Shown here piece after piece: positions 1 through 64,000 of a stretch of 64,000 nt of DNA (within the stretch, counting starts at the first letter, position 1; each line of letters starts with the position of its first letter). The DNA lies in assembly GCA_964640435.1 (NCBI GenBank), contig CAZXFJ010000002.1:4175-68174 (forward strand), in the 5' to 3' direction. Origin of the DNA: an uncultured Gammaproteobacteria bacterium (GTDB lineage Bacteria; Patescibacteriota; Microgenomatia; Levybacterales; GWA1-39-11). Under the pieces are notes generated by a model that was not told the DNA's origin, searched no databases, and worked only from the letters and a program-made list of their open reading frames with translations. The translations under genes were made by a program, and so were the position numbers.

Positions 1-558
1 GTTAAAACATTAAATGATGAACTTATAAGTTTACTTAAAAGTCTTACGCCAACTGAAAACTGTATTAAACTTTATTGCAGTTTTGTTATGAAAGCATATA
101 GTGAGAAAATGACAAAGCTTAATAAGGCTAAAAGAATTGCCGACCAAGAAATAGAAAGGCTGAGTGGACTTAGACAAACATTGGTAGAGAAGAATTTAGC
201 AGGAATTTATTCAGATGATATTTTCCGAGAGCAAAACTTCATGATTGAGGAAAAACTAATAGCAGCTCACAATGCTAAGAATGATGAGATTATAGGTAAA
301 TATAATATAGATGCAATAATAGGATTTATTGAAAAAAAGATCTCAAATTTAGCAACGACATATAGAGAATCAAGCCTGAGTCAGTTGCGCTGCCTTCTCG
401 GTTCGATTTTCTTAAAAGGATTAGCATGGGACTATCCGGGGTGTTCGAACCAAGAGATTAGCCCGGTATATCAATCTATTCTCACTATTGAAAAGGCAGG
501 TGTACCTTTAGGTGACCCCATCGGAATTCGAATCCGAGTTTTCAGGATGAGAACCTGA
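1..558 (+). CDS. hypothetical protein, 5'-partial (reading frame open from window edge); coiled-coil-rich C-terminal region
   Basis: Frame 1 has no stop from nt 1 through the ATG at 88 to the stop at 558, so the CDS continues upstream. The last ~48 nt overlap tRNA-Glu on the opposite strand, so the true 3' end is doubtful. No catalytic motif recognised. Confidence 0.35.
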   Translation, partial: VKTLNDELISLLKSLTPTENCIKLYCSFVMKAYSEKMTKLNKAKRIADQEIERLSGLRQTLVEKNLAGIYSDDIFREQNFMIEEKLIAAHNAKNDEIIGKYNIDAIIGFIEKKISNLATTYRESSLSQLRCLLGSIFLKGLAWDYPGCSNQEISPVYQSILTIEKAGVPLGDPIGIRIRVFRMRT

Positions 559-584
559 TGTCCTAACCACTAGACTATGGGGCC
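511..584 (-). tRNA. tRNA-Glu (anticodon CUC)
   Basis: The reverse complement folds as a cloverleaf. Acceptor stem GGCCCCA/TGGGGTC has one G-U pair. D-stem is GTCT/GGAC. Anticodon stem is TCAGG/CCTGA with loop TTCTCAT, giving anticodon CTC. Variable loop is 4 nt. T-stem is TCGGA/TCCGA with the canonical TTCGAAT loop. Discriminator is A followed by CC; the CCA is not fully encoded. Length 74 nt. Confidence 0.85.
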
Positions 585-593
585 GAGGCATAT

Positions 594-623
594 ATTTTAC
601 CTTAAAACTAGCCTCAATCTCAA
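594..623 (-). promoter_or_regulatory. sigma70-like promoter for tRNA-Glu (TTGAGA-N18-TAAAAT, 9 nt before the mature 5' end)
   Basis: On the minus strand TTGAGA (plus 618-623) and TAAAAT (plus 594-599) are separated by 18 nt. The tRNA 5' end is at 584. Confidence 0.4.
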
Positions 624-626
624 GTT

Positions 627-635
627 TGATATAAT
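627..635 (+). promoter_or_regulatory. extended -10 (TGaTATAAT) 6 nt upstream of the ATG at 642; leaderless configuration
   Basis: TGATATAAT at 627-635, a 6-nt spacer, then ATG; no Shine-Dalgarno sequence. Confidence 0.4.
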
Positions 636-641
636 ATCTCT

Positions 642-1133
642 ATGAATACTGAAGAATATATCCGAGATGAATTGGTTTTTCATTTAACCCTTGGCCATGC
701 ACATATGCCGTTTGATGAGGCTATTCACGATTTTCCAACTTCAAAAATTAATGAAAAATTTCTCAATGAAGAATATACATTTTGGCATCTACTTGAACAC
801 ATAAGAAGAACGCAGGCAGATATCTTAAATTTTATGGTAAATCCAGATTATAAAGAGCCTGAATGGCCTAAAGATTATTGGCCAGAAAAGTCTGAAAAGG
901 CAAATCGTGTTCAGTGGGCAAAAACTATTCGGGATTTTAAGAAAGATCAGAAGGAACTAGTAAAACTTGTAAAAGATAATAAGATAGATCTGTATAAAAA
1001 AATTCCTAAAGGAACAGGGCAAACCGTATTTCGAGAAATATTTGTTGTAACAGATCATAATGCATATCACATCGGAGAATTTGCAATTATGAGACAAGCG
1101 CTCAATGCATGGGGAAAAAGCCACAAGAGTTAA
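642..1133 (+). CDS. DinB/YfiT-like (DinB_2) metal-dependent hydrolase-like protein
   Basis: 163 aa. His-rich four-helix-bundle signature: HLTLGHAH, WHLLEHIRRTQ and DHNAYHIGE. Confidence 0.6.
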   Translation: MNTEEYIRDELVFHLTLGHAHMPFDEAIHDFPTSKINEKFLNEEYTFWHLLEHIRRTQADILNFMVNPDYKEPEWPKDYWPEKSEKANRVQWAKTIRDFKKDQKELVKLVKDNKIDLYKKIPKGTGQTVFREIFVVTDHNAYHIGEFAIMRQALNAWGKSHKS

Positions 1134-1669
1134 ATAAAACTGTGAATTGGAGAATAGTAGAGAATAATTCCTAAAATACTTGCCAGGATAAAGCTTAAAA
1201 ACCCATTAATTTTTATAATTTTCGCCATAACTATCATTGAAATAAACACTATCCACGGAATTCCACTTATTAACACACTTTGGCCAATTGATGCAGTTGC
1301 TGAAAAAATAAGTCCAATTGATACAACAGTAATTCCTTTTATTAAATGATTTACAATCTCAACATCTTTAAATTTTTGATAGCCTTTCATCATTGGGATC
1401 ATTAATAATCCAGGAATAATAATAGAAATAGATGAAAGAACTGCTCCAAATGGTCCAAAAAGAAAATATCCAATTGCAGCAATATACAGGTTAACTTGTC
1501 CGGGTGTGACACGTGCTATTGCATATGCGTAAAGTAATTGGTCTTGAGTTATTGCATGATGATTTACAACCAGTGCTTGTTGTAGAAGAGGCAACATTAC
1601 GGGACCATTACCAAATGTGATAATGGTATCAAACATTAATGTCCAAAGAAGATCAATAAGGGAGATCAT
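1130..1669 (-). CDS. chrA: chromate transporter, short-chain ChrA half (CHR family)
   Basis: 179 aa, about 5 TM. Matches the ChrA-domain pattern (FGNGPVMLPLL, PGQVNLYIAAIGYFLFGP). Paired with the adjacent second half, as in SCHR pairs. Confidence 0.7.
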   Translation of the reverse strand: MISLIDLLWTLMFDTIITFGNGPVMLPLLQQALVVNHHAITQDQLLYAYAIARVTPGQVNLYIAAIGYFLFGPFGAVLSSISIIIPGLLMIPMMKGYQKFKDVEIVNHLIKGITVVSIGLIFSATASIGQSVLISGIPWIVFISMIVMAKIIKINGFLSFILASILGIILYYSPIHSFI

Positions 1670-2216
1670 GGCCCCCCTTTACTGTTGAGAAAATTATTAT
1701 TCCTAAAACTCCTCCAGCAATAATAACGAGTGCTACATTAATACTTAATACAAATGTAGCTATAAATGCAGCTGTTGCAAACGCAATTAAAAGAGGAGAG
1801 TGAAAAACATCTTTTCCCATGCTTATCGCTGAAATAAAAATAAGACCAACTGCAGCAGGTAGTACTGAATAATTAATAAGATCAAAGAAATGACTATCTT
1901 TAAGAACTGTATAGAATGCAGCCAAAATTAATGTTAAAGTAAAACCTGGTAACATTACTCCTAAAAGCGCTACTAGAATTCCAAAAAGGTTTTTATATTT
2001 GTATCCAATTCCAATAGCAAGGGCTGTGACCGTGCCACTTGGGACAATCCTTCCAACAGCAAAAAGAGACATAAATTCACTACGACTCATAAATTTATGT
2101 TTTTGAACGAGCTCATGCTCCATTGCAAAGACAACTGCAAGTCCTCCACCTAGGGCAAAACCAGCTTTCAAGAAAATAAAAAATAACTGCCTATATGTCA
2201 TTTCTTTTTTTGTCAT
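1653..2216 (-). CDS. chrA: chromate transporter, short-chain ChrA half (CHR family)
   Basis: ChrA N-domain pattern: FLKAGFALGGGLAVVFAMEHELV and GRIVPSGTVTAL. The ATG at 2216 (MTKKEM...) is preferred over the GTG at 2252 used by the ORF track. Overlaps its partner by 17 nt. Confidence 0.7.
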   Translation of the reverse strand: MTKKEMTYRQLFFIFLKAGFALGGGLAVVFAMEHELVQKHKFMSRSEFMSLFAVGRIVPSGTVTALAIGIGYKYKNLFGILVALLGVMLPGFTLTLILAAFYTVLKDSHFFDLINYSVLPAAVGLIFISAISMGKDVFHSPLLIAFATAAFIATFVLSINVALVIIAGGVLGIIIFSTVKGGHDLPY

Positions 2217-2282
2217 AGGAAAGACCAGGAAGAAGTAACGGGGATGTCTCACTCACAGGTCCAGTATATTATACAAAAAATT

Positions 2283-2291
2283 TGGTAAAAT
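2283..2291 (+). promoter_or_regulatory. extended -10 (TGgTAAAAT) 6 nt upstream of the ATG at 2298; leaderless configuration
   Basis: TGGTAAAAT at 2283-2291, then ttagag, then ATG. Confidence 0.35.
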
Positions 2292-2297
2292 TTAGAG

Positions 2298-3587
2298 ATG
2301 AATAATCCAGAGGTACCAACAGGACGAAGACCCCATGTGGTTGAGCTTCGATATTCTGAAGAGGGGTTAGATACAGAGCAGAAAAAACTTCTTGGAATAT
2401 ATAAGGATGTTGTTGTTGAAACTGGAAATGTTTGGGATTCCTTACTAAAAATTGGTGAGCAACCAGTAGGTTTTTCTCGTGATGAGTTAGCAGGTGTTAC
2501 TAAGCGAAACCCAGGATACAATTTTATATTTGAAGTTGATCAAGGTTCTCTTGGGGCAATGCCATACGAGCTTTTGCTCGCAAAACCTCTTGCTCCAATT
2601 TTGTCATCACTCTCTGAAGCAATTGAGGTGACAAGTGATCCTGATGAAAAAAGATATCTTGAGGGCACAATTGGCGCATTGAGAGACGGACAATATGAAG
2701 ATGGAATGCGTGAATGGATAAATAATAACCCAAAAATTGGACTTACTGTTGGGTATTTTCAATATAAAGATCGGTCTCGTACTGAACATGCTTTATCTGC
2801 ATGGGTTGGAATAAAAGATGATGATATGACTGAGTTAGCAACAAGAATTGGAGACATCTACAAAAGAACATATGGATCTAATGTTAAGGTTGTTAATCGC
2901 GCCGAAAGAAGTGTAATTTTTGGGGGAGACATAGCAGATGCCCCAACAATTCCTGGTGCTGGCGCATTACCAAACGAACAAGGATGGAGAGAAAGACATG
3001 GAACCAAGATAACATTCTTTTTAAATTCAACTGAAAAGACAAATGAGGAAAAGCTTCCAATAACTCGCTCAATATGGGATGAGGCCTCAGAATATACTGA
3101 CGACGAATTTAAGACACTCGGTTTTAAATTGCTTGCAGCGCATGAGAATATGCATCCTGCTACAAGGCATGACAATGACGAGGCAAGACTTACAAACAAC
3201 TTCACGTATATTAGTGAAACACTATGTGATGTTTTAGCGCAAAAATTATCCGGAGATTTAATTGACCAATTAATTTCTAAAAAAGAATTGAGAGCTGCAA
3301 TTCCATCCATTGTATCAACAGCGTTGACACTAAGACGGAAAGGAATGCCACTTAACTACCCGCACATGCAAGGATGGGCAACAATTACAAATTACATGAT
3401 TGAAAATGGCGGAGTAGAAATTGATAATCGAAAGTTAAAGCTAGGTTCAGACGAGCAAATGAGAAGTGCAATTCTTGGCTTAACAGAAAGACTCGAAGAT
3501 ATTATAAGACGCGGAAACAATGAAGACGCAAAAACATTACTTGAAGCTTATGGTGATGCGAGAGTTTTTGATAAGTTAATTAATTAA
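2298..3587 (+). CDS. hypothetical soluble protein with HExxH zinc-metallopeptidase-like motif (family unassigned)
   Basis: 429 aa with no TM. HENMH at residues ~282-286 (nt 3141-3155) and a Glu ~23 residues downstream (ISETL) give gluzincin-like spacing. No match to any peptidase family I can name with confidence. Confidence 0.4.
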   Translation: MNNPEVPTGRRPHVVELRYSEEGLDTEQKKLLGIYKDVVVETGNVWDSLLKIGEQPVGFSRDELAGVTKRNPGYNFIFEVDQGSLGAMPYELLLAKPLAPILSSLSEAIEVTSDPDEKRYLEGTIGALRDGQYEDGMREWINNNPKIGLTVGYFQYKDRSRTEHALSAWVGIKDDDMTELATRIGDIYKRTYGSNVKVVNRAERSVIFGGDIADAPTIPGAGALPNEQGWRERHGTKITFFLNSTEKTNEEKLPITRSIWDEASEYTDDEFKTLGFKLLAAHENMHPATRHDNDEARLTNNFTYISETLCDVLAQKLSGDLIDQLISKKELRAAIPSIVSTALTLRRKGMPLNYPHMQGWATITNYMIENGGVEIDNRKLKLGSDEQMRSAILGLTERLEDIIRRGNNEDAKTLLEAYGDARVFDKLIN

Positions 3588-4146
3588 CTTCGAGAAGATT
3601 CCCGTTGTCTTGAATTTCATATTTTTCTATAACTTCAATATTCGGCTCCATCGACATCGGTGCATTTTCTGGCCTATCCATATAGAAAAGCATGACAAGT
3701 CCATTTTTATATTTAGCTGAATCCTCTATGTTTAGAGATTTTATTTTAATTCTGTCTCCGAGTGGAATGAGCTGTGAATAAACAACTTTCCCATCGATTT
3801 TGGATGCAGTAACTAATGAATAAAAGGTTCCTGATCCACCGGGCGAATCAACAATTATAGCAGCTGCATGATTCCCATCAGGACTTGCTGTTGCATTCAT
3901 AATTAGAGCTACATGTTGCTTGTTGGAACTTTCATAAGCACCCCTTCTAAATGTTATTGGTTCTTCATTAATATTTATTGTAAAGTTATCAAAGCCAAAT
4001 GGTTTTTTCTGCATTGTTTGAATATCTGTTGGTGTTGGAGCAAATGAGTGTTTATGGGTTACAAAGTAACCAATAAGGACAAGTATTAGGAAGGTAATAA
4101 TGATCCAAAAGATTTTCATTTTCTTTTTATTTGTACTTTTTGCCAT
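3580..4146 (-). CDS. hypothetical membrane-anchored protein (N-terminal TM, extracytoplasmic domain)
   Basis: 188 aa. Lys-rich N-terminus followed by a single hydrophobic helix (IFWIIITFLILVLIGYFV). Converges on, and overlaps, the end of the upstream gene. Confidence 0.5.
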   Translation of the reverse strand: MAKSTNKKKMKIFWIIITFLILVLIGYFVTHKHSFAPTPTDIQTMQKKPFGFDNFTININEEPITFRRGAYESSNKQHVALIMNATASPDGNHAAAIIVDSPGGSGTFYSLVTASKIDGKVVYSQLIPLGDRIKIKSLNIEDSAKYKNGLVMLFYMDRPENAPMSMEPNIEVIEKYEIQDNGNLLEVN

Positions 4147-4185
4147 AGTATAAGTATCCTTTTAATTTCGTCTTTTTTCAAGTAT

Positions 4186-4191
4186 TATAAT
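4186..4191 (+). promoter_or_regulatory. -10 box TATAAT 7 nt upstream of the ATG at 4199; leaderless configuration
   Basis: TATAAT at 4186-4191, then ctttgaa, then ATG. Confidence 0.35.
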
Positions 4192-4198
4192 CTTTGAA

Positions 4199-4744
4199 AT
4201 GAGCAAGACTTCAGACCTTCAAAAGATTGCAGTTGATATTGAAAAATGTGAAATTTGTAAGAAAAATAAACATGGGAAAGCTGTCGTTGGTGAGGGAAAT
4301 CCAGATGCTGATGTAATATTTATAGGGGAAGCACCTGGTAGAAACGAAGCCTTAACAGGAAGACCTTTTATAGGAAGATCTGGAAGGTTGCTACGCGAAG
4401 CGATAACAGGTTTGGGATTGAAAGAAGAAGATGTATATATAACAAGTCCTGTTAAGTATCTTCCGGATTATGTTACACCTACAGATGAAGATATAGCCCA
4501 TGGAATGACCCATCTTTCAAAGCAAATTGAGGTTATTGATCCAAAAGTTTTAGTTCTGCTTGGTAGAGTTGCGGTTCGTGGAGTGCTCGGCGACAAAGTT
4601 ATGATTAGCAAGCTTCACGGGGAGTTTGTAAATAAAAATGGACGTACATACTTCATTTCGTATCATCCAGCTGCAGCAATTCGTTTTCAAAAGTTCAGGA
4701 AAGTCTTCTTAGATGATTTTCAAAAAATTAAGGAAGTTTTATGA
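4199..4744 (+). CDS. uracil-DNA glycosylase, family 4 (SPO1 DNA-polymerase-related type)
   Basis: GEGNPDADVIFIGEAPGRNE, PFIGRSGRLL and YHPAAAIR match the family-4 UDG motifs. Only the N-terminal CxxC pair of the usual Fe-S cysteines is evident by eye. Confidence 0.85.
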   Translation: MSKTSDLQKIAVDIEKCEICKKNKHGKAVVGEGNPDADVIFIGEAPGRNEALTGRPFIGRSGRLLREAITGLGLKEEDVYITSPVKYLPDYVTPTDEDIAHGMTHLSKQIEVIDPKVLVLLGRVAVRGVLGDKVMISKLHGEFVNKNGRTYFISYHPAAAIRFQKFRKVFLDDFQKIKEVL

Positions 4745-5802
4745 CATTTCAAGATATTCTTTCTCAAAGACTCGTAAACGAACAGCTTATTAAGACTAAA
4801 TTTAAAACAGCCCGAGATCTTGTCTCATGGTTCGGAGCAGTTCAGTCACAGGATTATCTAGGTGCAAAATGGGCTCTGGGACAACGACTTAACATAAAAG
4901 ATTCTGACATCGAAAAAGAATTTAATGATGGTCGAATCATAAGAACTCATGTAATGCGTCCTACTTGGCATTTTGTGGCTCCGGAGGATATTCTGTGGAT
5001 GCAAGAACTGACCTCTCCGCGTGTTAATAAGATAATGAATTATTACAACAAAAAACTGGGTTTAGATACTGAATTATTTAAAAAGACTAATAAACTTATT
5101 GAAAAAGTCCTAGCTGAAGGAAATTATTTAACAAAAATTGAGATAAAAGATCTCCTTGATAAAGAAAAAATACATACAAATACGCAAACACTTTCTCATG
5201 TTATTTCTACTGCTGAGCTTGAGGGAATTATTTGTAGTGGTCCACGTAAAGGAAATAAATTTACCTATGCATTAATTTCAGATAGGGCACCAAAGGCAAA
5301 AAAACTACCAAGAGAAGATGCGTTAAAAGAACTAGTTAAGCGATATTTTCAGAGTCATGGACCTGCAACGATAAGAGATTTTGTTTGGTGGTCAGGATTA
5401 ACCGTTCTTGATGCAAAGCTCGGAATAGAAGCGAATAAATTAAAATCAGAAACTTTGAAGGGTAAAACTTACTGGTTTTTTGAAATTGGAAAGGTAAATA
5501 TTCCATCTCCGGATTTATATTTACTTCCTAATTATGATGAATTCACTATAGCATATCAGGACCGTGATCCATTTTTAAAACCCGAAGCAATAGAGTATTT
5601 TAAAACACAAGGAAATGCTGCATTTTGGAATGCAGTTATATATAAAGGGGAAATTGCAGGTAAGTGGAAGAAGACAACAGGTAAAAATATATTAAACTTA
5701 CAAGTTAAATTATTTGATGAAGCTAAAAATGAGACAAATAAGCTTGAAAAGGAGATAGTAAAATTAGGAGATTTTTTTGAAGTTGAAATTAAATTTAACT
5801 AG
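4741..5802 (+). CDS. AlkZ/YcaQ-like winged-helix DNA glycosylase (HTH_42 family)
   Basis: 353 aa. N-terminal RLVNEQL and AVQSQDYLGAKWALGQRL carry a Q-x-Q catalytic-type motif. HVMRPTWHFV block. ATGA overlap with the UDG gene and an AGGAAG Shine-Dalgarno sequence upstream. Confidence 0.7.
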   Translation: MTFQDILSQRLVNEQLIKTKFKTARDLVSWFGAVQSQDYLGAKWALGQRLNIKDSDIEKEFNDGRIIRTHVMRPTWHFVAPEDILWMQELTSPRVNKIMNYYNKKLGLDTELFKKTNKLIEKVLAEGNYLTKIEIKDLLDKEKIHTNTQTLSHVISTAELEGIICSGPRKGNKFTYALISDRAPKAKKLPREDALKELVKRYFQSHGPATIRDFVWWSGLTVLDAKLGIEANKLKSETLKGKTYWFFEIGKVNIPSPDLYLLPNYDEFTIAYQDRDPFLKPEAIEYFKTQGNAAFWNAVIYKGEIAGKWKKTTGKNILNLQVKLFDEAKNETNKLEKEIVKLGDFFEVEIKFN

Positions 5803-6946
5803 TGAATCCGATTTCCTTCATGACTCTTTGTGCGCGGTTTAACAACTCTTCTCGATTATTTCCAAAATAAGTTATATGTCCTCTTTTTCTGGGAGGAAAT
5901 TGTTCGCGAGGCCCTTTATGGTACCAATGTACATATCCCCCTTCTGACTCGATGTATTCTTTATCTTCCTCGCTCATCTCTTTATAATCAACGCCTCCAT
6001 TAAGGTTATGCATTAATACTATCTCTCCTGGTTTAGCAACCTCCGCCCTTTCGGGCAAGTGGAGTCCTGCTGCAATTGAGACCATTGCATCAAATTGAGA
6101 AAAATTTGTTCCTTCAATGCTCCAGTGACCTGTATTATGAGTGCGTCCCGCGATTTCATTAATTCGTAACCCAAGGTTTGTATCAAAAATTTCAACTCCA
6201 TATAAACCTTCGCCTTCGAGTACATTAAGTAGCTTATTGCACATTTCAGCTATTTCTTTTTCAAGTTTTTCACCAGCTCCAGAGGGATAAAATGTATGTT
6301 CAAGCATTCCATTCTTATGAACTGATTCAACAGTTGGAAATATAATTCTTCCGCCATACGCATCTTTTCCAATAATTGTGGCGAGCTCTCGAATAAGGGG
6401 TAATCGTCTTTCAACAACCATATCTTGACCTTCAAATTCCTTCCATGCTTCATTTAGATCCTCTAGCGTTGTAACGTGTTTATTTCCGCGTCCATCGAAA
6501 CCACCTTCTGCGGTTTTGACTATCACATCATGATCGAAAACACTATAAGCATCTCTGAGTTCTTTACGACTTATTGCTGGTAGCCAAGGGGCAATTGGTA
6601 TTCCGGCTTCTCTTAATAATTCCTTTTGAGCAATTCTATTCTGGATTATTTTTGTATATTTAGGATTTGGAATTATTGGAATACCTCTTTCATCAAGCTC
6701 AACTAATCCATCAGTATTTATATGGTCGGTATCAAGATTTATAGATCTAACGTTCCCGCCAAATGATATTTGATCTGATTTATTGTTAGGGTCTCCTTCA
6801 AATATATCGGAGGCGAATGATGCTGGACTACCCTTTTTTCCTAAAACCAAAACGGGAATATTTCTGTCGTTTGCTGCCTGTGCAGTCATCAATGCAAGTT
6901 GTCCATCTGAAGCGATGCCTATTGGTTTTTCGGACTCTAAAGTCAT
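5795..6946 (-). CDS. purK: N5-carboxyaminoimidazole ribonucleotide synthase (PurK, ATP-grasp)
   Basis: TAEGGFDGRGN, RINEIAGRTHNTGHWSIEGTNFSQF and HWYHK...RKRGH align block-for-block with E. coli PurK. Confidence 0.85.
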   Translation of the reverse strand: MTLESEKPIGIASDGQLALMTAQAANDRNIPVLVLGKKGSPASFASDIFEGDPNNKSDQISFGGNVRSINLDTDHINTDGLVELDERGIPIIPNPKYTKIIQNRIAQKELLREAGIPIAPWLPAISRKELRDAYSVFDHDVIVKTAEGGFDGRGNKHVTTLEDLNEAWKEFEGQDMVVERRLPLIRELATIIGKDAYGGRIIFPTVESVHKNGMLEHTFYPSGAGEKLEKEIAEMCNKLLNVLEGEGLYGVEIFDTNLGLRINEIAGRTHNTGHWSIEGTNFSQFDAMVSIAAGLHLPERAEVAKPGEIVLMHNLNGGVDYKEMSEEDKEYIESEGGYVHWYHKGPREQFPPRKRGHITYFGNNREELLNRAQRVMKEIGFTS

Positions 6947-6965
6947 GAAGAAATAGTATCAGAAT

Positions 6966-7862
6966 TTATTGCATTGTCAATCTCTTTTGATTCTGTTTCC
7001 AATTGTTTTTGCATGAATCATCACAGAAGGCATATCGGGTTTCACTATCCAGACAATTATCGCAGCAAATATAATGTTTGTGGCATACATCATACATGCA
7101 ATTTACATATGATTCAGATGGTATTCCGCAAAAAGTGCATCTTCCAACGATCTCATGCTCAGGTGAATCAGTGTTAAACCCAATAGTTAAACGTTTATCA
7201 AATACATAAAGTTTCCCTTTAAAGTATTTATTTGGATACCTTTCCATAAATGTTTGTATGCCATCTTTAAGTTGGTATACGTCTTTGAAACCATTTTCAA
7301 CTAAAAAGCCTGATGCTTTTTCGCATCTAACTCCACCTGTGCAAACCGTAACTACAGTTTTTCCCTTTAAATGTGCTAAGCGTGGTAGAACTTCTTTAAG
7401 CTGAAAGAAATTTTTCATTCCCGAAGGAACAAATCCATCAAAATATCCTGACGCATATTCGTAATCATTTCTCATATCAACAATATAGAATTCTTTTTTA
7501 GACTCAAACCAATCAAATAGTTCGTCAGCTGTAAGATATTTTCCTGTAACCTTTGTTGGATTCGTATCAACTTTAGCAGTAACAATTTCAGGACGAACTC
7601 TTACACGAAGCTCAGGAAATGATTTCCCATCACTTTCGCTTCTTTTGTAATTAATCTTAGTAAGAAGAGGATTTTTTTCTGTTTCCCGAATATATTCTTC
7701 TGTTGCTTCAACTGTTCCTTCAAGAGTTCCATTGATTCCTTCATGCGCAACGATAATTCTTCCCATAAGGCCAAGCCTTTCGCAAAGTGCTTTTTGTTCA
7801 TCACGAACTTTAGCTGGATTATCAATATTCACATACTTGTAATAAAGTAAAACTTGAAACAT
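6966..7862 (-). CDS. trhO: tRNA uridine(34) hydroxylase TrhO (YceA/UPF0176, rhodanese domain)
   Basis: LYYKY...AHEGINGT N-terminus, rhodanese active-site CTGGVRCEKAS, and a C-terminal Cys-rich tail, as in YceA. Confidence 0.85.
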   Translation of the reverse strand: MFQVLLYYKYVNIDNPAKVRDEQKALCERLGLMGRIIVAHEGINGTLEGTVEATEEYIRETEKNPLLTKINYKRSESDGKSFPELRVRVRPEIVTAKVDTNPTKVTGKYLTADELFDWFESKKEFYIVDMRNDYEYASGYFDGFVPSGMKNFFQLKEVLPRLAHLKGKTVVTVCTGGVRCEKASGFLVENGFKDVYQLKDGIQTFMERYPNKYFKGKLYVFDKRLTIGFNTDSPEHEIVGRCTFCGIPSESYVNCMYDVCHKHYICCDNCLDSETRYAFCDDSCKNNWKQNQKRLTMQ

Positions 7863-7870
7863 AGAGTTTG

Positions 7871-7879
7871 ATTATACCA
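7871..7879 (-). promoter_or_regulatory. extended -10 (TGgTATAAT on minus strand) 8 nt upstream of the trhO ATG; leaderless configuration
   Basis: Plus-strand ATTATACCA at 7871-7879 reverse-complements to TGGTATAAT. An 8-nt spacer lies between it and the ATG complement at 7860-7862. Confidence 0.4.
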
Positions 7880-7921
7880 AATAGGTTCAATCTTGAATAT
7901 TGAATTAGCAAATTAGCTCGT

Positions 7922-7927
7922 TATAAT
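7922..7927 (+). promoter_or_regulatory. -10 box TATAAT 7 nt upstream of the purB ATG; leaderless configuration
   Basis: TATAAT at 7922-7927, then agcaatt, then the ATG at 7935. Confidence 0.35.
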
Positions 7928-7934
7928 AGCAATT

Positions 7935-9422
7935 ATGACAAACGAAAATGACCGCTCCTCAATTCCGTTCGAAGCAGGAATAAGTCCGAGAAGGAATTGG
8001 AATTGGTTTGAATATCATTCAGCGCTTTCTTATAGATATGCAAGTCCTGAAATGAAAAGGGTTTGGTCGGAAGGACATAAGGCAGAGCTTAGCGCAGATG
8101 TTTGGATTGCTGTAGCAAGTGCGCAAAATAAAGTCGGGTTAGTTACTGACGAGCAACTTGCAGATCTGCAAGAACACAAAAGAGATTTTGTAGCAGGAAT
8201 AGATGAGATGTTGAGCCGTGAAAGAGATAGAAGCAACCCCAATTATAGTGGTCACGATATTATTGCTGCTACATCATGGTATGGCGAGGTGGCAAAAATT
8301 GGAGGAGGTATTGTTCATCGTCCAATGACCTCTGAAGATCTTCTTTCAAATGTTGAAGCCCTTCAGATGAAAGAGGGAACAGCCTTAATTGATAAAAAAA
8401 TGCATTCTGTACTTAAGCATTTTGGCGAGAAGATAGACCAATATAAAGAGCTACCTGCCTTAGGGCAAACTCACATGCAGGCGGGAGAGCCAGTCACCTT
8501 AGGATTAAGATTGGCTGTTCATGCCGTTGATTTTCTTCTTGACTACCAAAAATTACAATTTGTAAATGAGAGAATTTTAGGAAAAGGAATAAAGGGACCG
8601 GTTGGTACTATGGCCGAGGTGGAAACACTCTTAGAAGGTATTGATATGGACCCATTTGAGCACGAAAAGTTAGTTATGGACGAGCTAGGCCTTAGAGCTT
8701 TTCCTGTAACAAATCAAACCTATCCCAGGAAAATGACAGCAGATGTGGTAGGTGCACTAGGAGACATTGGAGTATCGGTTCAGAGATTTGGTTTAAATAT
8801 GAGATTATATCAATCGTCATTGTTTGATGAACTAGCGGAACCCAGAAGCTCTCAGGATAGAGGATCTTCTGCTATGCCCCATAAAAGAAATCCAGTGGGT
8901 GCAGAAAATGCGATGGCATTGGGAAGGGGAATAAGATACAAGCATTCTGAGGCTCAGGAAATTGCAGCAAATGTTGTAATGGAAAGAGGTATTGATGATT
9001 CAGCCGGGAAAAGATCATTTCTACCAGAATCATTTTTAGCTTTGGATGAGGCACTGACTAGGGTCGATAGAATAGTTGCGGGATTAGTTGTGAACGAAAC
9101 CTCTATTTGGAGAAATCTACATACTTTTTCTGAATTTACTATAAGTGCGCCTATCATGGCACTCATGACACGTGAGGGTATAAGTCGTCAAGATGCTCAT
9201 GAAAAACTTGCTGTGCTTGCAGGTGAAGCTTTTGAAACATTTAGGTCAACTAATGTTAATGATTATGGAGATAGACTATTAAATGATCCACTAGTAATGC
9301 AATATGTTACTGCTGCAGAGATAAAGAGAATGATAGATATTGCAGAGAAGCATATTGGTCGGGCACCACAGATTTGTGAGGGATTCCTCAGCGAACACCT
9401 CTACCCAGCACTTGCAAAATAA
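7935..9422 (+). CDS. purB: adenylosuccinate lyase
   Basis: Fumarate-lyase signature GSSAMPHKRNP. N-terminal YRYASPEM block typical of PurB. 495 aa. Confidence 0.9.
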   Translation: MTNENDRSSIPFEAGISPRRNWNWFEYHSALSYRYASPEMKRVWSEGHKAELSADVWIAVASAQNKVGLVTDEQLADLQEHKRDFVAGIDEMLSRERDRSNPNYSGHDIIAATSWYGEVAKIGGGIVHRPMTSEDLLSNVEALQMKEGTALIDKKMHSVLKHFGEKIDQYKELPALGQTHMQAGEPVTLGLRLAVHAVDFLLDYQKLQFVNERILGKGIKGPVGTMAEVETLLEGIDMDPFEHEKLVMDELGLRAFPVTNQTYPRKMTADVVGALGDIGVSVQRFGLNMRLYQSSLFDELAEPRSSQDRGSSAMPHKRNPVGAENAMALGRGIRYKHSEAQEIAANVVMERGIDDSAGKRSFLPESFLALDEALTRVDRIVAGLVVNETSIWRNLHTFSEFTISAPIMALMTREGISRQDAHEKLAVLAGEAFETFRSTNVNDYGDRLLNDPLVMQYVTAAEIKRMIDIAEKHIGRAPQICEGFLSEHLYPALAK

Positions 9423-9451
9423 TTTCAAAACTAGTAAAACTCCTGTATAAT
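9423..9451 (+). promoter_or_regulatory. candidate promoter (TTTCAA-N17-TATAAT) ending 8 nt before the ATG at 9460; head of the glycosylation super-operon
   Basis: -35-like TTTCAA at 9423-9428. TATAAT at 9446-9451. No Shine-Dalgarno sequence. Confidence 0.35.
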
Positions 9452-9459
9452 CAATCCAT

Positions 9460-10206
9460 ATGAAAGTATCCGTTGTTATACCCTCATTTAATGAAATGGG
9501 TAATCTTCGCAAAGGAACTCTGGACCACGTAGAACACTTTTTAGCAAGACAAAAGTTTGATTACGATGTAATTATCGTTGATGATGGATCAAAAGATGGC
9601 TCTAGAGAGTTTGTAAAAAAGTTTGTCGAATCAAACAGGAAATTTAAGCTAATTGAGAATAATCATATGGGTAAAGCTGGGGCTGTAACTACAGGTGTAC
9701 TTGCAGCAAGGGGAGATTACATTTTATTTACTGATATGGATCAAGCAACCCCAATTGAAGAATTAAGCAACTTATTGCCTTTTGTGGAAGATGGATACGA
9801 TATTGCTATTGGTTCTCGGGGAAAAGTTCGTCGGGGAGCTCCCTGGACAAGGCGTTTTATGGGGCAGGGTATGATAGTTTTAAGATCAGTTCTTGTGGGA
9901 TTTCCTGAAATTAAAGACACACAGTGTGGATTTAAGATTTTCAAGAAAAAAGCTGCACATGAAATATTTGAAAAGATTAAAAAAATCCATAATGGATTCA
10001 GAACGATAAAAAGCTCATCTGTCGCAGCAGGTTTTGATGTAGAGCTTTTGTATATTGCTGACAAAATGAAGTTTAAAATAAAAGAGGTTCCAGTCGACTG
10101 GCTATACGTTGAGACAAGGAGAGTTTCTCCACTCAAAGACTCAGTTGAGAGTGTACTCGATTTAGTAAGAATAAGAAAAAATATTTTCAAAGGAACTTAT
10201 GATTAA
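9460..10206 (+). CDS. GT2 polyprenyl-phosphate sugar synthase (DPM1/GtrB/CsbB-like)
   Basis: VVIPSFNE...DDGSKDGS, GKAGA, DMDQATP, DTQCGFKIF and GFDVELLY: the DPM1-like GT2 pattern. 248 aa. Confidence 0.85.
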   Translation: MKVSVVIPSFNEMGNLRKGTLDHVEHFLARQKFDYDVIIVDDGSKDGSREFVKKFVESNRKFKLIENNHMGKAGAVTTGVLAARGDYILFTDMDQATPIEELSNLLPFVEDGYDIAIGSRGKVRRGAPWTRRFMGQGMIVLRSVLVGFPEIKDTQCGFKIFKKKAAHEIFEKIKKIHNGFRTIKSSSVAAGFDVELLYIADKMKFKIKEVPVDWLYVETRRVSPLKDSVESVLDLVRIRKNIFKGTYD

Positions 10207-11344
10207 AAGACTTTTACTTCCTCTCTGGATTTTAGTGGCAATCGCTCTTTTCCTTTATTCCTTCACTCAAGTTGATCTATCTTTGACGTTTTCAAGCGCA
10301 GGAATTTTCCAAACTGTTCAAAAATATTTCCAGTATGTAGGATGGTTTAATAGGCCATTATCTACATATATATATGTAGGTATACTAGTTGCTATTTTTG
10401 CTCTTTATGGAATAACGCTACATTTAATAAACACAAAGAAAATTGAAAGAAAAAAGCTATTAACAATAGTTTTTGCAGTAACAGCTGTTTTATTTTTGTC
10501 ATACTGTGCATTTTCTTATGACATCTTTAACTACATTTTTGATGCAAAAATAATTACTCACTACAACCAGAATCCTTATGAGCATAAAGCTCTAGATTAT
10601 GCCGGTGATCCTATGTTGTCATTTATGAGGTGGACCCACAGAGTTTATCCTTATGGACCTTTCTGGTTAGTATTAACAGTTCCATTGTCATATGTTGGTT
10701 TTGGCATTTTTAGTTTCACGTTTTATTTGTTTAAGCTTCTAATGCTTGCTTCATTTGTGGGGACGGTTTTGCTTATCGAAAGACTTGCTAAAAAGCTTGA
10801 TTTTGATCCCCTTTTTGCTGTAGCAGCTTTTGCGCTTAATCCATTAGTTTTAGTAGAATCATTAGTGTCTTCTCATAATGATATTGTCATGATGTTTTTT
10901 GGACTTCTTGCAATATATCTTTTTTATGAGAAGAGATATATTACATCGTACTTTAGTCTTCTTTTTTCTATTCTAATTAAATTTGCAACGGTACTTGAAA
11001 TCCCCGCAATTCTTGCAAAAAGTATATTTAAGCTCAAAGATGAAAAGTTTTTTTATCTACTCATATTATGTATGATTGGTGGGGCGTTACTTGCGACATT
11101 TAGAACACAGTTTCAGCCCTGGTATCTTATATATCCACTTACATTTGCAGCATTTGTGCAGAAAAAATATTTTATTGCAATTCCAGTGTTTATTATTTCA
11201 ATCGCAGCTCTAATGCAATATATACCATATCTGTATTTGGGTAATTGGGATCCCCCAGTACCTTTTATCCTTAACTCTATAATGCTCGCTTCCGTAGTCC
11301 TCTCCGTGATTGTTATTGGAGGATATAAATTAATTAGAAGATAG
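10199..11344 (+). CDS. polytopic GT-C-like membrane glycosyltransferase (GT87/DUF2029-like)
   Basis: 381 aa with ~9-10 TM. First-loop motif SYDIFNY, then GDPM...YPYGPFW and SSHNDIVMM. A paralog with the same motif order sits at 46596. Confidence 0.5.
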   Translation: MIKRLLLPLWILVAIALFLYSFTQVDLSLTFSSAGIFQTVQKYFQYVGWFNRPLSTYIYVGILVAIFALYGITLHLINTKKIERKKLLTIVFAVTAVLFLSYCAFSYDIFNYIFDAKIITHYNQNPYEHKALDYAGDPMLSFMRWTHRVYPYGPFWLVLTVPLSYVGFGIFSFTFYLFKLLMLASFVGTVLLIERLAKKLDFDPLFAVAAFALNPLVLVESLVSSHNDIVMMFFGLLAIYLFYEKRYITSYFSLLFSILIKFATVLEIPAILAKSIFKLKDEKFFYLLILCMIGGALLATFRTQFQPWYLIYPLTFAAFVQKKYFIAIPVFIISIAALMQYIPYLYLGNWDPPVPFILNSIMLASVVLSVIVIGGYKLIRR

Positions 11345-11357
11345 TCCCAAATTCAGG

Positions 11358-11363
11358 TATAAT
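11358..11363 (+). promoter_or_regulatory. -10 box TATAAT 6 nt upstream of the ATG at 11370 (internal promoter, leaderless configuration)
   Basis: TATAAT at 11358-11363, then ttaatt, then ATG. Confidence 0.35.
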
Positions 11364-11369
11364 TTAATT

Positions 11370-12920
11370 ATGAATTTAAAGAATAAAAAGCTTTTGTTTT
11401 TTGGAAGTGCAATCTTAATAACTGTTCTTTATTTCGCGCTACGTTTATTTCATTTAACCTCACTACCACTTTTTACAGATGAAGCAATCTATATTAGATG
11501 GTCTCAGATTGCTGCACAAGATGCTAACTGGAGATTTATTTCTCTTACTGATGGAAAACAGCCGATGTATGTTTGGATTGCAATGCTACTCTTGAAGATA
11601 TTTAATGATCCACTTTTTGCCGGACGTCTAGTTTCGGTGATCGCTGGTTTTGGAACAGTAATAGGTTTATTTTTCTTAGGAAATGAATTATTCCGTGAGA
11701 AGAAAGAAAAAATATTTTCATTCACACAAAAAACTGTAACTATTGGGTTATTATCGAGCCTGTTTTATGTTATATATCCTTTCGGGTTAGTGTATGACAG
11801 AATGGGTCTTTACGATAGCTTAGTAGGAATGTTTGCTGTTTGGGCTCTTTATCTACTTGTTTTGCTCGTTAGAACCCTGAGGCTCGATGTGGCACTTCTT
11901 GCTGGACTTGTAATCGGTGGTGGGGTTTTAACGAAAACAAATGCATTCTCTTCTATTTATTCTATGCCACTTCTTCTGCTTATTTTTGGTTGGGGTGGAA
12001 AAGGCTTAAAGAATAGGCTTATTAAATTCTTCCTCTTATGTTTAGTTGTTGTAGTTCTTTCAAATGTGATCTACTCAGTATTAAGACTATCTCCATTTTT
12101 CCACATAATTGCACAGAAAAACGCTTTGTTTTTCTATCCAATAGGTGAGTGGATAAAGCATCCATTTACTTATTTATTTAGCAATCTAAGCGCTCTAGTA
12201 AACTGGTTAATGATTTACTTTTCCGTTCCTTTACTTTTGGTCATTGGGTCATTCTTTATCAACAAAAAAGACTTTTTTATAAAGGCAATGTTAGTGCTTT
12301 GGTTCTTGGCACCATTTTCGTTCTTGGCATTTTTTGGAAATACCATTTATCCAAGATTCATATTATTTATGACCTTACCTTTAATTCCGCTCGTTGCTTA
12401 TTCAATCGTTGAGTTGTTTGCGAGATATAAATCAAACATAGTAAGAGGCCTAATATTAATTATTGCTTTTGGCTTCTATATATATTCTGACTTTTTTATA
12501 CTCACGAATTTCGCGGTTGCCCCAATACCAAGAGCTGACAGGATTCAGTATATGAACTCATGGAGTGCCGGAAATGGACTTGCTGAATCAGTTGAGTTCT
12601 TTAAAGAACAATCAAAAGACAAAAAAATATATATCGTTACACAAGGAACATTTGGTCTGATGCCTTTTGGTCTTGAAATGTATTTGGTTGATAACCCAAA
12701 TATCAAAATTAATGCCTTGTGGCCTGTGAATAATACACCACCTGATGAAATAACTGAGATGGCAAAAAAGCTTCCTACTTATGCGATATTTTATCAGCCA
12801 TGTTCTTCGTGTGGAATTAGTGCAGGTAAGTTGCCTCAAGGATGGAACGGAAAACTAATTAATACTTACAGACAAGGAATTTCAGAGGACTACTATAGTA
12901 TTTATCAAATCCTTCCATGA
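11370..12920 (+). CDS. GT-C membrane glycosyltransferase, PMT_2/GT39-GT83 (ArnT/PMT-like)
   Basis: 516 aa, polytopic. First-loop LFTDEAIY... acidic DE motif, and GRLVSVIAGFGTVIGLF, typical of ArnT/PMT-family enzymes. Confidence 0.7.
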   Translation: MNLKNKKLLFFGSAILITVLYFALRLFHLTSLPLFTDEAIYIRWSQIAAQDANWRFISLTDGKQPMYVWIAMLLLKIFNDPLFAGRLVSVIAGFGTVIGLFFLGNELFREKKEKIFSFTQKTVTIGLLSSLFYVIYPFGLVYDRMGLYDSLVGMFAVWALYLLVLLVRTLRLDVALLAGLVIGGGVLTKTNAFSSIYSMPLLLLIFGWGGKGLKNRLIKFFLLCLVVVVLSNVIYSVLRLSPFFHIIAQKNALFFYPIGEWIKHPFTYLFSNLSALVNWLMIYFSVPLLLVIGSFFINKKDFFIKAMLVLWFLAPFSFLAFFGNTIYPRFILFMTLPLIPLVAYSIVELFARYKSNIVRGLILIIAFGFYIYSDFFILTNFAVAPIPRADRIQYMNSWSAGNGLAESVEFFKEQSKDKKIYIVTQGTFGLMPFGLEMYLVDNPNIKINALWPVNNTPPDEITEMAKKLPTYAIFYQPCSSCGISAGKLPQGWNGKLINTYRQGISEDYYSIYQILP

Positions 12921-15313
12921 AGCAAAAAGTAATTATTGTCTTGTTATCCTGCTTCATTGTTTTGGCATTCTTCTATCAATTATTTCAGGGTAAAGTACCG
13001 TTTCCAGGTGACCTACTTGTAAATCAGGAGCCTTATAGATCTGAATCCATCGACGGGTTTGTAGCTGGATCTATTCCTAATAAAGCTCAAGGACCGGATG
13101 TTATTCATGAGCTTCTTCCGTGGAAAAAATTTACTATTGATTCATGGAAAAACTTGCAAATCCCTTTTTGGGATCCTTATAACTTTTCGGGTAATCCATT
13201 AATGGCAAATTATCAAAGTGGCGTTTTTTATCCGGGAAATATAATATTCTTTATTTTAGATTTTTCTGATGCATGGAGTATTTATATCTTTTTAACTCCA
13301 TTCCTTTCAATCCTTTTTACATACCTTTTCTTGAAAAGATTAAAACTGTCGGATGCAGCATCTTTATTTGGTGGCCTTGCTTTTTCGTTCTCTCTTTATA
13401 TGACAGTTTGGATGGAATACGGGAACATAGGGCATACATTTTTATGGCTTCCTCTTATACTTTATTTTACCGATAGATTTGTTGAAAGAAATAATAGAGT
13501 AGCTTTTTTGGGAATTGTATTGTCTTCATTTGCGGCAGCATTAGCTGGATACATTCAAGGCCTTTTCTATATTTATGCAATCACATTTATTTATTTTCTT
13601 TTAAAAAGTAATTCCCTAAAAAAGCCAAACTCACGTAAAATATTCATTTTCATTTCTTCTTTGGCATTACCAATATTTTTAACTGCGTTTCAAATGTTGC
13701 CAACGCTTGAGCTATTTGGTGAGTCAACAAGGGGAAATTATTCCCTGGATCAAATCCAGAAGATGCTTAATCCGCTTTACTATTTGATAACTATAGTTGC
13801 ACCTGATTTTTTTGGAAATCCTGCAAGCAGAAATTTCTGGTTTGATGGTACATATATTGAGAGAGTTTCCTATTTTGGTCTAATACCTTTTGCTTTTGCA
13901 ATACTTGCAATCGTTTCAGTATTTAAACGAGTAGAGGTTAAGGTTTTTTCAATTCTATTTATTTTTTCATTACTTATTTCAACTGATCTTTTCATAACTC
14001 GTTTTTTCTATTTAATACCTATTCCTGTTTTATCAACAACAGTTGCTACAAGAATACTTTCTGTATTTGCTTTTTCAGGTGCGATTCTTGCAGCATTTGG
14101 ATTTGAGCAAGTTTTACAGAGTAAGGATAAGAAGAAAATGTTTATGATTTTTGGATTATTACTTGCAGTAATAATTGTAGCCTTTGTGTTTACTCTTGCT
14201 TACCCAAAGACTTTAAGTGATTTGACAGTAATTTCTCAGCTTGCAACATCAAAGCGTAATTTAATTATTCCTTTAGCGACACTCATTATTTTTGGCGGGT
14301 TAACATTTGTTTTTTATAATTTGAATCTTTTTAAAAAGTATAAAAAGATGATTTACGTATTTGTTATTTTTGCAATAACTTTCGCAGAATTGTTTTATTA
14401 TTTTCAAAAAATTACACCGTTTGCTCCTAAAAATTATATGTACCCAGAAACACCCATTATGTCTTTCCTACAAAAAGATGCGGGTATAAATCGGTTTTGG
14501 GGATATGGTACTGCATATATCGAAAGCAATTTTCAAACTTTTGATAAAACATACTCACCTGAAGGAAATGACCCGCTCCATATAAAAACATATACCGAGC
14601 TTTTATCAGTTAGCAAAGATGGAAAAGTCCCCGCATTACTTCCGAGGCCGGATGCAAATATTGCAAGTGGATATGGTCAGGAAGATCTTTCAAATAACTC
14701 TTATAGACAAAAGATATTAAATATCGTTGGTATTAAGTACGTCCTTAATAGGAGCGAGATTCTAACAGGAGATTATTCTCCCGATACGGTAACTTTCCCA
14801 GAAGAAAAATATAAGCTGGCTTGGCAAAAAGGTCTATGGCAGGCATATGAGAACAAGAATATAACTCAACGAATTTTTATTACAAATAAATATAAAGTTG
14901 TGAATGAAGATAAAGCACTTCAGACTTTATTGAATAAGGACTTTAATGAAAAAGAGACTCTGGTGCTGTATGAAGATCCAAAGATCAAGCAGAGTGATTT
15001 AAAACAAAGTCTAAAAGTTGATTCATATACACCAAATAAAATTACTATTTCAGCAAAAACTTCCTCCGATGCGCTTCTTTATGTGTCAGACAATTATTAT
15101 CCCGGGTGGATTGCAAGTATTGATGGTCAAGACAACAAGATATATTTGGCAAATTATACTTTCCGTGCTGTTGTTGTACCAGCAGGTGACCATAAGGTAG
15201 TTTTTGAATTTAAGCCACAAAGCTTTTATTATGGAATATATATCGCACTTGCCGGTCTAGCGGGACTGGTAATAATGCTTATTATTATTGGTAAAAAAAA
15301 GAATGAAAAGTAA
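12917..15313 (+). CDS. YfhO-family membrane glycosyltransferase (GT-C), paralog 1
   Basis: 798 aa. WDPYNFSGNPLMANYQSGVFYP, the conserved APDFFGNP block and a C-terminal YYPGW motif. Shared with the ORFs at 24050 and 28539. Confidence 0.8.
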   Translation: MKQKVIIVLLSCFIVLAFFYQLFQGKVPFPGDLLVNQEPYRSESIDGFVAGSIPNKAQGPDVIHELLPWKKFTIDSWKNLQIPFWDPYNFSGNPLMANYQSGVFYPGNIIFFILDFSDAWSIYIFLTPFLSILFTYLFLKRLKLSDAASLFGGLAFSFSLYMTVWMEYGNIGHTFLWLPLILYFTDRFVERNNRVAFLGIVLSSFAAALAGYIQGLFYIYAITFIYFLLKSNSLKKPNSRKIFIFISSLALPIFLTAFQMLPTLELFGESTRGNYSLDQIQKMLNPLYYLITIVAPDFFGNPASRNFWFDGTYIERVSYFGLIPFAFAILAIVSVFKRVEVKVFSILFIFSLLISTDLFITRFFYLIPIPVLSTTVATRILSVFAFSGAILAAFGFEQVLQSKDKKKMFMIFGLLLAVIIVAFVFTLAYPKTLSDLTVISQLATSKRNLIIPLATLIIFGGLTFVFYNLNLFKKYKKMIYVFVIFAITFAELFYYFQKITPFAPKNYMYPETPIMSFLQKDAGINRFWGYGTAYIESNFQTFDKTYSPEGNDPLHIKTYTELLSVSKDGKVPALLPRPDANIASGYGQEDLSNNSYRQKILNIVGIKYVLNRSEILTGDYSPDTVTFPEEKYKLAWQKGLWQAYENKNITQRIFITNKYKVVNEDKALQTLLNKDFNEKETLVLYEDPKIKQSDLKQSLKVDSYTPNKITISAKTSSDALLYVSDNYYPGWIASIDGQDNKIYLANYTFRAVVVPAGDHKVVFEFKPQSFYYGIYIALAGLAGLVIMLIIIGKKKNEK

Positions 15314-16859
15314 ATATGTCTTGCTTATTATTTTGATACTTCTTGTTATTCCATCTTTTTGGTTTTTGATAAAACCAGGTTTTATTACAACCGACGATGG
15401 TAATTGGATGATTATCAGATTTTCGGCTTTCTATCAGGCCTTACGTGATGGTCAATTTCCTGTAAGAGTTTTGGATCGTTTAAATTTCGGCTATGGTTAT
15501 CCTGTTACAAACTTCTTATACCCAGGCTTCATGTATTTGGCAGTTCCATTTAAAGCTTTTGGCCTAAGCTTTGTCATGACGATTAAGCTAGTAATAGCTC
15601 TTTGCATGATCGGTTCTGGTGTTTTTATGTATCTTTGGTTGGGCCGACTATACAACAGCGTTTCAGCGTTCTTTGCATCCCTTTTTTACGTTTATGCACC
15701 ATATCATCTTTACGACTTAAGTAGGAGAGGGTCTGTCGGTGAGCTACTTTCATTAGCTGTTTTTCCTTTCACGATGTGGCAAATTGAAAGACAAAGCTTG
15801 TTCTTTTCAGCGATTGGTTTCGCTTTACTTATTATTTCACATAATACACTTGCGATAATGTTTTTGGCATTAATTATTTCGTACGCAGCTGTATCAATCT
15901 ATGCTTCTGAAAATCGTAAATTACTTATGGAGTTTTATTCAAGGTTAATAATTTTTGGACTTGGGATTTCTGCCTTTTTCTGGCTACCAGCCTTATTTGA
16001 ATTACAAAATACAGCTTTTTCTAAAACAAAAATTTCTGACTTCTCCAAATATTTTGCAGACTACAATCTTATTGGATTAACAACTATTTTGATTTTTGTT
16101 GGAACAATTATTGTTTTTATTATAAAGACAAGTTTAATAAAAAAAGAATACAAAACGATTTTAATGCTGACTTTGGGAATTGTTACAGCATTTTTAGCAA
16201 GTAATTTAAGTGAGGTGCTATGGCATGTTCTTCCGGTATCATTTATTCAATTTCCGTTTAGGATGCTTTCAGTAACAATTATTGCAGCATCTTTTGTACT
16301 TGCTTTCTGTCTCTCTCAAGTCGAGATGAGGATAAGAATAGCAGTTGGTATCGTTTTTATTGCTGTGACAATTGTTTTATCTTACAAACTTTTAATTCCA
16401 ACTTCTTTTAATTTAGAACAAGATGGTTTTTATTCCACAAATGAGGCAACGACAACAGTTCTTGATGAATATATGCCAGTTTGGGTTAAGGATAAGCCTT
16501 TGGGACATTTCGAAGAGAAAGTAAAAGTTATTCAAGGAGAAGGTGGAATACAAAATGTTTCCGCTAATTCAAAAAATATTTCATTTAATTTTGTATCAAA
16601 TTCTCCAGCAGTTGTGAGCGTATCAACTATTTATTATCCTGGATGGAAGGCATATGCAAATGGAAAAGAAAAGGCAATATTTTTTGATAACAGGAATGGG
16701 TTGATTGAGTTAAAACTTGAGGGAAGGAATCAAAAGGTAGAATTAAATTTTGGAGAAACTACAATGAGATTACTTGCAGATATTGTTTCTATTCTCTCTC
16801 TTATTTTGCTCTTCACTATAACTTTATACAAACCTGTTTTAAAATATATAAATAAATGA
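15303..16859 (+). CDS. short YfhO-related GT-C-like membrane protein (H-D-G motif family), member 1
   Basis: ATG at 15303 is preferred over the TTG at 15288. N-terminal TDDGNWMIIRF...FPVRVLDRLNFGYGYP motif and C-terminal YYPGWKAY. Confidence 0.6.
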   Translation: MKSKYVLLIILILLVIPSFWFLIKPGFITTDDGNWMIIRFSAFYQALRDGQFPVRVLDRLNFGYGYPVTNFLYPGFMYLAVPFKAFGLSFVMTIKLVIALCMIGSGVFMYLWLGRLYNSVSAFFASLFYVYAPYHLYDLSRRGSVGELLSLAVFPFTMWQIERQSLFFSAIGFALLIISHNTLAIMFLALIISYAAVSIYASENRKLLMEFYSRLIIFGLGISAFFWLPALFELQNTAFSKTKISDFSKYFADYNLIGLTTILIFVGTIIVFIIKTSLIKKEYKTILMLTLGIVTAFLASNLSEVLWHVLPVSFIQFPFRMLSVTIIAASFVLAFCLSQVEMRIRIAVGIVFIAVTIVLSYKLLIPTSFNLEQDGFYSTNEATTTVLDEYMPVWVKDKPLGHFEEKVKVIQGEGGIQNVSANSKNISFNFVSNSPAVVSVSTIYYPGWKAYANGKEKAIFFDNRNGLIELKLEGRNQKVELNFGETTMRLLADIVSILSLILLFTITLYKPVLKYINK

Positions 16860-18388
16860 AAAAAATTCTAACAAATAACTGGGCACTTATTGGCTTTTTT
16901 TTAATCTCAATTTTTTCTGTTTTACCATTTTTTCAAAGTGGCTTTTTTCAGATTCATGATGATGTTCAGGTCGCACGAGTCTATGAGATGGGAAAAAGTC
17001 TTTCTTTAGGAATGTTTCCTGTGAGATGGGTTATAGATCTTGGATATGGGTTTGGATACCCTATTTTTAATTTCTATTCGGTCCTACCATATTATTTAGG
17101 TGGTACATTAACGCTTTTTGGTTTTGATGCGCTTCTAGCTACTAAAATAATTTTTGTGATAGCCATCATTGGATCTGGTATATCCATGTACTATTTGGTT
17201 AATTCTTTTTTTGGTAAAGCTGCAGCACTTACATCTGCGCTTGTTTATCTTTATTTTCCTTACCACGCTGTAAACATTTATGTAAGAGGAGATTTGGCAG
17301 AGCTCTGGGCATATATGTTTTTGCCCTTGGTATTTTTAAGCTTTTTCAAAATTTACCAAGAAAAAAACTTATCAAAAAAATATATTGTTATTGGTGCATT
17401 ATCTATGGCAGCAGTTATTATTTGTCATAATCTATCTGCATTCATGCTTTTTATTTTCCTTGGTATTTTTTCGTTGTTTAGTTTACTAACTGGGACAAAC
17501 AAAAAAAATATATTTACTTCATGTGTACTTGTTTTTGGGTTAGCCTTTATGTTGTCTGCATTTTACGCAGTTCCAGCAACAATTGAGGCAAGTTTAACGA
17601 ATGTTTTAACTCAGGTTGGCGGTGGAGCAGATTTTGCTAAAAACTTTGTATGCATCAGACAGTTATGGGATGGTCCATGGGGATTTGGTGGGTCAGTTGC
17701 AGGATGTGTTGATGGCCTTAGTTTTAAACTTGGAAAATCAAATATTATTTTTGCCGTGATCGCCATTTTACTAGCAATTTTTTACTTCTCAAAATTAAAA
17801 GAGAACAGAGTAATAATTGTGTTTTCAATAGTCTTTTTAATTCTTTCTGTTTTTATGACTTTGCCAATATCAAATTTTATCTGGGAATTACCATTTATGG
17901 ACTTTTTGCAGTACCCTTGGAGATTCTTGAACTTTACGGGGGTATTTATAAGTATTGTAATAGGATCAGGGGTGTGGATTGTTTCTCAGCAATTTGAAAA
18001 GAAAGCTGAATATGTTGCTGTAATAGTAATAATACTTTCCACCTTATTTATAAACGGTAAGCTATTCGTGCCTCAAAGATACCTTGATCGAAGTTCTGAC
18101 TACTATACAAATAAAATGTATCTTAATTGGACAGCTTCAAAGATTTCTGATGAGTATCTTCCTAAAGGTTTTGTAAGACCTACATCTTACGAGCAAATCT
18201 CAAAATACAAACTGAACTATAATAATAGTCTGTATAAGGCTGAGCCTCTTCCAAAACCTCATTTTATGATGAATCAAACATTGGTTCAAAAGGTTTCAAA
18301 TGCGATTTCTCTTATTGGTGTTTTAGGTTTGATTACTGTTATAATAAGTAAATTCGGGAAGAAAGAAAAAAGTTCTAAAAATGGCTAA
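16856..18388 (+). CDS. short YfhO-related GT-C-like membrane protein (H-D-G motif family), member 2
   Basis: IHDDVQVARVYEM...FPVRWVIDLGYGFGYP. 510 aa, polytopic. ATGA overlap with the upstream gene. Confidence 0.6.
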   Translation: MKKILTNNWALIGFFLISIFSVLPFFQSGFFQIHDDVQVARVYEMGKSLSLGMFPVRWVIDLGYGFGYPIFNFYSVLPYYLGGTLTLFGFDALLATKIIFVIAIIGSGISMYYLVNSFFGKAAALTSALVYLYFPYHAVNIYVRGDLAELWAYMFLPLVFLSFFKIYQEKNLSKKYIVIGALSMAAVIICHNLSAFMLFIFLGIFSLFSLLTGTNKKNIFTSCVLVFGLAFMLSAFYAVPATIEASLTNVLTQVGGGADFAKNFVCIRQLWDGPWGFGGSVAGCVDGLSFKLGKSNIIFAVIAILLAIFYFSKLKENRVIIVFSIVFLILSVFMTLPISNFIWELPFMDFLQYPWRFLNFTGVFISIVIGSGVWIVSQQFEKKAEYVAVIVIILSTLFINGKLFVPQRYLDRSSDYYTNKMYLNWTASKISDEYLPKGFVRPTSYEQISKYKLNYNNSLYKAEPLPKPHFMMNQTLVQKVSNAISLIGVLGLITVIISKFGKKEKSSKNG

Positions 18389-19100
18389 AAAATTATCGGA
18401 ATTATCCATATTTTTCCCCTTCTGGAATGAAGAAAACAATATCCAAAAAGTAGTTTTGGATGCTATTCCTGTTGCAGAAAAATCAGCTGATAAGTGGGAG
18501 ATAATAATGGTTGATGATGGATCCAGTGACAGAACAGGTGAAATAGCTGAGGATTTAGTTAAGACAAACAAAAACCTAAAAGCGGTAAGACTCCACCCAA
18601 ACAGGGGGTATGGTGCTGCATTAAGATCGGGGTTTGAACACGCAAAATACAAATATGTTGTGTTTACTGATGGCGATCTCCAGTTTGATTTCTCAGAGCT
18701 AGATAGATTTATAGAAAAGATTGATGAAGCAGATATAGTTATAGGTTACAGAAAGACAAGGCGTGACGAGAAGATCTTTAAAAGATTGCTTCTCATGAAT
18801 CTCTTAAAAATTTGGGATTTCATTCTTTTTGGTTTCCATTTTAAGGATATAGATTGCGGATTTAAAATGTTCAAGCGTGAAGCTGTGAAGGAGTTAATGC
18901 CTCTTAGATCAGAAGGCGCTATGATAACAACTGAGATTTTGGCAAAAGCAAAAAAGAAAAAGCTAAAGATAGTTCAGGTTGGAGTTGAGCATTATCCACG
19001 CCAGCATGGAGTTCAAACAGGAGCAAACCTCTTTGTAATCATCAGGGCAGTTCTCGAAAGCCTTATACTCTGGTCTGATATTCACAATGGTCGAGTATAG
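18381..19100 (+). CDS. GT2 polyprenyl-phosphate sugar synthase (DPM1/GtrB-like)
   Basis: MVDDGSSDRT, NRGYGAALRSG, FTDGDLQFD and DIDCGFKMF. 239 aa. Confidence 0.85.
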   Translation: MAKKLSELSIFFPFWNEENNIQKVVLDAIPVAEKSADKWEIIMVDDGSSDRTGEIAEDLVKTNKNLKAVRLHPNRGYGAALRSGFEHAKYKYVVFTDGDLQFDFSELDRFIEKIDEADIVIGYRKTRRDEKIFKRLLLMNLLKIWDFILFGFHFKDIDCGFKMFKREAVKELMPLRSEGAMITTEILAKAKKKKLKIVQVGVEHYPRQHGVQTGANLFVIIRAVLESLILWSDIHNGRV

Positions 19101-19103
19101 TTT

Positions 19104-20561
19104 ATGGATGAGTTTAATTTTGAAGTTGTCGCTGTAAAGTCAATAAAAGGTGTTTTTGCTCTTTTTACTAGAACTTTCTTTATTCAAGTACTCTCGGTTG
19201 TAGCAAGTTTCATTTTAACCGTTTATCTATCTCCTGCAAACTACGGAGTTTTCTTCATAGTTTCATCAATAATTGTTTTCCTAACTTATTTTCAAGATAT
19301 AGGTCTTGCAGCGGCGCTTATTCAGAAAAAAGAAGAAGTTACAGTTGAAGAATTGAGAACAACGTTTACCCTTCAGCAGCTTTTAGTTGGTGGTTTGATA
19401 ATAATCGCACTTATTCTATCAAAACCAATAACCTCAATTTATCATTTGGACACACCGGGGTATATGCTGTTTTTAGCTCTGCTTTTTTCGTTTTTTATAA
19501 CTTCGCTTCGAACAATTCCCACGATCATGATGGAGAGGAAGCTGGACTACAAACGATTAGTAATACCTGAGATCGCTGAAAGTCTTACATACAACATTAT
19601 ATTAATTGTAATGGCTGTAGGTGGTTTTGGTTTGGCAACATTTACTTTTGCAGTTCTTGCTCGATGTGTTGTTGGGCTTATTGCAACTTATGTTGTTCAG
19701 CCTTGGCCGATTGGTATATCTTTTCATTTCAACTCAATCAAGAGACTATTTTCTTTTGGTGTGCCATATCAGGCAAATACATTTCTTGCGTTGTTTAAAG
19801 ACAATTTAATAACAATTTATATAGGAGGAATACTTCCAGCAGCTCAGGTTGGGTATATAGGTTTTGCTGAAAAATGGGCATATATGCCTTTACGACTTGT
19901 AATGGATAACGTTATTAGGATTGCGTTTCCTTCAATGAGTCGACTTCAACACGATAAGCCATCGCTTAGAACTGCTATTGAAAAATCTTTGTTTTTAGTA
20001 TCATTTTTCATTTTTCCTATTGTTGTTTGCATAATTCACTTCGCACCATTCTTGGTTGAATTTATTCCTCGTTACGGCAAATGGCAGCCAGCACTTCTAG
20101 CACTATCCTTTTATGCATTAAATACCGTTTTTTCATCTATCTCAACGCCTCTTACAAATTTCCTTACGGCAATAGGAAAAGTGAAGATAACTTTTTACTT
20201 TATGATTCTTTGGACGGTTGGAATTTGGGTATTAACTCCGCTTTTCATTATGAAATTTGGATTTAACGGAGTCGCTGCTGCATCGTTTATTGTTTCTACA
20301 TCTTCGATTCTGGTTTTTGTTGTTGCAAGGCGATACATAGAGTTTTCATTCACCAAACCAGTTTTAAGACAATTTTTAGCTGCAATTGTTATGTTTATCT
20401 TTATATATCTGACACGTGGCATGATAACTAATTTTCCGACCTTAATTGTTAATGCGTTGCTTGCGGCAGTTGTTTACGTAGGATTTTTAATCCTTATAGC
20501 ACGAGAGGAGCTTATAAAAACATTTTCATTTATAATTATAAGTATAAGAAAGAAGGCCTAA
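19104..20561 (+). CDS. Wzx-like oligosaccharide/polysaccharide flippase (MOP superfamily)
   Basis: 485 aa with ~12-14 TM. Typical polysaccharide-biosynthesis-protein N-terminus (LSPANYGVF...IQDIGLAAALIQ). Confidence 0.7.
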   Translation: MDEFNFEVVAVKSIKGVFALFTRTFFIQVLSVVASFILTVYLSPANYGVFFIVSSIIVFLTYFQDIGLAAALIQKKEEVTVEELRTTFTLQQLLVGGLIIIALILSKPITSIYHLDTPGYMLFLALLFSFFITSLRTIPTIMMERKLDYKRLVIPEIAESLTYNIILIVMAVGGFGLATFTFAVLARCVVGLIATYVVQPWPIGISFHFNSIKRLFSFGVPYQANTFLALFKDNLITIYIGGILPAAQVGYIGFAEKWAYMPLRLVMDNVIRIAFPSMSRLQHDKPSLRTAIEKSLFLVSFFIFPIVVCIIHFAPFLVEFIPRYGKWQPALLALSFYALNTVFSSISTPLTNFLTAIGKVKITFYFMILWTVGIWVLTPLFIMKFGFNGVAAASFIVSTSSILVFVVARRYIEFSFTKPVLRQFLAAIVMFIFIYLTRGMITNFPTLIVNALLAAVVYVGFLILIAREELIKTFSFIIISIRKKA

Positions 20562-21485
20562 ATGAATAAGTTATCTGTTGTTATTTCAGCATACAATGAA
20601 GAGAAAAATATTAAAGACTGCTTGGAATCTATTAAAGAATTAGCAGATGAAATTATAGTAGTTAATAATTCGTCAACTGATAAAACCGAGGAGATATCTA
20701 AAAAATACACTAAGAAAATTTTTAACCAAGAAAATAACCCATTAAAAATTGACCTCCAGAAGAATTTTGGTTTTTCTAAAGCAACTGGCGATTGGATATT
20801 AAGTCTTGATGCTGATGAAAGAGTAACATCTGAGCTTGCAGGTGAAATTAAAACTGTGATTGAGAATGACGCTAATGAAGGATATTGGATCCCTCGAAAA
20901 AATATGATTTTTGGGAAATGGATAAAAAGCGATATGTGGTGGCCAGATTATCAGCTTAAGTTATTCAAAAATGGAAAGGGTAAATTTGAAAAAAGTACCA
21001 TACATAAGGCTCTTCAAGTAGCTGGTCAAACAGAAAAATTGGAGAATTATCTTATCCACAACAATTATACTTCCGTTTCCCAATTTGTAATAAGACTTAA
21101 TAGTTACACAGATCTAGAAGCCGAGAATCGTGTATCGGATGGGTATCGCTTTAGTGCATTTGATGCCATACGCTTTCCTGTAGATGATTTTGTTAAAACA
21201 TACTTTTTACAGAAAGGTTACCAAGATGGATTACATGGACTTGTTCTTAGTATACTGCAGGCATTTTATATGGAGGTTGTATTTGCAAAATTATGGGAGA
21301 AAAAAGACTTTGAAGATGTATCTGATCCTGGTTTTACTAATGGTGTTCAGAAAGAATTTATTAATTCAGGAAATAAAGTGAAATACTGGGTTAAGACAAT
21401 CCTCATTGATAGTTCAAAAAATCCAGTGCGAAAAATTTTGCTTAAGACTTCACGAAAAATTACATCCTCTAAAATAAAAGAATAG
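20562..21485 (+). CDS. GT2 glycosyltransferase (WaaE-like subgroup)
   Basis: LSVVISAYNEEKNI...ADEIIVVNNSSTDKT and DADE acidic motif. Paralogs at 26387 and 44308. Confidence 0.8.
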   Translation: MNKLSVVISAYNEEKNIKDCLESIKELADEIIVVNNSSTDKTEEISKKYTKKIFNQENNPLKIDLQKNFGFSKATGDWILSLDADERVTSELAGEIKTVIENDANEGYWIPRKNMIFGKWIKSDMWWPDYQLKLFKNGKGKFEKSTIHKALQVAGQTEKLENYLIHNNYTSVSQFVIRLNSYTDLEAENRVSDGYRFSAFDAIRFPVDDFVKTYFLQKGYQDGLHGLVLSILQAFYMEVVFAKLWEKKDFEDVSDPGFTNGVQKEFINSGNKVKYWVKTILIDSSKNPVRKILLKTSRKITSSKIKE

Positions 21486-21486
21486 T

Positions 21487-22398
21487 ATGAAAAAAGTTTT
21501 TATAGTGGTTTTAAATTACAATGGATATAAGTCTACTATTGAATGTCTTGAATCATTAAATAGACTAAATAATAAAGGCATCGAGATAGAAACATTGGTA
21601 GTTGATAATGATTCACAGGATGGATCGGTAGAAAAAATAAGAGATAAGTTTCCAAAGCTTACAATAATTGAAAACCAAGAGAATCAGGGCTTTTCCGGAG
21701 GATGTAATGAAGGCATTCGTTATGCCCTTAAAGGAGATGCAAGTCACATAATGGTACTCAATAATGATACTAGGGTTGATGCTGATTTAATTATTAATCT
21801 TGTTGAGGCTTCAGAAGAAGAAGGGGTTGCAGGAGTAGTGCCCAAAATATATTTTGAAAAAGGATTTGAATTCCATAAGGATAAATATGATAAATCTGAT
21901 TTAGGTAAAGTTATTTGGTACGCAGGTGGAAAAATGGATTGGCAAAATTTGATTGGGAAAAATATTGGCGTTGATGAGGTTGATAATGGACAATTTGAGG
22001 AGAAGAGAAGGACTGAACTTGCAACTGGCTGTTGTTTTTTAATCAAAGCAGAAGTACTAAAAAAAATTGGATTGTTTGATCATAGATATTTTCTTTATTA
22101 TGAAGATGCTGATTTATCAGAAAGAATAAGAAAAGCAGGTTACTCAATAATATTTGAACCAAAAGCAGTTCTTTGGCATAAGAATGCTGAGTCAAGTGGA
22201 GGATCAGGATCTGGCTTGCAAGATTATTATATAAGTAGGAATCGTTTATTATTTGGAATGACATATGCTCCACTGAAGACAAGGCTAGCGCTCTTTCGAG
22301 AAAGCCTGGCATTGCTCAAAGGGGGAAGAGCATGGCAGAAAATTGGCGTTCGTGATTACTATATTAAGAAGTTTGGTAAGGGAAGCTATAAAAAATAA
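21487..22398 (+). CDS. GT2 glycosyltransferase (rhamnosyltransferase/WbbL-like)
   Basis: VVLNYNGYKST...VVDNDSQDGS, ENQGFSGGCN and YYEDADLSERI. Confidence 0.8.
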   Translation: MKKVFIVVLNYNGYKSTIECLESLNRLNNKGIEIETLVVDNDSQDGSVEKIRDKFPKLTIIENQENQGFSGGCNEGIRYALKGDASHIMVLNNDTRVDADLIINLVEASEEEGVAGVVPKIYFEKGFEFHKDKYDKSDLGKVIWYAGGKMDWQNLIGKNIGVDEVDNGQFEEKRRTELATGCCFLIKAEVLKKIGLFDHRYFLYYEDADLSERIRKAGYSIIFEPKAVLWHKNAESSGGSGSGLQDYYISRNRLLFGMTYAPLKTRLALFRESLALLKGGRAWQKIGVRDYYIKKFGKGSYKK

Positions 22399-22400
22399 AA

Positions 22401-24053
22401 ATGAAATTATTAAAATCGCAATGGGGATTGTTACTGGTTTTTTTTCTTTGTTTAATTCCTTTATATCCTTTGTTGCATTCGGGTTTACCCATAACTCATG
22501 ATGGGCAAGACCATGTGGCAAGAATTGCTAACTTTTACCAAAGCCTAATGGAAGGTGTTATCGTGCCTAGGTGGGCAGGAAACCTAAATTGGGGGTATGG
22601 ACATCCGATTTTGATGTTTTTATATCCGGCATCTTCATATTCTACCTCCCTAATACATTTACTCGGCTTCGGATTAGTTGATTCAGTAAAAATTACATTT
22701 GGTTTATCCTTCATTTTGAGCGGTGTTTTTATGTATTTATGGTTGCGAGAATATTTAAGCAATGAAGCTGCAGTAGTTGGGGCAATTTTATATAACTTTG
22801 CACCTTATAGATTTGTAGATCTATATGTTCGGGGTGCAATAGGGGAGCATGTAGCTTTTGTATTTTTGCCACTAGTTTTATTTTTTCTGTTAAAAATTTC
22901 AAGATCTGAGAACTTTAACAGGTTCTATTTTTCATTTGCATCAATTTCAATTGCAGGATTACTCCTCGCCCATAATGCTATAAGTATTATGTTTCTACCC
23001 TTTATATTAATTTATGCGATTTATCTTGTATACATTAATAAAAAAAGGCTTAAAGAATTATTGGCACAATATATAGGCGTATTAGCATTAGGATTTGGGC
23101 TATCTTCCTTTTTCCTTGTGCCAGCTTTTATAGAGGGAAAATATACATTAAGAGATATTGTTACCGGAAGTGATGCTTTAAAGCGCTTTATTGATTTTAA
23201 AGATATCATTTATAGCCCGTGGGGGTATGGTGTTAGTGGCAATTTTTCTGTTCAGCTTGGGATATTTCAATGGATTTCAGTTTTAGCTTTTCCTTTTGTT
23301 TTATATTTTTTACATAAGAAAAAGAACAAGGATTGGATTTTCTACTTAATAACTTTTGTATATTTTCTGGGAAGTATTTTCATTATGTTACCATTGTCGG
23401 ATTTTGTTTGGAGAATAATAACAACCCTTCAAAAGTTTCAGTTCCCATGGAGATTCCTATCTATCTCTGTATTTACCTCAGCAGTGTTGGGAGCATATTT
23501 AATTTTTATTCTTCCCCAAAGATTTGTAAAGCCAGTTGTGATTATATTTATATTACTAACATTGGGAATTAGCTATACGTATTGGCAACCAAAGGGATAT
23601 CTTGAGGAGCCCACAAGTTTTTATACGGGTATATATAAGGGTACAACAGACACGGGTGAAAGTGCCCCGATTTGGTCAGTAAGATTTATGGAGAAGCAAG
23701 CAAAGGCACCAATTGAGGTTATAAAAGGAAAAGCTAATATAAAACAAATCAGTAAGTCATCAACAAATCACGTCTATATTATTACCTCTGACGAAAAAGT
23801 TCAATTGAAAGAGAATACTTTGTATTTTCCTGGATGGAGAATTTATGTTGATGGCGTGCAAGATTCCAATGTTCAATTTCAAGATACAAACAATCGTGGA
23901 TTAATGACATTTTATGTTCCAGAAGGAAAGCATAATGTTGAAATTAAATTTGGTGATACCAGACTAAGAACGTTATCAAATTATTTGTCGCTTGCTTCTC
24001 TAATAATTTTATTTGGAGTCATCTTTAGTACGTTTAAAGTTTCTAAAAAATGA
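22401..24053 (+). CDS. short YfhO-related GT-C-like membrane protein (H-D-G motif family), member 3
   Basis: PITHDGQDHVARIANFY...PRWAGNLNWGYGHP and C-terminal YFPGWRIY. 550 aa. Confidence 0.6.
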   Translation: MKLLKSQWGLLLVFFLCLIPLYPLLHSGLPITHDGQDHVARIANFYQSLMEGVIVPRWAGNLNWGYGHPILMFLYPASSYSTSLIHLLGFGLVDSVKITFGLSFILSGVFMYLWLREYLSNEAAVVGAILYNFAPYRFVDLYVRGAIGEHVAFVFLPLVLFFLLKISRSENFNRFYFSFASISIAGLLLAHNAISIMFLPFILIYAIYLVYINKKRLKELLAQYIGVLALGFGLSSFFLVPAFIEGKYTLRDIVTGSDALKRFIDFKDIIYSPWGYGVSGNFSVQLGIFQWISVLAFPFVLYFLHKKKNKDWIFYLITFVYFLGSIFIMLPLSDFVWRIITTLQKFQFPWRFLSISVFTSAVLGAYLIFILPQRFVKPVVIIFILLTLGISYTYWQPKGYLEEPTSFYTGIYKGTTDTGESAPIWSVRFMEKQAKAPIEVIKGKANIKQISKSSTNHVYIITSDEKVQLKENTLYFPGWRIYVDGVQDSNVQFQDTNNRGLMTFYVPEGKHNVEIKFGDTRLRTLSNYLSLASLIILFGVIFSTFKVSKK

Positions 24054-26374
24054 AAAAAATACTTTTAGCTTTTTGGCCTGTTATTTTTATTTTCTTTATT
24101 TGGGGAATATTTGCATCACCCTATTTTTTAAAAAATGAAGTTCCTTTCCCATCAACATATTTAGTAACTAACTTTGGCCCATGGAATAACTATGTTGGAT
24201 ATTTAGGTCCTGTCAAAAATAGTGCAACACCTGATGTAATAAGTCAGATATTTCCGTGGAAAAATCTGGTGATAGAATCTTGGAAGAGTGGACAGGTACC
24301 TTTATGGAATACATATGTATTTTCGGGTACACCTCTTCTTGCTAACTATCAGTCAGCCGCATTAACTCCATCTAACTTGATCTATTTTATTCTTCCTTTT
24401 ATAGATGCATGGAGTCTGCAGGTGCTTTTTCAACCACTGCTTGCCGGACTATTTATGTATTTCTTTGTAAGGTCTTTGAAGCTTTCTCATTCGGCAAGTC
24501 TTATATCATCACTGGCATTTATGTTCTGTGGGTTCATAACAACTTGGGGCCTTTATGGGGCTTTAGGCTATGCAATTCTCTTTCTTCCTTTATCTCTTTT
24601 TGCTTTGGAGAAATTTTATCAAGAGAAAAAATGGTATTACCTAGTTCTTCTAGCACTTACTATTCCTTTATCTTTTTTTGCAGGTCATTTCCAAACAAGT
24701 CTGTATTTCCTTTTGATAGTTGGGGCTTACAGCATTTTCAAGTTAATTCAGGTAAAAGATATTAAAACTTTTTCTTACAGCATTTTCTCAATTATTTTCG
24801 GTTTGCTTCTATGTGCTCCTCAGCTACTCCCGTCGATTGAGTTCTATCAAGAATCTGTAAGAAGTGCGATATTTCAAAAAATTGAAGCAATTCAATGGAC
24901 TTATTTGCCATCTTTTATAGCCCCTGATTTTTTTGGAAATCCTGTTACCGCCAACAATTGGTTCGGACACTATGCTGAATGGAATTCATACATTGGAATA
25001 ATACCTTTTATTTTAGGATTTTACTCTCTACGAAAAAGAAGTATCTATGTCCTATTTTTTGGAATTGTAGCTTTAGTAAGCCTACTATTAGCATTTGATA
25101 CTCCGTTATTAAACTTATTGATAGCATTGAAGATACCAGTACTATCCACGAGTGCTGCGAGTAGGATTATTGTTTTATTTAGTTTATCAATGTCTGTTCT
25201 CGCGGGATTTGGATTTGATAAATTGATGGCTGATTTAGAAAATAAAAAAAATACGCCAATTGTTTCTCTAATTGCCATATTTGCAGTGGTGTTTGGAGTT
25301 ATTTGGTTTTGTTTGATAACGAAGGTGTTTATTGATCCAGAAAAAGTATCCATTTCTCTTTCTAATTTTCGTTTGCCAACAATAATCTTTGCTGTATTTG
25401 CCGCTTCAGTACTGGCAAATAAATTTGTAAAGAATAAAAAAATACTAATTGGGGTAGGAGCATTAATAATCCTTTTAACTGCATTCGATCTTTTAAGATT
25501 TACCACAAAGTGGTATCCATTCGAGTCAAGGGATTATGTCTATCCTAAAATATCTATATCAAATCAGCTGAATTCTATGGCAGGTTACAATAGGGAATTT
25601 GGAAACTTTGACCAACAGGCATCAGAGATGTATAAGATACCAAATCTGGAAGGTTACGATCCACTATATATTCAAAGATATGGAGAATTTCTAGCTGCAG
25701 GGAAAGACGGAAAATATCACACGCCAGAAAGATCTGTTGTTACTTTATCAAAAAACGGGGATTATACCGGAAAAATTTTAAACTTTCTTGGCGTTAAGTA
25801 TATTATTCACAAACTAGCCGATGGACAAAATGTGTGGGCATTTCCGTTTTGGGAGTATCCTGCTGACCAATTTAAGGAGATTTTTAAAGACAATGTGTAT
25901 CAGGTTTTTAATAACGATAAAGTACTTCCTCGTGCATTTATCGTGGGTGATGTAAAAGTTGTCGTAGATAAGCAAGATGCAATTAAAGAATTATTTAAAG
26001 ATAGCTTGGATTTTTCGAAAACAGTAGTATTGGAAGAAAATCCTGGGGATAATATTATAAATGGTGCTACAGGATCAGCATCAATAGTATCATATAGCCC
26101 AAATGAAATAAAAATAGATGTTTTATCGAGTGGTTCAGGAATTTTAATTCTTTCAGATCCTTATTATCCAGGTTGGAAAGCATATGTTGATGAAAAACAG
26201 ACTAAAATCTATCGATCTAATTATGCATTTCGTGGCATAGTAATTCCTGATGGAAAACACGCGGTAGTTTTTCGATATGAGCCTGATAGTTTTAGAAATG
26301 GTTTGATTATTGCTTTTGGTGGAGTTATTGGAATAGTAATATTAAGCTTGTATCTAAAGTTTGGTAAAAAGTAA
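24050..26374 (+). CDS. YfhO-family membrane glycosyltransferase (GT-C), paralog 2
   Basis: 774 aa. WNTYVFSGTPLLANYQSAAL, APDFFGNP and C-terminal YYPGWKAYVDEKQ. Confidence 0.8.
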   Translation: MKKILLAFWPVIFIFFIWGIFASPYFLKNEVPFPSTYLVTNFGPWNNYVGYLGPVKNSATPDVISQIFPWKNLVIESWKSGQVPLWNTYVFSGTPLLANYQSAALTPSNLIYFILPFIDAWSLQVLFQPLLAGLFMYFFVRSLKLSHSASLISSLAFMFCGFITTWGLYGALGYAILFLPLSLFALEKFYQEKKWYYLVLLALTIPLSFFAGHFQTSLYFLLIVGAYSIFKLIQVKDIKTFSYSIFSIIFGLLLCAPQLLPSIEFYQESVRSAIFQKIEAIQWTYLPSFIAPDFFGNPVTANNWFGHYAEWNSYIGIIPFILGFYSLRKRSIYVLFFGIVALVSLLLAFDTPLLNLLIALKIPVLSTSAASRIIVLFSLSMSVLAGFGFDKLMADLENKKNTPIVSLIAIFAVVFGVIWFCLITKVFIDPEKVSISLSNFRLPTIIFAVFAASVLANKFVKNKKILIGVGALIILLTAFDLLRFTTKWYPFESRDYVYPKISISNQLNSMAGYNREFGNFDQQASEMYKIPNLEGYDPLYIQRYGEFLAAGKDGKYHTPERSVVTLSKNGDYTGKILNFLGVKYIIHKLADGQNVWAFPFWEYPADQFKEIFKDNVYQVFNNDKVLPRAFIVGDVKVVVDKQDAIKELFKDSLDFSKTVVLEENPGDNIINGATGSASIVSYSPNEIKIDVLSSGSGILILSDPYYPGWKAYVDEKQTKIYRSNYAFRGIVIPDGKHAVVFRYEPDSFRNGLIIAFGGVIGIVILSLYLKFGKK

Positions 26375-26380
26375 TATAAT
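26375..26380 (+). promoter_or_regulatory. -10 box TATAAT 6 nt upstream of the ATG at 26387 (internal promoter, leaderless configuration)
   Basis: TATAAT at 26375-26380, then ttaaag, then ATG. Confidence 0.35.
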
Positions 26381-26386
26381 TTAAAG

Positions 26387-27151
26387 ATGGATAAAATTTC
26401 AGTTCTTATAATTACAAAAAATGAAGAGGATGTTATAGGTGATTGTATAAAATCAGTTAAAGATTTTGCATCAGAGGTTATAGTTATAGATGGCGGTTCA
26501 ACTGATAATACAATAAAAATAGCTGATAAGCTTGGTGCAAAGGTTATTAAGAATCCATTTAAAAATTTCTCCGATCAGCGAAACTTAGCACTCTCAGCCG
26601 CACATGAAAAATGGATTTTTTATATTGACTCAGATGAGCGAGCAAGCGATGAATTTGCTGCGGAGTTAAAAGAAAAGATTGCATTATTCGATGATCAAGA
26701 TGATGTCGCGGGTTTTTGGGTGGAAAGAAAAACTTTTTATTTAGGTCGCGATTGGCATCTTAAAGATCGGGTTCAAAGGGTTTTTAAAAAGGACAAGTTA
26801 AAAGAATGGCATGGAGTTGTACATGAAACACCAGATGTTAATGGTAAATTATTTGAGATAGCTTCACCAATTCTTCATTATACCCATCGAAATATCGAGC
26901 AAATGTTAGCGAAAACAAATGAATGGTCAGAATATGAGGCAGAATTAAGATTTCGTGCTGGACATCCAAAAATGAGCTGGTGGCGTTTTCCACGAGTAAT
27001 GATCAGTGCCTTCTTTGGATCGTACCTTCTAAATAATGGTTTTAGAAACGGTACAGCGGGATTAATTGAAGCTATATTTCAAAGCTACTCAATGTATATA
27101 ACATATGCAAAGCTTTGGGAACTTCAAAACGGTAGAACTTCAAGTAGATAA
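26387..27151 (+). CDS. GT2 glycosyltransferase (WaaE-like subgroup)
   Basis: ISVLIITKNEEDVI...VIVIDGGSTDNT and DSDE motif. 254 aa. Confidence 0.8.
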   Translation: MDKISVLIITKNEEDVIGDCIKSVKDFASEVIVIDGGSTDNTIKIADKLGAKVIKNPFKNFSDQRNLALSAAHEKWIFYIDSDERASDEFAAELKEKIALFDDQDDVAGFWVERKTFYLGRDWHLKDRVQRVFKKDKLKEWHGVVHETPDVNGKLFEIASPILHYTHRNIEQMLAKTNEWSEYEAELRFRAGHPKMSWWRFPRVMISAFFGSYLLNNGFRNGTAGLIEAIFQSYSMYITYAKLWELQNGRTSSR

Positions 27152-27156
27152 TTTGC

Positions 27157-27390
27157 CTACTTACTTGGCATCCAGGATTTAATTTCTTTTACTGTTAGAG
27201 GTTTTGTAGCGAACTTAAATAAGTATATGATTTCAAGGATGCCAACAGTATTTAATACTAAAATTGCTATAAACCAATTACGTTGTTTAAGATGAGCAGA
27301 TCGCCATAGAGCAAAACCTTTCCACAGAAGAGACCAAATATACAAGATTAAAAAGAGATAGGGTGAATTTAATACAAAGTTACCATCCAT
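27157..27390 (-). CDS. small 2-TM membrane protein of unknown function
   Basis: 77 aa. Two hydrophobic helices flanking WKGFALWRSAHLKQRNW. Only minus-strand gene inside the glycosylation block. Confidence 0.5.
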   Translation of the reverse strand: MDGNFVLNSPYLFLILYIWSLLWKGFALWRSAHLKQRNWFIAILVLNTVGILEIIYLFKFATKPLTVKEIKSWMPSK

Positions 27391-27396
27391 AAGGAC

Positions 27397-27405
27397 AATA
27401 TATCA
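27397..27405 (-). promoter_or_regulatory. extended -10 (TGaTATATT on minus strand) 6 nt upstream of the small-protein ATG; leaderless configuration
   Basis: Plus-strand AATATATCA at 27397-27405 reverse-complements to TGATATATT. Confidence 0.35.
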
Positions 27406-27418
27406 CAATAAACCTTAA

Positions 27419-27460
27419 TTTAACAACTATTTAGGTTGTTATGCAGTACTTTAGTTGTTA
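27419..27460. promoter_or_regulatory. operator-like repeat set between divergent promoters
   Basis: TAACAACTA at 27421-27429 is the exact reverse complement of TAGTTGTTA at 27452-27460. A third near-copy, TAGGTTGTTA, lies at 27432-27441. The distal half-site overlaps the -10 box of the downstream operon. Confidence 0.4.
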
Positions 27461-27464
27461 GAAT
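27456..27464 (+). promoter_or_regulatory. extended -10 (TGtTAGAAT) 8 nt upstream of the ATG at 27473; leaderless configuration
   Basis: TGTTAGAAT at 27456-27464, then taaatatc, then ATG. Confidence 0.35.
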
Positions 27465-27472
27465 TAAATATC

Positions 27473-28534
27473 ATGCGTATTGGAATATTTGACCCATATT
27501 TAGACGATCTTGGGGGTGGAGAAAAATATATGATGACAGTGGCATCATGCTTATCTCAAAATAATGATGTTACGGTATTTTGGAATAGTAAAGAGGATGT
27601 TGATGCTGTTTCAAAGCGATTTTCTTTGGATTTATCCAAAGTTAATGTTTCTGCAAATATTTTTTCACCCCATGTTAGCTTTATTAAGCGAATGATGGTA
27701 TCAAAAAATTATGACGTAATAATATATTTATCAGATGGAAGTGTTCCAACCGTTCTTTCTAGGAAATTATTTCTACACATACAGCAACCACTTACTAATA
27801 TTCATCCCAATATTAAATTGCGCCTTAAAATGAAAAAGGTCAACAAAATATTTGTAAATTCATTCTTTACAAAAGACTTTGTTGATAAGGAGTTCGGAAC
27901 TAATAGCGTTGTGGTATATCCGCCTGTAGAAATACATCATAAAAAAATTAAAAAAGAAAATTTCATATTACATGTTGGAAGGTTCAGGATTAAAGGATTT
28001 ACCAACTTTAAAAAGCAAGACGTTTTAGTTGAGCAATTTAAGAAATTAGAGAAAGACGGGCTTAAGAACTGGAAGCTACTAATGGCTGTTTCTGTAAATC
28101 CTGGTGACGAAGAGTTATTTGAAGAGTTTAGAAAGAGTGCTAATGGGGGCAATATTGAATTTCTTGTTAATAAGACAAACACGGAGCTATGGGAAATATA
28201 TTCTGCCTCAAAAATATATTGGCATGCATCTGGTTTTGGCGAAGATCTAGATAAAAATCCCGAGATGGCTGAGCATTTTGGAATTTCAACTGTTGAAGCA
28301 ATGGGATCAGGTTGTGTTCCTGTTGTTATTAACGCAGGTGGACAAAAAGAAATTGTCGAGGATAATGTTACAGGATTTTTATGGAACACGCTGGAAGAGT
28401 TACGCGAGAAAACACTTTTGCTTACAAATGAGGATAAAATCCGAGAGACCATGGCCGAAGAGGGGATAAAGCGCGCAAAGGATTTTTCAGATAAACGTTT
28501 TTATGAAGATATCGATAATCTGGTAGGAAGATAA
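27473..28534 (+). CDS. GT4 (GT-B) glycosyltransferase
   Basis: EHFGISTVEAMGSGCVPVVINAGGQKEIVEDNVTGFLW matches the GT4 E-x7-E region. ATG at 27473 is preferred over the TTG at 27455. Confidence 0.8.
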   Translation: MRIGIFDPYLDDLGGGEKYMMTVASCLSQNNDVTVFWNSKEDVDAVSKRFSLDLSKVNVSANIFSPHVSFIKRMMVSKNYDVIIYLSDGSVPTVLSRKLFLHIQQPLTNIHPNIKLRLKMKKVNKIFVNSFFTKDFVDKEFGTNSVVVYPPVEIHHKKIKKENFILHVGRFRIKGFTNFKKQDVLVEQFKKLEKDGLKNWKLLMAVSVNPGDEELFEEFRKSANGGNIEFLVNKTNTELWEIYSASKIYWHASGFGEDLDKNPEMAEHFGISTVEAMGSGCVPVVINAGGQKEIVEDNVTGFLWNTLEELREKTLLLTNEDKIRETMAEEGIKRAKDFSDKRFYEDIDNLVGR

Positions 28535-28538
28535 ATGT

Positions 28539-30809
28539 ATGGAATTTATTAAAAGGAATGTTTTTCTAATTGTATTAGTAGTTTTATGTCTAGCGTTTTT
28601 CAATAAGACAATTTTGTCAGGCCTTTTACCAATACCTGCTGATACGATTGTTGGACTGTATTATCCTTTTCGCGACAATTATGTTAAAACAAATCCAAAC
28701 GGATTACCATACAAAAATTTTTTAATAACAGATCCCGTTAGGCAAACCTATCCTTGGAAGAATTTATCTATTAATTTAATTAAGAAAGCGCAACTGCCTT
28801 TATGGAATCCTTATAATTTTTCAGGAACACCGTTACTAGCTAATTTCCAATCATCAGTTTTTTATCCATTTAATCTTCTCCTCCTTATCCTGCCATTTTC
28901 CATGGGTTGGGGTACATTAATCATTTTACAGCCTATTTTAGGGGGAATATTCATGTTCTTATACTTGAAGAATTTGAGATTAAAAAATGAATCAAGCTTC
29001 TTGGGTTCAATTGTGTTTTCTTTTAGCGGGTTTTCAATAGCATGGCTTGAATGGGGAACTATATTTCAGACCGCCCTCTGGTTGCCATTAATACTTCTAT
29101 CTGTTGATAAGATTATAAATAGAGAAGAAAAAATAAAAATAAAAGACTTAATAGTTTGGACTACAATATTAACTCTTTCACTTTCCTTTTCATTTTTTGC
29201 AGGTCATCTTCAAACATTCTTTTATATATTTATTATTTCTGTCGCGTATATACTTTTCCGTTCCTTTGAACAAAAAAGTAAATTCAAATCATTACTATTT
29301 TTCATAATCCCATATCTACTATTTGTTTTACTAACTTTTATTCAGTGGTATCCTACATTACAGTTTATTTTACTCTCGGCAAGAGATGCTGACCTTGTTT
29401 CATATAAAACTGTCGGATGGTTTATTCCTCTGCAGAATATTATTCAATTTATCGCACCAGACTTTTTTGGTAATCCATCAACATTAAATTACTTTGGTGA
29501 ATGGAATTATGGTGAGTTTATTGGATATGTTGGCATCATTCCCCTTATATTTGCTTTGTTTGCTATAGCTTTTAATAAAACAAAAGAGACACTTTTTTTC
29601 TTGATAGTACTTTTAATTGCTTTAATTTTTGCTTTTCCAAATCCAGCTTCACAGATCCCCTTTATGCTAAATTTACCTTTTATTTCTACTGCTCAACCTA
29701 CAAGGTTAATATTTTTAGCTGATTTTGCATTAGCAATTCTTGCCGCGGTTGGATTGGAAGAATATCTTAAAAGAAGTCGAAAAATTATTTTTATTCTTCC
29801 TATTTTTATTTTAATTATTGCATGTCTTTGGGGTTTTACTCTAGCTCAAGGATTTGGTTTAGTTACAGCAGAAAATTTACAGGTAATAAAACAAAATTTA
29901 AAACTTCCAACTTTACTTGTATTTGCTTCAGTACTTATTCTTACTCTTCCAGTTATTAAAATTATCAATAAAGAAAAAAAGATATTGACTTTATTAGTAG
30001 TTGCTATTCTAGCAATATCAATATTTGATCTTTTCAGATTTGGTTGGAAATTTGAATCTTTCTCTCCAGCTAGCTATCTTTTTCCCAATACCAAAGTAAT
30101 ATCATATATACAAAACCAGCCTGGTATTTATCGAACAATGTCTACAGACAGTAGAATATTTCCTCCTAATTTTTCTGTTATGTACAATATATATTCTCCA
30201 GACGGTTATGATCCTTTATATCTCAGACGGTACGGTGAATTAATCGCAGCATATGCTCGGAATAAGCCGGATATTGCAACACCTCTTGGTTTTAACAGAA
30301 TAGTTACACTTCAAAATCCTGATTCAAGGATAGTCGATCTTTTAGGAATAAAATATGTTTTATCATTCGATGACCCACAGGTATCAAAACTATCAAAAGT
30401 CTACTCTGACGGAATTGTAAGCGTTTATCAGAATAATAGTGCACTCGAAAGAATATTCTTTGTTCCAACAACTAAGTTTGTGAATACTAATCAGGAAGCC
30501 ATTGCTGAAATGTTTGATATTAACTATTCATTTGACAAAAGAGCAATTGTCCAAGGTATGAGAACCCAAAACTATAAAAATAATTGGGATGTAGGAAAAG
30601 TGAAGATTAATGACTATACTCCCAATAAGGTTAATATAGCCACCAGCAATAAAGGAGATGGATTCCTTGTCTTAACAGACGCCTATTATCCTACATGGAG
30701 TGCAACGATCGATGGAGAGCCAGCTCAAATATTTATAACAGACTATGCATTTAGGGGAATAATTGTGCCAAAGGGTAATCATATAATAGAATTTATTAAT
30801 GGTCTATGA
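28539..30809 (+). CDS. YfhO-family membrane glycosyltransferase (GT-C), paralog 3
   Basis: 756 aa. WNPYNFSGTPLLANFQSSVFYP, APDFFGNP and C-terminal YYPTWSATIDGE. AGGAAG Shine-Dalgarno sequence 9 nt upstream. Confidence 0.8.
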   Translation: MEFIKRNVFLIVLVVLCLAFFNKTILSGLLPIPADTIVGLYYPFRDNYVKTNPNGLPYKNFLITDPVRQTYPWKNLSINLIKKAQLPLWNPYNFSGTPLLANFQSSVFYPFNLLLLILPFSMGWGTLIILQPILGGIFMFLYLKNLRLKNESSFLGSIVFSFSGFSIAWLEWGTIFQTALWLPLILLSVDKIINREEKIKIKDLIVWTTILTLSLSFSFFAGHLQTFFYIFIISVAYILFRSFEQKSKFKSLLFFIIPYLLFVLLTFIQWYPTLQFILLSARDADLVSYKTVGWFIPLQNIIQFIAPDFFGNPSTLNYFGEWNYGEFIGYVGIIPLIFALFAIAFNKTKETLFFLIVLLIALIFAFPNPASQIPFMLNLPFISTAQPTRLIFLADFALAILAAVGLEEYLKRSRKIIFILPIFILIIACLWGFTLAQGFGLVTAENLQVIKQNLKLPTLLVFASVLILTLPVIKIINKEKKILTLLVVAILAISIFDLFRFGWKFESFSPASYLFPNTKVISYIQNQPGIYRTMSTDSRIFPPNFSVMYNIYSPDGYDPLYLRRYGELIAAYARNKPDIATPLGFNRIVTLQNPDSRIVDLLGIKYVLSFDDPQVSKLSKVYSDGIVSVYQNNSALERIFFVPTTKFVNTNQEAIAEMFDINYSFDKRAIVQGMRTQNYKNNWDVGKVKINDYTPNKVNIATSNKGDGFLVLTDAYYPTWSATIDGEPAQIFITDYAFRGIIVPKGNHIIEFINGL

Positions 30810-31771
30810 AAATTGATATAGTAATTCCTAATTATAATGGAGCAGAGCTAATTAAAAAAAATCTTCCGGATCTAATAGATGCTGTCGAAAAATATGATAT
30901 TGGCAAGATAATTATAAGTGATGATTGTTCTCATGCAGAGGATTTTAAAAACCTTTCTGAATTTTTAAATATAGTTCGTCAAAAGACAAAAATAAAAATA
31001 GAGTTAATTGAAAATCTTAGAAATGTTGGTTTCTCTTCAAATGTAAATGTAGGTGTATCAAAGACCACAGCGGATTTTGTACTATTACTAAATACAGACG
31101 TATCTGCTAACGCTAAATTCCTGGATGCTGCATTAAAAGATCTTGAGAATAATGAAAACTTATTTGGCGTTGGACTTATGGACAAGAGTGAAGAGAGAGG
31201 TAAAGTTGTTTTAAGGGGAAGAGGTTTAGCAACATGGAAAAGAGGGTTTTTAGTTCATAGAAGGGGTGAGGTTGATTCGAAAGATACCTTCTGGATTAGC
31301 GGTGGAAGTTGTATATTTAGAAGAGAATTGTTCATAAGGCTTGGGGGATTTGACCAAAGCTATAACCCATTCTATTGGGAAGATATCGATTTGTCATACA
31401 GGGCGAGAAAATCAGGTTATGAGGTAATGTTTGAGCCCGAAAGCGAAGTAATTCATAGGCATGAAGAGGGAACTATTAAGAGACATTTTAAGTCATCCCA
31501 TATCAAAAAAATTGCATATCGAAATCAATTTGTTTTTGTTTGGAAAAATATAACAGACATAAAGCTTTTAATTTCGCACTTTTTCTGGCTTCCCGTCCAT
31601 TTGATAAAAGCGATTTTACGAATGGACCTTGCTTTCATAGCTGGATTTTTTGCTGCAATTAATAAAATTCCTGCTATAATCGGAAAACGAAGAAAGCAAA
31701 AAAAACTATACAAGAAAAAAGACGTAGAAATTATCCCAAATGAAATTATCAATACTAATTCCGGTATATAA
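30806..31771 (+). CDS. GT2 glycosyltransferase
   Basis: [35 protein letters not shown] and [11 protein letters not shown]. 321 aa. Confidence 0.75.
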
Positions 31772-32453
31772 CGAAGAAAAAACTATTAAAGCTGTATTAA
31801 AAAGTGTAGCAAAAGTAGAAATAAAAAAAACTCCTATAGAAATTGTAATTGTTGATGATGGATCATCAGATAAAACAGTTTCCTATATTAAAAAAATATT
31901 ACCAAAGCTTAAGAGAGCTAAATTGATAATTCACCCAAAGAATAAAGGAAAAGGTTCTGCCTTAAGGACGGGAATTAAAAAGGCTCGAGGAGACTATATT
32001 ATTATTCAAGATGCTGACTTAGAGTACGATCCAAAATATATTCCAGAGCTTTTTAAGAACATAAAAACACGAGAAGAGGTAATTTACGGCACTCGGTTAA
32101 ATAGAATGCCTCATTTTGATAATGAAGAAAGAAGAGCTCAATTTCTTTTACACTATATTGGAAACAGGTTTTTAAGTTTAGTAACAAGCATTTTGTATGG
32201 GCAATGGTTAACTGATATTGAGACATGTTATAAGCTCTTCCCCAAAAAAGCTGTGCTAAAGATTAAAATAAGAGCTAAGGGATTTGAATTTGAACCTGAA
32301 ATTACTGCTAAACTTATTAAACAGGGATATAGAATTAAAGAAGTACCAATAACTACTAAACCGCGTGGTTATGATGAAGGTAAAAAATTACAAACAGTAC
32401 GAGATGGCTATAAAGCTCTTTATTCTCTAATAAAGTACAGGTTTACAGACTAA
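31740..32453 (+). CDS. GT2 polyprenyl-phosphate sugar synthase (DPM1/GtrB-like)
   Basis: [32 protein letters not shown] and DADLEYDP. Overlaps the upstream gene by 32 nt. Confidence 0.8.
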
Positions 32454-32467
32454 AAAACTTATTTTAT

Positions 32468-32473
32468 TATAAT
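32468..32473 (+). promoter_or_regulatory. -10-like TATAAT 15 nt upstream of the ATG at 32489
   Basis: TATAAT at 32468-32473 in an AT-rich spacer. Confidence 0.25.
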
Positions 32474-32488
32474 AATCGATAACAAAAA

Positions 32489-34423
32489 ATGAATTTATTA
32501 AGTGTCGATTTTATTGCATCATTTTTTTATTTTTTACTAGCTATTTTTATCTCTTTTTATCTTCCTGGCTTTTTCTTTATCTCAAGGTTAAATTTACATA
32601 AATCTCAAGAAGTAATATTAAGCATAACTACCGGCATGGTTTTGTTTGCTTTTCAGGGATTTATATTTGGGTACTTAAACTTACGTTTATTAACTTATGT
32701 ATATCTTCTCCTATTCATTGGGCTATATATTTGGAAAAAAAGAGCTAAAAAAATTTCTCTACCTTCACTGGATATAAAAAATGCAGACTATTTATTATTA
32801 TTTATTTTGTTTGCCGGGGTTTTAACTCAAATTTTTTCAGTTTGGTTTAATGGGATAAAAATTTCGGAAGGACTTTATTTTTGTTGTGGATCAGTTCAGG
32901 ATAGTGTTCTTCATCTTGCAATCACAGATGAAATAGTTAAGAGATTTCCTCCAAATGAACCCGGCATGTATGGACAACTGCTTACAAATTATCATTATTG
33001 GGGGAGTTTGGTTATCGGAGAACTGATAAGAATATTTAAGTTACCTCTAATATCAACAAACTATCAGTTTATGACAATATTTGTCTCCTTGATGCTTGGT
33101 TTAAATGCTTTGGTTTTTGCAAGTGTACTCAAAATAGGTAAGGGATTCGGTAGATGGTTATTATTCTTTCTTTATTTTGGATCGGATTTCATATGGGGTA
33201 TTGTTGCAATTTTTAATAGAGATTCAATTTTCTTTATGCGTCCACTTGAAAGTGGAGCACAGTTTTTAGAGAATTTACCTCGAGCATTTGCTGTTGTTGT
33301 TTTCTTCGCAGCATTTTCATTATTTTTGATATGGATAAAGAAAAAGGATTTGTATGTTGGACTTATTATGTCATTTCTTTTAGCAAGTCTTTTAGTTTTT
33401 AAAGTAAATATTGGAGTATTTGCATTTTCTGGTTTGGCATTTTTGGGAATATACTACCTTTACAAAAGAGAGTACAAGATGTTGATACCACTGATCGTCG
33501 CTGTAATAATAGGTGCGATTATTTATTTGCCAACAAACTCATCGTCAGGAGGTCTTTATTATACGGGCTTTTGGAGATTTGAGAATTTCGTTGTACAGCC
33601 ATCGTTTAAATTGGATAGATTAGAATTAGCACGTTTAATTTATCTGCAACATGGAAATACACTTCGAGTGATTCAGTACGAGCTAATGTACATTTTCATC
33701 TTTATATTGGCTGTGTTTGGGACAAAGTTATTAGGATTTATTCAAACAAAAAAGTCTTTATCTCTTTTTCCAATCCAAATACATATAGTTTTTATACCAG
33801 CAATAATCATTAGTTTTATTGCTGGAGCATTTTTTTCGCAGACGTCAGGAGGTTCTAATAGTTTTAACTTTATAGTCTCCGTTTATATTCTTGGTTCTAT
33901 ATATACCGCTCTTGCATGTTTTTATTGGCTAAAAGGAAGAAATTTAATAAAAATATTACTAATAGTTTTGATTGTTGGATTAACACTCACGAGAAGTGTA
34001 GTTCAAACATATTCATATATAGACGATATTTTGAATAAACGTGGCTATTTAATAAAAAATGAAGAACTAGCCGCTATAAACTATTTTTCATCTTTACCTT
34101 CAGGTTTAGTGATTGTAGATCCTAATCTTGAAATTGATAAGAATAGCCCGTACTTAACTTTTTTAACAGGGCACAGGATGTATTTATCAGGAATTATTAA
34201 TGAGCTTGAGGCACACAATATAGACTATAAAGATAGGTTAACAATTAGAGATGAAATTTTTAAGTCAAAAAATCCTGACAAAGTTGCTGATTTAATTGCT
34301 GAGAATGATATAAGATATATATATCTTAAAAATAAAACAAAGCTTACAGCAACTGACTCGGCTAAGTTTTTGCCTGTAATTTTTCATAACGATATGATAA
34401 AAATTTTGGAGTTTAAAAAGTAA
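32489..34423 (+). CDS. large polytopic membrane protein, unassigned family (candidate GT-C-like), C-terminal soluble domain
   Basis: 644 aa with ~13 TM, followed by a ~170-aa hydrophilic C-terminal domain. No motif I can assign. Confidence 0.45.
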   Translation: MNLLSVDFIASFFYFLLAIFISFYLPGFFFISRLNLHKSQEVILSITTGMVLFAFQGFIFGYLNLRLLTYVYLLLFIGLYIWKKRAKKISLPSLDIKNADYLLLFILFAGVLTQIFSVWFNGIKISEGLYFCCGSVQDSVLHLAITDEIVKRFPPNEPGMYGQLLTNYHYWGSLVIGELIRIFKLPLISTNYQFMTIFVSLMLGLNALVFASVLKIGKGFGRWLLFFLYFGSDFIWGIVAIFNRDSIFFMRPLESGAQFLENLPRAFAVVVFFAAFSLFLIWIKKKDLYVGLIMSFLLASLLVFKVNIGVFAFSGLAFLGIYYLYKREYKMLIPLIVAVIIGAIIYLPTNSSSGGLYYTGFWRFENFVVQPSFKLDRLELARLIYLQHGNTLRVIQYELMYIFIFILAVFGTKLLGFIQTKKSLSLFPIQIHIVFIPAIIISFIAGAFFSQTSGGSNSFNFIVSVYILGSIYTALACFYWLKGRNLIKILLIVLIVGLTLTRSVVQTYSYIDDILNKRGYLIKNEELAAINYFSSLPSGLVIVDPNLEIDKNSPYLTFLTGHRMYLSGIINELEAHNIDYKDRLTIRDEIFKSKNPDKVADLIAENDIRYIYLKNKTKLTATDSAKFLPVIFHNDMIKILEFKK

Positions 34424-36066
34424 TGAAAAAATACTTAAAACCAAGTCTAATATTATTACTAATTTTCTTTCTAGGTTTATTTTTAAGGCTTTATCAATTA
34501 GGAACTACCCCTGCAGGATTTCATGCGGATGAAGCTGCATTTGGTTACAATGCATATTCGATTATCGAAACAGGTAAAGATGAATATGGGAAAACATTGC
34601 CATTAGTGCTTAAGTCATTTGGTGATTATAAAGGGGCACTATATGCATATTTATCAATTCCTTTTGTCTTGTTATTTGGTTTAAATCCATTTGGAGTCAG
34701 ATTTGCTTCTGCAATTATTTCTGCTCTAACAATAGTAGTTATCTACTTATTCGCCAAAAAGCTTTTTAATAACACAACCATCTCACTAGTTTCGGCATTT
34801 TTGTTTGCTATATCCCCCTGGGATATTATTATTTCAAGGGTAACCGGTGATGTAGAAGTAGGACTTTTTTTCACCCTCCTAATGTCCTATCTTCTTTTAT
34901 TTTTAAATGAAAAAAAGAGTAGTTTTTATTTTGTACTTGCTTTACTTTTTGGATTTCTTGCAACCATATCTTATGCCCCATATAGATTCTATGTAATTTT
35001 AATACCACTTATTTTCTTAGTGTTCTCAGCGGAGAAGATAAAAGGAAAAATAAATTTTAACAAAAAAGTATTATTTTTTATCATCTCAATAATTCTAGTT
35101 GGAATAATATATAGTTTTATTGCTCCTACAGAAAGACTTTCTCAGATTTCTATATTTACTAATCAAAATACTCAGTTAGTTTTAGATGAGCAGGTAAGGG
35201 AGGATGCAACCTCTCAAACATATGTGACTAGAATATTTCATAACAAAGTTGTTAATTACACTAGAACATTACTTGAGAATGCTGGACAATATTTTACTCT
35301 TGACTACCTTTTCCTAAATGGTGGTTTTCCATTAAGAGAAAGAATTCCTGCCAGTGGGCTTTTTTATATTTGGCAGTCTCCATTTTTGTTGTTTGGTTTG
35401 TATTTGATAATCCGAAAGAAAGAAAGAAGTGGATTTATTCTAATTGCGTGGTGGATTATTTTACTAATCCCTACAATTTTTACTTTTGATGAAATCCCAA
35501 ACGTACATAGAAATTTAATAATAAACCCTGCGATTCTTTTAATAATCTCGATAGGTATAGCGGATTTCCTAAAAATAAGAAAAGAAGTAATAGGAAAAAT
35601 TGCGTTAGGAGTTCTTATTGTTGTTGGATTATTTGAGTTTGCGTATTTCTTTCATCAATATTTCGCACACCAAAATGTTCATAGACCTTGGTATAGAGGA
35701 TTTGCATACGAAGAACTCGTTAGCGAGGTTAACAAAATATCGGGAGATTACAAAAAAGTTATCGTAACAAAAGGAAATCAAAGTCCATATATTTACTTCT
35801 TATTCTACTCAAAATACTCGCCTGTTGAATATCAGAAACAAGGTTCACCACGAGATCTTGATTATAAAGGCTTTGATAAATATACATTCGTTCCCTTGGG
35901 TTGTCCTCCTGTGGTAAAAGAAAAAGATATCGCCACAATTAAGGGAGATAAGGACACTTTGTATATTGATATGGGTACATGCGATTTGCCAGCCAATGCA
36001 AAAATAATTAAAACTATTAACTGGCAAGATGGTTCATCTGCATTTAAGATAATTGATTTTAGATAG
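34423..36066 (+). CDS. GT-C membrane glycosyltransferase, PMT_2/GT39-like, tandem paralog A
   Basis: GFHADEAAFGYNAYSI...GKDEYGKTLPLV..FGDYKGALYAYL aligns along its N-terminus with the ORFs at 38119 and 39774. Confidence 0.75.
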   Translation: MKKYLKPSLILLLIFFLGLFLRLYQLGTTPAGFHADEAAFGYNAYSIIETGKDEYGKTLPLVLKSFGDYKGALYAYLSIPFVLLFGLNPFGVRFASAIISALTIVVIYLFAKKLFNNTTISLVSAFLFAISPWDIIISRVTGDVEVGLFFTLLMSYLLLFLNEKKSSFYFVLALLFGFLATISYAPYRFYVILIPLIFLVFSAEKIKGKINFNKKVLFFIISIILVGIIYSFIAPTERLSQISIFTNQNTQLVLDEQVREDATSQTYVTRIFHNKVVNYTRTLLENAGQYFTLDYLFLNGGFPLRERIPASGLFYIWQSPFLLFGLYLIIRKKERSGFILIAWWIILLIPTIFTFDEIPNVHRNLIINPAILLIISIGIADFLKIRKEVIGKIALGVLIVVGLFEFAYFFHQYFAHQNVHRPWYRGFAYEELVSEVNKISGDYKKVIVTKGNQSPYIYFLFYSKYSPVEYQKQGSPRDLDYKGFDKYTFVPLGCPPVVKEKDIATIKGDKDTLYIDMGTCDLPANAKIIKTINWQDGSSAFKIIDFR

Positions 36067-36075
36067 ATCTGATGG

Positions 36076-36084
36076 TGTTATAAT
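36076..36084 (+). promoter_or_regulatory. extended -10 (TGtTATAAT) 6 nt upstream of the ATG at 36091; leaderless configuration
   Basis: TGTTATAAT at 36076-36084, then catcta, then ATG. Confidence 0.4.
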
Positions 36085-36090
36085 CATCTA

Positions 36091-38097
36091 ATGCGTTTTC
36101 GAAGTCTACTCTTTGGTGCGTTTTTTCTATTATTATCGGCAAGTAATGTTTTTGCTGATAACTCCTACATAACAATCGTAAATCCTGTAAGAATTTCAGA
36201 ATATACGAAAGATATAGTAGTCAACCTTAAGACCCAATACGAAGAATTAAATAAAAGAGAACTTCCAGCAACTTGGTTACTGACCTATGAAGTAATTACA
36301 AAAAAAGAAGCAGTTGAAGCAATAAAAAAATTTAATAAAAGACAAGAAGTAGGGGTATTTCTTGAAATAACTCCAGAAATATCTAAGGCTTCTGGGGTTT
36401 CTTACAATGAAACTAATGCTTGGCATAGGGCAACCTCAATTTTTTTATCAGGTTACACACAAAAAGATAGAAGAAAACTGATTGACACATTTTTTTCAGC
36501 ATTCAAAGATAAATTTGGATATTATCCAAAGTCGGTAGGATCCTGGTGGACAGATGCATATTCGCTTTCCTACATGAAAGAAAAATACAATATTACAGGA
36601 ACGCTTGGAGTGTCTGATCAGTATGATTTAGATGGGTATCAGGTTTGGGGTACATTTTGGAGTGTACCATATTACCCATCGAAGGTTAATGCAGGTATGC
36701 CAGCTCAAGCGGCTGAAGATAAAATAAATGTTGTCACCTTTAGATGGGCTGCAAGAGATCCTATTAATGGATACGCGAGCCCTTCTGATAAAGAAGCAAG
36801 TCTATATAGTACACAAGATTATTCTTCATTTGGTTTAGTTAATGATTATTACAATTATCTTATTGAGACATTTTCAATGCAAAACGAATTTAATAAATTT
36901 GGACAAATAACTCTTGGTCTTGAGGCAGATTATGCACCAGAAACATATACATCACAATTCGCAGAGTGGCTAGATATTGTTAAGAATAGAGAAGCTGAAG
37001 GGGAAAAAATAACAAACATGTCAGAGTTCTCTGATTGGTATATTAATGAGTTTAAATCTATTTCCCCACAGCAAATCATAGTATCGGATGATTATTTAGG
37101 GACAGGAAAGAAAGTGTATTGGATAAATAACTCCAGGTATAGAGTGGGTCTAGTCGATGACGGAAAAAATACAGCAATGATTGATTTTCGGACCTATCCT
37201 GAAAATTTTATTGAGCCATTTTATGTTGCACCAAACAAGCAATACAATTTATCTATAAACCTTCCATATGTAATTGATTCGCATATAAACAAAAAAAGTT
37301 CTTGGATTCTATCAAGCGAAAGTATTGAATCAGTTGAAAGCACTTTAGGAAATTTATCTGTGAAGTTAAAAAAAGGAAGCTTATTATTCTCTCCTAATTC
37401 AATTACAGTTCGTGATATTAAAATTCCTATTGCAATTGGCAAGAGCACTTATTTAAAAGTTGAAAAAAATGAAAATCATCAAATTATTTATCCAATCAAA
37501 AACGACCCGATCAGTCCAGATGGAATACTTTATAGCGAATACTCTTTAAGACTCCCTTTTACCATAGAAAGAAGAATAGACCCTATAAAAGTGTTTATTT
37601 ATCCGACTGCAATTATTTTAATCTGCATAATTTCAACCCTATTAATTATTAGATTTAAAAGAAGAGGAGTATTAATTTTGTTTTCATTAGCCATAATTTT
37701 AGTAATATTTTTCGTTGTTCGTGGACAAGCAAAATATTACATAAGTCAAACAGAAATGGATGCGTTATCCGTGCTGAGTGATTTGCCTCAGGGGAGAGTA
37801 CTCGTTTATGAGAAGGATTGTTTAAAATGTACATTTCAAACAATAAGGCCAGCAGCAGCCGCAGGAAGAAAGGGATACGTTGAAAAGTACGGTAAGCAAA
37901 AAATGTTACTTGATCTAAATTTCCAAATAGCTGCAAGTAGTAAGCTTGGCGCAGAGATGTTAAAAGAAAGAAAAGTTAAATATATTTACTTAAGTAAATA
38001 TGAAGACTATATTGAAACACTTCCGTATTTGCCTCAAGATTTAGGCTTAAAGCGAGTATATGAAAATGCTAACGCTCAAATTTGGGAAGTGTTGTAG
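36091..38097 (+). CDS. exported/membrane-anchored hypothetical protein (signal peptide, large extracytoplasmic domain, two C-proximal TM helices, short cytoplasmic tail domain)
   Basis: 668 aa. Signal-peptide-like N-terminus (MRFRSLLFGAFFLLLSASNVFA). TM helices near residues 510-560. Inserted between GT39-like paralogs. Confidence 0.5.
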   Translation: MRFRSLLFGAFFLLLSASNVFADNSYITIVNPVRISEYTKDIVVNLKTQYEELNKRELPATWLLTYEVITKKEAVEAIKKFNKRQEVGVFLEITPEISKASGVSYNETNAWHRATSIFLSGYTQKDRRKLIDTFFSAFKDKFGYYPKSVGSWWTDAYSLSYMKEKYNITGTLGVSDQYDLDGYQVWGTFWSVPYYPSKVNAGMPAQAAEDKINVVTFRWAARDPINGYASPSDKEASLYSTQDYSSFGLVNDYYNYLIETFSMQNEFNKFGQITLGLEADYAPETYTSQFAEWLDIVKNREAEGEKITNMSEFSDWYINEFKSISPQQIIVSDDYLGTGKKVYWINNSRYRVGLVDDGKNTAMIDFRTYPENFIEPFYVAPNKQYNLSINLPYVIDSHINKKSSWILSSESIESVESTLGNLSVKLKKGSLLFSPNSITVRDIKIPIAIGKSTYLKVEKNENHQIIYPIKNDPISPDGILYSEYSLRLPFTIERRIDPIKVFIYPTAIILICIISTLLIIRFKRRGVLILFSLAIILVIFFVVRGQAKYYISQTEMDALSVLSDLPQGRVLVYEKDCLKCTFQTIRPAAAAGRKGYVEKYGKQKMLLDLNFQIAASSKLGAEMLKERKVKYIYLSKYEDYIETLPYLPQDLGLKRVYENANAQIWEVL

Positions 38098-38104
38098 AAT
38101 AATA

Positions 38105-38110
38105 TATAAT
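38105..38110 (+). promoter_or_regulatory. -10 box TATAAT 8 nt upstream of the ATG at 38119; leaderless configuration
   Basis: TATAAT at 38105-38110, then cttaagaa, then ATG. Confidence 0.35.
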
Positions 38111-38118
38111 CTTAAGAA

Positions 38119-39771
38119 ATGAGCAAAAAGGTTTTATTCTCGTTACTATCTCTTATTGTCCTCCTTGCAGCATTTCTCCGTTTCTATAAAATAGGTACAA
38201 ATCCTTCTTCTCTCACCTGGGATGAGGTTGCTTGGGGTTACAATTCATACACTCTTGGGATTGATGGTAAAGATGAATTTGGAAGATTTCTTCCAATCAC
38301 ATATCTTGAATCATTCGGTGATTTTAAACCACCTGTTTATGCATATCTGGGAGTATTGCCAGTTAAGATATTTGGCTTAAACGAGTTTGCAACGAGATTT
38401 CCATCTGCTTTTTTTGGGACTTTGACAGTGTTACTAACATTCTTCTTAGTTAAGCGCATCTTTTGGCAGAAGAAAGAGGCAGAGGTTGTGGGTCTTTTAG
38501 CTGCATTTTTCCTAGCCATATCTCCATGGCATATTATGCTCTCGAGAGCTGCTTTTGAAGCAAATGTCTCCACGTTTTTTGTTGTTGCAGGAGTATTAAC
38601 ATTTCTCGCTGGGGTACAGGATAAAAAATGGTTTTTAATTCTTTCTGCGATATCTTTTACTCTTTCAATGTATACATTCAACACTGCAAGAATTGTAAGT
38701 CCGATTCTTGTTTTAATTCTTGCTTTCGCTTTTCGTGACAAGCTTCTTAAGATTAAAAAAGAAGTAATTATTGCAGCAATTGTTGGTTTAATAATAATGC
38801 TCCCTGCTATCCCATTTCTTCTTTCTCCGCAGGCAAGTCTTCGTTTTAAAGAAGTTAATATTTTTTCTGACCCTGAAGTTGTTAAGTTGGCAAATCAGCA
38901 AATTGAAAATGATAACAATGCTGTATGGTCAAAGATTCTCCACAATAGAAGAGTCCTTTATGGACTTGAGTATATAAAGCATTATTTTGATAACTTAAGC
39001 CCGAGCTTTCTATTTATAAAAGGAGATGGGAATCCAAAGTTTTCGACACAAAATGTTGGTCAAATGTATATCTTTGACATCGTATTTTTAGTTAGTGGTT
39101 TATTGCTATTAATAAGGAAACGTGATGGTAATTGGTGGCTTATACCAATATGGATATTAGTTGGAATAATTCCTGCGGCAACGGCACGAGAAACACCTCA
39201 TGCATTGAGAATTGAGACAACTTTACCCATGTTTCAAATCCTAACTGCTTATGGCGCATATTGGATAGGTAAATGGGTATTGGGTATTAGGAAAAAAATT
39301 GTTGGTGTTAAGTTAGGCCCAGCTGTAATTGGATTAGCAAGCCTATTGTTACTCTTTAATTTTGTTTACTTCTGGCATGATTTAATGGGTAATTACAATT
39401 ATCTTTATTCCTCGCAGTGGCAATATGGATACAAGGATTCAATCGATTATGTAAATGCGAACGCTGATAAGTATGATAGAGTTCAGATAACTCAGCAGTT
39501 GGGAAGACCGTACATTTACTACCTTTTCTACAATAAAACAAATCCTGAAGAATTCAGAAATACAGCAAAAATACATCGGGATTCATTTGGATTTGTAGAT
39601 ATTGAAGGATTTGGAAAATACACATTTCCTAAAGATTATCAGGTAGATAAGAAGGATGGGGAAAAGGTTTTGTATATTGCTACACCGTATCATCTCCCTG
39701 AAGGAGCAAAAATTTTAAAAACATTTAAATTGCTTAATGGAGAAGCTGTTTTTGTTGCATATACTATATAA
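38119..39771 (+). CDS. GT-C membrane glycosyltransferase, PMT_2/GT39-like, tandem paralog B
   Basis: LTWDEVAWGYNSYTL..GKDEFGRFLPI..FGDFKPPVYAYL. 550 aa. Confidence 0.75.
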   Translation: MSKKVLFSLLSLIVLLAAFLRFYKIGTNPSSLTWDEVAWGYNSYTLGIDGKDEFGRFLPITYLESFGDFKPPVYAYLGVLPVKIFGLNEFATRFPSAFFGTLTVLLTFFLVKRIFWQKKEAEVVGLLAAFFLAISPWHIMLSRAAFEANVSTFFVVAGVLTFLAGVQDKKWFLILSAISFTLSMYTFNTARIVSPILVLILAFAFRDKLLKIKKEVIIAAIVGLIIMLPAIPFLLSPQASLRFKEVNIFSDPEVVKLANQQIENDNNAVWSKILHNRRVLYGLEYIKHYFDNLSPSFLFIKGDGNPKFSTQNVGQMYIFDIVFLVSGLLLLIRKRDGNWWLIPIWILVGIIPAATARETPHALRIETTLPMFQILTAYGAYWIGKWVLGIRKKIVGVKLGPAVIGLASLLLLFNFVYFWHDLMGNYNYLYSSQWQYGYKDSIDYVNANADKYDRVQITQQLGRPYIYYLFYNKTNPEEFRNTAKIHRDSFGFVDIEGFGKYTFPKDYQVDKKDGEKVLYIATPYHLPEGAKILKTFKLLNGEAVFVAYTI

Positions 39772-39773
39772 AC

Positions 39774-41429
39774 ATGTTCAAAAATAAGAAAACACTTTGG
39801 ATAATTTTAGGACTAATTATTGCACTTGCTGCAATCTTGAGGTTGTGGCAGCTCGGTAATATCCCTCCATCTCCAGATTGGGATGAGGCGGCTTTAGGGT
39901 ATGATGCTTATTCGTTAATGACGACGGGTAAGGATGAATTCGGTAAGTTTCTACCTGTTGTATTGAGGTCTTTTGATGATTATAAGCCGGCGCTTTATGC
40001 ATATCTTGCAATACCATCTGTTGCTATTTTTGGCTTAAACACATTTGCCGTAAGGCTTCCCTCGGCTATTTCAGGAATCTTAATGGTTCTAGTTGTGTTT
40101 TATTTAATTCGTGAATTGTTTAAGGATTATAAATATAGGGATTATTTATCTCTTGCGGGAGCCTTTCTGTATGCAATTTCCCCCTGGTCAATTCAATTCT
40201 CGCGAGTCGCATTTGAGTCAAATGTGGGAGTTTTTCTAAATGCTCTAACTGTGTTGTTTTTTGTTAAAGGTTTAAAGCGCCCATGGATGTTAATGCTTTC
40301 TGCAGTCTTTGCTGCTCTTGGACCTTATGTATATCAAAGTGAAAAAGTCTTTACACCTCTTTTAGTATTAGTGCTTGTTTTAATTTATTGGAAGCAATTA
40401 TTTAAACTTCCAAAATTAAACATAATCATGGCCGTTATCGCTGGAATTATTGTAATTGCACCAATGGCATTTTATATATTGACGGATCAAGGAGCATTGC
40501 TTCGCGTAAAGGGTACGAGTATTTTTTCCTATCAAACAGAACTGCTTAAGGATAATACCATTAAGCTTGAGAGGGATAGAGAGGTAGGGGATAAATTAGG
40601 CTTAGTCCTTGATAATAGAAGATTAGTTTATCTTAAAACAGTTATAGGGGGTTATCTTTCTCATTTTGATCTGAATTGGTTATTTACGAGAGGTGATATA
40701 GCTCGTCACCATGCGCCTGGTATGGGTTTGCTTTACTTATTTGAACTTCCTTTGATTCTTGTCGGTATTTATAAACTTATTTTTGGAGAATTTAAATTAC
40801 AGTCGAAGTTAACAATATTTGGATGGTTTTTAATTGCTGCTATTCCTGCATCGGTAACTACAGGAGTTCCACATGCTGTTCGTACACTTAACTTTCTACC
40901 AACGTATCAAATAATTGGTGGGTTGGGTTTGGTGATAATACTAATTTGGTTATCTAGGATAAAAATGAACTTGTTCAAATATACTGCGCTTTTCATAATT
41001 GGTGTTTTTGTTTTATTCAATTTTGTTTACTATCTAAATCAATACTTTGTTCAATACAATTACTATGATTCTGAAGATTGGCAATATGGTTATGAGCAGG
41101 CTGCAAATTACACAATTGAGAATAGTCATAAGTATGACAAAATAATAGTTTCTGATAGGCAGCCTATGGATAAATCTTACATGTTTTTCTTGTTCTATTT
41201 AAAATATCCACCAGAAAAATATCAAGAGATTGGTAAGAATAGTTCTGGTAGCTTTGTATCGCATCATTCATTTGATAAATATGAGTTTAGGCCAATAGAC
41301 TGGAGTAAGGATTCATCAACTCCAAATGTTTTATATATCGGTACTCAGGATGAAATACCATCTAGAGTTTCTAAAAAAACTATAAATAACCTAGATGGTA
41401 CACCAGCAATTAGAATTGCTGGAACATGA
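39774..41429 (+). CDS. GT-C membrane glycosyltransferase, PMT_2/GT39-like, tandem paralog C
   Basis: PDWDEAALGYDAYSL..GKDEFGKFLPV..FDDYKPALYAYL. 551 aa. Confidence 0.75.
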   Translation: MFKNKKTLWIILGLIIALAAILRLWQLGNIPPSPDWDEAALGYDAYSLMTTGKDEFGKFLPVVLRSFDDYKPALYAYLAIPSVAIFGLNTFAVRLPSAISGILMVLVVFYLIRELFKDYKYRDYLSLAGAFLYAISPWSIQFSRVAFESNVGVFLNALTVLFFVKGLKRPWMLMLSAVFAALGPYVYQSEKVFTPLLVLVLVLIYWKQLFKLPKLNIIMAVIAGIIVIAPMAFYILTDQGALLRVKGTSIFSYQTELLKDNTIKLERDREVGDKLGLVLDNRRLVYLKTVIGGYLSHFDLNWLFTRGDIARHHAPGMGLLYLFELPLILVGIYKLIFGEFKLQSKLTIFGWFLIAAIPASVTTGVPHAVRTLNFLPTYQIIGGLGLVIILIWLSRIKMNLFKYTALFIIGVFVLFNFVYYLNQYFVQYNYYDSEDWQYGYEQAANYTIENSHKYDKIIVSDRQPMDKSYMFFLFYLKYPPEKYQEIGKNSSGSFVSHHSFDKYEFRPIDWSKDSSTPNVLYIGTQDEIPSRVSKKTINNLDGTPAIRIAGT

Positions 41430-41437
41430 GTTGAAAA

Positions 41438-42958
41438 ATGAAGAAAAAGAAGTTTAAGTTTTCGAATTTATTCACGCCAACACTTATAATACTTTACGTA
41501 TTAATTATCATAGGGTCCTATTTAAGACTCGAAGGTATTTTCGACAATTCTTTTGCCTTTACTTACGATGTGGGACGCGATCTAATAGCCGTTGGCGATA
41601 TAGTTACAGGACAAAAACTTTCTTTAATTGGTCCAACTTCAGGTTTACCAGGAGTATTTTATGGACCCTGGTGGTATTTAATGCTTGCTCCATTTTTTGT
41701 TTTATCTTCTGGAAATCCACAAGGAATTGCATTTTTTATGAGTTTACTGGGAATTTTATTAATCCCCTTATCATTTTATTTTGGTAAAAGACTTAATGGT
41801 GATTTTTTAGCTCTAAGCCTTGCAGGACTTGCAGCAGTTTCACCATCATTAATTTCCTTATCTTCTCAAATTTGGAGTCCTAATATCGCACCTGTCTTCG
41901 TTTTACTTTCATTTATTTTGCTCTACAAGATTTACTCCGGAAAAGATAATCCAATAATATATTTTTTACTAGGTTTTGTTACATTCTTAAATTCTGAAGC
42001 AGAAATAATATTTGGAGTTCTGTTTACTGGTGGAGTTGTTATATCAGTAATTTTAATTAAAAAATTAACATTAAAGCCAATTTCAGTTATCGCCTTTTTA
42101 CTAGGTACGGTTATTGTTATCTCACCAAAAATACTTTTTGAAGTTAAGCACAATTTCTTGATGACTCAATCATTTATAAAATATTTTCAGTCAGGTGCAG
42201 AGAAAGATATGGTGAGTGGAGGAGTTGTAGATATATTAATAAATCGATTAGACATATTTATAAATGAATTTTCATATGCTGTTGCATTTGGCAATAAGGT
42301 AGCTGGAATAATTTTACTAGTCGCCACAATTATCTCAATTATCTATTTCTATAAAAGAATATCTTCAAATGAAAAAAAATTGATAATTACCTCGACTATT
42401 ATTTTAATAGTATTTTTCGCAGGAACTCTATTTTTTGCGCACAATATTTGGCCTCATTATTTAGTTGGGCTTCCTATAATATATATATTGTTGGTTTCTA
42501 TTGCCTTAGCAAATTTGAAATTTAAACTTAAGTCTTATACGATTTCGTATATAGTTTTATTTCTTTTAATTGTTATTAATCTTAATCCTATTTCAGTTTA
42601 TCAATCATTTAGTACCAGCTGGGAAGGAAATGCGGCAGTTTATAGAAATCAGCTAAATGTAGTCGACAGTATTTATGCTCAAACTAAAAACAAAAGATTT
42701 AAATATGTTGTTTATACACCACCACTTCACGATTATACGTATAGATATCTTTTTGAATGGAGAGGAAAGAAGTATAACATGAAGCCATCTATCCAAGCAG
42801 ACACGGCATACTTTATTTTAGAGCCAGATCCAGAGGACCCATCAAGGCTTACTAGATGGCTACAAGAAAGAGCAGGAGATGGTAAAATTAAAAAAAGTAA
42901 GAAATACGATGGTGGAATCATTGTTCAAGAAAGATTTGTAGGAAATGAAAAAAACTAA
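41438..42958 (+). CDS. polytopic GT-C-like membrane protein (ArnT-like), pair member 1
   Basis: 506 aa. First-loop FTYDVGRDLIAVGDIVTGQKL...GPWWY mirrors the next ORF (FGYDQVDNAWAAKNIVADGRYPL...GPLYYY). Confidence 0.5.
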   Translation: MKKKKFKFSNLFTPTLIILYVLIIIGSYLRLEGIFDNSFAFTYDVGRDLIAVGDIVTGQKLSLIGPTSGLPGVFYGPWWYLMLAPFFVLSSGNPQGIAFFMSLLGILLIPLSFYFGKRLNGDFLALSLAGLAAVSPSLISLSSQIWSPNIAPVFVLLSFILLYKIYSGKDNPIIYFLLGFVTFLNSEAEIIFGVLFTGGVVISVILIKKLTLKPISVIAFLLGTVIVISPKILFEVKHNFLMTQSFIKYFQSGAEKDMVSGGVVDILINRLDIFINEFSYAVAFGNKVAGIILLVATIISIIYFYKRISSNEKKLIITSTIILIVFFAGTLFFAHNIWPHYLVGLPIIYILLVSIALANLKFKLKSYTISYIVLFLLIVINLNPISVYQSFSTSWEGNAAVYRNQLNVVDSIYAQTKNKRFKYVVYTPPLHDYTYRYLFEWRGKKYNMKPSIQADTAYFILEPDPEDPSRLTRWLQERAGDGKIKKSKKYDGGIIVQERFVGNEKN

Positions 42959-44273
42959 TAAAAACAAACATAAGGCTAAAAAGTTTAATTTACTTCTGTG
43001 GATTAAGAATAATAAGTTTCTAATATTGGCGTTTGCAGTTTTTTTAGTAATGCTCTTTACCAGATTTTACCAACCAGAAATTAAAAATCCTTTCGGTTAT
43101 GATCAGGTTGATAACGCATGGGCTGCAAAAAATATTGTCGCTGATGGAAGATACCCACTTGTTGGAATGGTTGCAAAAGGGAACTCAGGAATATATATAG
43201 GTCCTCTATATTATTACTTCGCTGCATTTTTCTATTTCCTTTCAGGACTTGATCCTATTGCTTCAGTAATGATTGCTGGGGTAAGCGCAATAATAAGCTT
43301 TTGGATTATTTATTTCTTTACTAAAAAACTATTTAACGAGTATGTTGCATTAATAGCAGTTGTAATAAATACATTTGCTCTACCTGCGATAATATTTGAC
43401 AGAATACAGTGGCCCGTTGATTTTATTCCTGCATTTTCTCTTGTTATATTCTACCTTTTGTATAAAGTTATTACTGGTGAGGTTAAAAAACTTTTATGGC
43501 TGGCCGTTGTAGTTGGCTTAATGTTCAATATTCATTTTACTGCAATCTTTTTTCCCTTGATAGTTCTTTTTTGCTTACCATTATTCCCTAGAACCCGGGA
43601 AACTATTAAATATATATTATTCGCAATCCCATTGTTTATTATTTTCATCATTCCGAATGCAATATATATGTTAACTTCAAAGTCTTCTGGTTCAAATATT
43701 TCTTACCTTGATAGTAACTTTCATGGTTTTCATTTACGACGAATGATGCAGCTGGTCGGGGATGCTTTTATTCAGTTCGATCCATATGTAGTATTTGACT
43801 GGCTTAAAAAAATAAAAATTTTCATCCCTCTAATTTTTGTTGTTATATATTTATGGCAAACCGCTGATAAAAATAAGTATAAATTTATTTATCTTGTTGC
43901 ACTTTTTTTTATGATACCCTGGATAGTATTTACTACTTATTCTGGAGAAATAAGCGATTACTATTTCGCAGTTAACCGCTACATTGTTCTATTTATAATT
44001 TCTTATCTTTTTTATTCTGTTGGAAAAATTAGTTTTAAAAATAAAATACTAAATGTAGTACCTAAGATATTCGTTGTATTGGTATTGGCCTATTATTGTA
44101 TATATAACTTAACGAACTTTTTACCATATAAAGATGTTGGACTTAAAAAAAGATTTGAAAATGCTCAGCCTTCTGTCGATCATAATGTTCGTATTGAATT
44201 TCAAATGGGTGTTCCAGAGTCATATATCTATTATTATTTAATGCTTAAAAAGACTGGAAAAGACGTTTATTAG
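42945..44273 (+). CDS. polytopic GT-C-like membrane protein (ArnT-like), pair member 2
   Basis: 442 aa. Paralogous N-terminal architecture to the ORF at 41438. Confidence 0.5.
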   Translation: MKKTNKNKHKAKKFNLLLWIKNNKFLILAFAVFLVMLFTRFYQPEIKNPFGYDQVDNAWAAKNIVADGRYPLVGMVAKGNSGIYIGPLYYYFAAFFYFLSGLDPIASVMIAGVSAIISFWIIYFFTKKLFNEYVALIAVVINTFALPAIIFDRIQWPVDFIPAFSLVIFYLLYKVITGEVKKLLWLAVVVGLMFNIHFTAIFFPLIVLFCLPLFPRTRETIKYILFAIPLFIIFIIPNAIYMLTSKSSGSNISYLDSNFHGFHLRRMMQLVGDAFIQFDPYVVFDWLKKIKIFIPLIFVVIYLWQTADKNKYKFIYLVALFFMIPWIVFTTYSGEISDYYFAVNRYIVLFIISYLFYSVGKISFKNKILNVVPKIFVVLVLAYYCIYNLTNFLPYKDVGLKKRFENAQPSVDHNVRIEFQMGVPESYIYYYLMLKKTGKDVY

Positions 44274-44293
44274 TCGTAAAATCAAGCAATTTG

Positions 44294-44302
44294 TGTTAGT
44301 AT
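44294..44302 (+). promoter_or_regulatory. extended -10-like (TGtTAGTAT) 5 nt upstream of the ATG at 44308
   Basis: TGTTAGTAT at 44294-44302. The spacer is slightly short. Confidence 0.3.
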
Positions 44303-44307
44303 AAATT

Positions 44308-45096
44308 ATGAAAAAACAAACTGTTTCGGTTGTTTTAGCAACCTATAATGAAGAAAAAAACTTAGCGAAATGTTTGGAGACAGTAAAAGATATCGCTGAT
44401 GAAATTGTTATAGTAGATGGAACTTCTACAGATAGAACGCGTGAAATTGCAAAAGAATTTGGAGCAAGAGTAATTAAAACCACGAATAAGCCAAATTTCC
44501 ACATAAATAAGCAGATGGGGATCGAAGCCGCAAAATGCGATTGGATCCTTCAAATGGATGCTGACGAGCATGTTTCACCAGCTCTTGCAAAGGAAATAGA
44601 AGAAAAAATTAATGATCCGAAGCTTGATTTCGACGGATACTGGATGCCTAGGAAGAACTACTTTTTAGGTCGTTTTCTTATGAAGGGTGGTCAGTATCCT
44701 GATTATACGCTAAGACTTTATAAAAATGGTAAAGGAAGGCTACCTATGAAAGATGTTCATGAGCAGGCAGTTGTTGAAGGTAAGGTTGGTTATCTTAAAG
44801 AAGCATTATTGCATTATCCCTACGAAGACTTTGCTTTTTATCTTAAAAAGTGGGATAGATATAATACATTTATAGCGGGGCAGATAAGAGACGACCTGAA
44901 ACATAAAGGAAAATTAAGAAGAGGGGTTTTTGGTGCCGAATATCTTGTTTTCAGGCCAGCACATTGGCTTCTTACAACATATGGCCGACACAAGGGCTTT
45001 ATGGATTCTTGGCAAGGGTTTACTTTTTCACTTTTTTCAGCTCTTCGATTTCCGGTTTCTTATATCAAATATTTGAAAGGTGAAGACAAGAAATGA
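44308..45096 (+). CDS. GT2 glycosyltransferase (WaaE-like subgroup)
   Basis: VSVVLATYNEEKNL...ADEIVIVDGTSTDRT and MDADE motif. 262 aa. Confidence 0.8.
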   Translation: MKKQTVSVVLATYNEEKNLAKCLETVKDIADEIVIVDGTSTDRTREIAKEFGARVIKTTNKPNFHINKQMGIEAAKCDWILQMDADEHVSPALAKEIEEKINDPKLDFDGYWMPRKNYFLGRFLMKGGQYPDYTLRLYKNGKGRLPMKDVHEQAVVEGKVGYLKEALLHYPYEDFAFYLKKWDRYNTFIAGQIRDDLKHKGKLRRGVFGAEYLVFRPAHWLLTTYGRHKGFMDSWQGFTFSLFSALRFPVSYIKYLKGEDKK

Positions 45097-46064
45097 CAGT
45101 TTTAGTTACAGGTGGAGCAGGATACATTGGAAGCTTCATGACTCGCGCACTCCTTGATCGAGGATACGATGTTATTGTATTTGATAATCTAAAAAGAGGA
45201 CACCAAGACTATATTGATAGCCGTGCAAAATTTGTAAAAGGGGATCTAGCAATTATTGAGGATTTAAATAAATTATTCGAAGAAAATAAGATTGATGCTG
45301 TTTTGCATTTTGCTGGTCTTATTGCAGTCGGGGAGTCAGAAAAAGAGCCTGAGCTATACTATAAAAATAATGTGGATGGATCTAAAAACTTGTTCAAGAC
45401 TGCAAATAAAAATGGAGTTAGGAAATACATTTTCTCTTCAACAGCAGCGGTATACGGAAACCCTCAGCAAATTCCAATCCCTGAAGACCATGCGAAAAAC
45501 CCTACAAGTGAATATGGAAAGAATAAGCTAGATATAGAGCATTTGCTTGAGAATTTAGCTAAGGAAAATGATGCAATTAGTTTTGCAGCTTTAAGATATT
45601 TTAATGCTTCAGGTGCAGCGCTCGATGGGTCATTCGGAGAAAATCATGATCCTGAAACACATATTATTCCACTAGCGATGAAGGCCGTTATAAATGACTC
45701 AGAATTTGGTCTTTTTGGAGCTGATTATGATACTCCTGATGGAACATGCATTCGTGATTATATTCATGTACTGGATTTAGTCGAGGCACATATCTTGGCA
45801 CTTAACAAAATTGAAAATGAAAATGGTGGATTTGTATACAATGTAGGTACTGGAAATGGGTATTCTAATCGCGAGGTTATAGCAGAAATTGAAAAGATAA
45901 GTGGTAAAAAAATAAATGTTGTAGAAAAACCTCGTCGCGAGGGGGATGCGGATAGACTTGTTGCAGACGCAAGTAAAATAATGAATGATTTAGGTTTTTC
46001 TCCCAAATATTCCGATCTAACCTCAATAGTAAAAAGCGCTTGGGCCTGGCATAGTAAGCAATAA
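45093..46064 (+). CDS. galE: UDP-glucose 4-epimerase
   Basis: VLVTGGAGYIGSF Rossmann motif, conserved S...YGKNK (YxxxK) block and FGADYDTPDGTCIRDYIHV, as in GalE. ATGA overlap with the upstream GT2. Confidence 0.85.
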   Translation: MTVLVTGGAGYIGSFMTRALLDRGYDVIVFDNLKRGHQDYIDSRAKFVKGDLAIIEDLNKLFEENKIDAVLHFAGLIAVGESEKEPELYYKNNVDGSKNLFKTANKNGVRKYIFSSTAAVYGNPQQIPIPEDHAKNPTSEYGKNKLDIEHLLENLAKENDAISFAALRYFNASGAALDGSFGENHDPETHIIPLAMKAVINDSEFGLFGADYDTPDGTCIRDYIHVLDLVEAHILALNKIENENGGFVYNVGTGNGYSNREVIAEIEKISGKKINVVEKPRREGDADRLVADASKIMNDLGFSPKYSDLTSIVKSAWAWHSKQ

Positions 46065-46080
46065 ATCTGAATTTATCCAA

Positions 46081-46599
46081 ATGAGAATTTATTTTGTTAG
46101 TCTTATATTAATTCTCTTTTTTGTTTTTCCTTCAAAAGCCCTCGCGGAATCACCTTACGTATTACCATATCCCCAAACAATGCCTGGTAGCACATGGTAT
46201 AAGCTAGACTTGATAAAAGAAGAATTGATGAGATATTGGTATTTCGGTGATTTTGGGCAATTTGAATTCGCCCTAAAGGAGTCAGATAAATATTTGGTAG
46301 AGGCTAAAACCCTTTTTGAATACAAGCAATATCTACTAGGTTCTAGCGCACTGCAAAAGTCAGATAGTTATTTTAAAAAGGCTTGGCCAGCTCTTATAAG
46401 AGCTGAGAAAAATGGAAAAAATATTGAAGAGAATAAAATAATTTTAAAAAATGCCTCTGAAAAGCATATAGAGATACTAAACGAGTTAAAGAATAAAGTA
46501 CCAAAAGAATTTAATTGGACACCTGAAAAATCTAGTCCTAGTAATCTTAAATTGGGAGACTCAATTATTAGATCCATAAATATAAGGGCGCATTTATGA
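46081..46599 (+). CDS. secreted hypothetical protein (signal peptide)
   Basis: 172 aa. N-terminal hydrophobic segment ending ...SKALA-ES. Hydrophilic, helical remainder. Confidence 0.45.
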   Translation: MRIYFVSLILILFFVFPSKALAESPYVLPYPQTMPGSTWYKLDLIKEELMRYWYFGDFGQFEFALKESDKYLVEAKTLFEYKQYLLGSSALQKSDSYFKKAWPALIRAEKNGKNIEENKIILKNASEKHIEILNELKNKVPKEFNWTPEKSSPSNLKLGDSIIRSINIRAHL

Positions 46600-47708
46600 A
46601 AAAGATTCTATTAATATACTCCTCATTTTTTATACTATTTTCCTTTATTTCATTTTTTTACATAGATCAGAACTTTATATATCTCAATTTTTTATATACT
46701 GGTTTCTCTTTAAATTTCAGAATTTTATCTGCGATTCTTTATTTTCTTTTTATAACTGTATTCTTCGTAATTTACTATTTCTTATTAACCCAAAAAGATA
46801 TCGATATAAAAAAATTAAGATGGTATCTTTTAGTTCCATGTGTCGGGTTGTTTGCATACCCTGCGATACTATCGTTTGACATCTTTAATTACGTGACAAC
46901 TTCTAAAGTTGCTTTTCACTATCTTGAAAATCCATATATTATTATGCCAATAGATTTTCAGGGGGATCCAGTCTTGATGTTTACTCGTGCCGCAAATAAA
47001 ACAGCACTTTACGGTCCTTTATGGGTGGGATTAACTTCGGTGCCATTTTATTTATCCTTGGGTAATTATCTTTTTTCAATAGTTCTTTTTAAGTTGTTGG
47101 TCGCTTTTTTCTATTTTGGAATTTTATATATTATTTGGAAAAGTACCAAGACTCCATTCAATGTTGTATTTTTTGCGGCAAGTCCATTAGTACTTATTGA
47201 AACGTTTATTTCTGGTCACAATGATGTGGTAATGATGTTCTTGGCAGTTGCTTCAATTTTTGCATTAAGACGAAAAAGAATTTTTATTGCAATTTCTCTT
47301 TTAATTATGTCGGTATTAATAAAATACGCCACAATATTTTTAGTTCCACTTTTCATTTACTACTTCTATTTGAGGTTTAAAAATAAACAAATTGACTGGG
47401 ATAGTGTTTATTTTACTGGCTTTATATTGATGACAATAATATTTTTTCTTTCAGCTTTCAGAGAAGAGATATATCCGTGGTATGCTATATGGCCCTTAGC
47501 ATTTATCTCTTTTATCGCAGATAAAAAGAAATATTTGAGATTATTTGTCATTTTTTTCTCATATTGTCTTATGTTGAGATATCTTCCATTTATGGCTACT
47601 GGAAATTATTTTGGAATAACTCCTGCGATTAAGATTGTAATAACATTTATATTCCCAGGTATTTTTATATTTATTCTTTTTCTTAGAAAGAATTTTAAGG
47701 TAAAATGA
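46596..47708 (+). CDS. polytopic GT-C-like membrane glycosyltransferase (GT87/DUF2029-like), paralog of the ORF at 10199
   Basis: SFDIFNY, GDPVLMF...LYGPLW and SGHNDVVMMF in the same order as in the ORF at 10199. 370 aa. Confidence 0.5.
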   Translation: MKKILLIYSSFFILFSFISFFYIDQNFIYLNFLYTGFSLNFRILSAILYFLFITVFFVIYYFLLTQKDIDIKKLRWYLLVPCVGLFAYPAILSFDIFNYVTTSKVAFHYLENPYIIMPIDFQGDPVLMFTRAANKTALYGPLWVGLTSVPFYLSLGNYLFSIVLFKLLVAFFYFGILYIIWKSTKTPFNVVFFAASPLVLIETFISGHNDVVMMFLAVASIFALRRKRIFIAISLLIMSVLIKYATIFLVPLFIYYFYLRFKNKQIDWDSVYFTGFILMTIIFFLSAFREEIYPWYAIWPLAFISFIADKKKYLRLFVIFFSYCLMLRYLPFMATGNYFGITPAIKIVITFIFPGIFIFILFLRKNFKVK

Positions 47709-49513
47709 TTGGATTCCTTTATTTAGTATCTGTCCTCTTCGTAGGTGCAATAGCTCACGAATTATTTATTGACAAAAAATTCATAATAAATAAGTTTGCA
47801 AGCTCATTTTTGCTTGGATCATTGATTAGCGTGACAATATGCTTTGTTTTGCTATTAATCTTACGAAATCTTAGTTCAGCCTTGTTGGTATATTTTGTAT
47901 TAGTCATACTTTCCTCACCATTTATCTACAAACGAATTAGAGTCTCATTTACCAAGAATACAATCTTCACTGTTGCTATTTTGGCGTTTTCTTTTTTATT
48001 GTTTCAAAAAGCATTTAATTACAATACAGTGGAAAATGTTTTTTTAATTCAAACTAACTTGTATCAAGATATGGGCGCACATATTCCTTTCATAAGATAC
48101 TTCTCAGACGGTGGAATCTTTCCAGAAGCACCTTTTTTTGCAGGTAAAAACTTGTTTTATCATTTTATGTTTGATTTCTATGCTTCAATACTTGAATATT
48201 TAGGATTAAGAATAAATATAGCATTTAATCTCATAAGTGCGCTTACTTTAACATCTCTATTTTTGACTATTAATTCATTATCAAAATTTCTTTTTAAAAA
48301 TAAATATGTAGGAATTTTAGCGTGCATAATGCTACTGTTTAATAGTGACTTGTCCTTTATTGATTTATTTCGTTCATATGGTATTTCTCCTGGTGGGCTG
48401 CTATCAATTTACCATCACAATGCATACCCAATAGGCAACATTTTTAATCTGCAAGTAAGTCAAAACTTCTTAAATATTAATGTGTATTTAAATCAAAGAC
48501 AGTTGATATTCGGTTTGCTTTGGTTTTTTTATCTAATTTATTTGTTCTTATATTCAAATGGGAAAATTAGTTTGAGTTTAGGATTGTTAATTATTTTTTC
48601 AATTTGTGCTTTTCCATTTTGGAATTTACCTATCTTGATTTCGTTTTATATTGTGTTGGTAGGTATTATTACCTTGTTTAAAGAATATAGAAAGAGTGGA
48701 GCTGCTTTAGTAATTTTGTCATTACCTTTTGTTGGCATTCAGGTTTTATTAATTAAGCTTAATTCATTAAACAATATTATATTTCATCCAGGGTTTGTAC
48801 TTGCTGAAAAATTAAGTTTAATAAACTTTTCGCTTTTCTGGATTTGGAATCTTGGAATAATTATTCCACTTCTTATATATGCTTTTATAAAATCAAATAT
48901 TTATCAAAGAAAAATCTTTTTAGTTTTTGTAAGTATTTTTATAATAGCTAATTTATTTCAATTCTCTCGAGATCCATTTGATAATCATAAGTTCTTTAAT
49001 GTTTGGATAGTTTTAGCCAATATTTATGCAGGATATTCACTTTTGCAAATTTTTAAAATAGGCAAATGGGGAAGAGTGGCAGCAGTAATATTATTTTTCC
49101 TAGCAACACTCTCAGGCATGTTGCATTTTTTAGTAGTTAAAAATGATCTTTATGCGAAAATTTCTGACTCATCCAAATTTAATATTTATGGATGGATAGA
49201 GAATAATACAAAAAAAGAAGATATATTTTTAACTAACGGTGAAATATATGATCCTGTAGGCATAATGGGCCGAAGAATATTCTTAGGAAGACCTCAGTAT
49301 GTATATTTATATGGAAATGACCCATCTGGACGTCTAAGAATCAAAGAAAGCGTACTTAAAGGTGAAATTAAAAGTGAAAAGAAGCAATTAAGCTATATTA
49401 TAATTTATAAAGATAATAAGCTGCCAAATATTTATAAAGCTGATACTAAGAAACTTGGCAGTTTATATAAAAAAGTTTATGAAGACAATTTCGGCATTAT
49501 TTACAAACTATAA
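47705..49513 (+). CDS. large polytopic membrane protein, unassigned family (candidate GT-C-like)
   Basis: 602 aa with ~14 TM and a C-terminal ~110-aa hydrophilic domain. No assignable motif. Confidence 0.45.
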   Translation: MIGFLYLVSVLFVGAIAHELFIDKKFIINKFASSFLLGSLISVTICFVLLLILRNLSSALLVYFVLVILSSPFIYKRIRVSFTKNTIFTVAILAFSFLLFQKAFNYNTVENVFLIQTNLYQDMGAHIPFIRYFSDGGIFPEAPFFAGKNLFYHFMFDFYASILEYLGLRINIAFNLISALTLTSLFLTINSLSKFLFKNKYVGILACIMLLFNSDLSFIDLFRSYGISPGGLLSIYHHNAYPIGNIFNLQVSQNFLNINVYLNQRQLIFGLLWFFYLIYLFLYSNGKISLSLGLLIIFSICAFPFWNLPILISFYIVLVGIITLFKEYRKSGAALVILSLPFVGIQVLLIKLNSLNNIIFHPGFVLAEKLSLINFSLFWIWNLGIIIPLLIYAFIKSNIYQRKIFLVFVSIFIIANLFQFSRDPFDNHKFFNVWIVLANIYAGYSLLQIFKIGKWGRVAAVILFFLATLSGMLHFLVVKNDLYAKISDSSKFNIYGWIENNTKKEDIFLTNGEIYDPVGIMGRRIFLGRPQYVYLYGNDPSGRLRIKESVLKGEIKSEKKQLSYIIIYKDNKLPNIYKADTKKLGSLYKKVYEDNFGIIYKL

Positions 49514-51143
49514 GTATTTAATTGTAGTTATATTATTTTCTGTTTTAGGATCTTTGGATCTTTTGCATTACGGCATCCCGCCTACTCATGATGGCGAATA
49601 CCACATAATGCGTTTTTGGCAATTTTATGAAACATTAAGCTCAGGTGTATTATACCCACGTTGGGCGCCAGATTTTAACAATGGGTTTGGGATACCAATA
49701 TTTAGTTATGTATATCCTCTTCCAAATTATGCTGCTTCATTATTTCATTTTATGGGCTTCAGTTATATAGAGTCTCTTAAGTTAAACATGGCAGTAGCAT
49801 CCATAGTTGGAGCATTTTTTTTCTATTTATGGAGTAGGCGTTACTGGGGTGAGCTTGGGGGAGTTGTTTCATCTGTATTCTATACCTTTGCGCCATATCA
49901 CTTTTTGGATATTTATGTCCGTGGGTCTGTAGGAGAAGTTTGGAGTCTGGCAATTGCACCCGGTTTATTATGGGCGTATTTAGCTTTTACACAAAACAAT
50001 AAAAAGTTATATTTTAGTTTGTCATGCTTGCTGCTTGGTTTACTTGTCTTCGCACATAATATTTTAGCTTTAGTTTTCTTTTCATTTTTTATTCTCTATT
50101 CGGTATTCATTATTTTAGAATCTAAAGATAAAAAGTATTTAATTGTTAACACTTTACTTATTTGTATTCTTGGTCTTGGTTTATCGGCGCCTTTCTGGTT
50201 GCCTGCAATTATTGAAACAAAATATGTTCAAGGCCTTCAGATATTCAATCCTACGGCATACTTTCCAAAATTATATCAACTCATTTATTCCTCATGGGGA
50301 TATGGTTTTGCTGGTGTTGATCCTAAACCTGGTGAGGGACAAATGTCATTTCAAATTGGTATACCAAATTTAATTGTAACTTCAATTGTATTTTTATTTT
50401 TAGTATTTAGTAAAAAATTAAAGTACAAAAAGATTATTATTTTCTCAGTTGCATTACTTTTGTTTTTTGTATTTTTAATAACGCCTTTTTCTGAAATTTT
50501 TTGGAAAATTGTTCCAGGAGTTTCATTTATTCAGTTTCCCTGGAGACTACTCAGTGTAGTAATTTTAATCTGCGCATTTTTAGCAGGAAGCATTATAGAA
50601 GATTCTTTATTTAAGGGAAAAAAGAAACTTCAGCTTGTTGTTTCGCTAATCATGATTCTAATCGTTGTGATATATGGAATTAGATACGCCAGAGAACCTT
50701 TTTATCATAAACGACCGGATAACCATTACTTATCGCGGTCTAATTTTACAGATGGAACAAATAGTCCCGGTGATGTTTTTAATACTAAATGGTTAAAATC
50801 TATTCCCCCTAAAGCGCGACAAAAAATTGAAATAATAAAAGGACAGGGTAAAATAGAGAACGTTTACCAGTATCCGCAGCAAGTTAAATTTAGTGCGATC
50901 ATTGAGAAAAAATCAAAAATTCTAGTCAATATTGCATATTTTCCGGGATGGACAGCTACTTCGAACAACAAAAATATTCGAGTAGAAAATTATAACGGAA
51001 AGATAAGTTTGAGGCTCAATAACGGTAAACAAAATATAAACTTATATTTAGCTAACACTCTGATTCAGAATTGGTCTTATGTCTATTTTTTGATAGCTAT
51101 TTTGGCTATAATTTATTATAAACCTTATGAAGATCGCAGTTGA
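49479..51143 (+). CDS. short YfhO-related GT-C-like membrane protein (H-D-G motif family), member 4
   Basis: ATG at 49479 is preferred over the TTG at 49455. PPTHDGEYHIMRFWQFY...PRWAPDFNNGFGIP and C-terminal YFPGW. Confidence 0.6.
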   Translation: MKTISALFTNYKYLIVVILFSVLGSLDLLHYGIPPTHDGEYHIMRFWQFYETLSSGVLYPRWAPDFNNGFGIPIFSYVYPLPNYAASLFHFMGFSYIESLKLNMAVASIVGAFFFYLWSRRYWGELGGVVSSVFYTFAPYHFLDIYVRGSVGEVWSLAIAPGLLWAYLAFTQNNKKLYFSLSCLLLGLLVFAHNILALVFFSFFILYSVFIILESKDKKYLIVNTLLICILGLGLSAPFWLPAIIETKYVQGLQIFNPTAYFPKLYQLIYSSWGYGFAGVDPKPGEGQMSFQIGIPNLIVTSIVFLFLVFSKKLKYKKIIIFSVALLLFFVFLITPFSEIFWKIVPGVSFIQFPWRLLSVVILICAFLAGSIIEDSLFKGKKKLQLVVSLIMILIVVIYGIRYAREPFYHKRPDNHYLSRSNFTDGTNSPGDVFNTKWLKSIPPKARQKIEIIKGQGKIENVYQYPQQVKFSAIIEKKSKILVNIAYFPGWTATSNNKNIRVENYNGKISLRLNNGKQNINLYLANTLIQNWSYVYFLIAILAIIYYKPYEDRS

Positions 51144-52170
51144 CATATCTCCAATTAGTAAGGGTTCAACGTCCGCACACAAAGTTCGCGGTGTGGGTGC
51201 ATACATTAATATGCTCGTTAATAATCTTTCTGAGATAGATACAAAAAACGAATATAAATTTGTAGAAAATAATGAATTTGCTGATGCTGATTTAGTTCAT
51301 TTTCCATACTTTGATCCTTTTTTCCGCACGCTTCCATTTGGTTTGAATAAAAAGTTTGTCGTAACTGTGCATGATTTAACACCGTTGGTTTTTCCTAACC
51401 ATTTCCCTGCAGGAGTAAAAGGCAAAGTTAATTGGCAGTTTCAGAAACTGAATTTAAAAAAAGCTTCAAAGGTAGTCGTTGACTCTAATTGTTCGGCAAA
51501 AGATGTACAGAGAATTGCTGGTGTTGATAAAGATAAAATTGTAACAGTTTATCTTTCAGCCTCAGAAAGTTTTAAAAAATTGATGTCTGGTTCGTGGGAA
51601 AAAGAGACAATCAAGAAGTATAATTTACCAGATAACTTCCTTTTGTATGTGGGCGATGCTACTTGGAATAAAAATTTACCAAGACTTATTGAGGCTGTAA
51701 AAAATACTAACCATAAGATTGTTATGGTAGGAAAAGTTTGGGAAACAGAAATTATAAGTGATAACCCATGGAATGATGATCTAAAACATGTAATGCTTGA
51801 GATAGATAAAAATCCTCAATTTATTAATTTAGGATTTGTTGATGATGATGATGTAGTTAGGCTTTATAATTTAGCAACTGCGCTTGTTATGCCCTCCTTA
51901 TATGAGGGTTTTGGTTTACCCGTACTAGAGGCGATGAAATGTGCTTGTCCGGTAATTTCCTCAAAAGGAGGCTCATTGCCAGAAATTGGTGGGGACGCTG
52001 TTGAGTATATCGATGAATATAATATAGAGAGTATTGTTGAAGCTATAAATCGTGTTATGGCATCAAAAAGCCTACAGGAAAGTTTGTCAAAAAAAGGTCT
52101 TTTGCAAGCAAAAAATTTTACTGTCGAAAAAAGTATTAACGATCTTGTTGCCGTCTATAATTCAATTTAA
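51127..52170 (+). CDS. GT4 (GT-B) glycosyltransferase
   Basis: YEGFGLPVLEAMKCACPVISSKGGSLPEIGGDAVEY GT4 signature. 347 aa. Confidence 0.8.
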   Translation: MKIAVDISPISKGSTSAHKVRGVGAYINMLVNNLSEIDTKNEYKFVENNEFADADLVHFPYFDPFFRTLPFGLNKKFVVTVHDLTPLVFPNHFPAGVKGKVNWQFQKLNLKKASKVVVDSNCSAKDVQRIAGVDKDKIVTVYLSASESFKKLMSGSWEKETIKKYNLPDNFLLYVGDATWNKNLPRLIEAVKNTNHKIVMVGKVWETEIISDNPWNDDLKHVMLEIDKNPQFINLGFVDDDDVVRLYNLATALVMPSLYEGFGLPVLEAMKCACPVISSKGGSLPEIGGDAVEYIDEYNIESIVEAINRVMASKSLQESLSKKGLLQAKNFTVEKSINDLVAVYNSI

Positions 52171-53429
52171 TGAAAAAGGCTTTATCTTTACTCAAAAACA
52201 ATAATTTCCTATCTGCTTCTTTTTGGGTTTTTCTAGGAACTGGTTTTCTAAATTTTGGAAGTTATCTTTACCACTTGATGATGGGAAGATTATTGGGTCC
52301 CTCTTCATATGGTGCTCTAGAGGGTGCAATTTCTGTGTTATATATCCTATTCGTTCCGACCGCAACTTTATCTTTGATAGTTGTGAAATTTGTCTCATCA
52401 TATCTTGGTAAAAAAGATTATAAAAAAATCAATGAAATCTATAATTATCTTTTTAGTAAAGTATTAATTTTTGGAGCAGCTATAACAATAATTTTACTTT
52501 TAATTTCTCCTTTGCTAACTAAGTTTTTGAGATTTCCAAATATTTATATTTCGATATTTATAGCAATCACATTTTTAGTCAATCTGTTCTATATCCTGGA
52601 CAAAAGTGTGGTTCAAGGTTTAACAAAGTTTTTTAAATTCTCATTTCTAAATGTTATTGAAACATCTGTAAAGTTGTTTCTAGGTATTACTCTTGTATAT
52701 TTAGGTTTTTCAGTTGATGGAGCATTTGCAGGAGTTGGAATTGGTTTGCTGGCAGCACTCTTTGTCTCACAAGTATTTGTAAAGCAATCAGTTAAGGTAA
52801 AGCTAAATTTGAAAGCAGATTTTTCTGAAAAAAAAGAATTATGGAAGTTTGCGATCCCAACATTTATTACAACGCTTGCATTAACATCTATTTTTACAAC
52901 AGATATTATTCTGGTTAGACATTTCTTCCATGGCGCAGAGTCAGGATACTATTCCGCGATTTCCGTACTCGGAAAAGTAATATATTTTGCAGCATCTCCA
53001 GTTATTTTTGTCGTCTTTCCTTTGGCATCAGAATTTCATGCAAAAGGTGGAAAATTTGAGAAATTTTTGTACCAAGGAGTGGCACTAGCTGGTTTTGTAT
53101 GTATTTTAATAACATCAATATACTTTTTAGTGCCAAACTTAATGGTTTCACTACTTTTCGGTCCATCTTATCTTCCTATAGTTTCATATCTTGGGATTTT
53201 TGGCGTTTTTATTTCTCTGTATACGATTTGTGCTTTGATCGCCAATTTCTATCTTTCAATTCATAAAACAACATCATCATATTTAGTTCTTTTTGCAGCA
53301 ATATTACAAATAGTATTAATTATTTTATTCCATAACTCATTAACTGAAGTTATTTATGTTTCGATACTTTCTTGTATTGTGCTTCTAATTTCCCTTTTGC
53401 TATACTATCCGCATGCAAAAAGAAGATAA
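52170..53429 (+). CDS. Wzx-like oligosaccharide flippase (MOP superfamily)
   Basis: 419 aa with ~12 TM. LGPSSYGALEGAISVLYI polysaccharide-biosynthesis-protein N-terminus. Confidence 0.7.
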   Translation: MKKALSLLKNNNFLSASFWVFLGTGFLNFGSYLYHLMMGRLLGPSSYGALEGAISVLYILFVPTATLSLIVVKFVSSYLGKKDYKKINEIYNYLFSKVLIFGAAITIILLLISPLLTKFLRFPNIYISIFIAITFLVNLFYILDKSVVQGLTKFFKFSFLNVIETSVKLFLGITLVYLGFSVDGAFAGVGIGLLAALFVSQVFVKQSVKVKLNLKADFSEKKELWKFAIPTFITTLALTSIFTTDIILVRHFFHGAESGYYSAISVLGKVIYFAASPVIFVVFPLASEFHAKGGKFEKFLYQGVALAGFVCILITSIYFLVPNLMVSLLFGPSYLPIVSYLGIFGVFISLYTICALIANFYLSIHKTTSSYLVLFAAILQIVLIILFHNSLTEVIYVSILSCIVLLISLLLYYPHAKRR

Positions 53430-54192
53430 AATCAAACTAATTTCTCTGGTTGTTCCGGCATATAAACAACAAAAAACAATATTAAAAAATGTTGAAGTTT
53501 TAATGGATGAGCTGTCAAAATTGCCTTATAAATCTGAGTTACTGATTGTTATAGATGGAAATCTCGATAATACGTCACAAAAACTTGAAAAATTAAAGAA
53601 AAAAAACATATTTGTATATCAGTATGAAAGGAATGAAGGAAAAGGATATGCAGTTCGCTATGGAGTATTAAGAGCAAAAGGGGATTTAATAGGGTTTATT
53701 GATGCGGGTATGGATCTTGATCCTTCGGAAATATCCTTGATGATTGATACCATGCTATGGAAGGATGCAGATGTCGTTGTAGGAAGCAAGCTACATCCAG
53801 ATTCGAAAGTAAATTATCCATATGTGAGAAAAATTTTGTCTTGGGGTTATAGAACATTCACGCATTTACTTTTTGGCTTTTCAGTTAGAGATACACAAGT
53901 TGGTTTAAAATTTTTTAGGAGGCAAGTTGCTAAAGATGTATTCCCAAGATTACTAGTTAAACGATTTGCATTTGATGTAGAAGTTTTAGCTCTTGCTTAT
54001 GCACTTGGCTATAAGAAAATTTATGAGTCTCCCGTAAAGTTAAGGTTTAGAAATAACAGTACCATTACTTCAAAGAGTTTCTGGAAAGAAATTTCAAATA
54101 TGCTTTGGGATACGGCGGCAGTTTTTTATAGAGTTAGAATTCTAAAATACTATAGAAGAAGTAATAAAGAAAATTGGCTTAATATAGAATGA
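53413..54192 (+). CDS. GT2 polyprenyl-phosphate sugar synthase (DPM1/GtrB/ArnC-like)
   Basis: NEGKGYAVRYG, GFIDAGMDLDP, DTQVGLKFF and AFDVEVLALA. 259 aa. Confidence 0.8.
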   Translation: MQKEDKIKLISLVVPAYKQQKTILKNVEVLMDELSKLPYKSELLIVIDGNLDNTSQKLEKLKKKNIFVYQYERNEGKGYAVRYGVLRAKGDLIGFIDAGMDLDPSEISLMIDTMLWKDADVVVGSKLHPDSKVNYPYVRKILSWGYRTFTHLLFGFSVRDTQVGLKFFRRQVAKDVFPRLLVKRFAFDVEVLALAYALGYKKIYESPVKLRFRNNSTITSKSFWKEISNMLWDTAAVFYRVRILKYYRRSNKENWLNIE

Positions 54193-55289
54193 ACATATTA
54201 ATTTTAAATTGGCGGGATATAAAACACCCGCTTGCTGGTGGTGCCGAAATCTCACTTTTTGAACATGCTAAAAAATGGAAGGAGAGTGGTGCAAATGTTA
54301 TCTGGTTTTCATCTGCCTTTTCATACTACAAAAAGGAGGAGGAGATTGACGGAATCAAGTTTATTAGATCAGGCAGCCAAATAACTGTGCATATAACTGC
54401 TTTTTTTGTCTTTTTGTTTGGAAAACTTGGTAGGCCTGATATTGTTATAGACTCGTTTCATTTTCTTCCATTCTTTTCGCCATTATATATTTTTAAAGCA
54501 AAGAAAATAGCACTTATAAATGAGGTGGCCGGTAAACTTTGGTTTTCAAATATAATTTTTCCTATTTCACTGATTGGATTTTTTCTTGAAAAAATTTCAT
54601 TTATTTTTTATAAAAAAAGTACATTTATTACAGCATCAAAATCAACTGAAAATGACCTTTTAAAAATAGGAATCGATAAGAAGCGGGTTCACACCATTTT
54701 GAATGGAGTAACATTGGTTAAATTAAAGAAGAGAGTAGAAAAAGAAAAAAATCCTACCATTATTTTCCTGGGGAGAATCTCTGATGACAAAGGGATAAAA
54801 GATGCATTTAAAGCATTCGAACAAGTTTATATATCAAATAATAAAGTTGAATTTTTTATAGCAGGCAAAGAAGAAAAAAAGGGTATTATAGATAATTTAA
54901 TAAATTCATTAGATAAATCATGTCGTAGGAACGTTAAATATTTTGGGTTTGTTAGTGAAGAAAAAAAATTTGAACTGTTGCGAAAGGCTTGGATACTTAT
55001 TCATCCTTCAATGAAAGAAGGGTGGGGGTTAAATGTTATAGAGGCTGCATCTCAACAGACTCCGACGGTTGGTTACGATGTAGAGGGTTTAAGAGATTCT
55101 ATCATTGATTCCAAAACTGGTATACTTTCACAACCAAATTCGTTATCACTTGCAGAAGATATTATGAAAATACTAAATGATGACAAATTAAGATACAAAT
55201 TAAGTAAAAATGCACAAGAATGGTCAAAAAATTTTAATTGGGAAAAAAGTGCTACCAAGAGTTGGAAAGTGATAACTTCAGATGAATAG
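54189..55289 (+). CDS. GT4 (GT-B) glycosyltransferase
   Basis: PLAGGAEISLFE N-terminus and EGWGLNVIEAASQQTPTVGYDVEGLRD GT4 signature. Confidence 0.8.
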   Translation: MNILILNWRDIKHPLAGGAEISLFEHAKKWKESGANVIWFSSAFSYYKKEEEIDGIKFIRSGSQITVHITAFFVFLFGKLGRPDIVIDSFHFLPFFSPLYIFKAKKIALINEVAGKLWFSNIIFPISLIGFFLEKISFIFYKKSTFITASKSTENDLLKIGIDKKRVHTILNGVTLVKLKKRVEKEKNPTIIFLGRISDDKGIKDAFKAFEQVYISNNKVEFFIAGKEEKKGIIDNLINSLDKSCRRNVKYFGFVSEEKKFELLRKAWILIHPSMKEGWGLNVIEAASQQTPTVGYDVEGLRDSIIDSKTGILSQPNSLSLAEDIMKILNDDKLRYKLSKNAQEWSKNFNWEKSATKSWKVITSDE

Positions 55290-56133
55290 TATAAAGAATA
55301 AAAAGCATATACTGTCCGTCGATTTTGAGTCCTGGATTTTCTCAAAAAAAATAAATAGTCAGAACTTGTCAATTTCAGATCTTAAAAAGCTTGATGCTGG
55401 TTATTCTCCTAAAGCGTTGAAAACAATGCTAAAAGCTCTCAAAAAAAATAATCAAAAAATTACTTTCTTTGTTGTAAGCAAGCTTGAACAAATATACCCA
55501 GGAATTATTGAAACAATACTTGAGGATGGACATGAAGTGGGATGGCACTCCCATACTCACGTTGTAATGCATGAGCTTGACACTTTAAAAAAAGAACTGG
55601 ATATGGGAAGTGAGATAATTACTAAATACAAGATGAAAGGATTCCAGGCGCCAAATATCGTTTTCATGAAAAAAGGCTATAAATATTTAAAGGACTACGG
55701 TTTCACATATTCTTCATCGATATATGGCAATAGTAATAAGATTTATAAATTCAATGATGTTTTTGAAATACCTGTTACCTCACATAAGAAAGATCAGTCT
55801 CATGCGGAAATCGAATTTCCGACTACGCTTTTAAGAAGCTTACTAAAAAGAGAAGTTCCTTTGGGTTCAAGTTTCTTTTGGGGTTTACTAGGAGGCAAGT
55901 TTTATCATAAGAAGTTATCTTCCTTAAGAAATAAAGGGGAGATAATAAATATGTTTATTCATGACTGGCAAATCTTAACACCAAAATCTGAAATTTATAA
56001 AAAGGATGTTGGATTTTTTTGGAACCCCCTCTTTCTTCCCTACAAAATAAACGTTAGAAAGATGTTTGAAGAACTTGTGTCAAAACATGAATTCACAAGA
56101 TTTGATAAATTTATAAAAGATTTTAATAAGTGA
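55282..56133 (+). CDS. polysaccharide deacetylase-like (CE4) protein
   Basis: DGHEVGWHSHTH (H-S-x-x-H metal motif). 283 aa with a divergent NodB-type arrangement. Confidence 0.55.
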   Translation: MNSIKNKKHILSVDFESWIFSKKINSQNLSISDLKKLDAGYSPKALKTMLKALKKNNQKITFFVVSKLEQIYPGIIETILEDGHEVGWHSHTHVVMHELDTLKKELDMGSEIITKYKMKGFQAPNIVFMKKGYKYLKDYGFTYSSSIYGNSNKIYKFNDVFEIPVTSHKKDQSHAEIEFPTTLLRSLLKREVPLGSSFFWGLLGGKFYHKKLSSLRNKGEIINMFIHDWQILTPKSEIYKKDVGFFWNPLFLPYKINVRKMFEELVSKHEFTRFDKFIKDFNK

Positions 56134-56945
56134 AAAGAAAATTAAGAATTTATTGTATTCTCGCTGACGAAAATTTATTCCATCCTCATTATTTTAATGG
56201 AATAATAAAGGGGCTTAGTAAAAAAGGTTATAAGGTTGTTGGTTTAACACTTGCGCTGGATAAATATAAAAGGGGTTTTGCAAATGCTGTATTTGAACAA
56301 ATATACTTATGGGGCTTATTACCATTTGCATTTATTGCTACAAACTCATTAGTCAGAACCGGTCTCTTTCGGTTAGGTTTATTAAGGCATAAGACTGTTC
56401 GTGGAGTCGCTTTACTACATAATATACCTGTTTACGAAACTTTTAATGTAAATGATAAGACGCACCTCTCTTATCTATCCAAAAAAAATATAGATATCAT
56501 TATTTCTTCAAATGGACAAATTTTTAAGAAAGATTTACTTAAGCTTCCTAAAGTTGCTGCAATAAATAGGCACTCTGCATTGTTACCCTCTTATGGAGGG
56601 GTATTGCCAATCTTTTGGGCTATGAAAAAAAAGGAGAAAAAGCTTGGAACTAGTGTACATTATATGGTTGAAAAGATAGATAAAGGTGATATTCTAGCAC
56701 AATATTCGTTTGAGAACGAAAAGGGGAGTTCACTATTCGAGAACTATATGTACGCATTCAATTTAAGTATTCCTGCGACTATCGATGCAATTGAAAATAT
56801 TTTAAACAAGAAAACGATAAAAAAGTTTAGACACAATAAGAATGAATATTTTTCTTTTCCAGAGAGAAAAATGATAAAAATGTTTAAGAAAACCAACAAG
56901 CCTTTTAGACTGAAAGATGTTATGAAATTTTATACAATATATTAA
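56130..56945 (+). CDS. sugar N-formyltransferase (Fmt/ArnA-FT-like formyl_trans_N domain)
   Basis: NRHSALLPSYGG...HYMVEKIDKGDILAQ matches the N-x-H...SLLP-x-Y-R-G...H...D-x-G catalytic core. GTG start overlapping the upstream stop. Confidence 0.7.
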   Translation: MKRKLRIYCILADENLFHPHYFNGIIKGLSKKGYKVVGLTLALDKYKRGFANAVFEQIYLWGLLPFAFIATNSLVRTGLFRLGLLRHKTVRGVALLHNIPVYETFNVNDKTHLSYLSKKNIDIIISSNGQIFKKDLLKLPKVAAINRHSALLPSYGGVLPIFWAMKKKEKKLGTSVHYMVEKIDKGDILAQYSFENEKGSSLFENYMYAFNLSIPATIDAIENILNKKTIKKFRHNKNEYFSFPERKMIKMFKKTNKPFRLKDVMKFYTIY

Positions 56946-58273
56946 TGCTTAAACTTATCCGTACTAATGTATACCTGTTGTTACTTCTTGCTATACTTGC
57001 TCTAGGCTTGATGCTTAGGACAAATAACTTGTATACCTGGCCAAGACTTGGGGCAACATTTGATGAATACGCTTGGACTTGGCAAGGAATGAATATTATA
57101 CAAAAAGGAGTTCCTATCTCTTGGTCACCACATCCTCAATATAAAAATGCAAAAGATATAATTTATCAACGAACTCATTTCAGAATTGTTACACCATTTT
57201 TAGAACACCCGCCAATATTTGGTTTAGTTGCAGGATCGTTTGCAATTATTAATGGAGCGGACGACATGTATCATTTAACTATCGAAAATATTCGGCCTCT
57301 TGCGGTTATTCTTGGCCTCTTATCAATATTAATGGTGTTTCTCTTAACGTCTGAAGTATATGACAAAAAAACTGGTCTAATCGCCTCACTTATTTACACG
57401 ATTATTCCAACGATTGCTGTAGGTTCGCGAATTGTTCAGAATGAAAACTTTTTTATTCCTTTTTGGCTTCTCTCTCTTTGGCTAATTGTTAAATATATAA
57501 AAAATAAAAGGTCTCTCTATATGTATTTTGCTGCAATAATCTGCGCATTACTTGTTCTTGCAAAGATACCCTGGATTGCCGCTGCTGGATCTATATTTTT
57601 AATCTTTATGTACTTGAAGCAATACAAAAACGCATTTATCTTTTTCATGATTCCTATTATCTCGCTCGTCATGTTTGTCATATACGGCTTCTATTTTGAT
57701 AAAGACGTTTTTATTAATCTATGGGCACTTCAATTAAATCGATACGATATAGCTTTTAATAGCATTTTTGCTCTTTTTACTGAGCCTTTTTTGGCAGATA
57801 GATATACAGTTGATGGGTGGATCTATTTTGGATGGTTTGCCTTCATTTTATTACTCGTATCTGATTTTAAGAAAAATTATCCCGTTATTTTGGGGCTACT
57901 CGCGTACTTTTCAATCTTTATCTTCGCCATCCCCAATGAAGCTGGACATGGTTGGTATAGATATCCGTTTTATCCCTTCCTTGCTATTTCGCTAGCAATT
58001 TTTCTGAAAGAGTATTACAAGAAAAACATTCTACTTACGTTCTTTTTTATTGTTTTTGTTGTAACTTCGCTTTTACAACTTTCATATGGTGTAAGCGTGG
58101 GCTTCTCATTTAAAATTTTTAGAGTTTTTCTACTATCTACAACTCTTATACTTCTCCCTCTGTTCTTTACGAATAAAAATTTAGTTAAACTCTCGCATTT
58201 ATATTGTAATGCAATGCTTGGTGTAATTTTACTGTTAAGTATTTGGTCAATTCTAAACTATAATGAGCAATAA
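56945..58273 (+). CDS. GT-C membrane glycosyltransferase, GT39/GT83 (ArnT/PMT-like)
   Basis: 442 aa, polytopic. First-loop TFDEYAWTWQG acidic DE motif. Confidence 0.6.
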   Translation: MLKLIRTNVYLLLLLAILALGLMLRTNNLYTWPRLGATFDEYAWTWQGMNIIQKGVPISWSPHPQYKNAKDIIYQRTHFRIVTPFLEHPPIFGLVAGSFAIINGADDMYHLTIENIRPLAVILGLLSILMVFLLTSEVYDKKTGLIASLIYTIIPTIAVGSRIVQNENFFIPFWLLSLWLIVKYIKNKRSLYMYFAAIICALLVLAKIPWIAAAGSIFLIFMYLKQYKNAFIFFMIPIISLVMFVIYGFYFDKDVFINLWALQLNRYDIAFNSIFALFTEPFLADRYTVDGWIYFGWFAFILLLVSDFKKNYPVILGLLAYFSIFIFAIPNEAGHGWYRYPFYPFLAISLAIFLKEYYKKNILLTFFFIVFVVTSLLQLSYGVSVGFSFKIFRVFLLSTTLILLPLFFTNKNLVKLSHLYCNAMLGVILLLSIWSILNYNEQ

Positions 58274-59114
58274 TATGAAAATATTAATTACAGGTGGGGA
58301 TGGTCAATTGGCAAAATCTATAGCTGGATTTTATCCAGATGAAAATCTTGTTCTTGTAAGTAAAAAAGATCTTGATGTTACTGATAGGGATGGTGTTTTT
58401 CAAAAAATATCTGAACAAAAACCTGATATAGTATTTCATTTTGCATCACTTACTCGAGGGGATGAATGCACTAAAAATCCTGAGCTGGCGCATAAAATAA
58501 ATGTTGTGGGCACGGAAAATGTTGTAAAGGCAGTAAAGAGGTTAGGTATTGAACTGGTTTTTGTAAGTACTAACGAAGTTTTTGACGGGGAGAAAAAAGA
58601 TCCTTATACTGAAGATGATTCACCAAATCCAATAACCGTTGTTGGTGAAACGAAATATGATGCTGAAAAGAAAATTAGGGAAAATTTGGAAAAGTACTAC
58701 ATTATTAGAACTTCCTGGCTATTTAGTAAATGGAGTAACAATTTTCTCCAGGCCATATTTAAAAAAGCAAAAGATAAGAAAAGGGTGGAGCTTGTCGTAG
58801 ATGAAGTAAGTTCACCTACATATTCAATAGATCTTGCAAAAGCTATTAAAGAGCTTGTTGATACAGGTAAATATGGGATATATAACCTGGCAAATTCGGG
58901 ACAAGCATCACGCCTTGAGTTTGCAAAAAAAGCATTTGAGTTAAAAGGACTATCTGATGTTGAAATTAATCCTTTACCTTTAGCCTCTTTTAATAGGTTA
59001 TCAAAGCCACCTCTTTTTACTCCGTTGTCTATTAAGAAGGCAAACGGCTTAGGTATTAATATCAGAGACTGGGAAAGTGCATTAGCTGAATTTCTTTCAG
59101 AGAACAATATATGA
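58263..59114 (+). CDS. dTDP-4-dehydrorhamnose reductase-like (RmlD-type) nucleotide-sugar reductase
   Basis: ILITGGDGQLAK Rossmann motif. Catalytic block TKYDAEKK (Y-x3-K) and STNEVFDG. The alternative start at 58275 gives MKILITGG. Confidence 0.7.
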   Translation: MSNNMKILITGGDGQLAKSIAGFYPDENLVLVSKKDLDVTDRDGVFQKISEQKPDIVFHFASLTRGDECTKNPELAHKINVVGTENVVKAVKRLGIELVFVSTNEVFDGEKKDPYTEDDSPNPITVVGETKYDAEKKIRENLEKYYIIRTSWLFSKWSNNFLQAIFKKAKDKKRVELVVDEVSSPTYSIDLAKAIKELVDTGKYGIYNLANSGQASRLEFAKKAFELKGLSDVEINPLPLASFNRLSKPPLFTPLSIKKANGLGINIRDWESALAEFLSENNI

Positions 59115-59956
59115 AAAAAAATAAATTAATTTCTATTGTTATTCCTACTCGAAATTCTGCAATAGTTTTGGAGAATTGTCTCAAAAGCATAAAAGAGCAA
59201 AATTATAAACCCGTAGAAGTGATTATTGCTGATGGTAGATCCACTGATAATGTTCGTGAACTTGCTGAAAAATATAATTGTCGATATTTTAAGTACAAAA
59301 CACACTTACGTGAAGTCTATTTTGATGCGCCTCACAAAATTAATTTTGGTGCGTCCAAAGCCAGGGGAGATTATATATATTGGTTAGATGCTGATATGGA
59401 ATTAACCCCCAATCTTCTCGCAGAAGCGGTAAGGCTTTGTGAAGAGGGGGCTGGTGCTGTAATTTTACCTGAAGATTCATTCGGAGAAGGGATTTGGGCA
59501 AAAGCGAAACAACTTGAAAGAAGATGTTATTGGGGTGATGATTCTGTAGAATCTCCAAGATTTTTCAAAAAAAGTGTCTGGGAGGAGATTGGTGGATTTG
59601 ATTTATCCCTTGGTGCTGGAGGAAATGACTGGGATCTACATATACAAGTTCTTGAACATGGATACAAAGTTGCTCGAACAAAAAATATTGTACGACATAA
59701 TGAAGGAAATTTAAATCTAATAAAACTTTTTAAAAAAAGATTTATGTATGGTAGAGAAGCAGTTAAGTATATTGGTAAAAGACCCAAAGCGAGTTTTGCC
59801 AACTTCTTTCCGATAAGGTATTCCTATATTAAAAACTGGAGAAGTTTCGCCAAGCAGCCAATAACTACTGGCGCTTTTGTAGTAATGCGTACGGTTGAGT
59901 ATACTGGAGGATTTTTGGGAATTGTTACTAATTCAATGGAGAAGAAGAAAAAATAA
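59111..59956 (+). CDS. GT2 glycosyltransferase
   Basis: ISIVIPTRNSA...IIADGRSTDN and LDADMELTP. 281 aa. Confidence 0.75.
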   Translation: MKKNKLISIVIPTRNSAIVLENCLKSIKEQNYKPVEVIIADGRSTDNVRELAEKYNCRYFKYKTHLREVYFDAPHKINFGASKARGDYIYWLDADMELTPNLLAEAVRLCEEGAGAVILPEDSFGEGIWAKAKQLERRCYWGDDSVESPRFFKKSVWEEIGGFDLSLGAGGNDWDLHIQVLEHGYKVARTKNIVRHNEGNLNLIKLFKKRFMYGREAVKYIGKRPKASFANFFPIRYSYIKNWRSFAKQPITTGAFVVMRTVEYTGGFLGIVTNSMEKKKK

Positions 59957-60034
59957 AAAGCTCAATGTTGCTTTTTAATAAATTTTGAATATAATTTTAT
60001 ACGTAATAGTGGTATTTTATCTTATTATACCGCT

Positions 60035-60040
60035 ATAATA
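60035..60040 (+). promoter_or_regulatory. -10-like TATAAT in the AT-rich 99-nt gap upstream of the GME-like gene
   Basis: TATAAT at 60035-60040, 15 nt before the ATG at 60056. This is the only sizeable intergenic gap in the right half of the locus. Confidence 0.3.
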
Positions 60041-60055
60041 GTTAGTTATTCTTAT

Positions 60056-61057
60056 ATGATAAAGAAAACAAAAAAAACTATAAAATCGAGAGGTAAAACA
60101 GCGCTAGTTTTAGGTGCCGGAGGTTTTATAGGTAACCACTTAGTAAAAAGGCTTAAATCCGAAGGGTACTTTGTTAGAGGAGCTGATATCAGAAAACCAG
60201 AATACGGAAAAAGTCTTGCCGATGAATTTATGATTGTTGATCTTCGAAGGCAAAAAAGCTTTGAGAAGGTTATGGATAAGCCATTTGATGAGGTATATCA
60301 GCTTGCAGCAGATATGGGTGGGGCTGGTTATATTTTCACTGGTGAACATGATGCAGATGTAATGCATAATTCTGCATTAATTAATCTAAATGCTCTTCAG
60401 TATGGACAAAAAGCAGGAATAAGGAAAATATTTTTCTCCTCATCTGCATGTATATATCCTGAACACAATCAAGTTGATCCTGATAATCCAAACTGCGAAG
60501 AATCTTCAGCTTACCCAGCAAATCCGGATAGTGAATATGGTTGGGAGAAGTTGTTTAGCGAGAGAATGTTTCTTGCATATCATAGAAATTATGGCATGAA
60601 TATTAGAATAGCAAGATTCCATAATATTTTTGGTCCAGAGGGAGCTTGGAATAATGGTAAAGAAAAGTCACCAGCAGCAATATGCAGGAAAATTGCGCAA
60701 GCACCTGATGGTGGAACAATTGAGATGTGGGGTGACGGCGAACAAACACGCACATACCTATATATAGATGAGTGCCTGGAAGGTGTAAGACGATTAATGG
60801 ACTCAGACTTTACAGGACCAGTTAACTTAGGTTCAGATGAAATGGTAAGTCTTAACGAGCTTGCTGAAATGGTAATGAAGATTGCAGGCAAAAAAGTTAA
60901 AATTAAACACATTAAGGGGCCCTTAGGTGTGAGAGGTAGAACTTCTGATAATAAGCTAATTAAAAAGAAATTAGGTTGGAAACCTAAGCAACCACTTGTT
61001 GACGGTATGACAAAGACATATGAGTGGATAAATGAACAAGTTAGGAAAGCAAAATAA
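60056..61057 (+). CDS. GDP-mannose 3,5-epimerase-like NAD-dependent nucleotide-sugar epimerase
   Basis: LAADMGGAGYI, FSSSACIYPE, RFHNIFGP, SPAAICRK, MWGDGEQTR, YIDECLEGV and GSDEMVSLNE reproduce the block order of plant GME. Confidence 0.8.
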   Translation: MIKKTKKTIKSRGKTALVLGAGGFIGNHLVKRLKSEGYFVRGADIRKPEYGKSLADEFMIVDLRRQKSFEKVMDKPFDEVYQLAADMGGAGYIFTGEHDADVMHNSALINLNALQYGQKAGIRKIFFSSSACIYPEHNQVDPDNPNCEESSAYPANPDSEYGWEKLFSERMFLAYHRNYGMNIRIARFHNIFGPEGAWNNGKEKSPAAICRKIAQAPDGGTIEMWGDGEQTRTYLYIDECLEGVRRLMDSDFTGPVNLGSDEMVSLNELAEMVMKIAGKKVKIKHIKGPLGVRGRTSDNKLIKKKLGWKPKQPLVDGMTKTYEWINEQVRKAK

Positions 61058-61059
61058 AT

Positions 61060-61872
61060 ATGATTAAAAATTTGGTAATTGGTTCTGATGGATTTATTGG
61101 TAAACCTTTTTGTGAGTATCTATCACAAAAAGGGGAAGAAGTTATTCGTTTTGACATTAAGCGAAACAGTAAGGAAGATGGTAGAAGCTATAAATTTGAT
61201 CTTAAAAAAATAGACAGGGTATATTTTTTAGCTTGGGATGTTGGGGGTTCAAAATACTTATACGATAAAAAACTTCAAATGGGGCAACTTAAGTGGAACC
61301 TCGACTTAATGCGTAATGTGTTTGACGCAATAGAGAAAGAGAAAAAAGATTTCCTTTTTGTTTCTAGTCAATTGGCTGAGGAATGTGACACAGTATACGG
61401 CGTAACTAAAAGACTTGGCGAAGTATGGACTAGTGAACTTGGAGGAGTTTGTGTTAGGGTTTGGAATGCGTATGGTTATATGGAGCCAAACGATGTTAAA
61501 AGTCATGTGATATCCGATTTTGTTCATCAAGCTCTCACCACAAAAAAAATAAAAATGATGACAAAAGGAGAGGAGTCAAGACAGTTTACTCATATAAATG
61601 ATCTCTCAAAATCATTTCATATGGCACTTTCTTTGAAAAATCGTACTCGAACAGTATTTGACGCAAGTAGCTACGAGTGGGCTAGGATTATAGATATTGC
61701 AAATATAATAGCAGAATTAACAGGTGCAAAAGTAATTCAAGGAAAGAGTAATGGGCATGATCCATTACCTTCAAAAAACATGGGTAGAGTTCCCGGATGG
61801 CTTCCCGGTATCACCCTGCGCGATGGAATAAGCGCGATGATTGATCAGGCCAAAAGTATAAATAATGGCTAG
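61060..61872 (+). CDS. short SDR-family NAD(P)-dependent epimerase/reductase
   Basis: IGSDGFIG glycine-rich loop and YGVTK (Y-x3-K). 270 aa. Confidence 0.55.
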   Translation: MIKNLVIGSDGFIGKPFCEYLSQKGEEVIRFDIKRNSKEDGRSYKFDLKKIDRVYFLAWDVGGSKYLYDKKLQMGQLKWNLDLMRNVFDAIEKEKKDFLFVSSQLAEECDTVYGVTKRLGEVWTSELGGVCVRVWNAYGYMEPNDVKSHVISDFVHQALTTKKIKMMTKGEESRQFTHINDLSKSFHMALSLKNRTRTVFDASSYEWARIIDIANIIAELTGAKVIQGKSNGHDPLPSKNMGRVPGWLPGITLRDGISAMIDQAKSINNG

Positions 61873-63103
61873 CAAAGTTAATAACCCTCTTTCAAAGAAT
61901 TCAACTATCCTCTTCTTAACATTTTCAAGATGGGTTGATGGAAAGCGTCTTCCTACAACAGGTAGTCTTGATCCCTTAAGAGATTATTTGGTTCCTAAAA
62001 TTAAAAAACTAGTGATTATTGACCAGGTTCATCCAGGGAGTGATAGGGTAATGCCAATAATTGAGGAGTATAAAGATCAAAGTGGAAAGGTTAAGCTTCA
62101 CAAGTCTTCATGGGTAGTATATTTATTAAAACCATTCTTGCCTTTAAATGGAACTCAGAAGACCCAAATTTCATATAAGTTAAGAGATTTTCTTTCAGTA
62201 ATAGATTGGTCTTTCCGAGATAAAACCAAATTCGATTACTATATCTGCCTTGAAAGTATTAATGCCATAGCAGCTATTTTGATGAGAAAAATGGGAAGAG
62301 TAAAAAAAGTAGTTTATTATGTTTCTGATTACTCCCCTAAAAGATATCCAAGTAAATGGTTTAATTACGTATATCTAATGCTCGATCGATTTGCAGCAAT
62401 GCATTCTGATTACATATGGGATGTATCACCAGCAATGCAGAAAGCACGTATTAGCATAGGACTTGATCCTAAAAAATCTGCTCCAGTGATCGATGTTCCT
62501 AATGGTTTATATCCTGCACAGATTGAAGCAAATCCTATTTCTAAAATTGATAAACACTCTTTTATATATATGGGTACAGTCGGAGCTGAGAATGGACCTG
62601 ATATTGCTATAAAAGCTTTGGCAATTGTTAGAAAAAAATTTAAAGATGCAAAACTTCATATAATTGGAGGTACAGAAAAAGATTTTGAGTGGCTTGCAAA
62701 ACTTGTAAAAAAATTAAAACTTGAAAAAGCAGTAATTTCACATGGTTTTGTTGAAGATGGACTTGAAATGTCTAGAATCATAAGATCTTGTGCGATAGGA
62801 GTTGCTCCGTATCGTGATATTCCTGGTTCAATAAGGCACTATGCAGATGCTGGTAAAATTAGAGCATATTGTGCATCAGGTTTGCCAGTCGTAAGTTCCC
62901 ATGTTCCTCCGCTTGGCTTAGAAGTTGCAAAAAAGGGAGCAGCAATCGTTGTTAAAGATACTCCGGAGGAATTTGCAGATGCAATAATGGATATTTTTTC
63001 AAATAATTCTTTGTATTTAAAATTAAGGAAAAATGCTATTCTTTTTGGTAAAAATAACACATGGAATAATACATTTAAAAATGCATTCTCAAAAATGAAA
63101 TGA
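61865..63103 (+). CDS. GT-B glycosyltransferase (GT4-like)
   Basis: 412 aa. C-terminal Rossmann domain with IYMGTVGAENG...HIIGGTE and VAPY...ASGLPVV. TGA stop. Confidence 0.6.
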   Translation: MASKVNNPLSKNSTILFLTFSRWVDGKRLPTTGSLDPLRDYLVPKIKKLVIIDQVHPGSDRVMPIIEEYKDQSGKVKLHKSSWVVYLLKPFLPLNGTQKTQISYKLRDFLSVIDWSFRDKTKFDYYICLESINAIAAILMRKMGRVKKVVYYVSDYSPKRYPSKWFNYVYLMLDRFAAMHSDYIWDVSPAMQKARISIGLDPKKSAPVIDVPNGLYPAQIEANPISKIDKHSFIYMGTVGAENGPDIAIKALAIVRKKFKDAKLHIIGGTEKDFEWLAKLVKKLKLEKAVISHGFVEDGLEMSRIIRSCAIGVAPYRDIPGSIRHYADAGKIRAYCASGLPVVSSHVPPLGLEVAKKGAAIVVKDTPEEFADAIMDIFSNNSLYLKLRKNAILFGKNNTWNNTFKNAFSKMK

Positions 63104-63999
63104 AGAAATCTATCAAGAAGCAACAAGGCGGACACGATTTTAACTATGAAGAAGTTATTATGGGTGTGTTTCAGGGGAGAAAAAAAGGTTTTGCAAAGGA
63201 GATTTACCAGAAAAAACCTGAACTTCGAAGAGTTGTGGATATGGTCAAAATTAAAAAAGGAAGATTACTTGATATTGGTTGTGGAGGAGGGTATGTTACA
63301 GAGTGTCTTCCAAAATATTACCCAAAAGTAAAAATATATGGTTGTGATGTAAGTGCCACAGCAATAAAATATGCGAAGAAGTTTGGAACAGGCAAAGTAT
63401 CATACAAAGTTATGCAAAAAAAGCTTCCATACCCCTCCAATTATTTTGACGCAATAACTTGTCTTGATGTTCTGGAGCATATTCCAGACGTTGATTTTTT
63501 TATTCGTGAGGTAAGAAGAGTATTGAAAAAAGATGGTGTATTTTTCGGTGCAATTCCATGTGAAGGACAACCATTTACATTTAGTTGGTTTTTTAGAAAA
63601 GTAGGTTTTTGGGGTGATCTAACATATAAACATGTTGGGCACATTCATCCCGAGTTTACTCATAAGTACGTCATGGATCTTTTCACAAAAAAAGGTTTTG
63701 AAGTTGTTGATAAAAGATATGCAGAGAGACTTCCCGTACAATTTCTCCGATATTTCCAATTCATGATTCCTAAAGAAATTTTCGAACTTTTCGTAGGTGA
63801 GAAAAAGGCTTCTGCATATTACGACAGAAGCATTGCTGTGAGTAAAGTTGTAAAAAAAGATCCTTTTATGTTTTTGAGAAATTCATGTTATAAAATTCGC
63901 GACTACACAAAAATAATTGATGATATTGATGCCGAGAAATTTAAAAATTCCTCTTTTGGGGCTTGGAAAATAAACTTACTCGTATCTGTTAAAAAATAA
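63100..63999 (+). CDS. class I SAM-dependent methyltransferase
   Basis: LDIGCGGGYVT motif I, YGCDVS and LDVLEHIPD. 299 aa. Confidence 0.8.
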   Translation: MKKSIKKQQGGHDFNYEEVIMGVFQGRKKGFAKEIYQKKPELRRVVDMVKIKKGRLLDIGCGGGYVTECLPKYYPKVKIYGCDVSATAIKYAKKFGTGKVSYKVMQKKLPYPSNYFDAITCLDVLEHIPDVDFFIREVRRVLKKDGVFFGAIPCEGQPFTFSWFFRKVGFWGDLTYKHVGHIHPEFTHKYVMDLFTKKGFEVVDKRYAERLPVQFLRYFQFMIPKEIFELFVGEKKASAYYDRSIAVSKVVKKDPFMFLRNSCYKIRDYTKIIDDIDAEKFKNSSFGAWKINLLVSVKK

Positions 64000-64000
64000 G

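Follow-up and report, generated by a model that had tools for sequence, protein, structure and literature searches.

A recurrent deacylase–formyltransferase pair in a CPR cell-surface sugar island may exchange an N-acetyl for an N-formyl group on a hexosamine

Five adjoining genes in a 64,000-nt stretch of bacterial DNA (the window) raised the question of what happens to an amino sugar when a formyltransferase (FT), a deacylase and three glycosyltransferases are encoded side by side. The original prediction had listed a GT2, a GT4, a CE4 polysaccharide-deacetylase-like protein, an FT and a GT-C, and had proposed an Arn-like module in which an amino sugar is formylated, loaded onto a carrier and deformylated. 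All five reading frames were found at the predicted positions, on the plus strand and with Pfam support, and the RmlD-like reductase and further SDR enzymes predicted downstream were also present. The genes in this part of the window were the following:

52170..53429, plus strand: MOP/Wzx-type flippase (Pfam Polysacc_synt_3, 74 bits)
53413..54192, plus strand: short GT2, 259 aa, no TM helix (Pfam Glycos_transf_2, 74 bits)
54189..55289, plus strand: GT4, Leloir-type glycosyltransferase (Pfam Glycos_transf_1, 120 bits)
55282..56133, plus strand: CE4/NodB-fold deacylase, 283 aa (Pfam Polysacc_deac_1, 50 bits; DUF3473 sub-threshold)
56130..56945, plus strand: stand-alone FT, 271 aa, GTG start (Pfam Formyl_trans_N, 57 bits)
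56945..58273, plus strand: GT-C polytopic membrane glycosyltransferase, 442 aa (Pfam PMT_2 52 bits, PMT 24 bits)
58263..59114, plus strand: RmlD, dTDP-4-dehydrorhamnose reductase (TIGR01214 equivalog, 232 bits, cutoff 224)
59111..59956, plus strand: second GT2, Leloir, PglI/TuaG-like (Pfam and family models)
60056..61872, plus strand: two SDR epimerase/reductase genes, 333 aa and 270 aa (Pfam Epimerase, 150 and 67 bits)
61865..63999, plus strand: GT4 and SAM methyltransferase (Pfam)

The nearest named relatives of the PurB encoded in the window were from Patescibacteria (67% identity) and from Roizman- and Daviesbacteria, and relatives of the FT and the CE4 protein were from Woese-, Levy- and Gottesmanbacteria and Saccharimonadales. 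Judged by these relatives, the source organism is a CPR bacterium, and the acceptor of any transferred sugar would for that reason not be lipid A. Both purK and purB are encoded in the window, an indication that purines are made de novo and hence that a folate pool is available as a source of the formyl donor.

The listed genes belong to a cell-surface sugar island, a plus-strand train of 43 genes (9460–63999) that contains ten GT2s and is rich in YfhO, PMT_2 and PTPS_related GT-Cs; 18 of the 43 genes encode polytopic GT-C-like membrane proteins. The cluster extends beyond the end of the window, and in a related locus (L001) it continues with a hexapeptide acyltransferase and then a 748-aa protein. 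The flippase upstream of the GT2 was kept in L001–L005 and the GT4 adjoining the GT2 in L004. In L004 the CE4-FT pair lies directly 3′ of the counterpart of the second GT2, and both SDR genes lie directly 3′ of the FT. The SDR at 60056 scored 46.6 bits against the C-terminal domain of ArnA, and its best family was GDP-fucose synthase (112 bits).

The FT start overlaps the stop of the CE4 gene by 4 nt. Both predicted catalytic motifs were present, N-R-H-S-A-L-L-P-S-Y-G-G and H-Y-M-x4-D-K-G-D-I-L-A-Q, but the spacer in the second is x4 rather than the x5 that had been reported. The Asn-His-Asp triad (N146, H148 and D184) was invariant across 26 family members. An AF2 model of the FT (pLDDT 94.6) gave the Fmt N-domain and ArnA-FT as top Foldseek matches at ~1e-16, with sugar N-formyltransferases at ~1e-13. 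In a PDB search the best single match was to B. anthracis Fmt, in its N-domain (1e-16), with ArnA at 1e-11, and the sugar N-formyltransferases WbkC, WbtJ, WlaRD and PseJ were weaker (E 1e-7 to 1e-3). A hydrophobic insertion at residues 50–81 is only moderate and is not conserved in members of the family that are partnered with YdjC, so it gave no clear sign of membrane binding.

The CE4 protein carries HSHTH at residues 89–93, and the family residues D14, E16, H84, H89, H93 and H227 were invariant or nearly so. It was predicted to be cytoplasmic, with neither a signal peptide nor a TM helix (maximum 19-residue hydropathy 1.07). The structures nearest to its AF2 model (pLDDT 90.6) were 3RXZ, 3QBU and 1Z7A, which are also the nearest solved structures of the NodB-fold enzyme ArnD (PMC10967932), but solved ArnD itself (8T0J) ranked only 22nd among the structural neighbours. 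The CE4 family is confined to CPR, where its roughly 50 clusters group tightly and share their contigs with the FT.

The Fmt match, and the occurrence of enzymes named as peptidoglycan deacetylases (3QBU and 5O6Y) among the best CE4 profile matches, would fit a pair of housekeeping enzymes, a Met-tRNA formyltransferase and a peptidoglycan deacetylase, with an incidental position in the island. This is extremely improbable. As the original prediction had supposed, the FT is not the Met-tRNA enzyme: the Formyl_trans_C tRNA-binding domain was not found by Pfam, and the TIGR00460 score was 71.5 bits against a cutoff of 201.5. Canonical 306-aa Fmt proteins were only E~1e-5 relatives. The proposed phylogenetic comparison, a rough NJ tree, placed the FT family (1,291 representative clusters at E<=1e-30) in a clade of its own, with ArnA-FT as the nearest characterised outgroup and Fmt outside. 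The CE4 clade co-occurs one-to-one with the FT, and a CE4 protein with neither a signal peptide nor a TM helix would have no access to mature peptidoglycan. Domain content, clade and coupling to a deacylase effectively refuted the housekeeping assignment.

That coupling was the most constant feature of the FT family. A deacylase abutted the FT, lay one gene off or was fused to it in 30 of the 34 genomic loci compared, which represent many phyla. The partner was most often YdjC, upstream in 19 loci, fused in one ORF in three and downstream in one, and otherwise CE4, upstream in five loci (all CPR-like) and downstream in two. Among the 147 top FT representatives, 15 were 570–640 aa long; of six that were tested, five were YdjC-FT fusions and one (P0399) joined a membrane GT2 to the FT. 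YdjC is N-terminal to the FT in the fusion proteins, and P0367, which is shorter, represents a truncated version of the YdjC-FT fusion. No pairing of YdjC with a formyltransferase was found in the literature searched. In the FT tree, the FTs with an upstream CE4 grouped together, and their sister group was made up of CPR FTs that have YdjC as partner; the FTs with a downstream CE4 formed a separate clade. The selected requirement is thus "a deacylase", recruited at least twice by non-orthologous displacement. CE4 and FT also remained adjacent in the unrelated contexts L006, L008 and L010. The conserved unit is the deacylase and FT pair with intact active-site residues, and it is about an even call that 55282 and 56130 work as a cassette of two enzymes that tailor an amino sugar, the counterpart in CPR of a widespread YdjC-FT cassette.

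The neighbouring glycosyltransferases were less constant. The CE4-FT pair of the closest relative (L004/L012) is located elsewhere in the cluster, apart from the GT-C, and with 18 GT-C-like genes in the island the GT-C beside the pair is uninformative and not beyond chance; the adjacency of GT2 and GT-C, to which meaning had been given, did not hold up. The GT-C at 56945 has ~8 TM helices, with F-D-E-Y in the loop that follows TM1, and phmmer gave no match between it and E. coli ArnT. The GT2 at 53413 belongs to the predicted family, but its likeness to ArnC is weak: the ArnC model aligned only partially (39 bits, cutoff 529), and E. coli ArnC gave 33 bits, fourth among the island GT2s, with three better ArnC matches elsewhere in the island. 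Alignments to AglJ and to the PpgS model (40 bits, cutoff 370) were full-length but weak. From these alignments, 53413 is a candidate DPM1/PpgS-like polyprenyl-phosphate sugar synthase of the sub-cluster.

In other phyla, full-length ArnC/PgfS-type Und-P GT2s were found a few genes from the pair in six loci (L019, L020, L024, L029, L031 and L037), with 113–166 bits against E. coli ArnC and, for the four tested, 200–327 bits on the PgfS model. Large polytopic membrane proteins usually lay beside them, except in L024. One locus only (L031) combined a YfhO/PgfM-like GT-C with a weak ArnE-like small membrane protein near the YdjC-FT pair. In some loci, among them L023, L039, L042 and L043 from Aquimarina, the pair had no GT2 or GT-C nearby. 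The association with polyprenyl-phosphate carrier genes was therefore frequent and not universal.

Much of this is compatible with the proposed Arn-like order, in which the FT would act on a nucleotide-linked amino sugar, a GT2 would attach the product to polyprenyl phosphate, deformylation would fall to the CE4 or YdjC protein, and the GT-C would pass the sugar with its free amine to an acceptor other than lipid A, as a cationic surface modification. All four enzyme classes are in the window, ArnA-FT is the nearest characterised outgroup, ArnD and the CE4 protein share their nearest solved structures, Arn-type company (ArnC-like GT2s, GT-C proteins and the single ArnE-like protein) is present in other phyla, and the order FT then deacylase in L038 and L045 mirrors arnA-arnD of E. 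coli. We nevertheless consider this order unlikely. It lacks a source of free amino sugar: as the original prediction had stated, no ArnB/DegT aminotransferase is encoded in the window (phmmer with E. coli ArnB, E<=10, ORFs >=80 aa; Pfam search of nearly all window ORFs), and among the 34 FT-related loci one was present within 10 kb in only four and never adjacent. Sequence homology to Arn was not borne out either, as E. coli ArnB, ArnD, ArnT, ArnE and ArnF matched nothing in the window (phmmer E<=10). Moreover, the known activity in the family of YdjC, the usual partner, is de-N-acetylation (HpnK, ChbG and NaxD) and not deformylation (PMC9431647). If the amine were instead derived by deacetylation, a second deacylase would be required for deformylation, and one alone is conserved.

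The constant YdjC or CE4 partner, often fused N-terminally, fits deacetylation followed by formylation better than formylation, loading and deformylation. However, ArnA joins two non-consecutive pathway steps in one protein, and a deacylase-FT fusion is thus no proof of consecutive reactions. A net acetyl-to-formyl swap would require no aminotransferase. Such a swap could take place in the cytoplasm at the level of the nucleotide sugar, the deacylase and FT turning UDP-HexNAc into UDP-HexNFo, after which Leloir GT2 and GT4 enzymes would build a repeat unit with this sugar, for export by a Wzx-type flippase; the adjoining GT-C and DPM1-like GT2 would then be unrelated members of the island, where a GT-C neighbour is expected by chance. 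Both the CE4 protein and the FT are predicted to be soluble, the characterised sugar N-formyltransferases recovered from the PDB all use NDP-sugars, and the cluster includes GT4s, a second GT2 and the Wzx-like flippase. In L006 the pair is surrounded by genes for nucleotide sugars (DegT, PglD-like and heptose pathway), and the nearest 10 kb contain no PMT_2. We regard this as possible but rather doubtful, since ArnC/PgfS-type GT2s and polytopic proteins are strongly enriched by the pair in unrelated phyla and otherwise rare there, and the sugar deacetylases of the YdjC and CE4 families in comparable pipelines, NaxD and ArnD, use lipid-linked sugars. The YdjC partners also scored better on the model of HpnK, which has a lipid-bound substrate, than on that of soluble ChbG, although both scores were sub-threshold (HpnK cutoff 232.6). 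The fusion of a membrane GT2 to the FT in P0399 likewise speaks against tailoring of a nucleotide sugar. That GT2 is of the PgaC/NodC/HpnI-like type and not ArnC-like, which leaves room for a lipid or polymer substrate besides a polyprenyl-P-sugar.

The reading that we prefer, with moderate confidence, is that the pair de-N-acetylates and then N-formylates a hexosamine, probably linked to polyprenyl phosphate, before its attachment at the cell surface. A DPM1/GtrB-type GT2, for which 53413 is the candidate, would load an N-acetyl-hexosamine on polyprenyl phosphate. From the chemistry of its family, the metal-dependent deacylase would de-N-acetylate this sugar at the cytoplasmic face, and the FT, whose catalytic residues are intact, would formylate the freed amine of this presumed substrate with N10-formyl-tetrahydrofolate. 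The polyprenyl-P-N-formyl-hexosamine would then be flipped and transferred by a GT-C to a surface glycopolymer or protein. In this scheme it is inferred which of the two reactions comes first, whether the carrier is a lipid or a nucleotide, and which sugar is involved. There are natural precedents for the product, since 2-N-formyl hexosamine derivatives include GalNFoA of P. aeruginosa O6 (PMC4773840, PMC11706664), and for the route from GT2 through deacetylase to GT-C, a known pipeline with NaxD (PMC9431647).

Compared with Arn (PmrHFIJKLM) of E. coli and Salmonella, the locus likewise combines an Fmt/ArnA-type FT, a NodB-fold deacylase, a polyprenyl-phosphate GT2 and a GT-C. In contrast, it lacks ArnB and a fused UDP-GlcA decarboxylase, its proteins have no sequence similarity to ArnD, ArnT or ArnE/F, and the partner deacylase of the FT is YdjC in most lineages. 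The reaction order is likely reversed and the formyl group permanent instead of transient, in a host without lipid A.

Also comparable are the Und-P-HexNAc deacetylation pipelines of Francisella (FlmF2/NaxD/FlmK), Bordetella (LgmA/LgmC/LgmB) and A. baumannii (NaxD). An FlmF2/LgmA-type GT2 makes Und-P-HexNAc, and an FlmK/LgmB-type GT-C transfers the sugar. The amine is freed between these steps by NaxD, a YdjC-family deacetylase (PMC9431647). The same set of YdjC, GT2 and GT-C stands beside the FT in L019, L020, L029, L031 and L037. Those pipelines lack a formyltransferase and place a free amine on lipid A, whereas here coupling or fusion of the FT to the deacetylase, which in CPR is CE4, is obligatory.

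In the mycobacterial PpgS (Rv3631)/Rv3779 system, a short DPM1-like GT2 produces polyprenyl-P-GalNAc; once this is deacetylated, a GT-C transfers the sugar to arabinogalactan as galactosamine. There too the acceptor is not lipid A, and 53413 aligned over its full length to PpgS, but far below the cutoff; that system has no FT. HpnK of the hopanoid pathway deacetylates lipid-bound GlcNAc, and the HpnI/HpnK pair (GT2 and YdjC acting on N-acetylglucosaminyl-bacteriohopanetetrol) resembles both the YdjC partners and the GT2 of P0399. However, all YdjC-partner scores were below the HpnK cutoff, the Hpn pathway has no FT, and no hopanoid genes were seen near the FT-deacylase pairs.

The Gtr, CsbB-YfhO and Pgf systems consist of a GtrB/PgfS-type Und-P GT2 and a YfhO/PgfM-like GT-C, with or without a small flippase, and exactly this set surrounds the YdjC-FT pair in L031. 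To our knowledge these systems transfer unmodified Glc or GlcNAc, and we know of no described tailoring of a lipid-linked sugar by a deacetylase and a formyltransferase. The NDP-amino-sugar N-formyltransferases (WbkC, WbtJ, WlaRD, VioF and PseJ) have the fold and the Asn-His-Asp triad in common with the FT, but they are further from it than Fmt and ArnA and rely on a DegT-type aminotransferase, an enzyme that the deacylase-FT cassette does not include. The Arn analogy of the window cluster thus holds at the level of enzyme class only, and the deacylase and FT are an uncharacterised enzyme pair that recurs across many bacterial phyla.

The original prediction had read 53413-58273 as a module resembling the aminoarabinose (Arn) pathway of E. 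coli, with transient formylation, and the positions and domain classes that it gave for five open reading frames were reproduced with Pfam:

53413, + strand: GT2 glycosyltransferase
54189, + strand: GT4 glycosyltransferase
55282-56133, + strand: Polysacc_deac_1 deacylase of the NodB fold (CE4), 283 aa
56130-56945, + strand: Formyl_trans_N formyltransferase (FT), 271 aa
56945, + strand: PMT_2-type GT-C glycosyltransferase

The HSHTH motif of the deacylase was present at residues 89-93, an RmlD equivalog and two SDRs were found downstream of the five genes, and no DegT/ArnB-type aminotransferase was detected in the window by Pfam or by phmmer with E. coli ArnB (E ≤ 10). The FT motifs were as quoted, except that the spacer between H-Y-M and D contained four residues and not five.

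The five genes belong to a glycan island of 43 co-directional genes on the + strand, extending over about 55 kb from 9460 to the end of the window (63999), in which the overall GC content is about 0.33. The island held 18 polytopic GT-C-like membrane proteins, all within 9460-58273 (PMT_2, YfhO, PTPS_related and unannotated proteins with 7-12 TM helices), together with 10 GT2s, 4 GT4s and 2 MOP flippases. For a CPR bacterium with a small genome, this is an extreme crowding of extracytoplasmic glycosyltransferases. With 18 of the 43 genes GT-C-like and 10 GT2, nearly any gene in the island adjoins a GT-C or a GT2, and local GT2/GT-C adjacency was therefore rejected as evidence. Since the arrangement within the window was not beyond chance, the test had to come from other genomes. 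Additional features of the window were as follows:

511-584, - strand: tRNA-Glu(CTC), overlapping the 3' end of a 156-aa ORF at 88-558 (+)
5795-9422: purK (ATP-grasp/PurK_C) and purB (adenylosuccinate lyase)
36091-38097: 668-aa protein, 2 TM helices only, weak match to DUF3863
46081-49513: DUF5667 protein (172 aa), then polytopic proteins of 370 aa and 602 aa that lack a Pfam match

The 156-aa ORF, also without a Pfam match, is probably spurious or shorter than listed. The DUF5667, 370-aa, 602-aa and 668-aa proteins are uncharacterised members of the island; the 370-aa protein carried PF26314 MptA_B_family in the precomputed annotation of the identical gene in L001, an FT-family locus. De novo purine synthesis genes are often absent in CPR-like genomes, and the presence of purK and purB suggests that a folate / N10-formyl-THF pool is available. 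The nearest named relatives of PurB came from Patescibacteria (67%) and Roizman-/Daviesbacteria, and relatives of FT and CE4 belonged to Woese-, Levy- and Gottesmanbacteria and Saccharimonadales; the host was accordingly placed in the Patescibacteria (CPR). Given the known biology of that group, it would lack lipid A.

FT matched PF00551 with 56.6 bits (cutoff 26.1), and its homologues formed a sharply bounded family of 250-290 aa proteins with PF00551 alone, comprising 1,291 representative clusters at E ≤ 1e-30 in an exhaustive profile search. N146, H148 and D184, the counterparts of the catalytic Asn-His-Asp triad in ArnA-FT and Fmt, were invariant in 26 aligned family members, as were L152 and P153 of the LLP loop; with this triad and the SLLP loop, FT is a member of the Formyl_trans_N superfamily. 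A hydrophobic insertion at residues 50-81, considered as a possible membrane anchor, had moderate hydropathy (1.0-2.1) in CPR members and was absent in members partnered with YdjC. In the AF2 model (pLDDT 94.6), residues 226-271 formed short helices and no OB-like domain was seen. Foldseek placed the Fmt N-domain and ArnA-FT first (~1e-16, probability 1.00), followed by sugar N-formyltransferases, WbkC among them, at ~1e-13, and a sequence search of the PDB gave the same ranking, with matches from 1e-7 (WbkC) to 1e-3 (WlaRD) that were weaker than those to Fmt and ArnA.

On its domains, model score and tree position, FT was rejected as the Met-tRNA formyltransferase. Canonical 306-aa Fmt proteins, which carry PF02911, matched only at E ~1e-5, FT itself lacked PF02911, and TIGR00460 gave 71.5 bits against a cutoff of 201.5. 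In a rough NJ tree without bootstraps, all FT family members grouped together; E. coli ArnA-FT was the outgroup nearest to this clade, and Fmt branched beyond it. The C-terminal domain and the tree, both named as checks in the original prediction, thus spoke against Fmt as far as the 64 kb window can show. An NDP-amino-sugar N-formyltransferase of the WlaRD/FdtF/WbkC type was also set aside, given the weaker PDB matches and the lack of a companion aminotransferase.

CE4 matched PF01522 with 50.2 bits (cutoff 23.1) and fell in a compact clade confined to CPR, with about 50 clusters at ≥44% identity, many members of which were on the same contigs as FT homologues. Beyond this clade, similarity fell abruptly to DUF3473/PEP-CTERM-type deacetylases at 25%. 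H89, H93 and H227 were invariant in both alignments (A3 and A4), D14 and E16 were invariant in A3 with conservation of 90% or more in A4, and H84 was invariant or nearly so. CE4 thus belongs to the metal-dependent deacylases of the NodB fold, carrying their Asp motif, H-x3-H metal site and catalytic His, although the roles of individual residues are assigned by inference. No signal peptide or TM segment was found in CE4, and an extracellular peptidoglycan deacetylase was rejected on the lack of an export signal and the strict co-occurrence with FT.

An orthologue of ArnD was rejected as well. No NCBIfam ArnD model matched CE4 at E ≤ 0.01, phmmer found no match to E. coli ArnD at E ≤ 10, and the CE4 family profile retrieved no ArnD chain from the PDB at E ≤ 1. 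The structures nearest to the CE4 model (pLDDT 90.6) were those of the NodB1.2 group (3RXZ, 3QBU, 1Z7A and PuuE 3CL6), and Salmonella ArnD (8T0J) was the 22nd Foldseek neighbour (TMq 0.43). The nearest structures of ArnD itself are the same NodB1.2 set according to a published survey (PMC10967932). Because both proteins are nearest to this set while ArnD ranks only 22nd for CE4, the two are distant cousins and not one family.

A scan for the FT family with one genome per species gave 34 loci, from CPR, Phycisphaerales, Bacteroidota (Aquimarina, Chitinophaga, Mucilaginibacter, Parabacteroides), Clostridia, Solirubrobacterales, Deferribacterales, Omnitrophota, Alteromonas, SAR86, Legionellales, Desulfarculales and Binataceae. 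The partners of FT, counted from Pfam and phmmer results, were distributed as follows (L numbers denote individual loci):

19 of 34 loci: YdjC directly upstream of FT, same strand, usually overlapping
3 of 34 loci: YdjC and FT in one ORF (L027, L032, L035)
1 of 34 loci: YdjC-like gene downstream of FT (L026)
5 of 34 loci: CE4 upstream of FT, all CPR-like
2 of 34 loci: DUF3473-type CE4 directly downstream of FT (L038, L045)
4 of 34 loci: no partner visible, one of them (L041) at a contig end

The closest relative (L004/L012) had the same gene set and an FT that was 56% identical, but there the CE4-FT pair had been relocated together and lay between the second GT2 and the two SDRs, at a distance from the GT-C. 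The pair was intact in Saccharimonadales and other CPR contexts, and in a Levybacteria genome its neighbours were a methyltransferase, DegT, a PglD-like acetyltransferase and genes of the heptose pathway, and no PMT_2 gene was present within 10 kb. Three loci, L012, L013 and L016 (CAYVKP010000001.1, CAZMSF010000006.1 and CAYTXH010000010.1), are titled 'uncultured Gammaproteobacteria bacterium' and carry a CPR-type cluster with the gene set of the window and FTs that are 38-56% identical; these taxonomic labels look wrong.

In more distant family members, the upstream partner was a YdjC-family protein and not CE4. The NJ tree grouped the FTs with an upstream CE4 as a monophyletic set, sister to the CPR FTs partnered with YdjC, and those with a downstream CE4 as a separate clade. 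YdjC has thus been displaced by a NodB-fold deacylase at least twice. One of these events is an independent recruitment with the opposite gene order, in which FT precedes a DUF3473/PEP-CTERM-type CE4 with a D-V-E-D-W motif in SAR86 and Legionellales (L038:9779-11424 and L045:9764-11448). The repeated replacement is strong evidence that the selected feature is a deacylase working with this FT.

Among the best 147 library representatives, 15 were 570-640 aa long. Six of these long proteins were tested by Pfam, and five were YdjC-FT fusions and one a fusion with a membrane GT2; the shorter proteins tested included one truncated YdjC-FT and one GNAT-FT fusion. The fusions, with library proteins given as P numbers, were:

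L027:9026-10777, L032:8894-10792, L035:620-2383, and P0326, P0346, P0364, P0374 and P0400: YdjC-FT in a single polypeptide, 570-640 aa
P0399, 642 aa: FT with a membrane GT2 that is PgaC/NodC/HpnI-like
P0439, 455 aa: FT with a GNAT acetyltransferase

The YdjC-FT fusions were found in Solirubrobacterales, Binataceae and metagenomes. P0399 was rejected as an ArnC-FT fusion, since its GT2 is of the PgaC/NodC/HpnI type. The GNAT-FT fusion is a hint that re-acylation may use either acetyl or formyl in some lineages.

In relatives from other phyla, full-length ArnC/PgfS-type GT2s adjoined the pair. Such genes, within a few genes of the pair, were found in six non-CPR loci without a local background of them (L019, L020, L024, L029, L031 and L037), and scored 113-166 bits against E. 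coli ArnC; the PgfS model gave 200-327 bits on the four that were tested (L019, L029, L031 and L037). Large polytopic membrane proteins were usually beside these GT2s, but not in L024. Altogether, an ArnC-like GT2 was near the pair in 14 of the 34 loci, with a strong match in 7, and weaker GT2 matches were counted in seven loci beyond the six named. The most compact arrangement was in Alteromonas sp. KUL42 (L031; NZ_BJKK01000005.1):

L031:6586-11882: YfhO/PgfM-like GT-C, YdjC, FT, 113-aa four-TM protein with a weak ArnE match, ArnC/PgfS-like GT2

This five-gene block is embedded in an O-antigen/capsule-type cluster and, being in a cultured bacterium, is a good experimental entry point. The claim linking FT to an Und-P GT2 and a GT-C consequently held up statistically across phyla, but the association was not universal, as the Aquimarina loci had the pair alone with neither gene beside it, and within the window it did not exceed chance.

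The chemistry of FT needs a free amine, and the characterised members of its constant partner families (YdjC and CE4) are de-N-acetylases of GlcNAc/GalNAc-type substrates. An aminotransferase of the DegT/ArnB type, absent from the window, was within 10 kb in only 4 of the 34 loci and never adjacent. Together, the need for an amine, the lack of an aminotransferase and the deacetylase-family partner point to deacetylation followed by formylation as the most economical pathway. A HexNAc would be placed on the carrier, the deacylase would convert it to HexN, and FT with N10-formyl-THF would convert HexN to HexNFo, for a net swap of acetyl for formyl. In the Arn-type order, the sugar would instead be formylated, loaded and then deformylated. 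We consider this order unlikely because it needs an amine source outside the conserved module, even though ArnA is itself a fusion that does not join consecutive steps and FT precedes CE4 in two loci. For deacetylation followed by formylation, we favour a lipid-linked substrate because the pair has ArnC-type GT2s and GT-Cs as neighbours, one FT is fused to a membrane GT2 and the partners are HpnK-like; the YdjC partners scored best against HpnK and ChbG, both sub-threshold. A nucleotide-sugar substrate in place of the lipid-linked one is a serious competing possibility. Bacterial glycans are known to contain 2-N-formyl hexosamine derivatives, such as GalNFoA in P. aeruginosa O6 (PMC4773840, PMC11706664).

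Our tentative proposal is that the deacylase-FT cassette (YdjC-FT, or CE4-FT in CPR) represents a widespread, undescribed pathway that would convert a polyprenyl-phosphate-linked N-acetyl-hexosamine to its N-formyl form at the membrane, with the product decorating surface glycans, O-antigens or capsules via GT-C enzymes in CPR, Bacteroidota, Planctomycetota, Actinomycetota and marine Proteobacteria. In a literature search of incomplete coverage, no paper with both 'YdjC' and 'formyltransferase' and no deacetylase-formyltransferase sugar cassette were found; the matches were limited to broad reviews of lipid A and papers that mention the GalNFoA of P. aeruginosa O6. If the proposal is correct, FT would be the first enzyme of its class with a lipid-linked sugar as substrate, 2-N-formyl hexosamines would gain their first defined biosynthetic route, and the conversion of a 2-acetamido into a 2-formamido sugar without an aminotransferase would be explained. 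About 1,300 clusters labelled 'methionyl-tRNA formyltransferase' or 'formyltransferase family protein' would then represent a separate enzyme that tailors sugars and is obligately paired with a deacetylase. The proposal would also offer a testable way into the surface-glycan islands of CPR, which are very large and have hardly been studied, and experiments are feasible since cultured carriers are known (Alteromonas sp. KUL42, Chitinophaga deserti and Aquimarina spp.). Host innate immunity recognises N-formyl groups, which alter surface charge less than free amines do, so the phenotype to be predicted depends on whether this model or an Arn-like cationic modification applies.

The proteins of the E. 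coli K-12 arn operon were each searched against all ORFs of 80 aa or more in the window. ArnB, ArnD, ArnT, ArnE and ArnF had no match at E ≤ 10, and the GT-C at 56945 accordingly showed no direct similarity to ArnT. DegT-like counterparts of ArnB were likewise scarce near the pair in the related loci. ArnC matched four GT2s of the window, best 18381 (65 bits), with 53413 fourth (33 bits). ArnC is an Und-P GT2 of about 320 aa that carries TM helices at its C-terminus; 53413, a 259-aa protein with no TM helix that reached 39 bits on the ArnC model against a cutoff of 529, was rejected as ArnC. The FT domain of ArnA matched 56130 (46 bits), and its C-terminal domain matched the SDR at 60056 (46.6 bits), for which GDP-fucose synthase was the best-matching family. 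In ArnA the formyltransferase domain is fused to a UDP-GlcA oxidative decarboxylase; FT was rejected as ArnA, being a single-domain protein of 271 aa whose clade excludes ArnA-FT, with 68.6 bits for NF005998 against a cutoff of 777. None of the NCBIfam models for ArnA, ArnC and Fmt came near its own cutoff on window proteins. As no Arn model approached its cutoff and most Arn queries were without a match, the likeness to Arn, judged from these sequence comparisons, appears to be one of enzyme class and not of orthology. NaxD is a GalNAc deacetylase (PMC9431647). The NaxD/LgmC pipeline for deacetylating Und-P-HexNAc combines a YdjC-family deacetylase with an Und-P GT2 and a GT-C; by comparison, the deacylase of the window is CE4 and not YdjC, which was found in 23 of the 34 related loci. 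By analogy, the known kind to which the cassette would belong is Und-P/GT-C glycosylation with tailoring of the sugar on its carrier, as in the Arn and NaxD systems, and to extracytoplasmic glycosylation of the Gtr, Arn and YfhO style it would add a new tailoring step.

Follow-up and report, generated by a model that had tools for sequence, protein, structure and literature searches.

The window, a stretch of 64,000 nucleotides (33% GC) from a CPR-type bacterium, carries an ORF that had been likened to the GDP-mannose 3,5-epimerase (GME) of plants. Does this ORF encode a genuine GME, and what would it make together with the genes that follow it? The original prediction placed a short SDR, a GT-B transferase, and a SAM methyltransferase behind the GME gene. 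This order and these families were confirmed, and all four ORFs were found at the following positions.

60056..61057, + strand: GDP-mannose 3,5-epimerase (GME/GM35E) ortholog as judged from its sequence, 333 aa
61060..61872, + strand: short extended SDR, 270 aa (Pfam Epimerase, 66.9 bits)
61865..63103, + strand: soluble GT-B glycosyltransferase of GT4-type (retaining) fold, 412 aa
63100..63999, + strand: class I SAM-dependent methyltransferase, 299 aa (Methyltransf_11, 78.4 bits)

A phmmer search of the 60056 ORF against the PDB gave 340.7 bits (E = 8e-101) for Arabidopsis thaliana GME (AtGME; 2c59), and alignment with AtGME showed 51% identity over 312 aligned positions. All seven GME blocks quoted in the original prediction were present, i.e., ADMGGAGYI (aa 85-93), FSSSACIYPE (aa 127-136), RFHNIFGP (aa 187-194), SPAAICRK (aa 205-212), MWGDGEQTR (aa 224-232), YIDECLEGV (aa 236-244), and GSDEMVSLNELAEMV (aa 259-273), and the NAD motif GAGGFIG was located at aa 20-26. 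Three mutant chains of AtGME (Y174F, K178R, and K217A) served to locate the catalytic columns. In the alignment, S143, C145, Y174, K178, K217, and R306 of AtGME were all retained, including the C145/K217 acid/base pair for which a check had been proposed; the predicted catalytic residues of the window GME are S130, C132, Y161, K165, K204, and R295, respectively. The same blocks and residues are thus common to the window GME and the Arabidopsis enzyme (2c59, 2c54, 2c5a, and 2c5e), although the latter has about 45 more residues at its termini. A set of 88 bacterial homologs plus AtGME shared 89 invariant positions, and proteins 77-79% identical to the window GME bear the IMG/JGI label "GDP-D-mannose 3',5'-epimerase". 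The original prediction named a closer fit to UDP-glucuronate decarboxylase, GDP-fucose synthase (GFS), or a further SDR subfamily as what would refute it. Such an assignment might be considered from the generic Pfam matches of the ORF (Epimerase and GDP_Man_Dehyd) and from its highest-scoring NCBIfam model, GDP-L-fucose synthase. However, that model scored 112 bits where 500 is the cutoff, the next-best subfamily in the PDB, UDP-xylose synthase (UXS), reached only 108 bits and GFS 87 bits, and the ORF has the GME-specific C145 and K217. We regard this assignment as already refuted. By its sequence, the 60056 ORF is a full-length GME ortholog and would be, by family, an NAD-dependent epimerase.

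The enzyme had been called rare in bacteria, which proved incorrect. At least 8,000 clusters at 90% identity passed E <= 1e-80, a lower bound as all 8,000 scored clusters passed, and exact peptide seeds alone recovered GME in 309 species-level genomes of Patescibacteria, Bacteroidota, Planctomycetota, Acidobacteriota, Proteobacteria, and other phyla. One bacterial GME, that of Methylacidiphilum fumariolicum (MfGM35E; UniProt I0K0X9), has been characterized. It is a self-sufficient GME with a kcat/KM of about 2 s-1 mM-1 with GDP-mannose, and its identity to AtGME (50.5%) is close to that of the window GME (PMC6678494). The two bacterial proteins are alike in their GxxGxxG, Ser/Tyr/Lys, Cys/Lys, and Arg residues. 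MfGM35E comes from a verrucomicrobial thermoacidophile and was assayed, whereas the window protein is known from its sequence and was set beside MfGM35E by published description.

It may be asked whether this GME-family epimerase acts here on a GDP-sugar other than GDP-mannose, such as GDP-D-glycero-D-manno-heptose, GDP-glucose, or GDP-mannuronate. ManB/ManC were not found among the window ORFs of at least 120 aa and the five named genes in the next ~6 kb, on the extending locus L081. GmhA-like (SIS_2) and GmhB-like (HAD/PNK3P) genes directly upstream of GME in locus L093 hint at a heptose substrate there, and in other lineages UDP-glucose/GDP-mannose dehydrogenase is fused to GME (P0002 and P0082), so that some members may act on acidic GDP-sugars. 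Nevertheless, heptose genes adjoin GME in just one of the 13 loci, the catalytic and flanking motifs are all identical to those of AtGME, the window GME and the assayed bacterial enzyme are equally close to AtGME in identity (PMC6678494), and the GMEs of the cassette showed no distinguishing active-site substitutions compared with 76 other bacterial GMEs. A substrate other than GDP-mannose is therefore considered unlikely. Elsewhere, GME is also fused to a NodZ-like fucosyltransferase domain and adjoined by GT11 fucosyltransferase-family genes, which supports L-galactose as a donor there.

The four genes do form a module, and related genomes carry it as well. Its junctions are tight, with a 2-nt spacer between GME and the short SDR, an 8-nt overlap between the short SDR and the GT-B gene, and a 4-nt overlap (ATGA) between the GT-B and methyltransferase genes. 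The short SDR lay directly 3' of GME in all 13 independent loci, the two being separated by 2 to about 90 nt, and the linked GMEs were 67-79% identical to that of the window. An ortholog of the GT4-type enzyme (52-65% identity) was found in 12 of the 13, being adjacent downstream in 11. This strict linkage of the short SDR to GME, together with the glycosyltransferase ortholog, is new here. Among the 11 loci with enough flank, at least one SAM methyltransferase was present in every one and a hexapeptide O-acetyltransferase in 10. The module had been described as terminal, which did not hold: the array runs on past base 64000, and the term reflects only the window end, because the operon continues. 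On L081, which reaches about 7.9 kb beyond the window end (the last partial gene lying outside the scan), a WbbJ/LacA-type O-acetyltransferase, GT-C-like polytopic membrane proteins, and an SGNH/GDSL protein follow.

The short SDR has the NAD-type Rossmann motif GxxGxxG (G8, G11, and G14, with D32) and the triad S103/Y113/K117, all family-invariant. D32 stands at the end of beta-2, where an Asp in SDRs points to the binding of NAD and not NADPH. In hhalign, the protein aligned with GME at a probability of 97.9 with a 22-residue deletion at the C145 loop of GME, and its Ser-to-Tyr spacing is 10 compared with 31 in GME, ~29 in RmlD, and ~25 in GalE. As read from these alignments, the substrate loop of ~22 residues that in GME lies between Ser and Tyr and carries the catalytic cysteine is missing from the short SDR. 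Its AF2 model (pLDDT 90) had UXS, GFS, MoeE5, TunA, and Cj1427 as best Foldseek matches at 22% identity or less, no NCBIfam model reached its cutoff, and sequence, profile, and fold searches placed it in no characterized subfamily. The best 120 of its 778 relatives all had 62-78% identity to it and lengths of 264-306 aa, and the family names come from Patescibacteria only. From sequence and model, the protein appears competent but atypical, with only generic nucleotide-sugar SDR neighbours. Because linked and unlinked GMEs are alike at the active site, the short SDR would add a step rather than replace one. The bound-NAD signature and Ser/Tyr/Lys triad without the cysteine loop make redox-neutral epimerization via a 4-keto intermediate its most likely reaction.

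Two other roles were weighed for this protein. It might be independent of the GME product, e.g., a UDP-sugar 4-epimerase or decarboxylase that contributes a different sugar to a common glycan and shares no more than the location with GME. UDP-sugar enzymes are indeed what it matches best in sequence and fold (UDP-GlcA 4-epimerase 6zl6, UXS, and MoeE5), and 23 long GME-containing proteins included no fusion of GME with a short SDR. However, its PDB matches are all weak (at most 22% identity) and generic, adjacency to GME is kept in 13 of 13 loci while other cassette genes vary in order, and the identity of the best 120 SDR relatives to the window protein is close to that of the linked GMEs. Independence from GME thus seems rather unlikely. 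By analogy with GDP-fucose synthase, RmlD, and Cj1428, it might instead be an NAD(P)H-dependent 4-keto reductase yielding a deoxy or reduced L-sugar; its Foldseek matches include GFS, GDP-4-keto-6-deoxy-mannose reductase, and a Cj1427-type enzyme, and genes for RmlD-type reductases are found close to GME, at 58263-59114 in the window and also in L089 and L090. This role is very improbable, given that a 4,6-dehydratase (GMD) was not found in the window, that GME retains its NAD and releases reduced products, and that the invariant Asp32 is typical of transient oxidation and not of net reductases. Redox-neutral remodelling of the GME product remains the preferred role.

The GT-B protein matched Glycos_transf_1 (60.5 bits) and Glyco_trans_1_4 (65.4 bits), and no TM segment was found in it; it would be cytoplasmic. 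Of its 643 relatives, those with a name belong to Patescibacteria or Woesebacteria only. The best Foldseek matches of its AF2 model (pLDDT 93) were MshA, SPS, HepE, BshA, PimB', and PimA, fold neighbours that do not identify the donor sugar; it is presumed to be the transferase for the sugar of the cassette. The methyltransferase is presumed to be a sugar O-methyltransferase. Orthologs of it (41-45% identity) lie directly 3' of the GT-B gene in L088, L089, and L093, and the SAM methyltransferases that other loci have in the corresponding place or upstream of GME are non-orthologous, so that methylation of the cassette sugar itself is only presumptive.

The original prediction also gave the GME gene an AT-rich gap with its own promoter. 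The gap is real (59957-60055, 99 nt, 20% GC) and ranks second in size among the intergenic gaps of a same-strand array of 44 genes, where all but one of the others are 37 nt or less. The following features flank or occupy it.

59111..59956, + strand: GT2 glycosyltransferase directly upstream of the gap (Glycos_transf_2, 87 bits)
59954..59977, + strand: small A/U-rich hairpin ahead of a U-rich tract, overlapping the stop codon of the GT2 gene
60034..60039, + strand: perfect −10 hexamer TATAAT inside the gap, 16 nt before the GME start codon

A promoter for the cassette is plausible. In L001, L002, L089, and L090, a TA[GT][AT]AT box precedes the GME start by 10-17 nt, and a full TTGAC-N17-TAGTAT lies directly upstream of GME in L002, L089, and L090, these being three of its nine matches over all 93 loci. 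Upstream of the window TATAAT no recognizable −35 was found, and a generic promoter scan was at chance level (35 found compared with 31 expected). The TATAAT is, to judge from the sequence pattern, probably the cassette promoter, and a very short leader would result. The hairpin (8-bp stem, dG −7.3 kcal/mol, z = −2.24, with 6 of 200 shuffles folding as well) was not called by a generic terminator scan; it is possibly a weak terminator that parts the cassette from the upstream genes. GT2 orthologs (52-63% identity) were found at most a few kb upstream of GME in L001, L009, L086, and L092, and the GT2 gene accompanies the cassette repeatedly but not always.

Comparable arrangements are known. 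MfGM35E likewise has a glycosyltransferase adjacent and a methyltransferase nearby, but no short second SDR has been reported beside the gene (PMC6678494). Actinomycete GME homologs in the bleomycin (BlmG, L-gulose) and A201A (L-galactose) pathways are clustered with dedicated glycosyltransferases and tailoring enzymes (PMC6678494, PMC8787198). In this literature-based comparison, those pathways produce secondary metabolites with a carbamoyltransferase and a mutase as accessories, whereas the window locus has an SDR and an envelope or surface glycan. AtGME feeds ascorbate and cell-wall synthesis, whereas the window enzyme lies within a surface-glycan operon. GDP-heptose remodelling in Campylobacter jejuni offers a precedent for the passing of a GDP-sugar between several small SDR-type enzymes whose genes are neighbours. 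The Cj1427-type C4 dehydrogenase (PDB 6vo8) is a structural neighbour of the short SDR (TM 0.81, 19% identity); the system has no specific sequence relationship to the short SDR and serves as an analogy only. The Campylobacter epimerase is not known to belong to the GME family.

Taken as a whole, a GME-headed, separately promoted cassette that builds, modifies, transfers, and decorates an L-hexose is the reading we hold with moderate confidence. Family membership, the catalytic residues, and a conserved gene order are shown by the analysis; what the short SDR, glycosyltransferase, and methyltransferase act on, and which sugar finally results, we infer as follows. Most likely, an L-hexose is made, modified, transferred, and O-methylated or O-acetylated, and it may form a terminal glycan cap as originally proposed. 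GME would convert GDP-D-mannose to GDP-L-galactose by Cys/Lys acid-base chemistry, as in the plant enzyme, with GDP-L-gulose as the 5-epimer by-product. The short SDR would further remodel this GDP-L-hexose, and the GT4 enzyme would move the product onto a lipid-linked or other cytoplasmic acceptor, a transfer that would pull the unfavourable epimerase equilibrium forward. The cassette, with GME as its first gene, would be a separately promoted, translationally coupled unit that recurs in Patescibacteria (CPR)-type genomes, and the sugar residue, once O-methylated and O-acetylated, would be one component of the large surface-glycan system that occupies the window.

The cassette comprised four consecutive ORFs, listed below with their putative products.

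60056-61057, + strand, GDP-mannose 3,5-epimerase (GME or GM35E; EC 5.1.3.18), 333 aa
61060-61872, + strand, short SDR, 270 aa; Pfam Epimerase, 66.9 bits
61865-63103, + strand, GT-B glycosyltransferase, 412 aa; Pfam Glycos_transf_1 and Glyco_trans_1_4
63100-63999, + strand, class I SAM methyltransferase, 299 aa; Pfam Methyltransf_11, 78.4 bits versus a cutoff of 21.2

The four ORFs were present as stated in the original prediction. In Pfam, which gave generic assignments, the first two fell into the NAD-dependent epimerase/dehydratase family and the GT-B scored 60.5 bits (cutoff, 26.4) and 65.4 bits (cutoff, 27); the families proposed for the three downstream ORFs were thereby borne out. Two nucleotides separated the first ORF from the second, which overlapped the third by 8 nt; the third and the fourth overlapped by 4 nt (ATGA).

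All seven sequence blocks by which the first ORF had been recognized as a GME were found in ORF 60056-61057. In a search against all PDB chains, this ORF matched the GME of Arabidopsis thaliana (AtGME) with an E value of 8e-101 (340.7 bits) and a second plant GME, 8sg0, with 330 bits. Among the other SDR subfamilies in PDB, human UDP-xylose synthase (UXS1) gave 108 bits, a GalE-like protein 90 bits, and GDP-L-fucose synthase (GFS) 87 bits. GME is thus far ahead, and a UXS identity was ruled out by these scores. A GFS (Fcl) identity was also ruled out, the score against NCBIfam NF047922 being 112.1 bits versus a curated cutoff of 500. Because no NCBIfam model passed its cutoff for the ORF, NCBI calls such proteins merely "NAD-dependent epimerase/dehydratase family protein"; JGI/IMG labels proteins 77-79% identical to it "GDP-D-mannose 3',5'-epimerase". 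The ORF product and AtGME showed 51% identity over 312 aligned positions, which is the same level as the 50.5% reported between AtGME and MfGM35E of Methylacidiphilum fumariolicum, the sole biochemically characterised bacterial GME (PMC6678494).

The Rossmann motif GxxGxx(G/A) was present as GAGGFIG at residues 20-26 (GAGGFIA in AtGME). The catalytic columns were read from the AtGME mutant chains Y174F (2c5a), K178R (2c54), and K217A (2c5e), which correspond to Y161, K165, and K204 of the ORF product. Its Ser/Tyr/Lys triad consisted of S130, Y161, and K165 (S143, Y174, and K178 of AtGME), and its acid/base pair and arginine were C132 (within SSACIYPE), K204 (within GKEKSPAA), and R295 (within GVRGRTSDN), equivalent to C145, K217, and R306 of AtGME. 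The catalytic residues were invariant among 88 bacterial homologs and AtGME, as were 89 positions in total. These results indicate that, as far as sequence can show, ORF 60056-61057 encodes a GDP-mannose 3,5-epimerase. The family is known, widespread, and already recognized by automated annotation; this enzyme is a new member of it, and the assignment itself is not new.

The view that this enzyme is rare in bacteria was contradicted by cluster counts, by its relatives in species genomes, and by the literature. In a word-indexed search, 8,000 out of 8,000 90%-identity clusters scored against the ORF had E values of 1e-80 or lower. When 50%-identity representatives were searched exhaustively without a profile, 1,021 clusters reached E values of 1e-30 or lower, with scores above 260 bits for each of the best 150. 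A scan that covered a single genome for each species, seeded by exact peptides from the ORF alone, confirmed 309 relatives. The best 80 of these were 61-79% identical and came from Patescibacteria, Bacteroidota, Planctomycetota, Acidobacteriota, Alpha-, Gamma-, and Deltaproteobacteria, Verrucomicrobia-type bacteria, Gemmatimonadota, and others, including cultured Bradyrhizobium, Geomesophilobacter, and Lutibacter. A bacterial GME has already been characterised, and roles in LPS, bleomycin, and A201A biosynthesis have been proposed (PMC6678494, PMC8787198).

Several homologs from other organisms had unusual architectures. In P0002 and P0082, the GME domain was fused to a complete UDP-glucose/GDP-mannose dehydrogenase, which hints that GDP-uronic acids are the substrate for some family members. 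Seven homologs were split by insertions, of ~85 residues in P0133 and 330-380 residues in P0011, P0046, P0053, P0054, P0056, and P0147 (overall range, 85-380). The insertion sites varied (query residues ~130, ~160, ~194, and ~229), and one adjoined the catalytic Cys. These inserts are probably inteins, because a LAGLIDADG domain was found inside that of P0011.

The exact window proteins are on record at NCBI and in the Logan assemblies of runs SRR14271353, -354, -361, and -370, in contigs of up to 73 kb, and the closest named relatives belonged to Patescibacteria, including Gottesmanbacteria and Woesebacteria. The closest GME relatives were in records titled 'uncultured Gammaproteobacteria' (loci L001, L003, L005, L007, and L009, from binchicken co-assemblies, on contigs of 0.55-0.78 Mb). 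L001, L003, and L009 carried the cassette, which is otherwise named only from Patescibacteria; the Gammaproteobacteria labels on the five records are probably wrong.

Thirteen independent loci with a homolog of the 270-aa short SDR were collected, from the species genomes as well as by scanning metagenomes and by looking up exact proteins. The metagenome scan, seeded by a single short-SDR sequence, yielded 4 loci, and further loci were reached via the exact-protein look-ups. A GME gene was located directly upstream of the short SDR gene in all 13 loci. A GT-B ortholog (52-65% identical) was adjacent downstream in 11 of the 13, the exceptions being L086, where it was directly upstream of GME, and L003, which had no GT-B. 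A SAM methyltransferase was present in each of the 11 loci with enough flanking sequence, and at least four non-orthologous types were represented. The type found in the window (~300 aa) directly followed the GT-B in L088, L089, and L093 (41-45% identity), a ~210-aa type occupied that position in L001, L091, and L092, and the remaining types were encoded just upstream of GME. On the other hand, the short SDR was absent from 76 of 80 GME loci of diverse phyla. The genes flanking GME in such loci were for the most part glycosyltransferases; among 107 flanking ORFs, Glycos_transf_1 was represented 16 times, GT2 10 times, WecG 8 times, and GT11 3 times. GME therefore does not need the short SDR, but the short SDR seems never to occur without GME. 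In size, the short-SDR and GT-B families were similar (778 and 643 matches, respectively), both were named only from Patescibacteria, and their members often shared long contigs.

In L093, GME was directly preceded (5688-8869) by two transketolase/E1-like genes together with one SIS_2 (GmhA-like) and one HAD/PNK3P (GmhB-like) gene. This context suggests that the input there is a heptose or another unusual sugar phosphate.

An adjacent glycosyltransferase and a nearby methyltransferase have been noted for MfGM35E (PMC6678494), as in the window cassette. Our literature searches found nothing on GME or L-galactose in Patescibacteria or on a second SDR coupled to GME. Nor did we find a description of a recurrent cassette, named only from Patescibacteria, in which GME is strictly paired with a short SDR that lacks the loop and is accompanied by a GT4 transferase, a methyltransferase, an O-acetyltransferase, membrane proteins of a GT-C-like kind, and an SGNH protein.

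The short SDR family was well conserved, with a mean column identity of 65% among 38 diverse members. Its invariant residues included G8, G11, G14, D32, S103, Y113, K117, K147, H149, D153, and R174-Q175-F176, and the protein had the GxxGxxG motif, the Ser/Thr-Tyr-Lys triad, and the C-terminal NDP-sugar domain of nucleotide-sugar extended SDRs. In SDRs, an Asp residue at the end of beta-2, such as D32 here, indicates NAD and not NADP, and a Ser/Tyr/Lys triad is the mark of a functional oxidoreductase site. The usual substrate loop of ~24-31 residues between the catalytic Ser/Thr and Tyr was missing. The Ser-to-Tyr spacing was 10 in the short SDR, compared with 31 in GME, ~29 in RmlD, and ~25 in GalE (all from the window), and hhalign aligned the short SDR with GME (probability, 97.9) with a 22-residue deletion exactly at the loop of GME that holds C145.

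The short SDR had no match to a characterised subfamily, the best NCBIfam score being 31 bits versus a cutoff of 475. The AF2 model (pLDDT 90.1, pTM 0.88) superposed on UXS, GFS, and MoeE5 at TM 0.7-0.84. Foldseek retrieved UXS, GFS, MoeE5, TunA, Cj1427, and GalE-like enzymes at identities of 22% or lower, and GME ranked only 31st. Since sequence, profile, and fold searches gave solely generic nucleotide-sugar SDR neighbours among solved structures (best PDB profile match, 42 bits), a specific reaction is not assignable to the short SDR.

No GME-short-SDR fusion of the Rosetta-stone type was found among 23 long GME-containing proteins, in which the short SDR aligned weakly and solely to the GME domain itself. 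GMEs linked and unlinked to a short SDR differed in one column, K71, and their active-site columns were alike. The idea that the linked GME is crippled or specialised, and relies on the short SDR for the completion of its own reaction, was rejected on account of these unchanged active sites. Most economically, we infer that the short SDR would be an NAD-retaining, redox-neutral epimerase acting on the GDP-L-hexose formed by GME. It is possible, if rather doubtful, that the short SDR is a new nucleotide-sugar enzyme that converts the GME product (GDP-L-galactose or GDP-L-gulose) into a further, so far undescribed GDP-L-hexose, and that the cassette is thus a two-step route to a rare L-sugar, which would then be transferred, methylated, and acetylated on the cell surface. 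The candidate sugar would be a C4 or C3 epimer, for example GDP-L-glucose.

The AF2 model of the GT-B had a pLDDT of 93, and no transmembrane (TM) segment was predicted in this protein. Its closest structures in Foldseek were the retaining GT4 enzymes MshA, SPS (sucrose-phosphate synthase), HepE, BshA, PimB', and PimA, of which PimB' and PimA use GDP-mannose. The modelled fold indicates that ORF 61865-63103 encodes a GT4-type retaining GT-B, its donor not being readable from the fold matches. L-Galactose is the 6-hydroxy analogue of L-fucose. In a protein from another organism, P0004, the GME domain was fused to a NodZ-like fucosyltransferase domain, which hints at L-galactosyl transfer via fucosyltransferase-like enzymes, and GT11 fucosyltransferase-family genes flanked GME in three loci. 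This fusion and these genes lend indirect support to L-galactose as a sugar donor in bacteria. The methyltransferase at 63100-63999 had no NCBIfam equivalog at cutoff and, judged from its sequence, is an ordinary class I SAM enzyme.

The cassette had been regarded as a terminal module, but its end is merely where the window stops. L081, in which the same DNA was assembled to a greater length and which was identical over the overlap, showed further genes past the methyltransferase. The next gene encoded a 202-aa hexapeptide O-acetyltransferase (WbbJ/LacA/WcaF-like, below cutoff). It was followed by genes for a protein of 748 aa with some 10 TM segments, another membrane protein (336 aa), a GDSL/SGNH protein encoded on the other strand, and a paralog, 783 aa long, of the 748-aa protein. 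The O-acetyltransferase recurred in 10 of the 11 loci with enough downstream sequence, and the 748-aa membrane protein and the SGNH protein were found in many of the 13 loci. The two paralogs (L081 13536-15782 and 17840-20191; ~37% identity) had 10-13 predicted TM segments, a soluble region of ~280 aa, and a C-terminal TM segment, and fell into no Pfam family. Proteins of this type, which recurred in the cassettes of L001, L009, L086, and L092, may constitute a new GT-C-like or polymerase family.

The cassette had also been credited with its own AT-rich promoter gap. The gap was present (99 nt, 20% GC) and was the second-largest in the 44-gene array, after a 303-nt gap at 27152-27454. A sigma-70/terminator scan of 56000-64000 was at chance, with 35 promoter-like sites versus 31 expected and 4 terminators versus 4.2 expected, and was replaced by a comparative test across loci. 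A perfect TATAAT was found at 60034-60039, and a TA[GT][AT]AT box preceded the start of GME by 10-17 nt in the window, L001, L002, L089, and L090. The full TTGAC-N17-TAGTAT sequence had nine matches among 93 loci, three of which (L002, L089, and L090) were directly upstream of GME. A cassette-specific promoter with a very short leader is therefore likely, by comparison across loci, although the -35 sequence in the window itself is poor. Since the -10 box lay 10-17 nt from the start and no Shine-Dalgarno sequence was evident before GME in the window (60034-60058), a leaderless or near-leaderless first gene is suggested. A small hairpin (dG -7.3, z = -2.2), with a U-rich tract behind it, overlapped the stop codon of the GT2 gene that precedes the gap. 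An Rfam scan of the whole window detected tRNA only, with no riboswitch or leader in the 99-nt gap and no match at the gathering threshold in the 303-nt gap. The tRNA-Glu(CTC) at 511-584 on the - strand overlapped the 3' end of a 156-aa ORF without a family match (88-558, + strand), which is probably spurious.

The window had a GC content of 33%, and 44 consecutive genes on the + strand with almost no intergenic space extended from 7935 to its end. This region (7935-63999) is a ~56-kb glycosylation super-cluster composed for the most part of glycan-assembly genes. It contained many GT2 and GT4 transferases and two flippase-like proteins, and the polytopic membrane proteins of the window included about seven of the PMT_2 type, three of the YfhO type, and four of the PTPS_related type. 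A bona fide GalE and an RmlD (NCBIfam scores of 403 bits versus a cutoff of 262 and 232 bits versus a cutoff of 224, respectively) were encoded on the following segments.

45093-46064, GalE
58263-59114, RmlD

Despite the presence of RmlD, no RmlA, RmlB, or RmlC was found in the window; RmlD-like reductases were also encoded just upstream of GME in L089 and L090. ManB, ManC, and GMD were detected neither among the window ORFs of at least 120 aa nor among the five named genes in the ~6 kb that follow the window, and ManC (NTP_transferase) was also missing from the list of the 25 families found most often next to GME in other phyla.

A group of genes at 53413-58273 encoded a GT2 weakly similar to ArnC and polyprenyl-phosphate-sugar synthases, an ArnD-like polysaccharide deacetylase, a formyltransferase resembling the ArnA N-domain (68.6 bits), and a PMT_2/ArnT-like membrane transferase. 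This group resembles an Arn-type formyl-aminosugar lipid-carrier pathway; no aminotransferase was seen for it. A deacetylase and formyltransferase pair was also present downstream of GME in a planctomycete locus, L006.

There is no surprise here at the level of mechanism or system type. Reviews have called for more bacterial and archaeal GME homologs and for glycosyltransferases that accept GME products (PMC8787198). The cassette offers a GME, a co-evolving GT4 transferase, and tailoring enzymes as candidate biocatalysts, and the short SDR, strictly linked to GME, represents a well-defined and easily testable orphan enzyme family. If the short SDR does make a new GDP-L-hexose, the cassette would deserve more attention. 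To our knowledge, the envelopes of Patescibacteria are almost uncharacterised. The cassette points to methylated and acetylated surface glycans containing L-hexose in Patescibacteria. In carbohydrate enzymology, and in the study of the surface chemistry of such ultra-small bacteria, it is a sound and testable lead.
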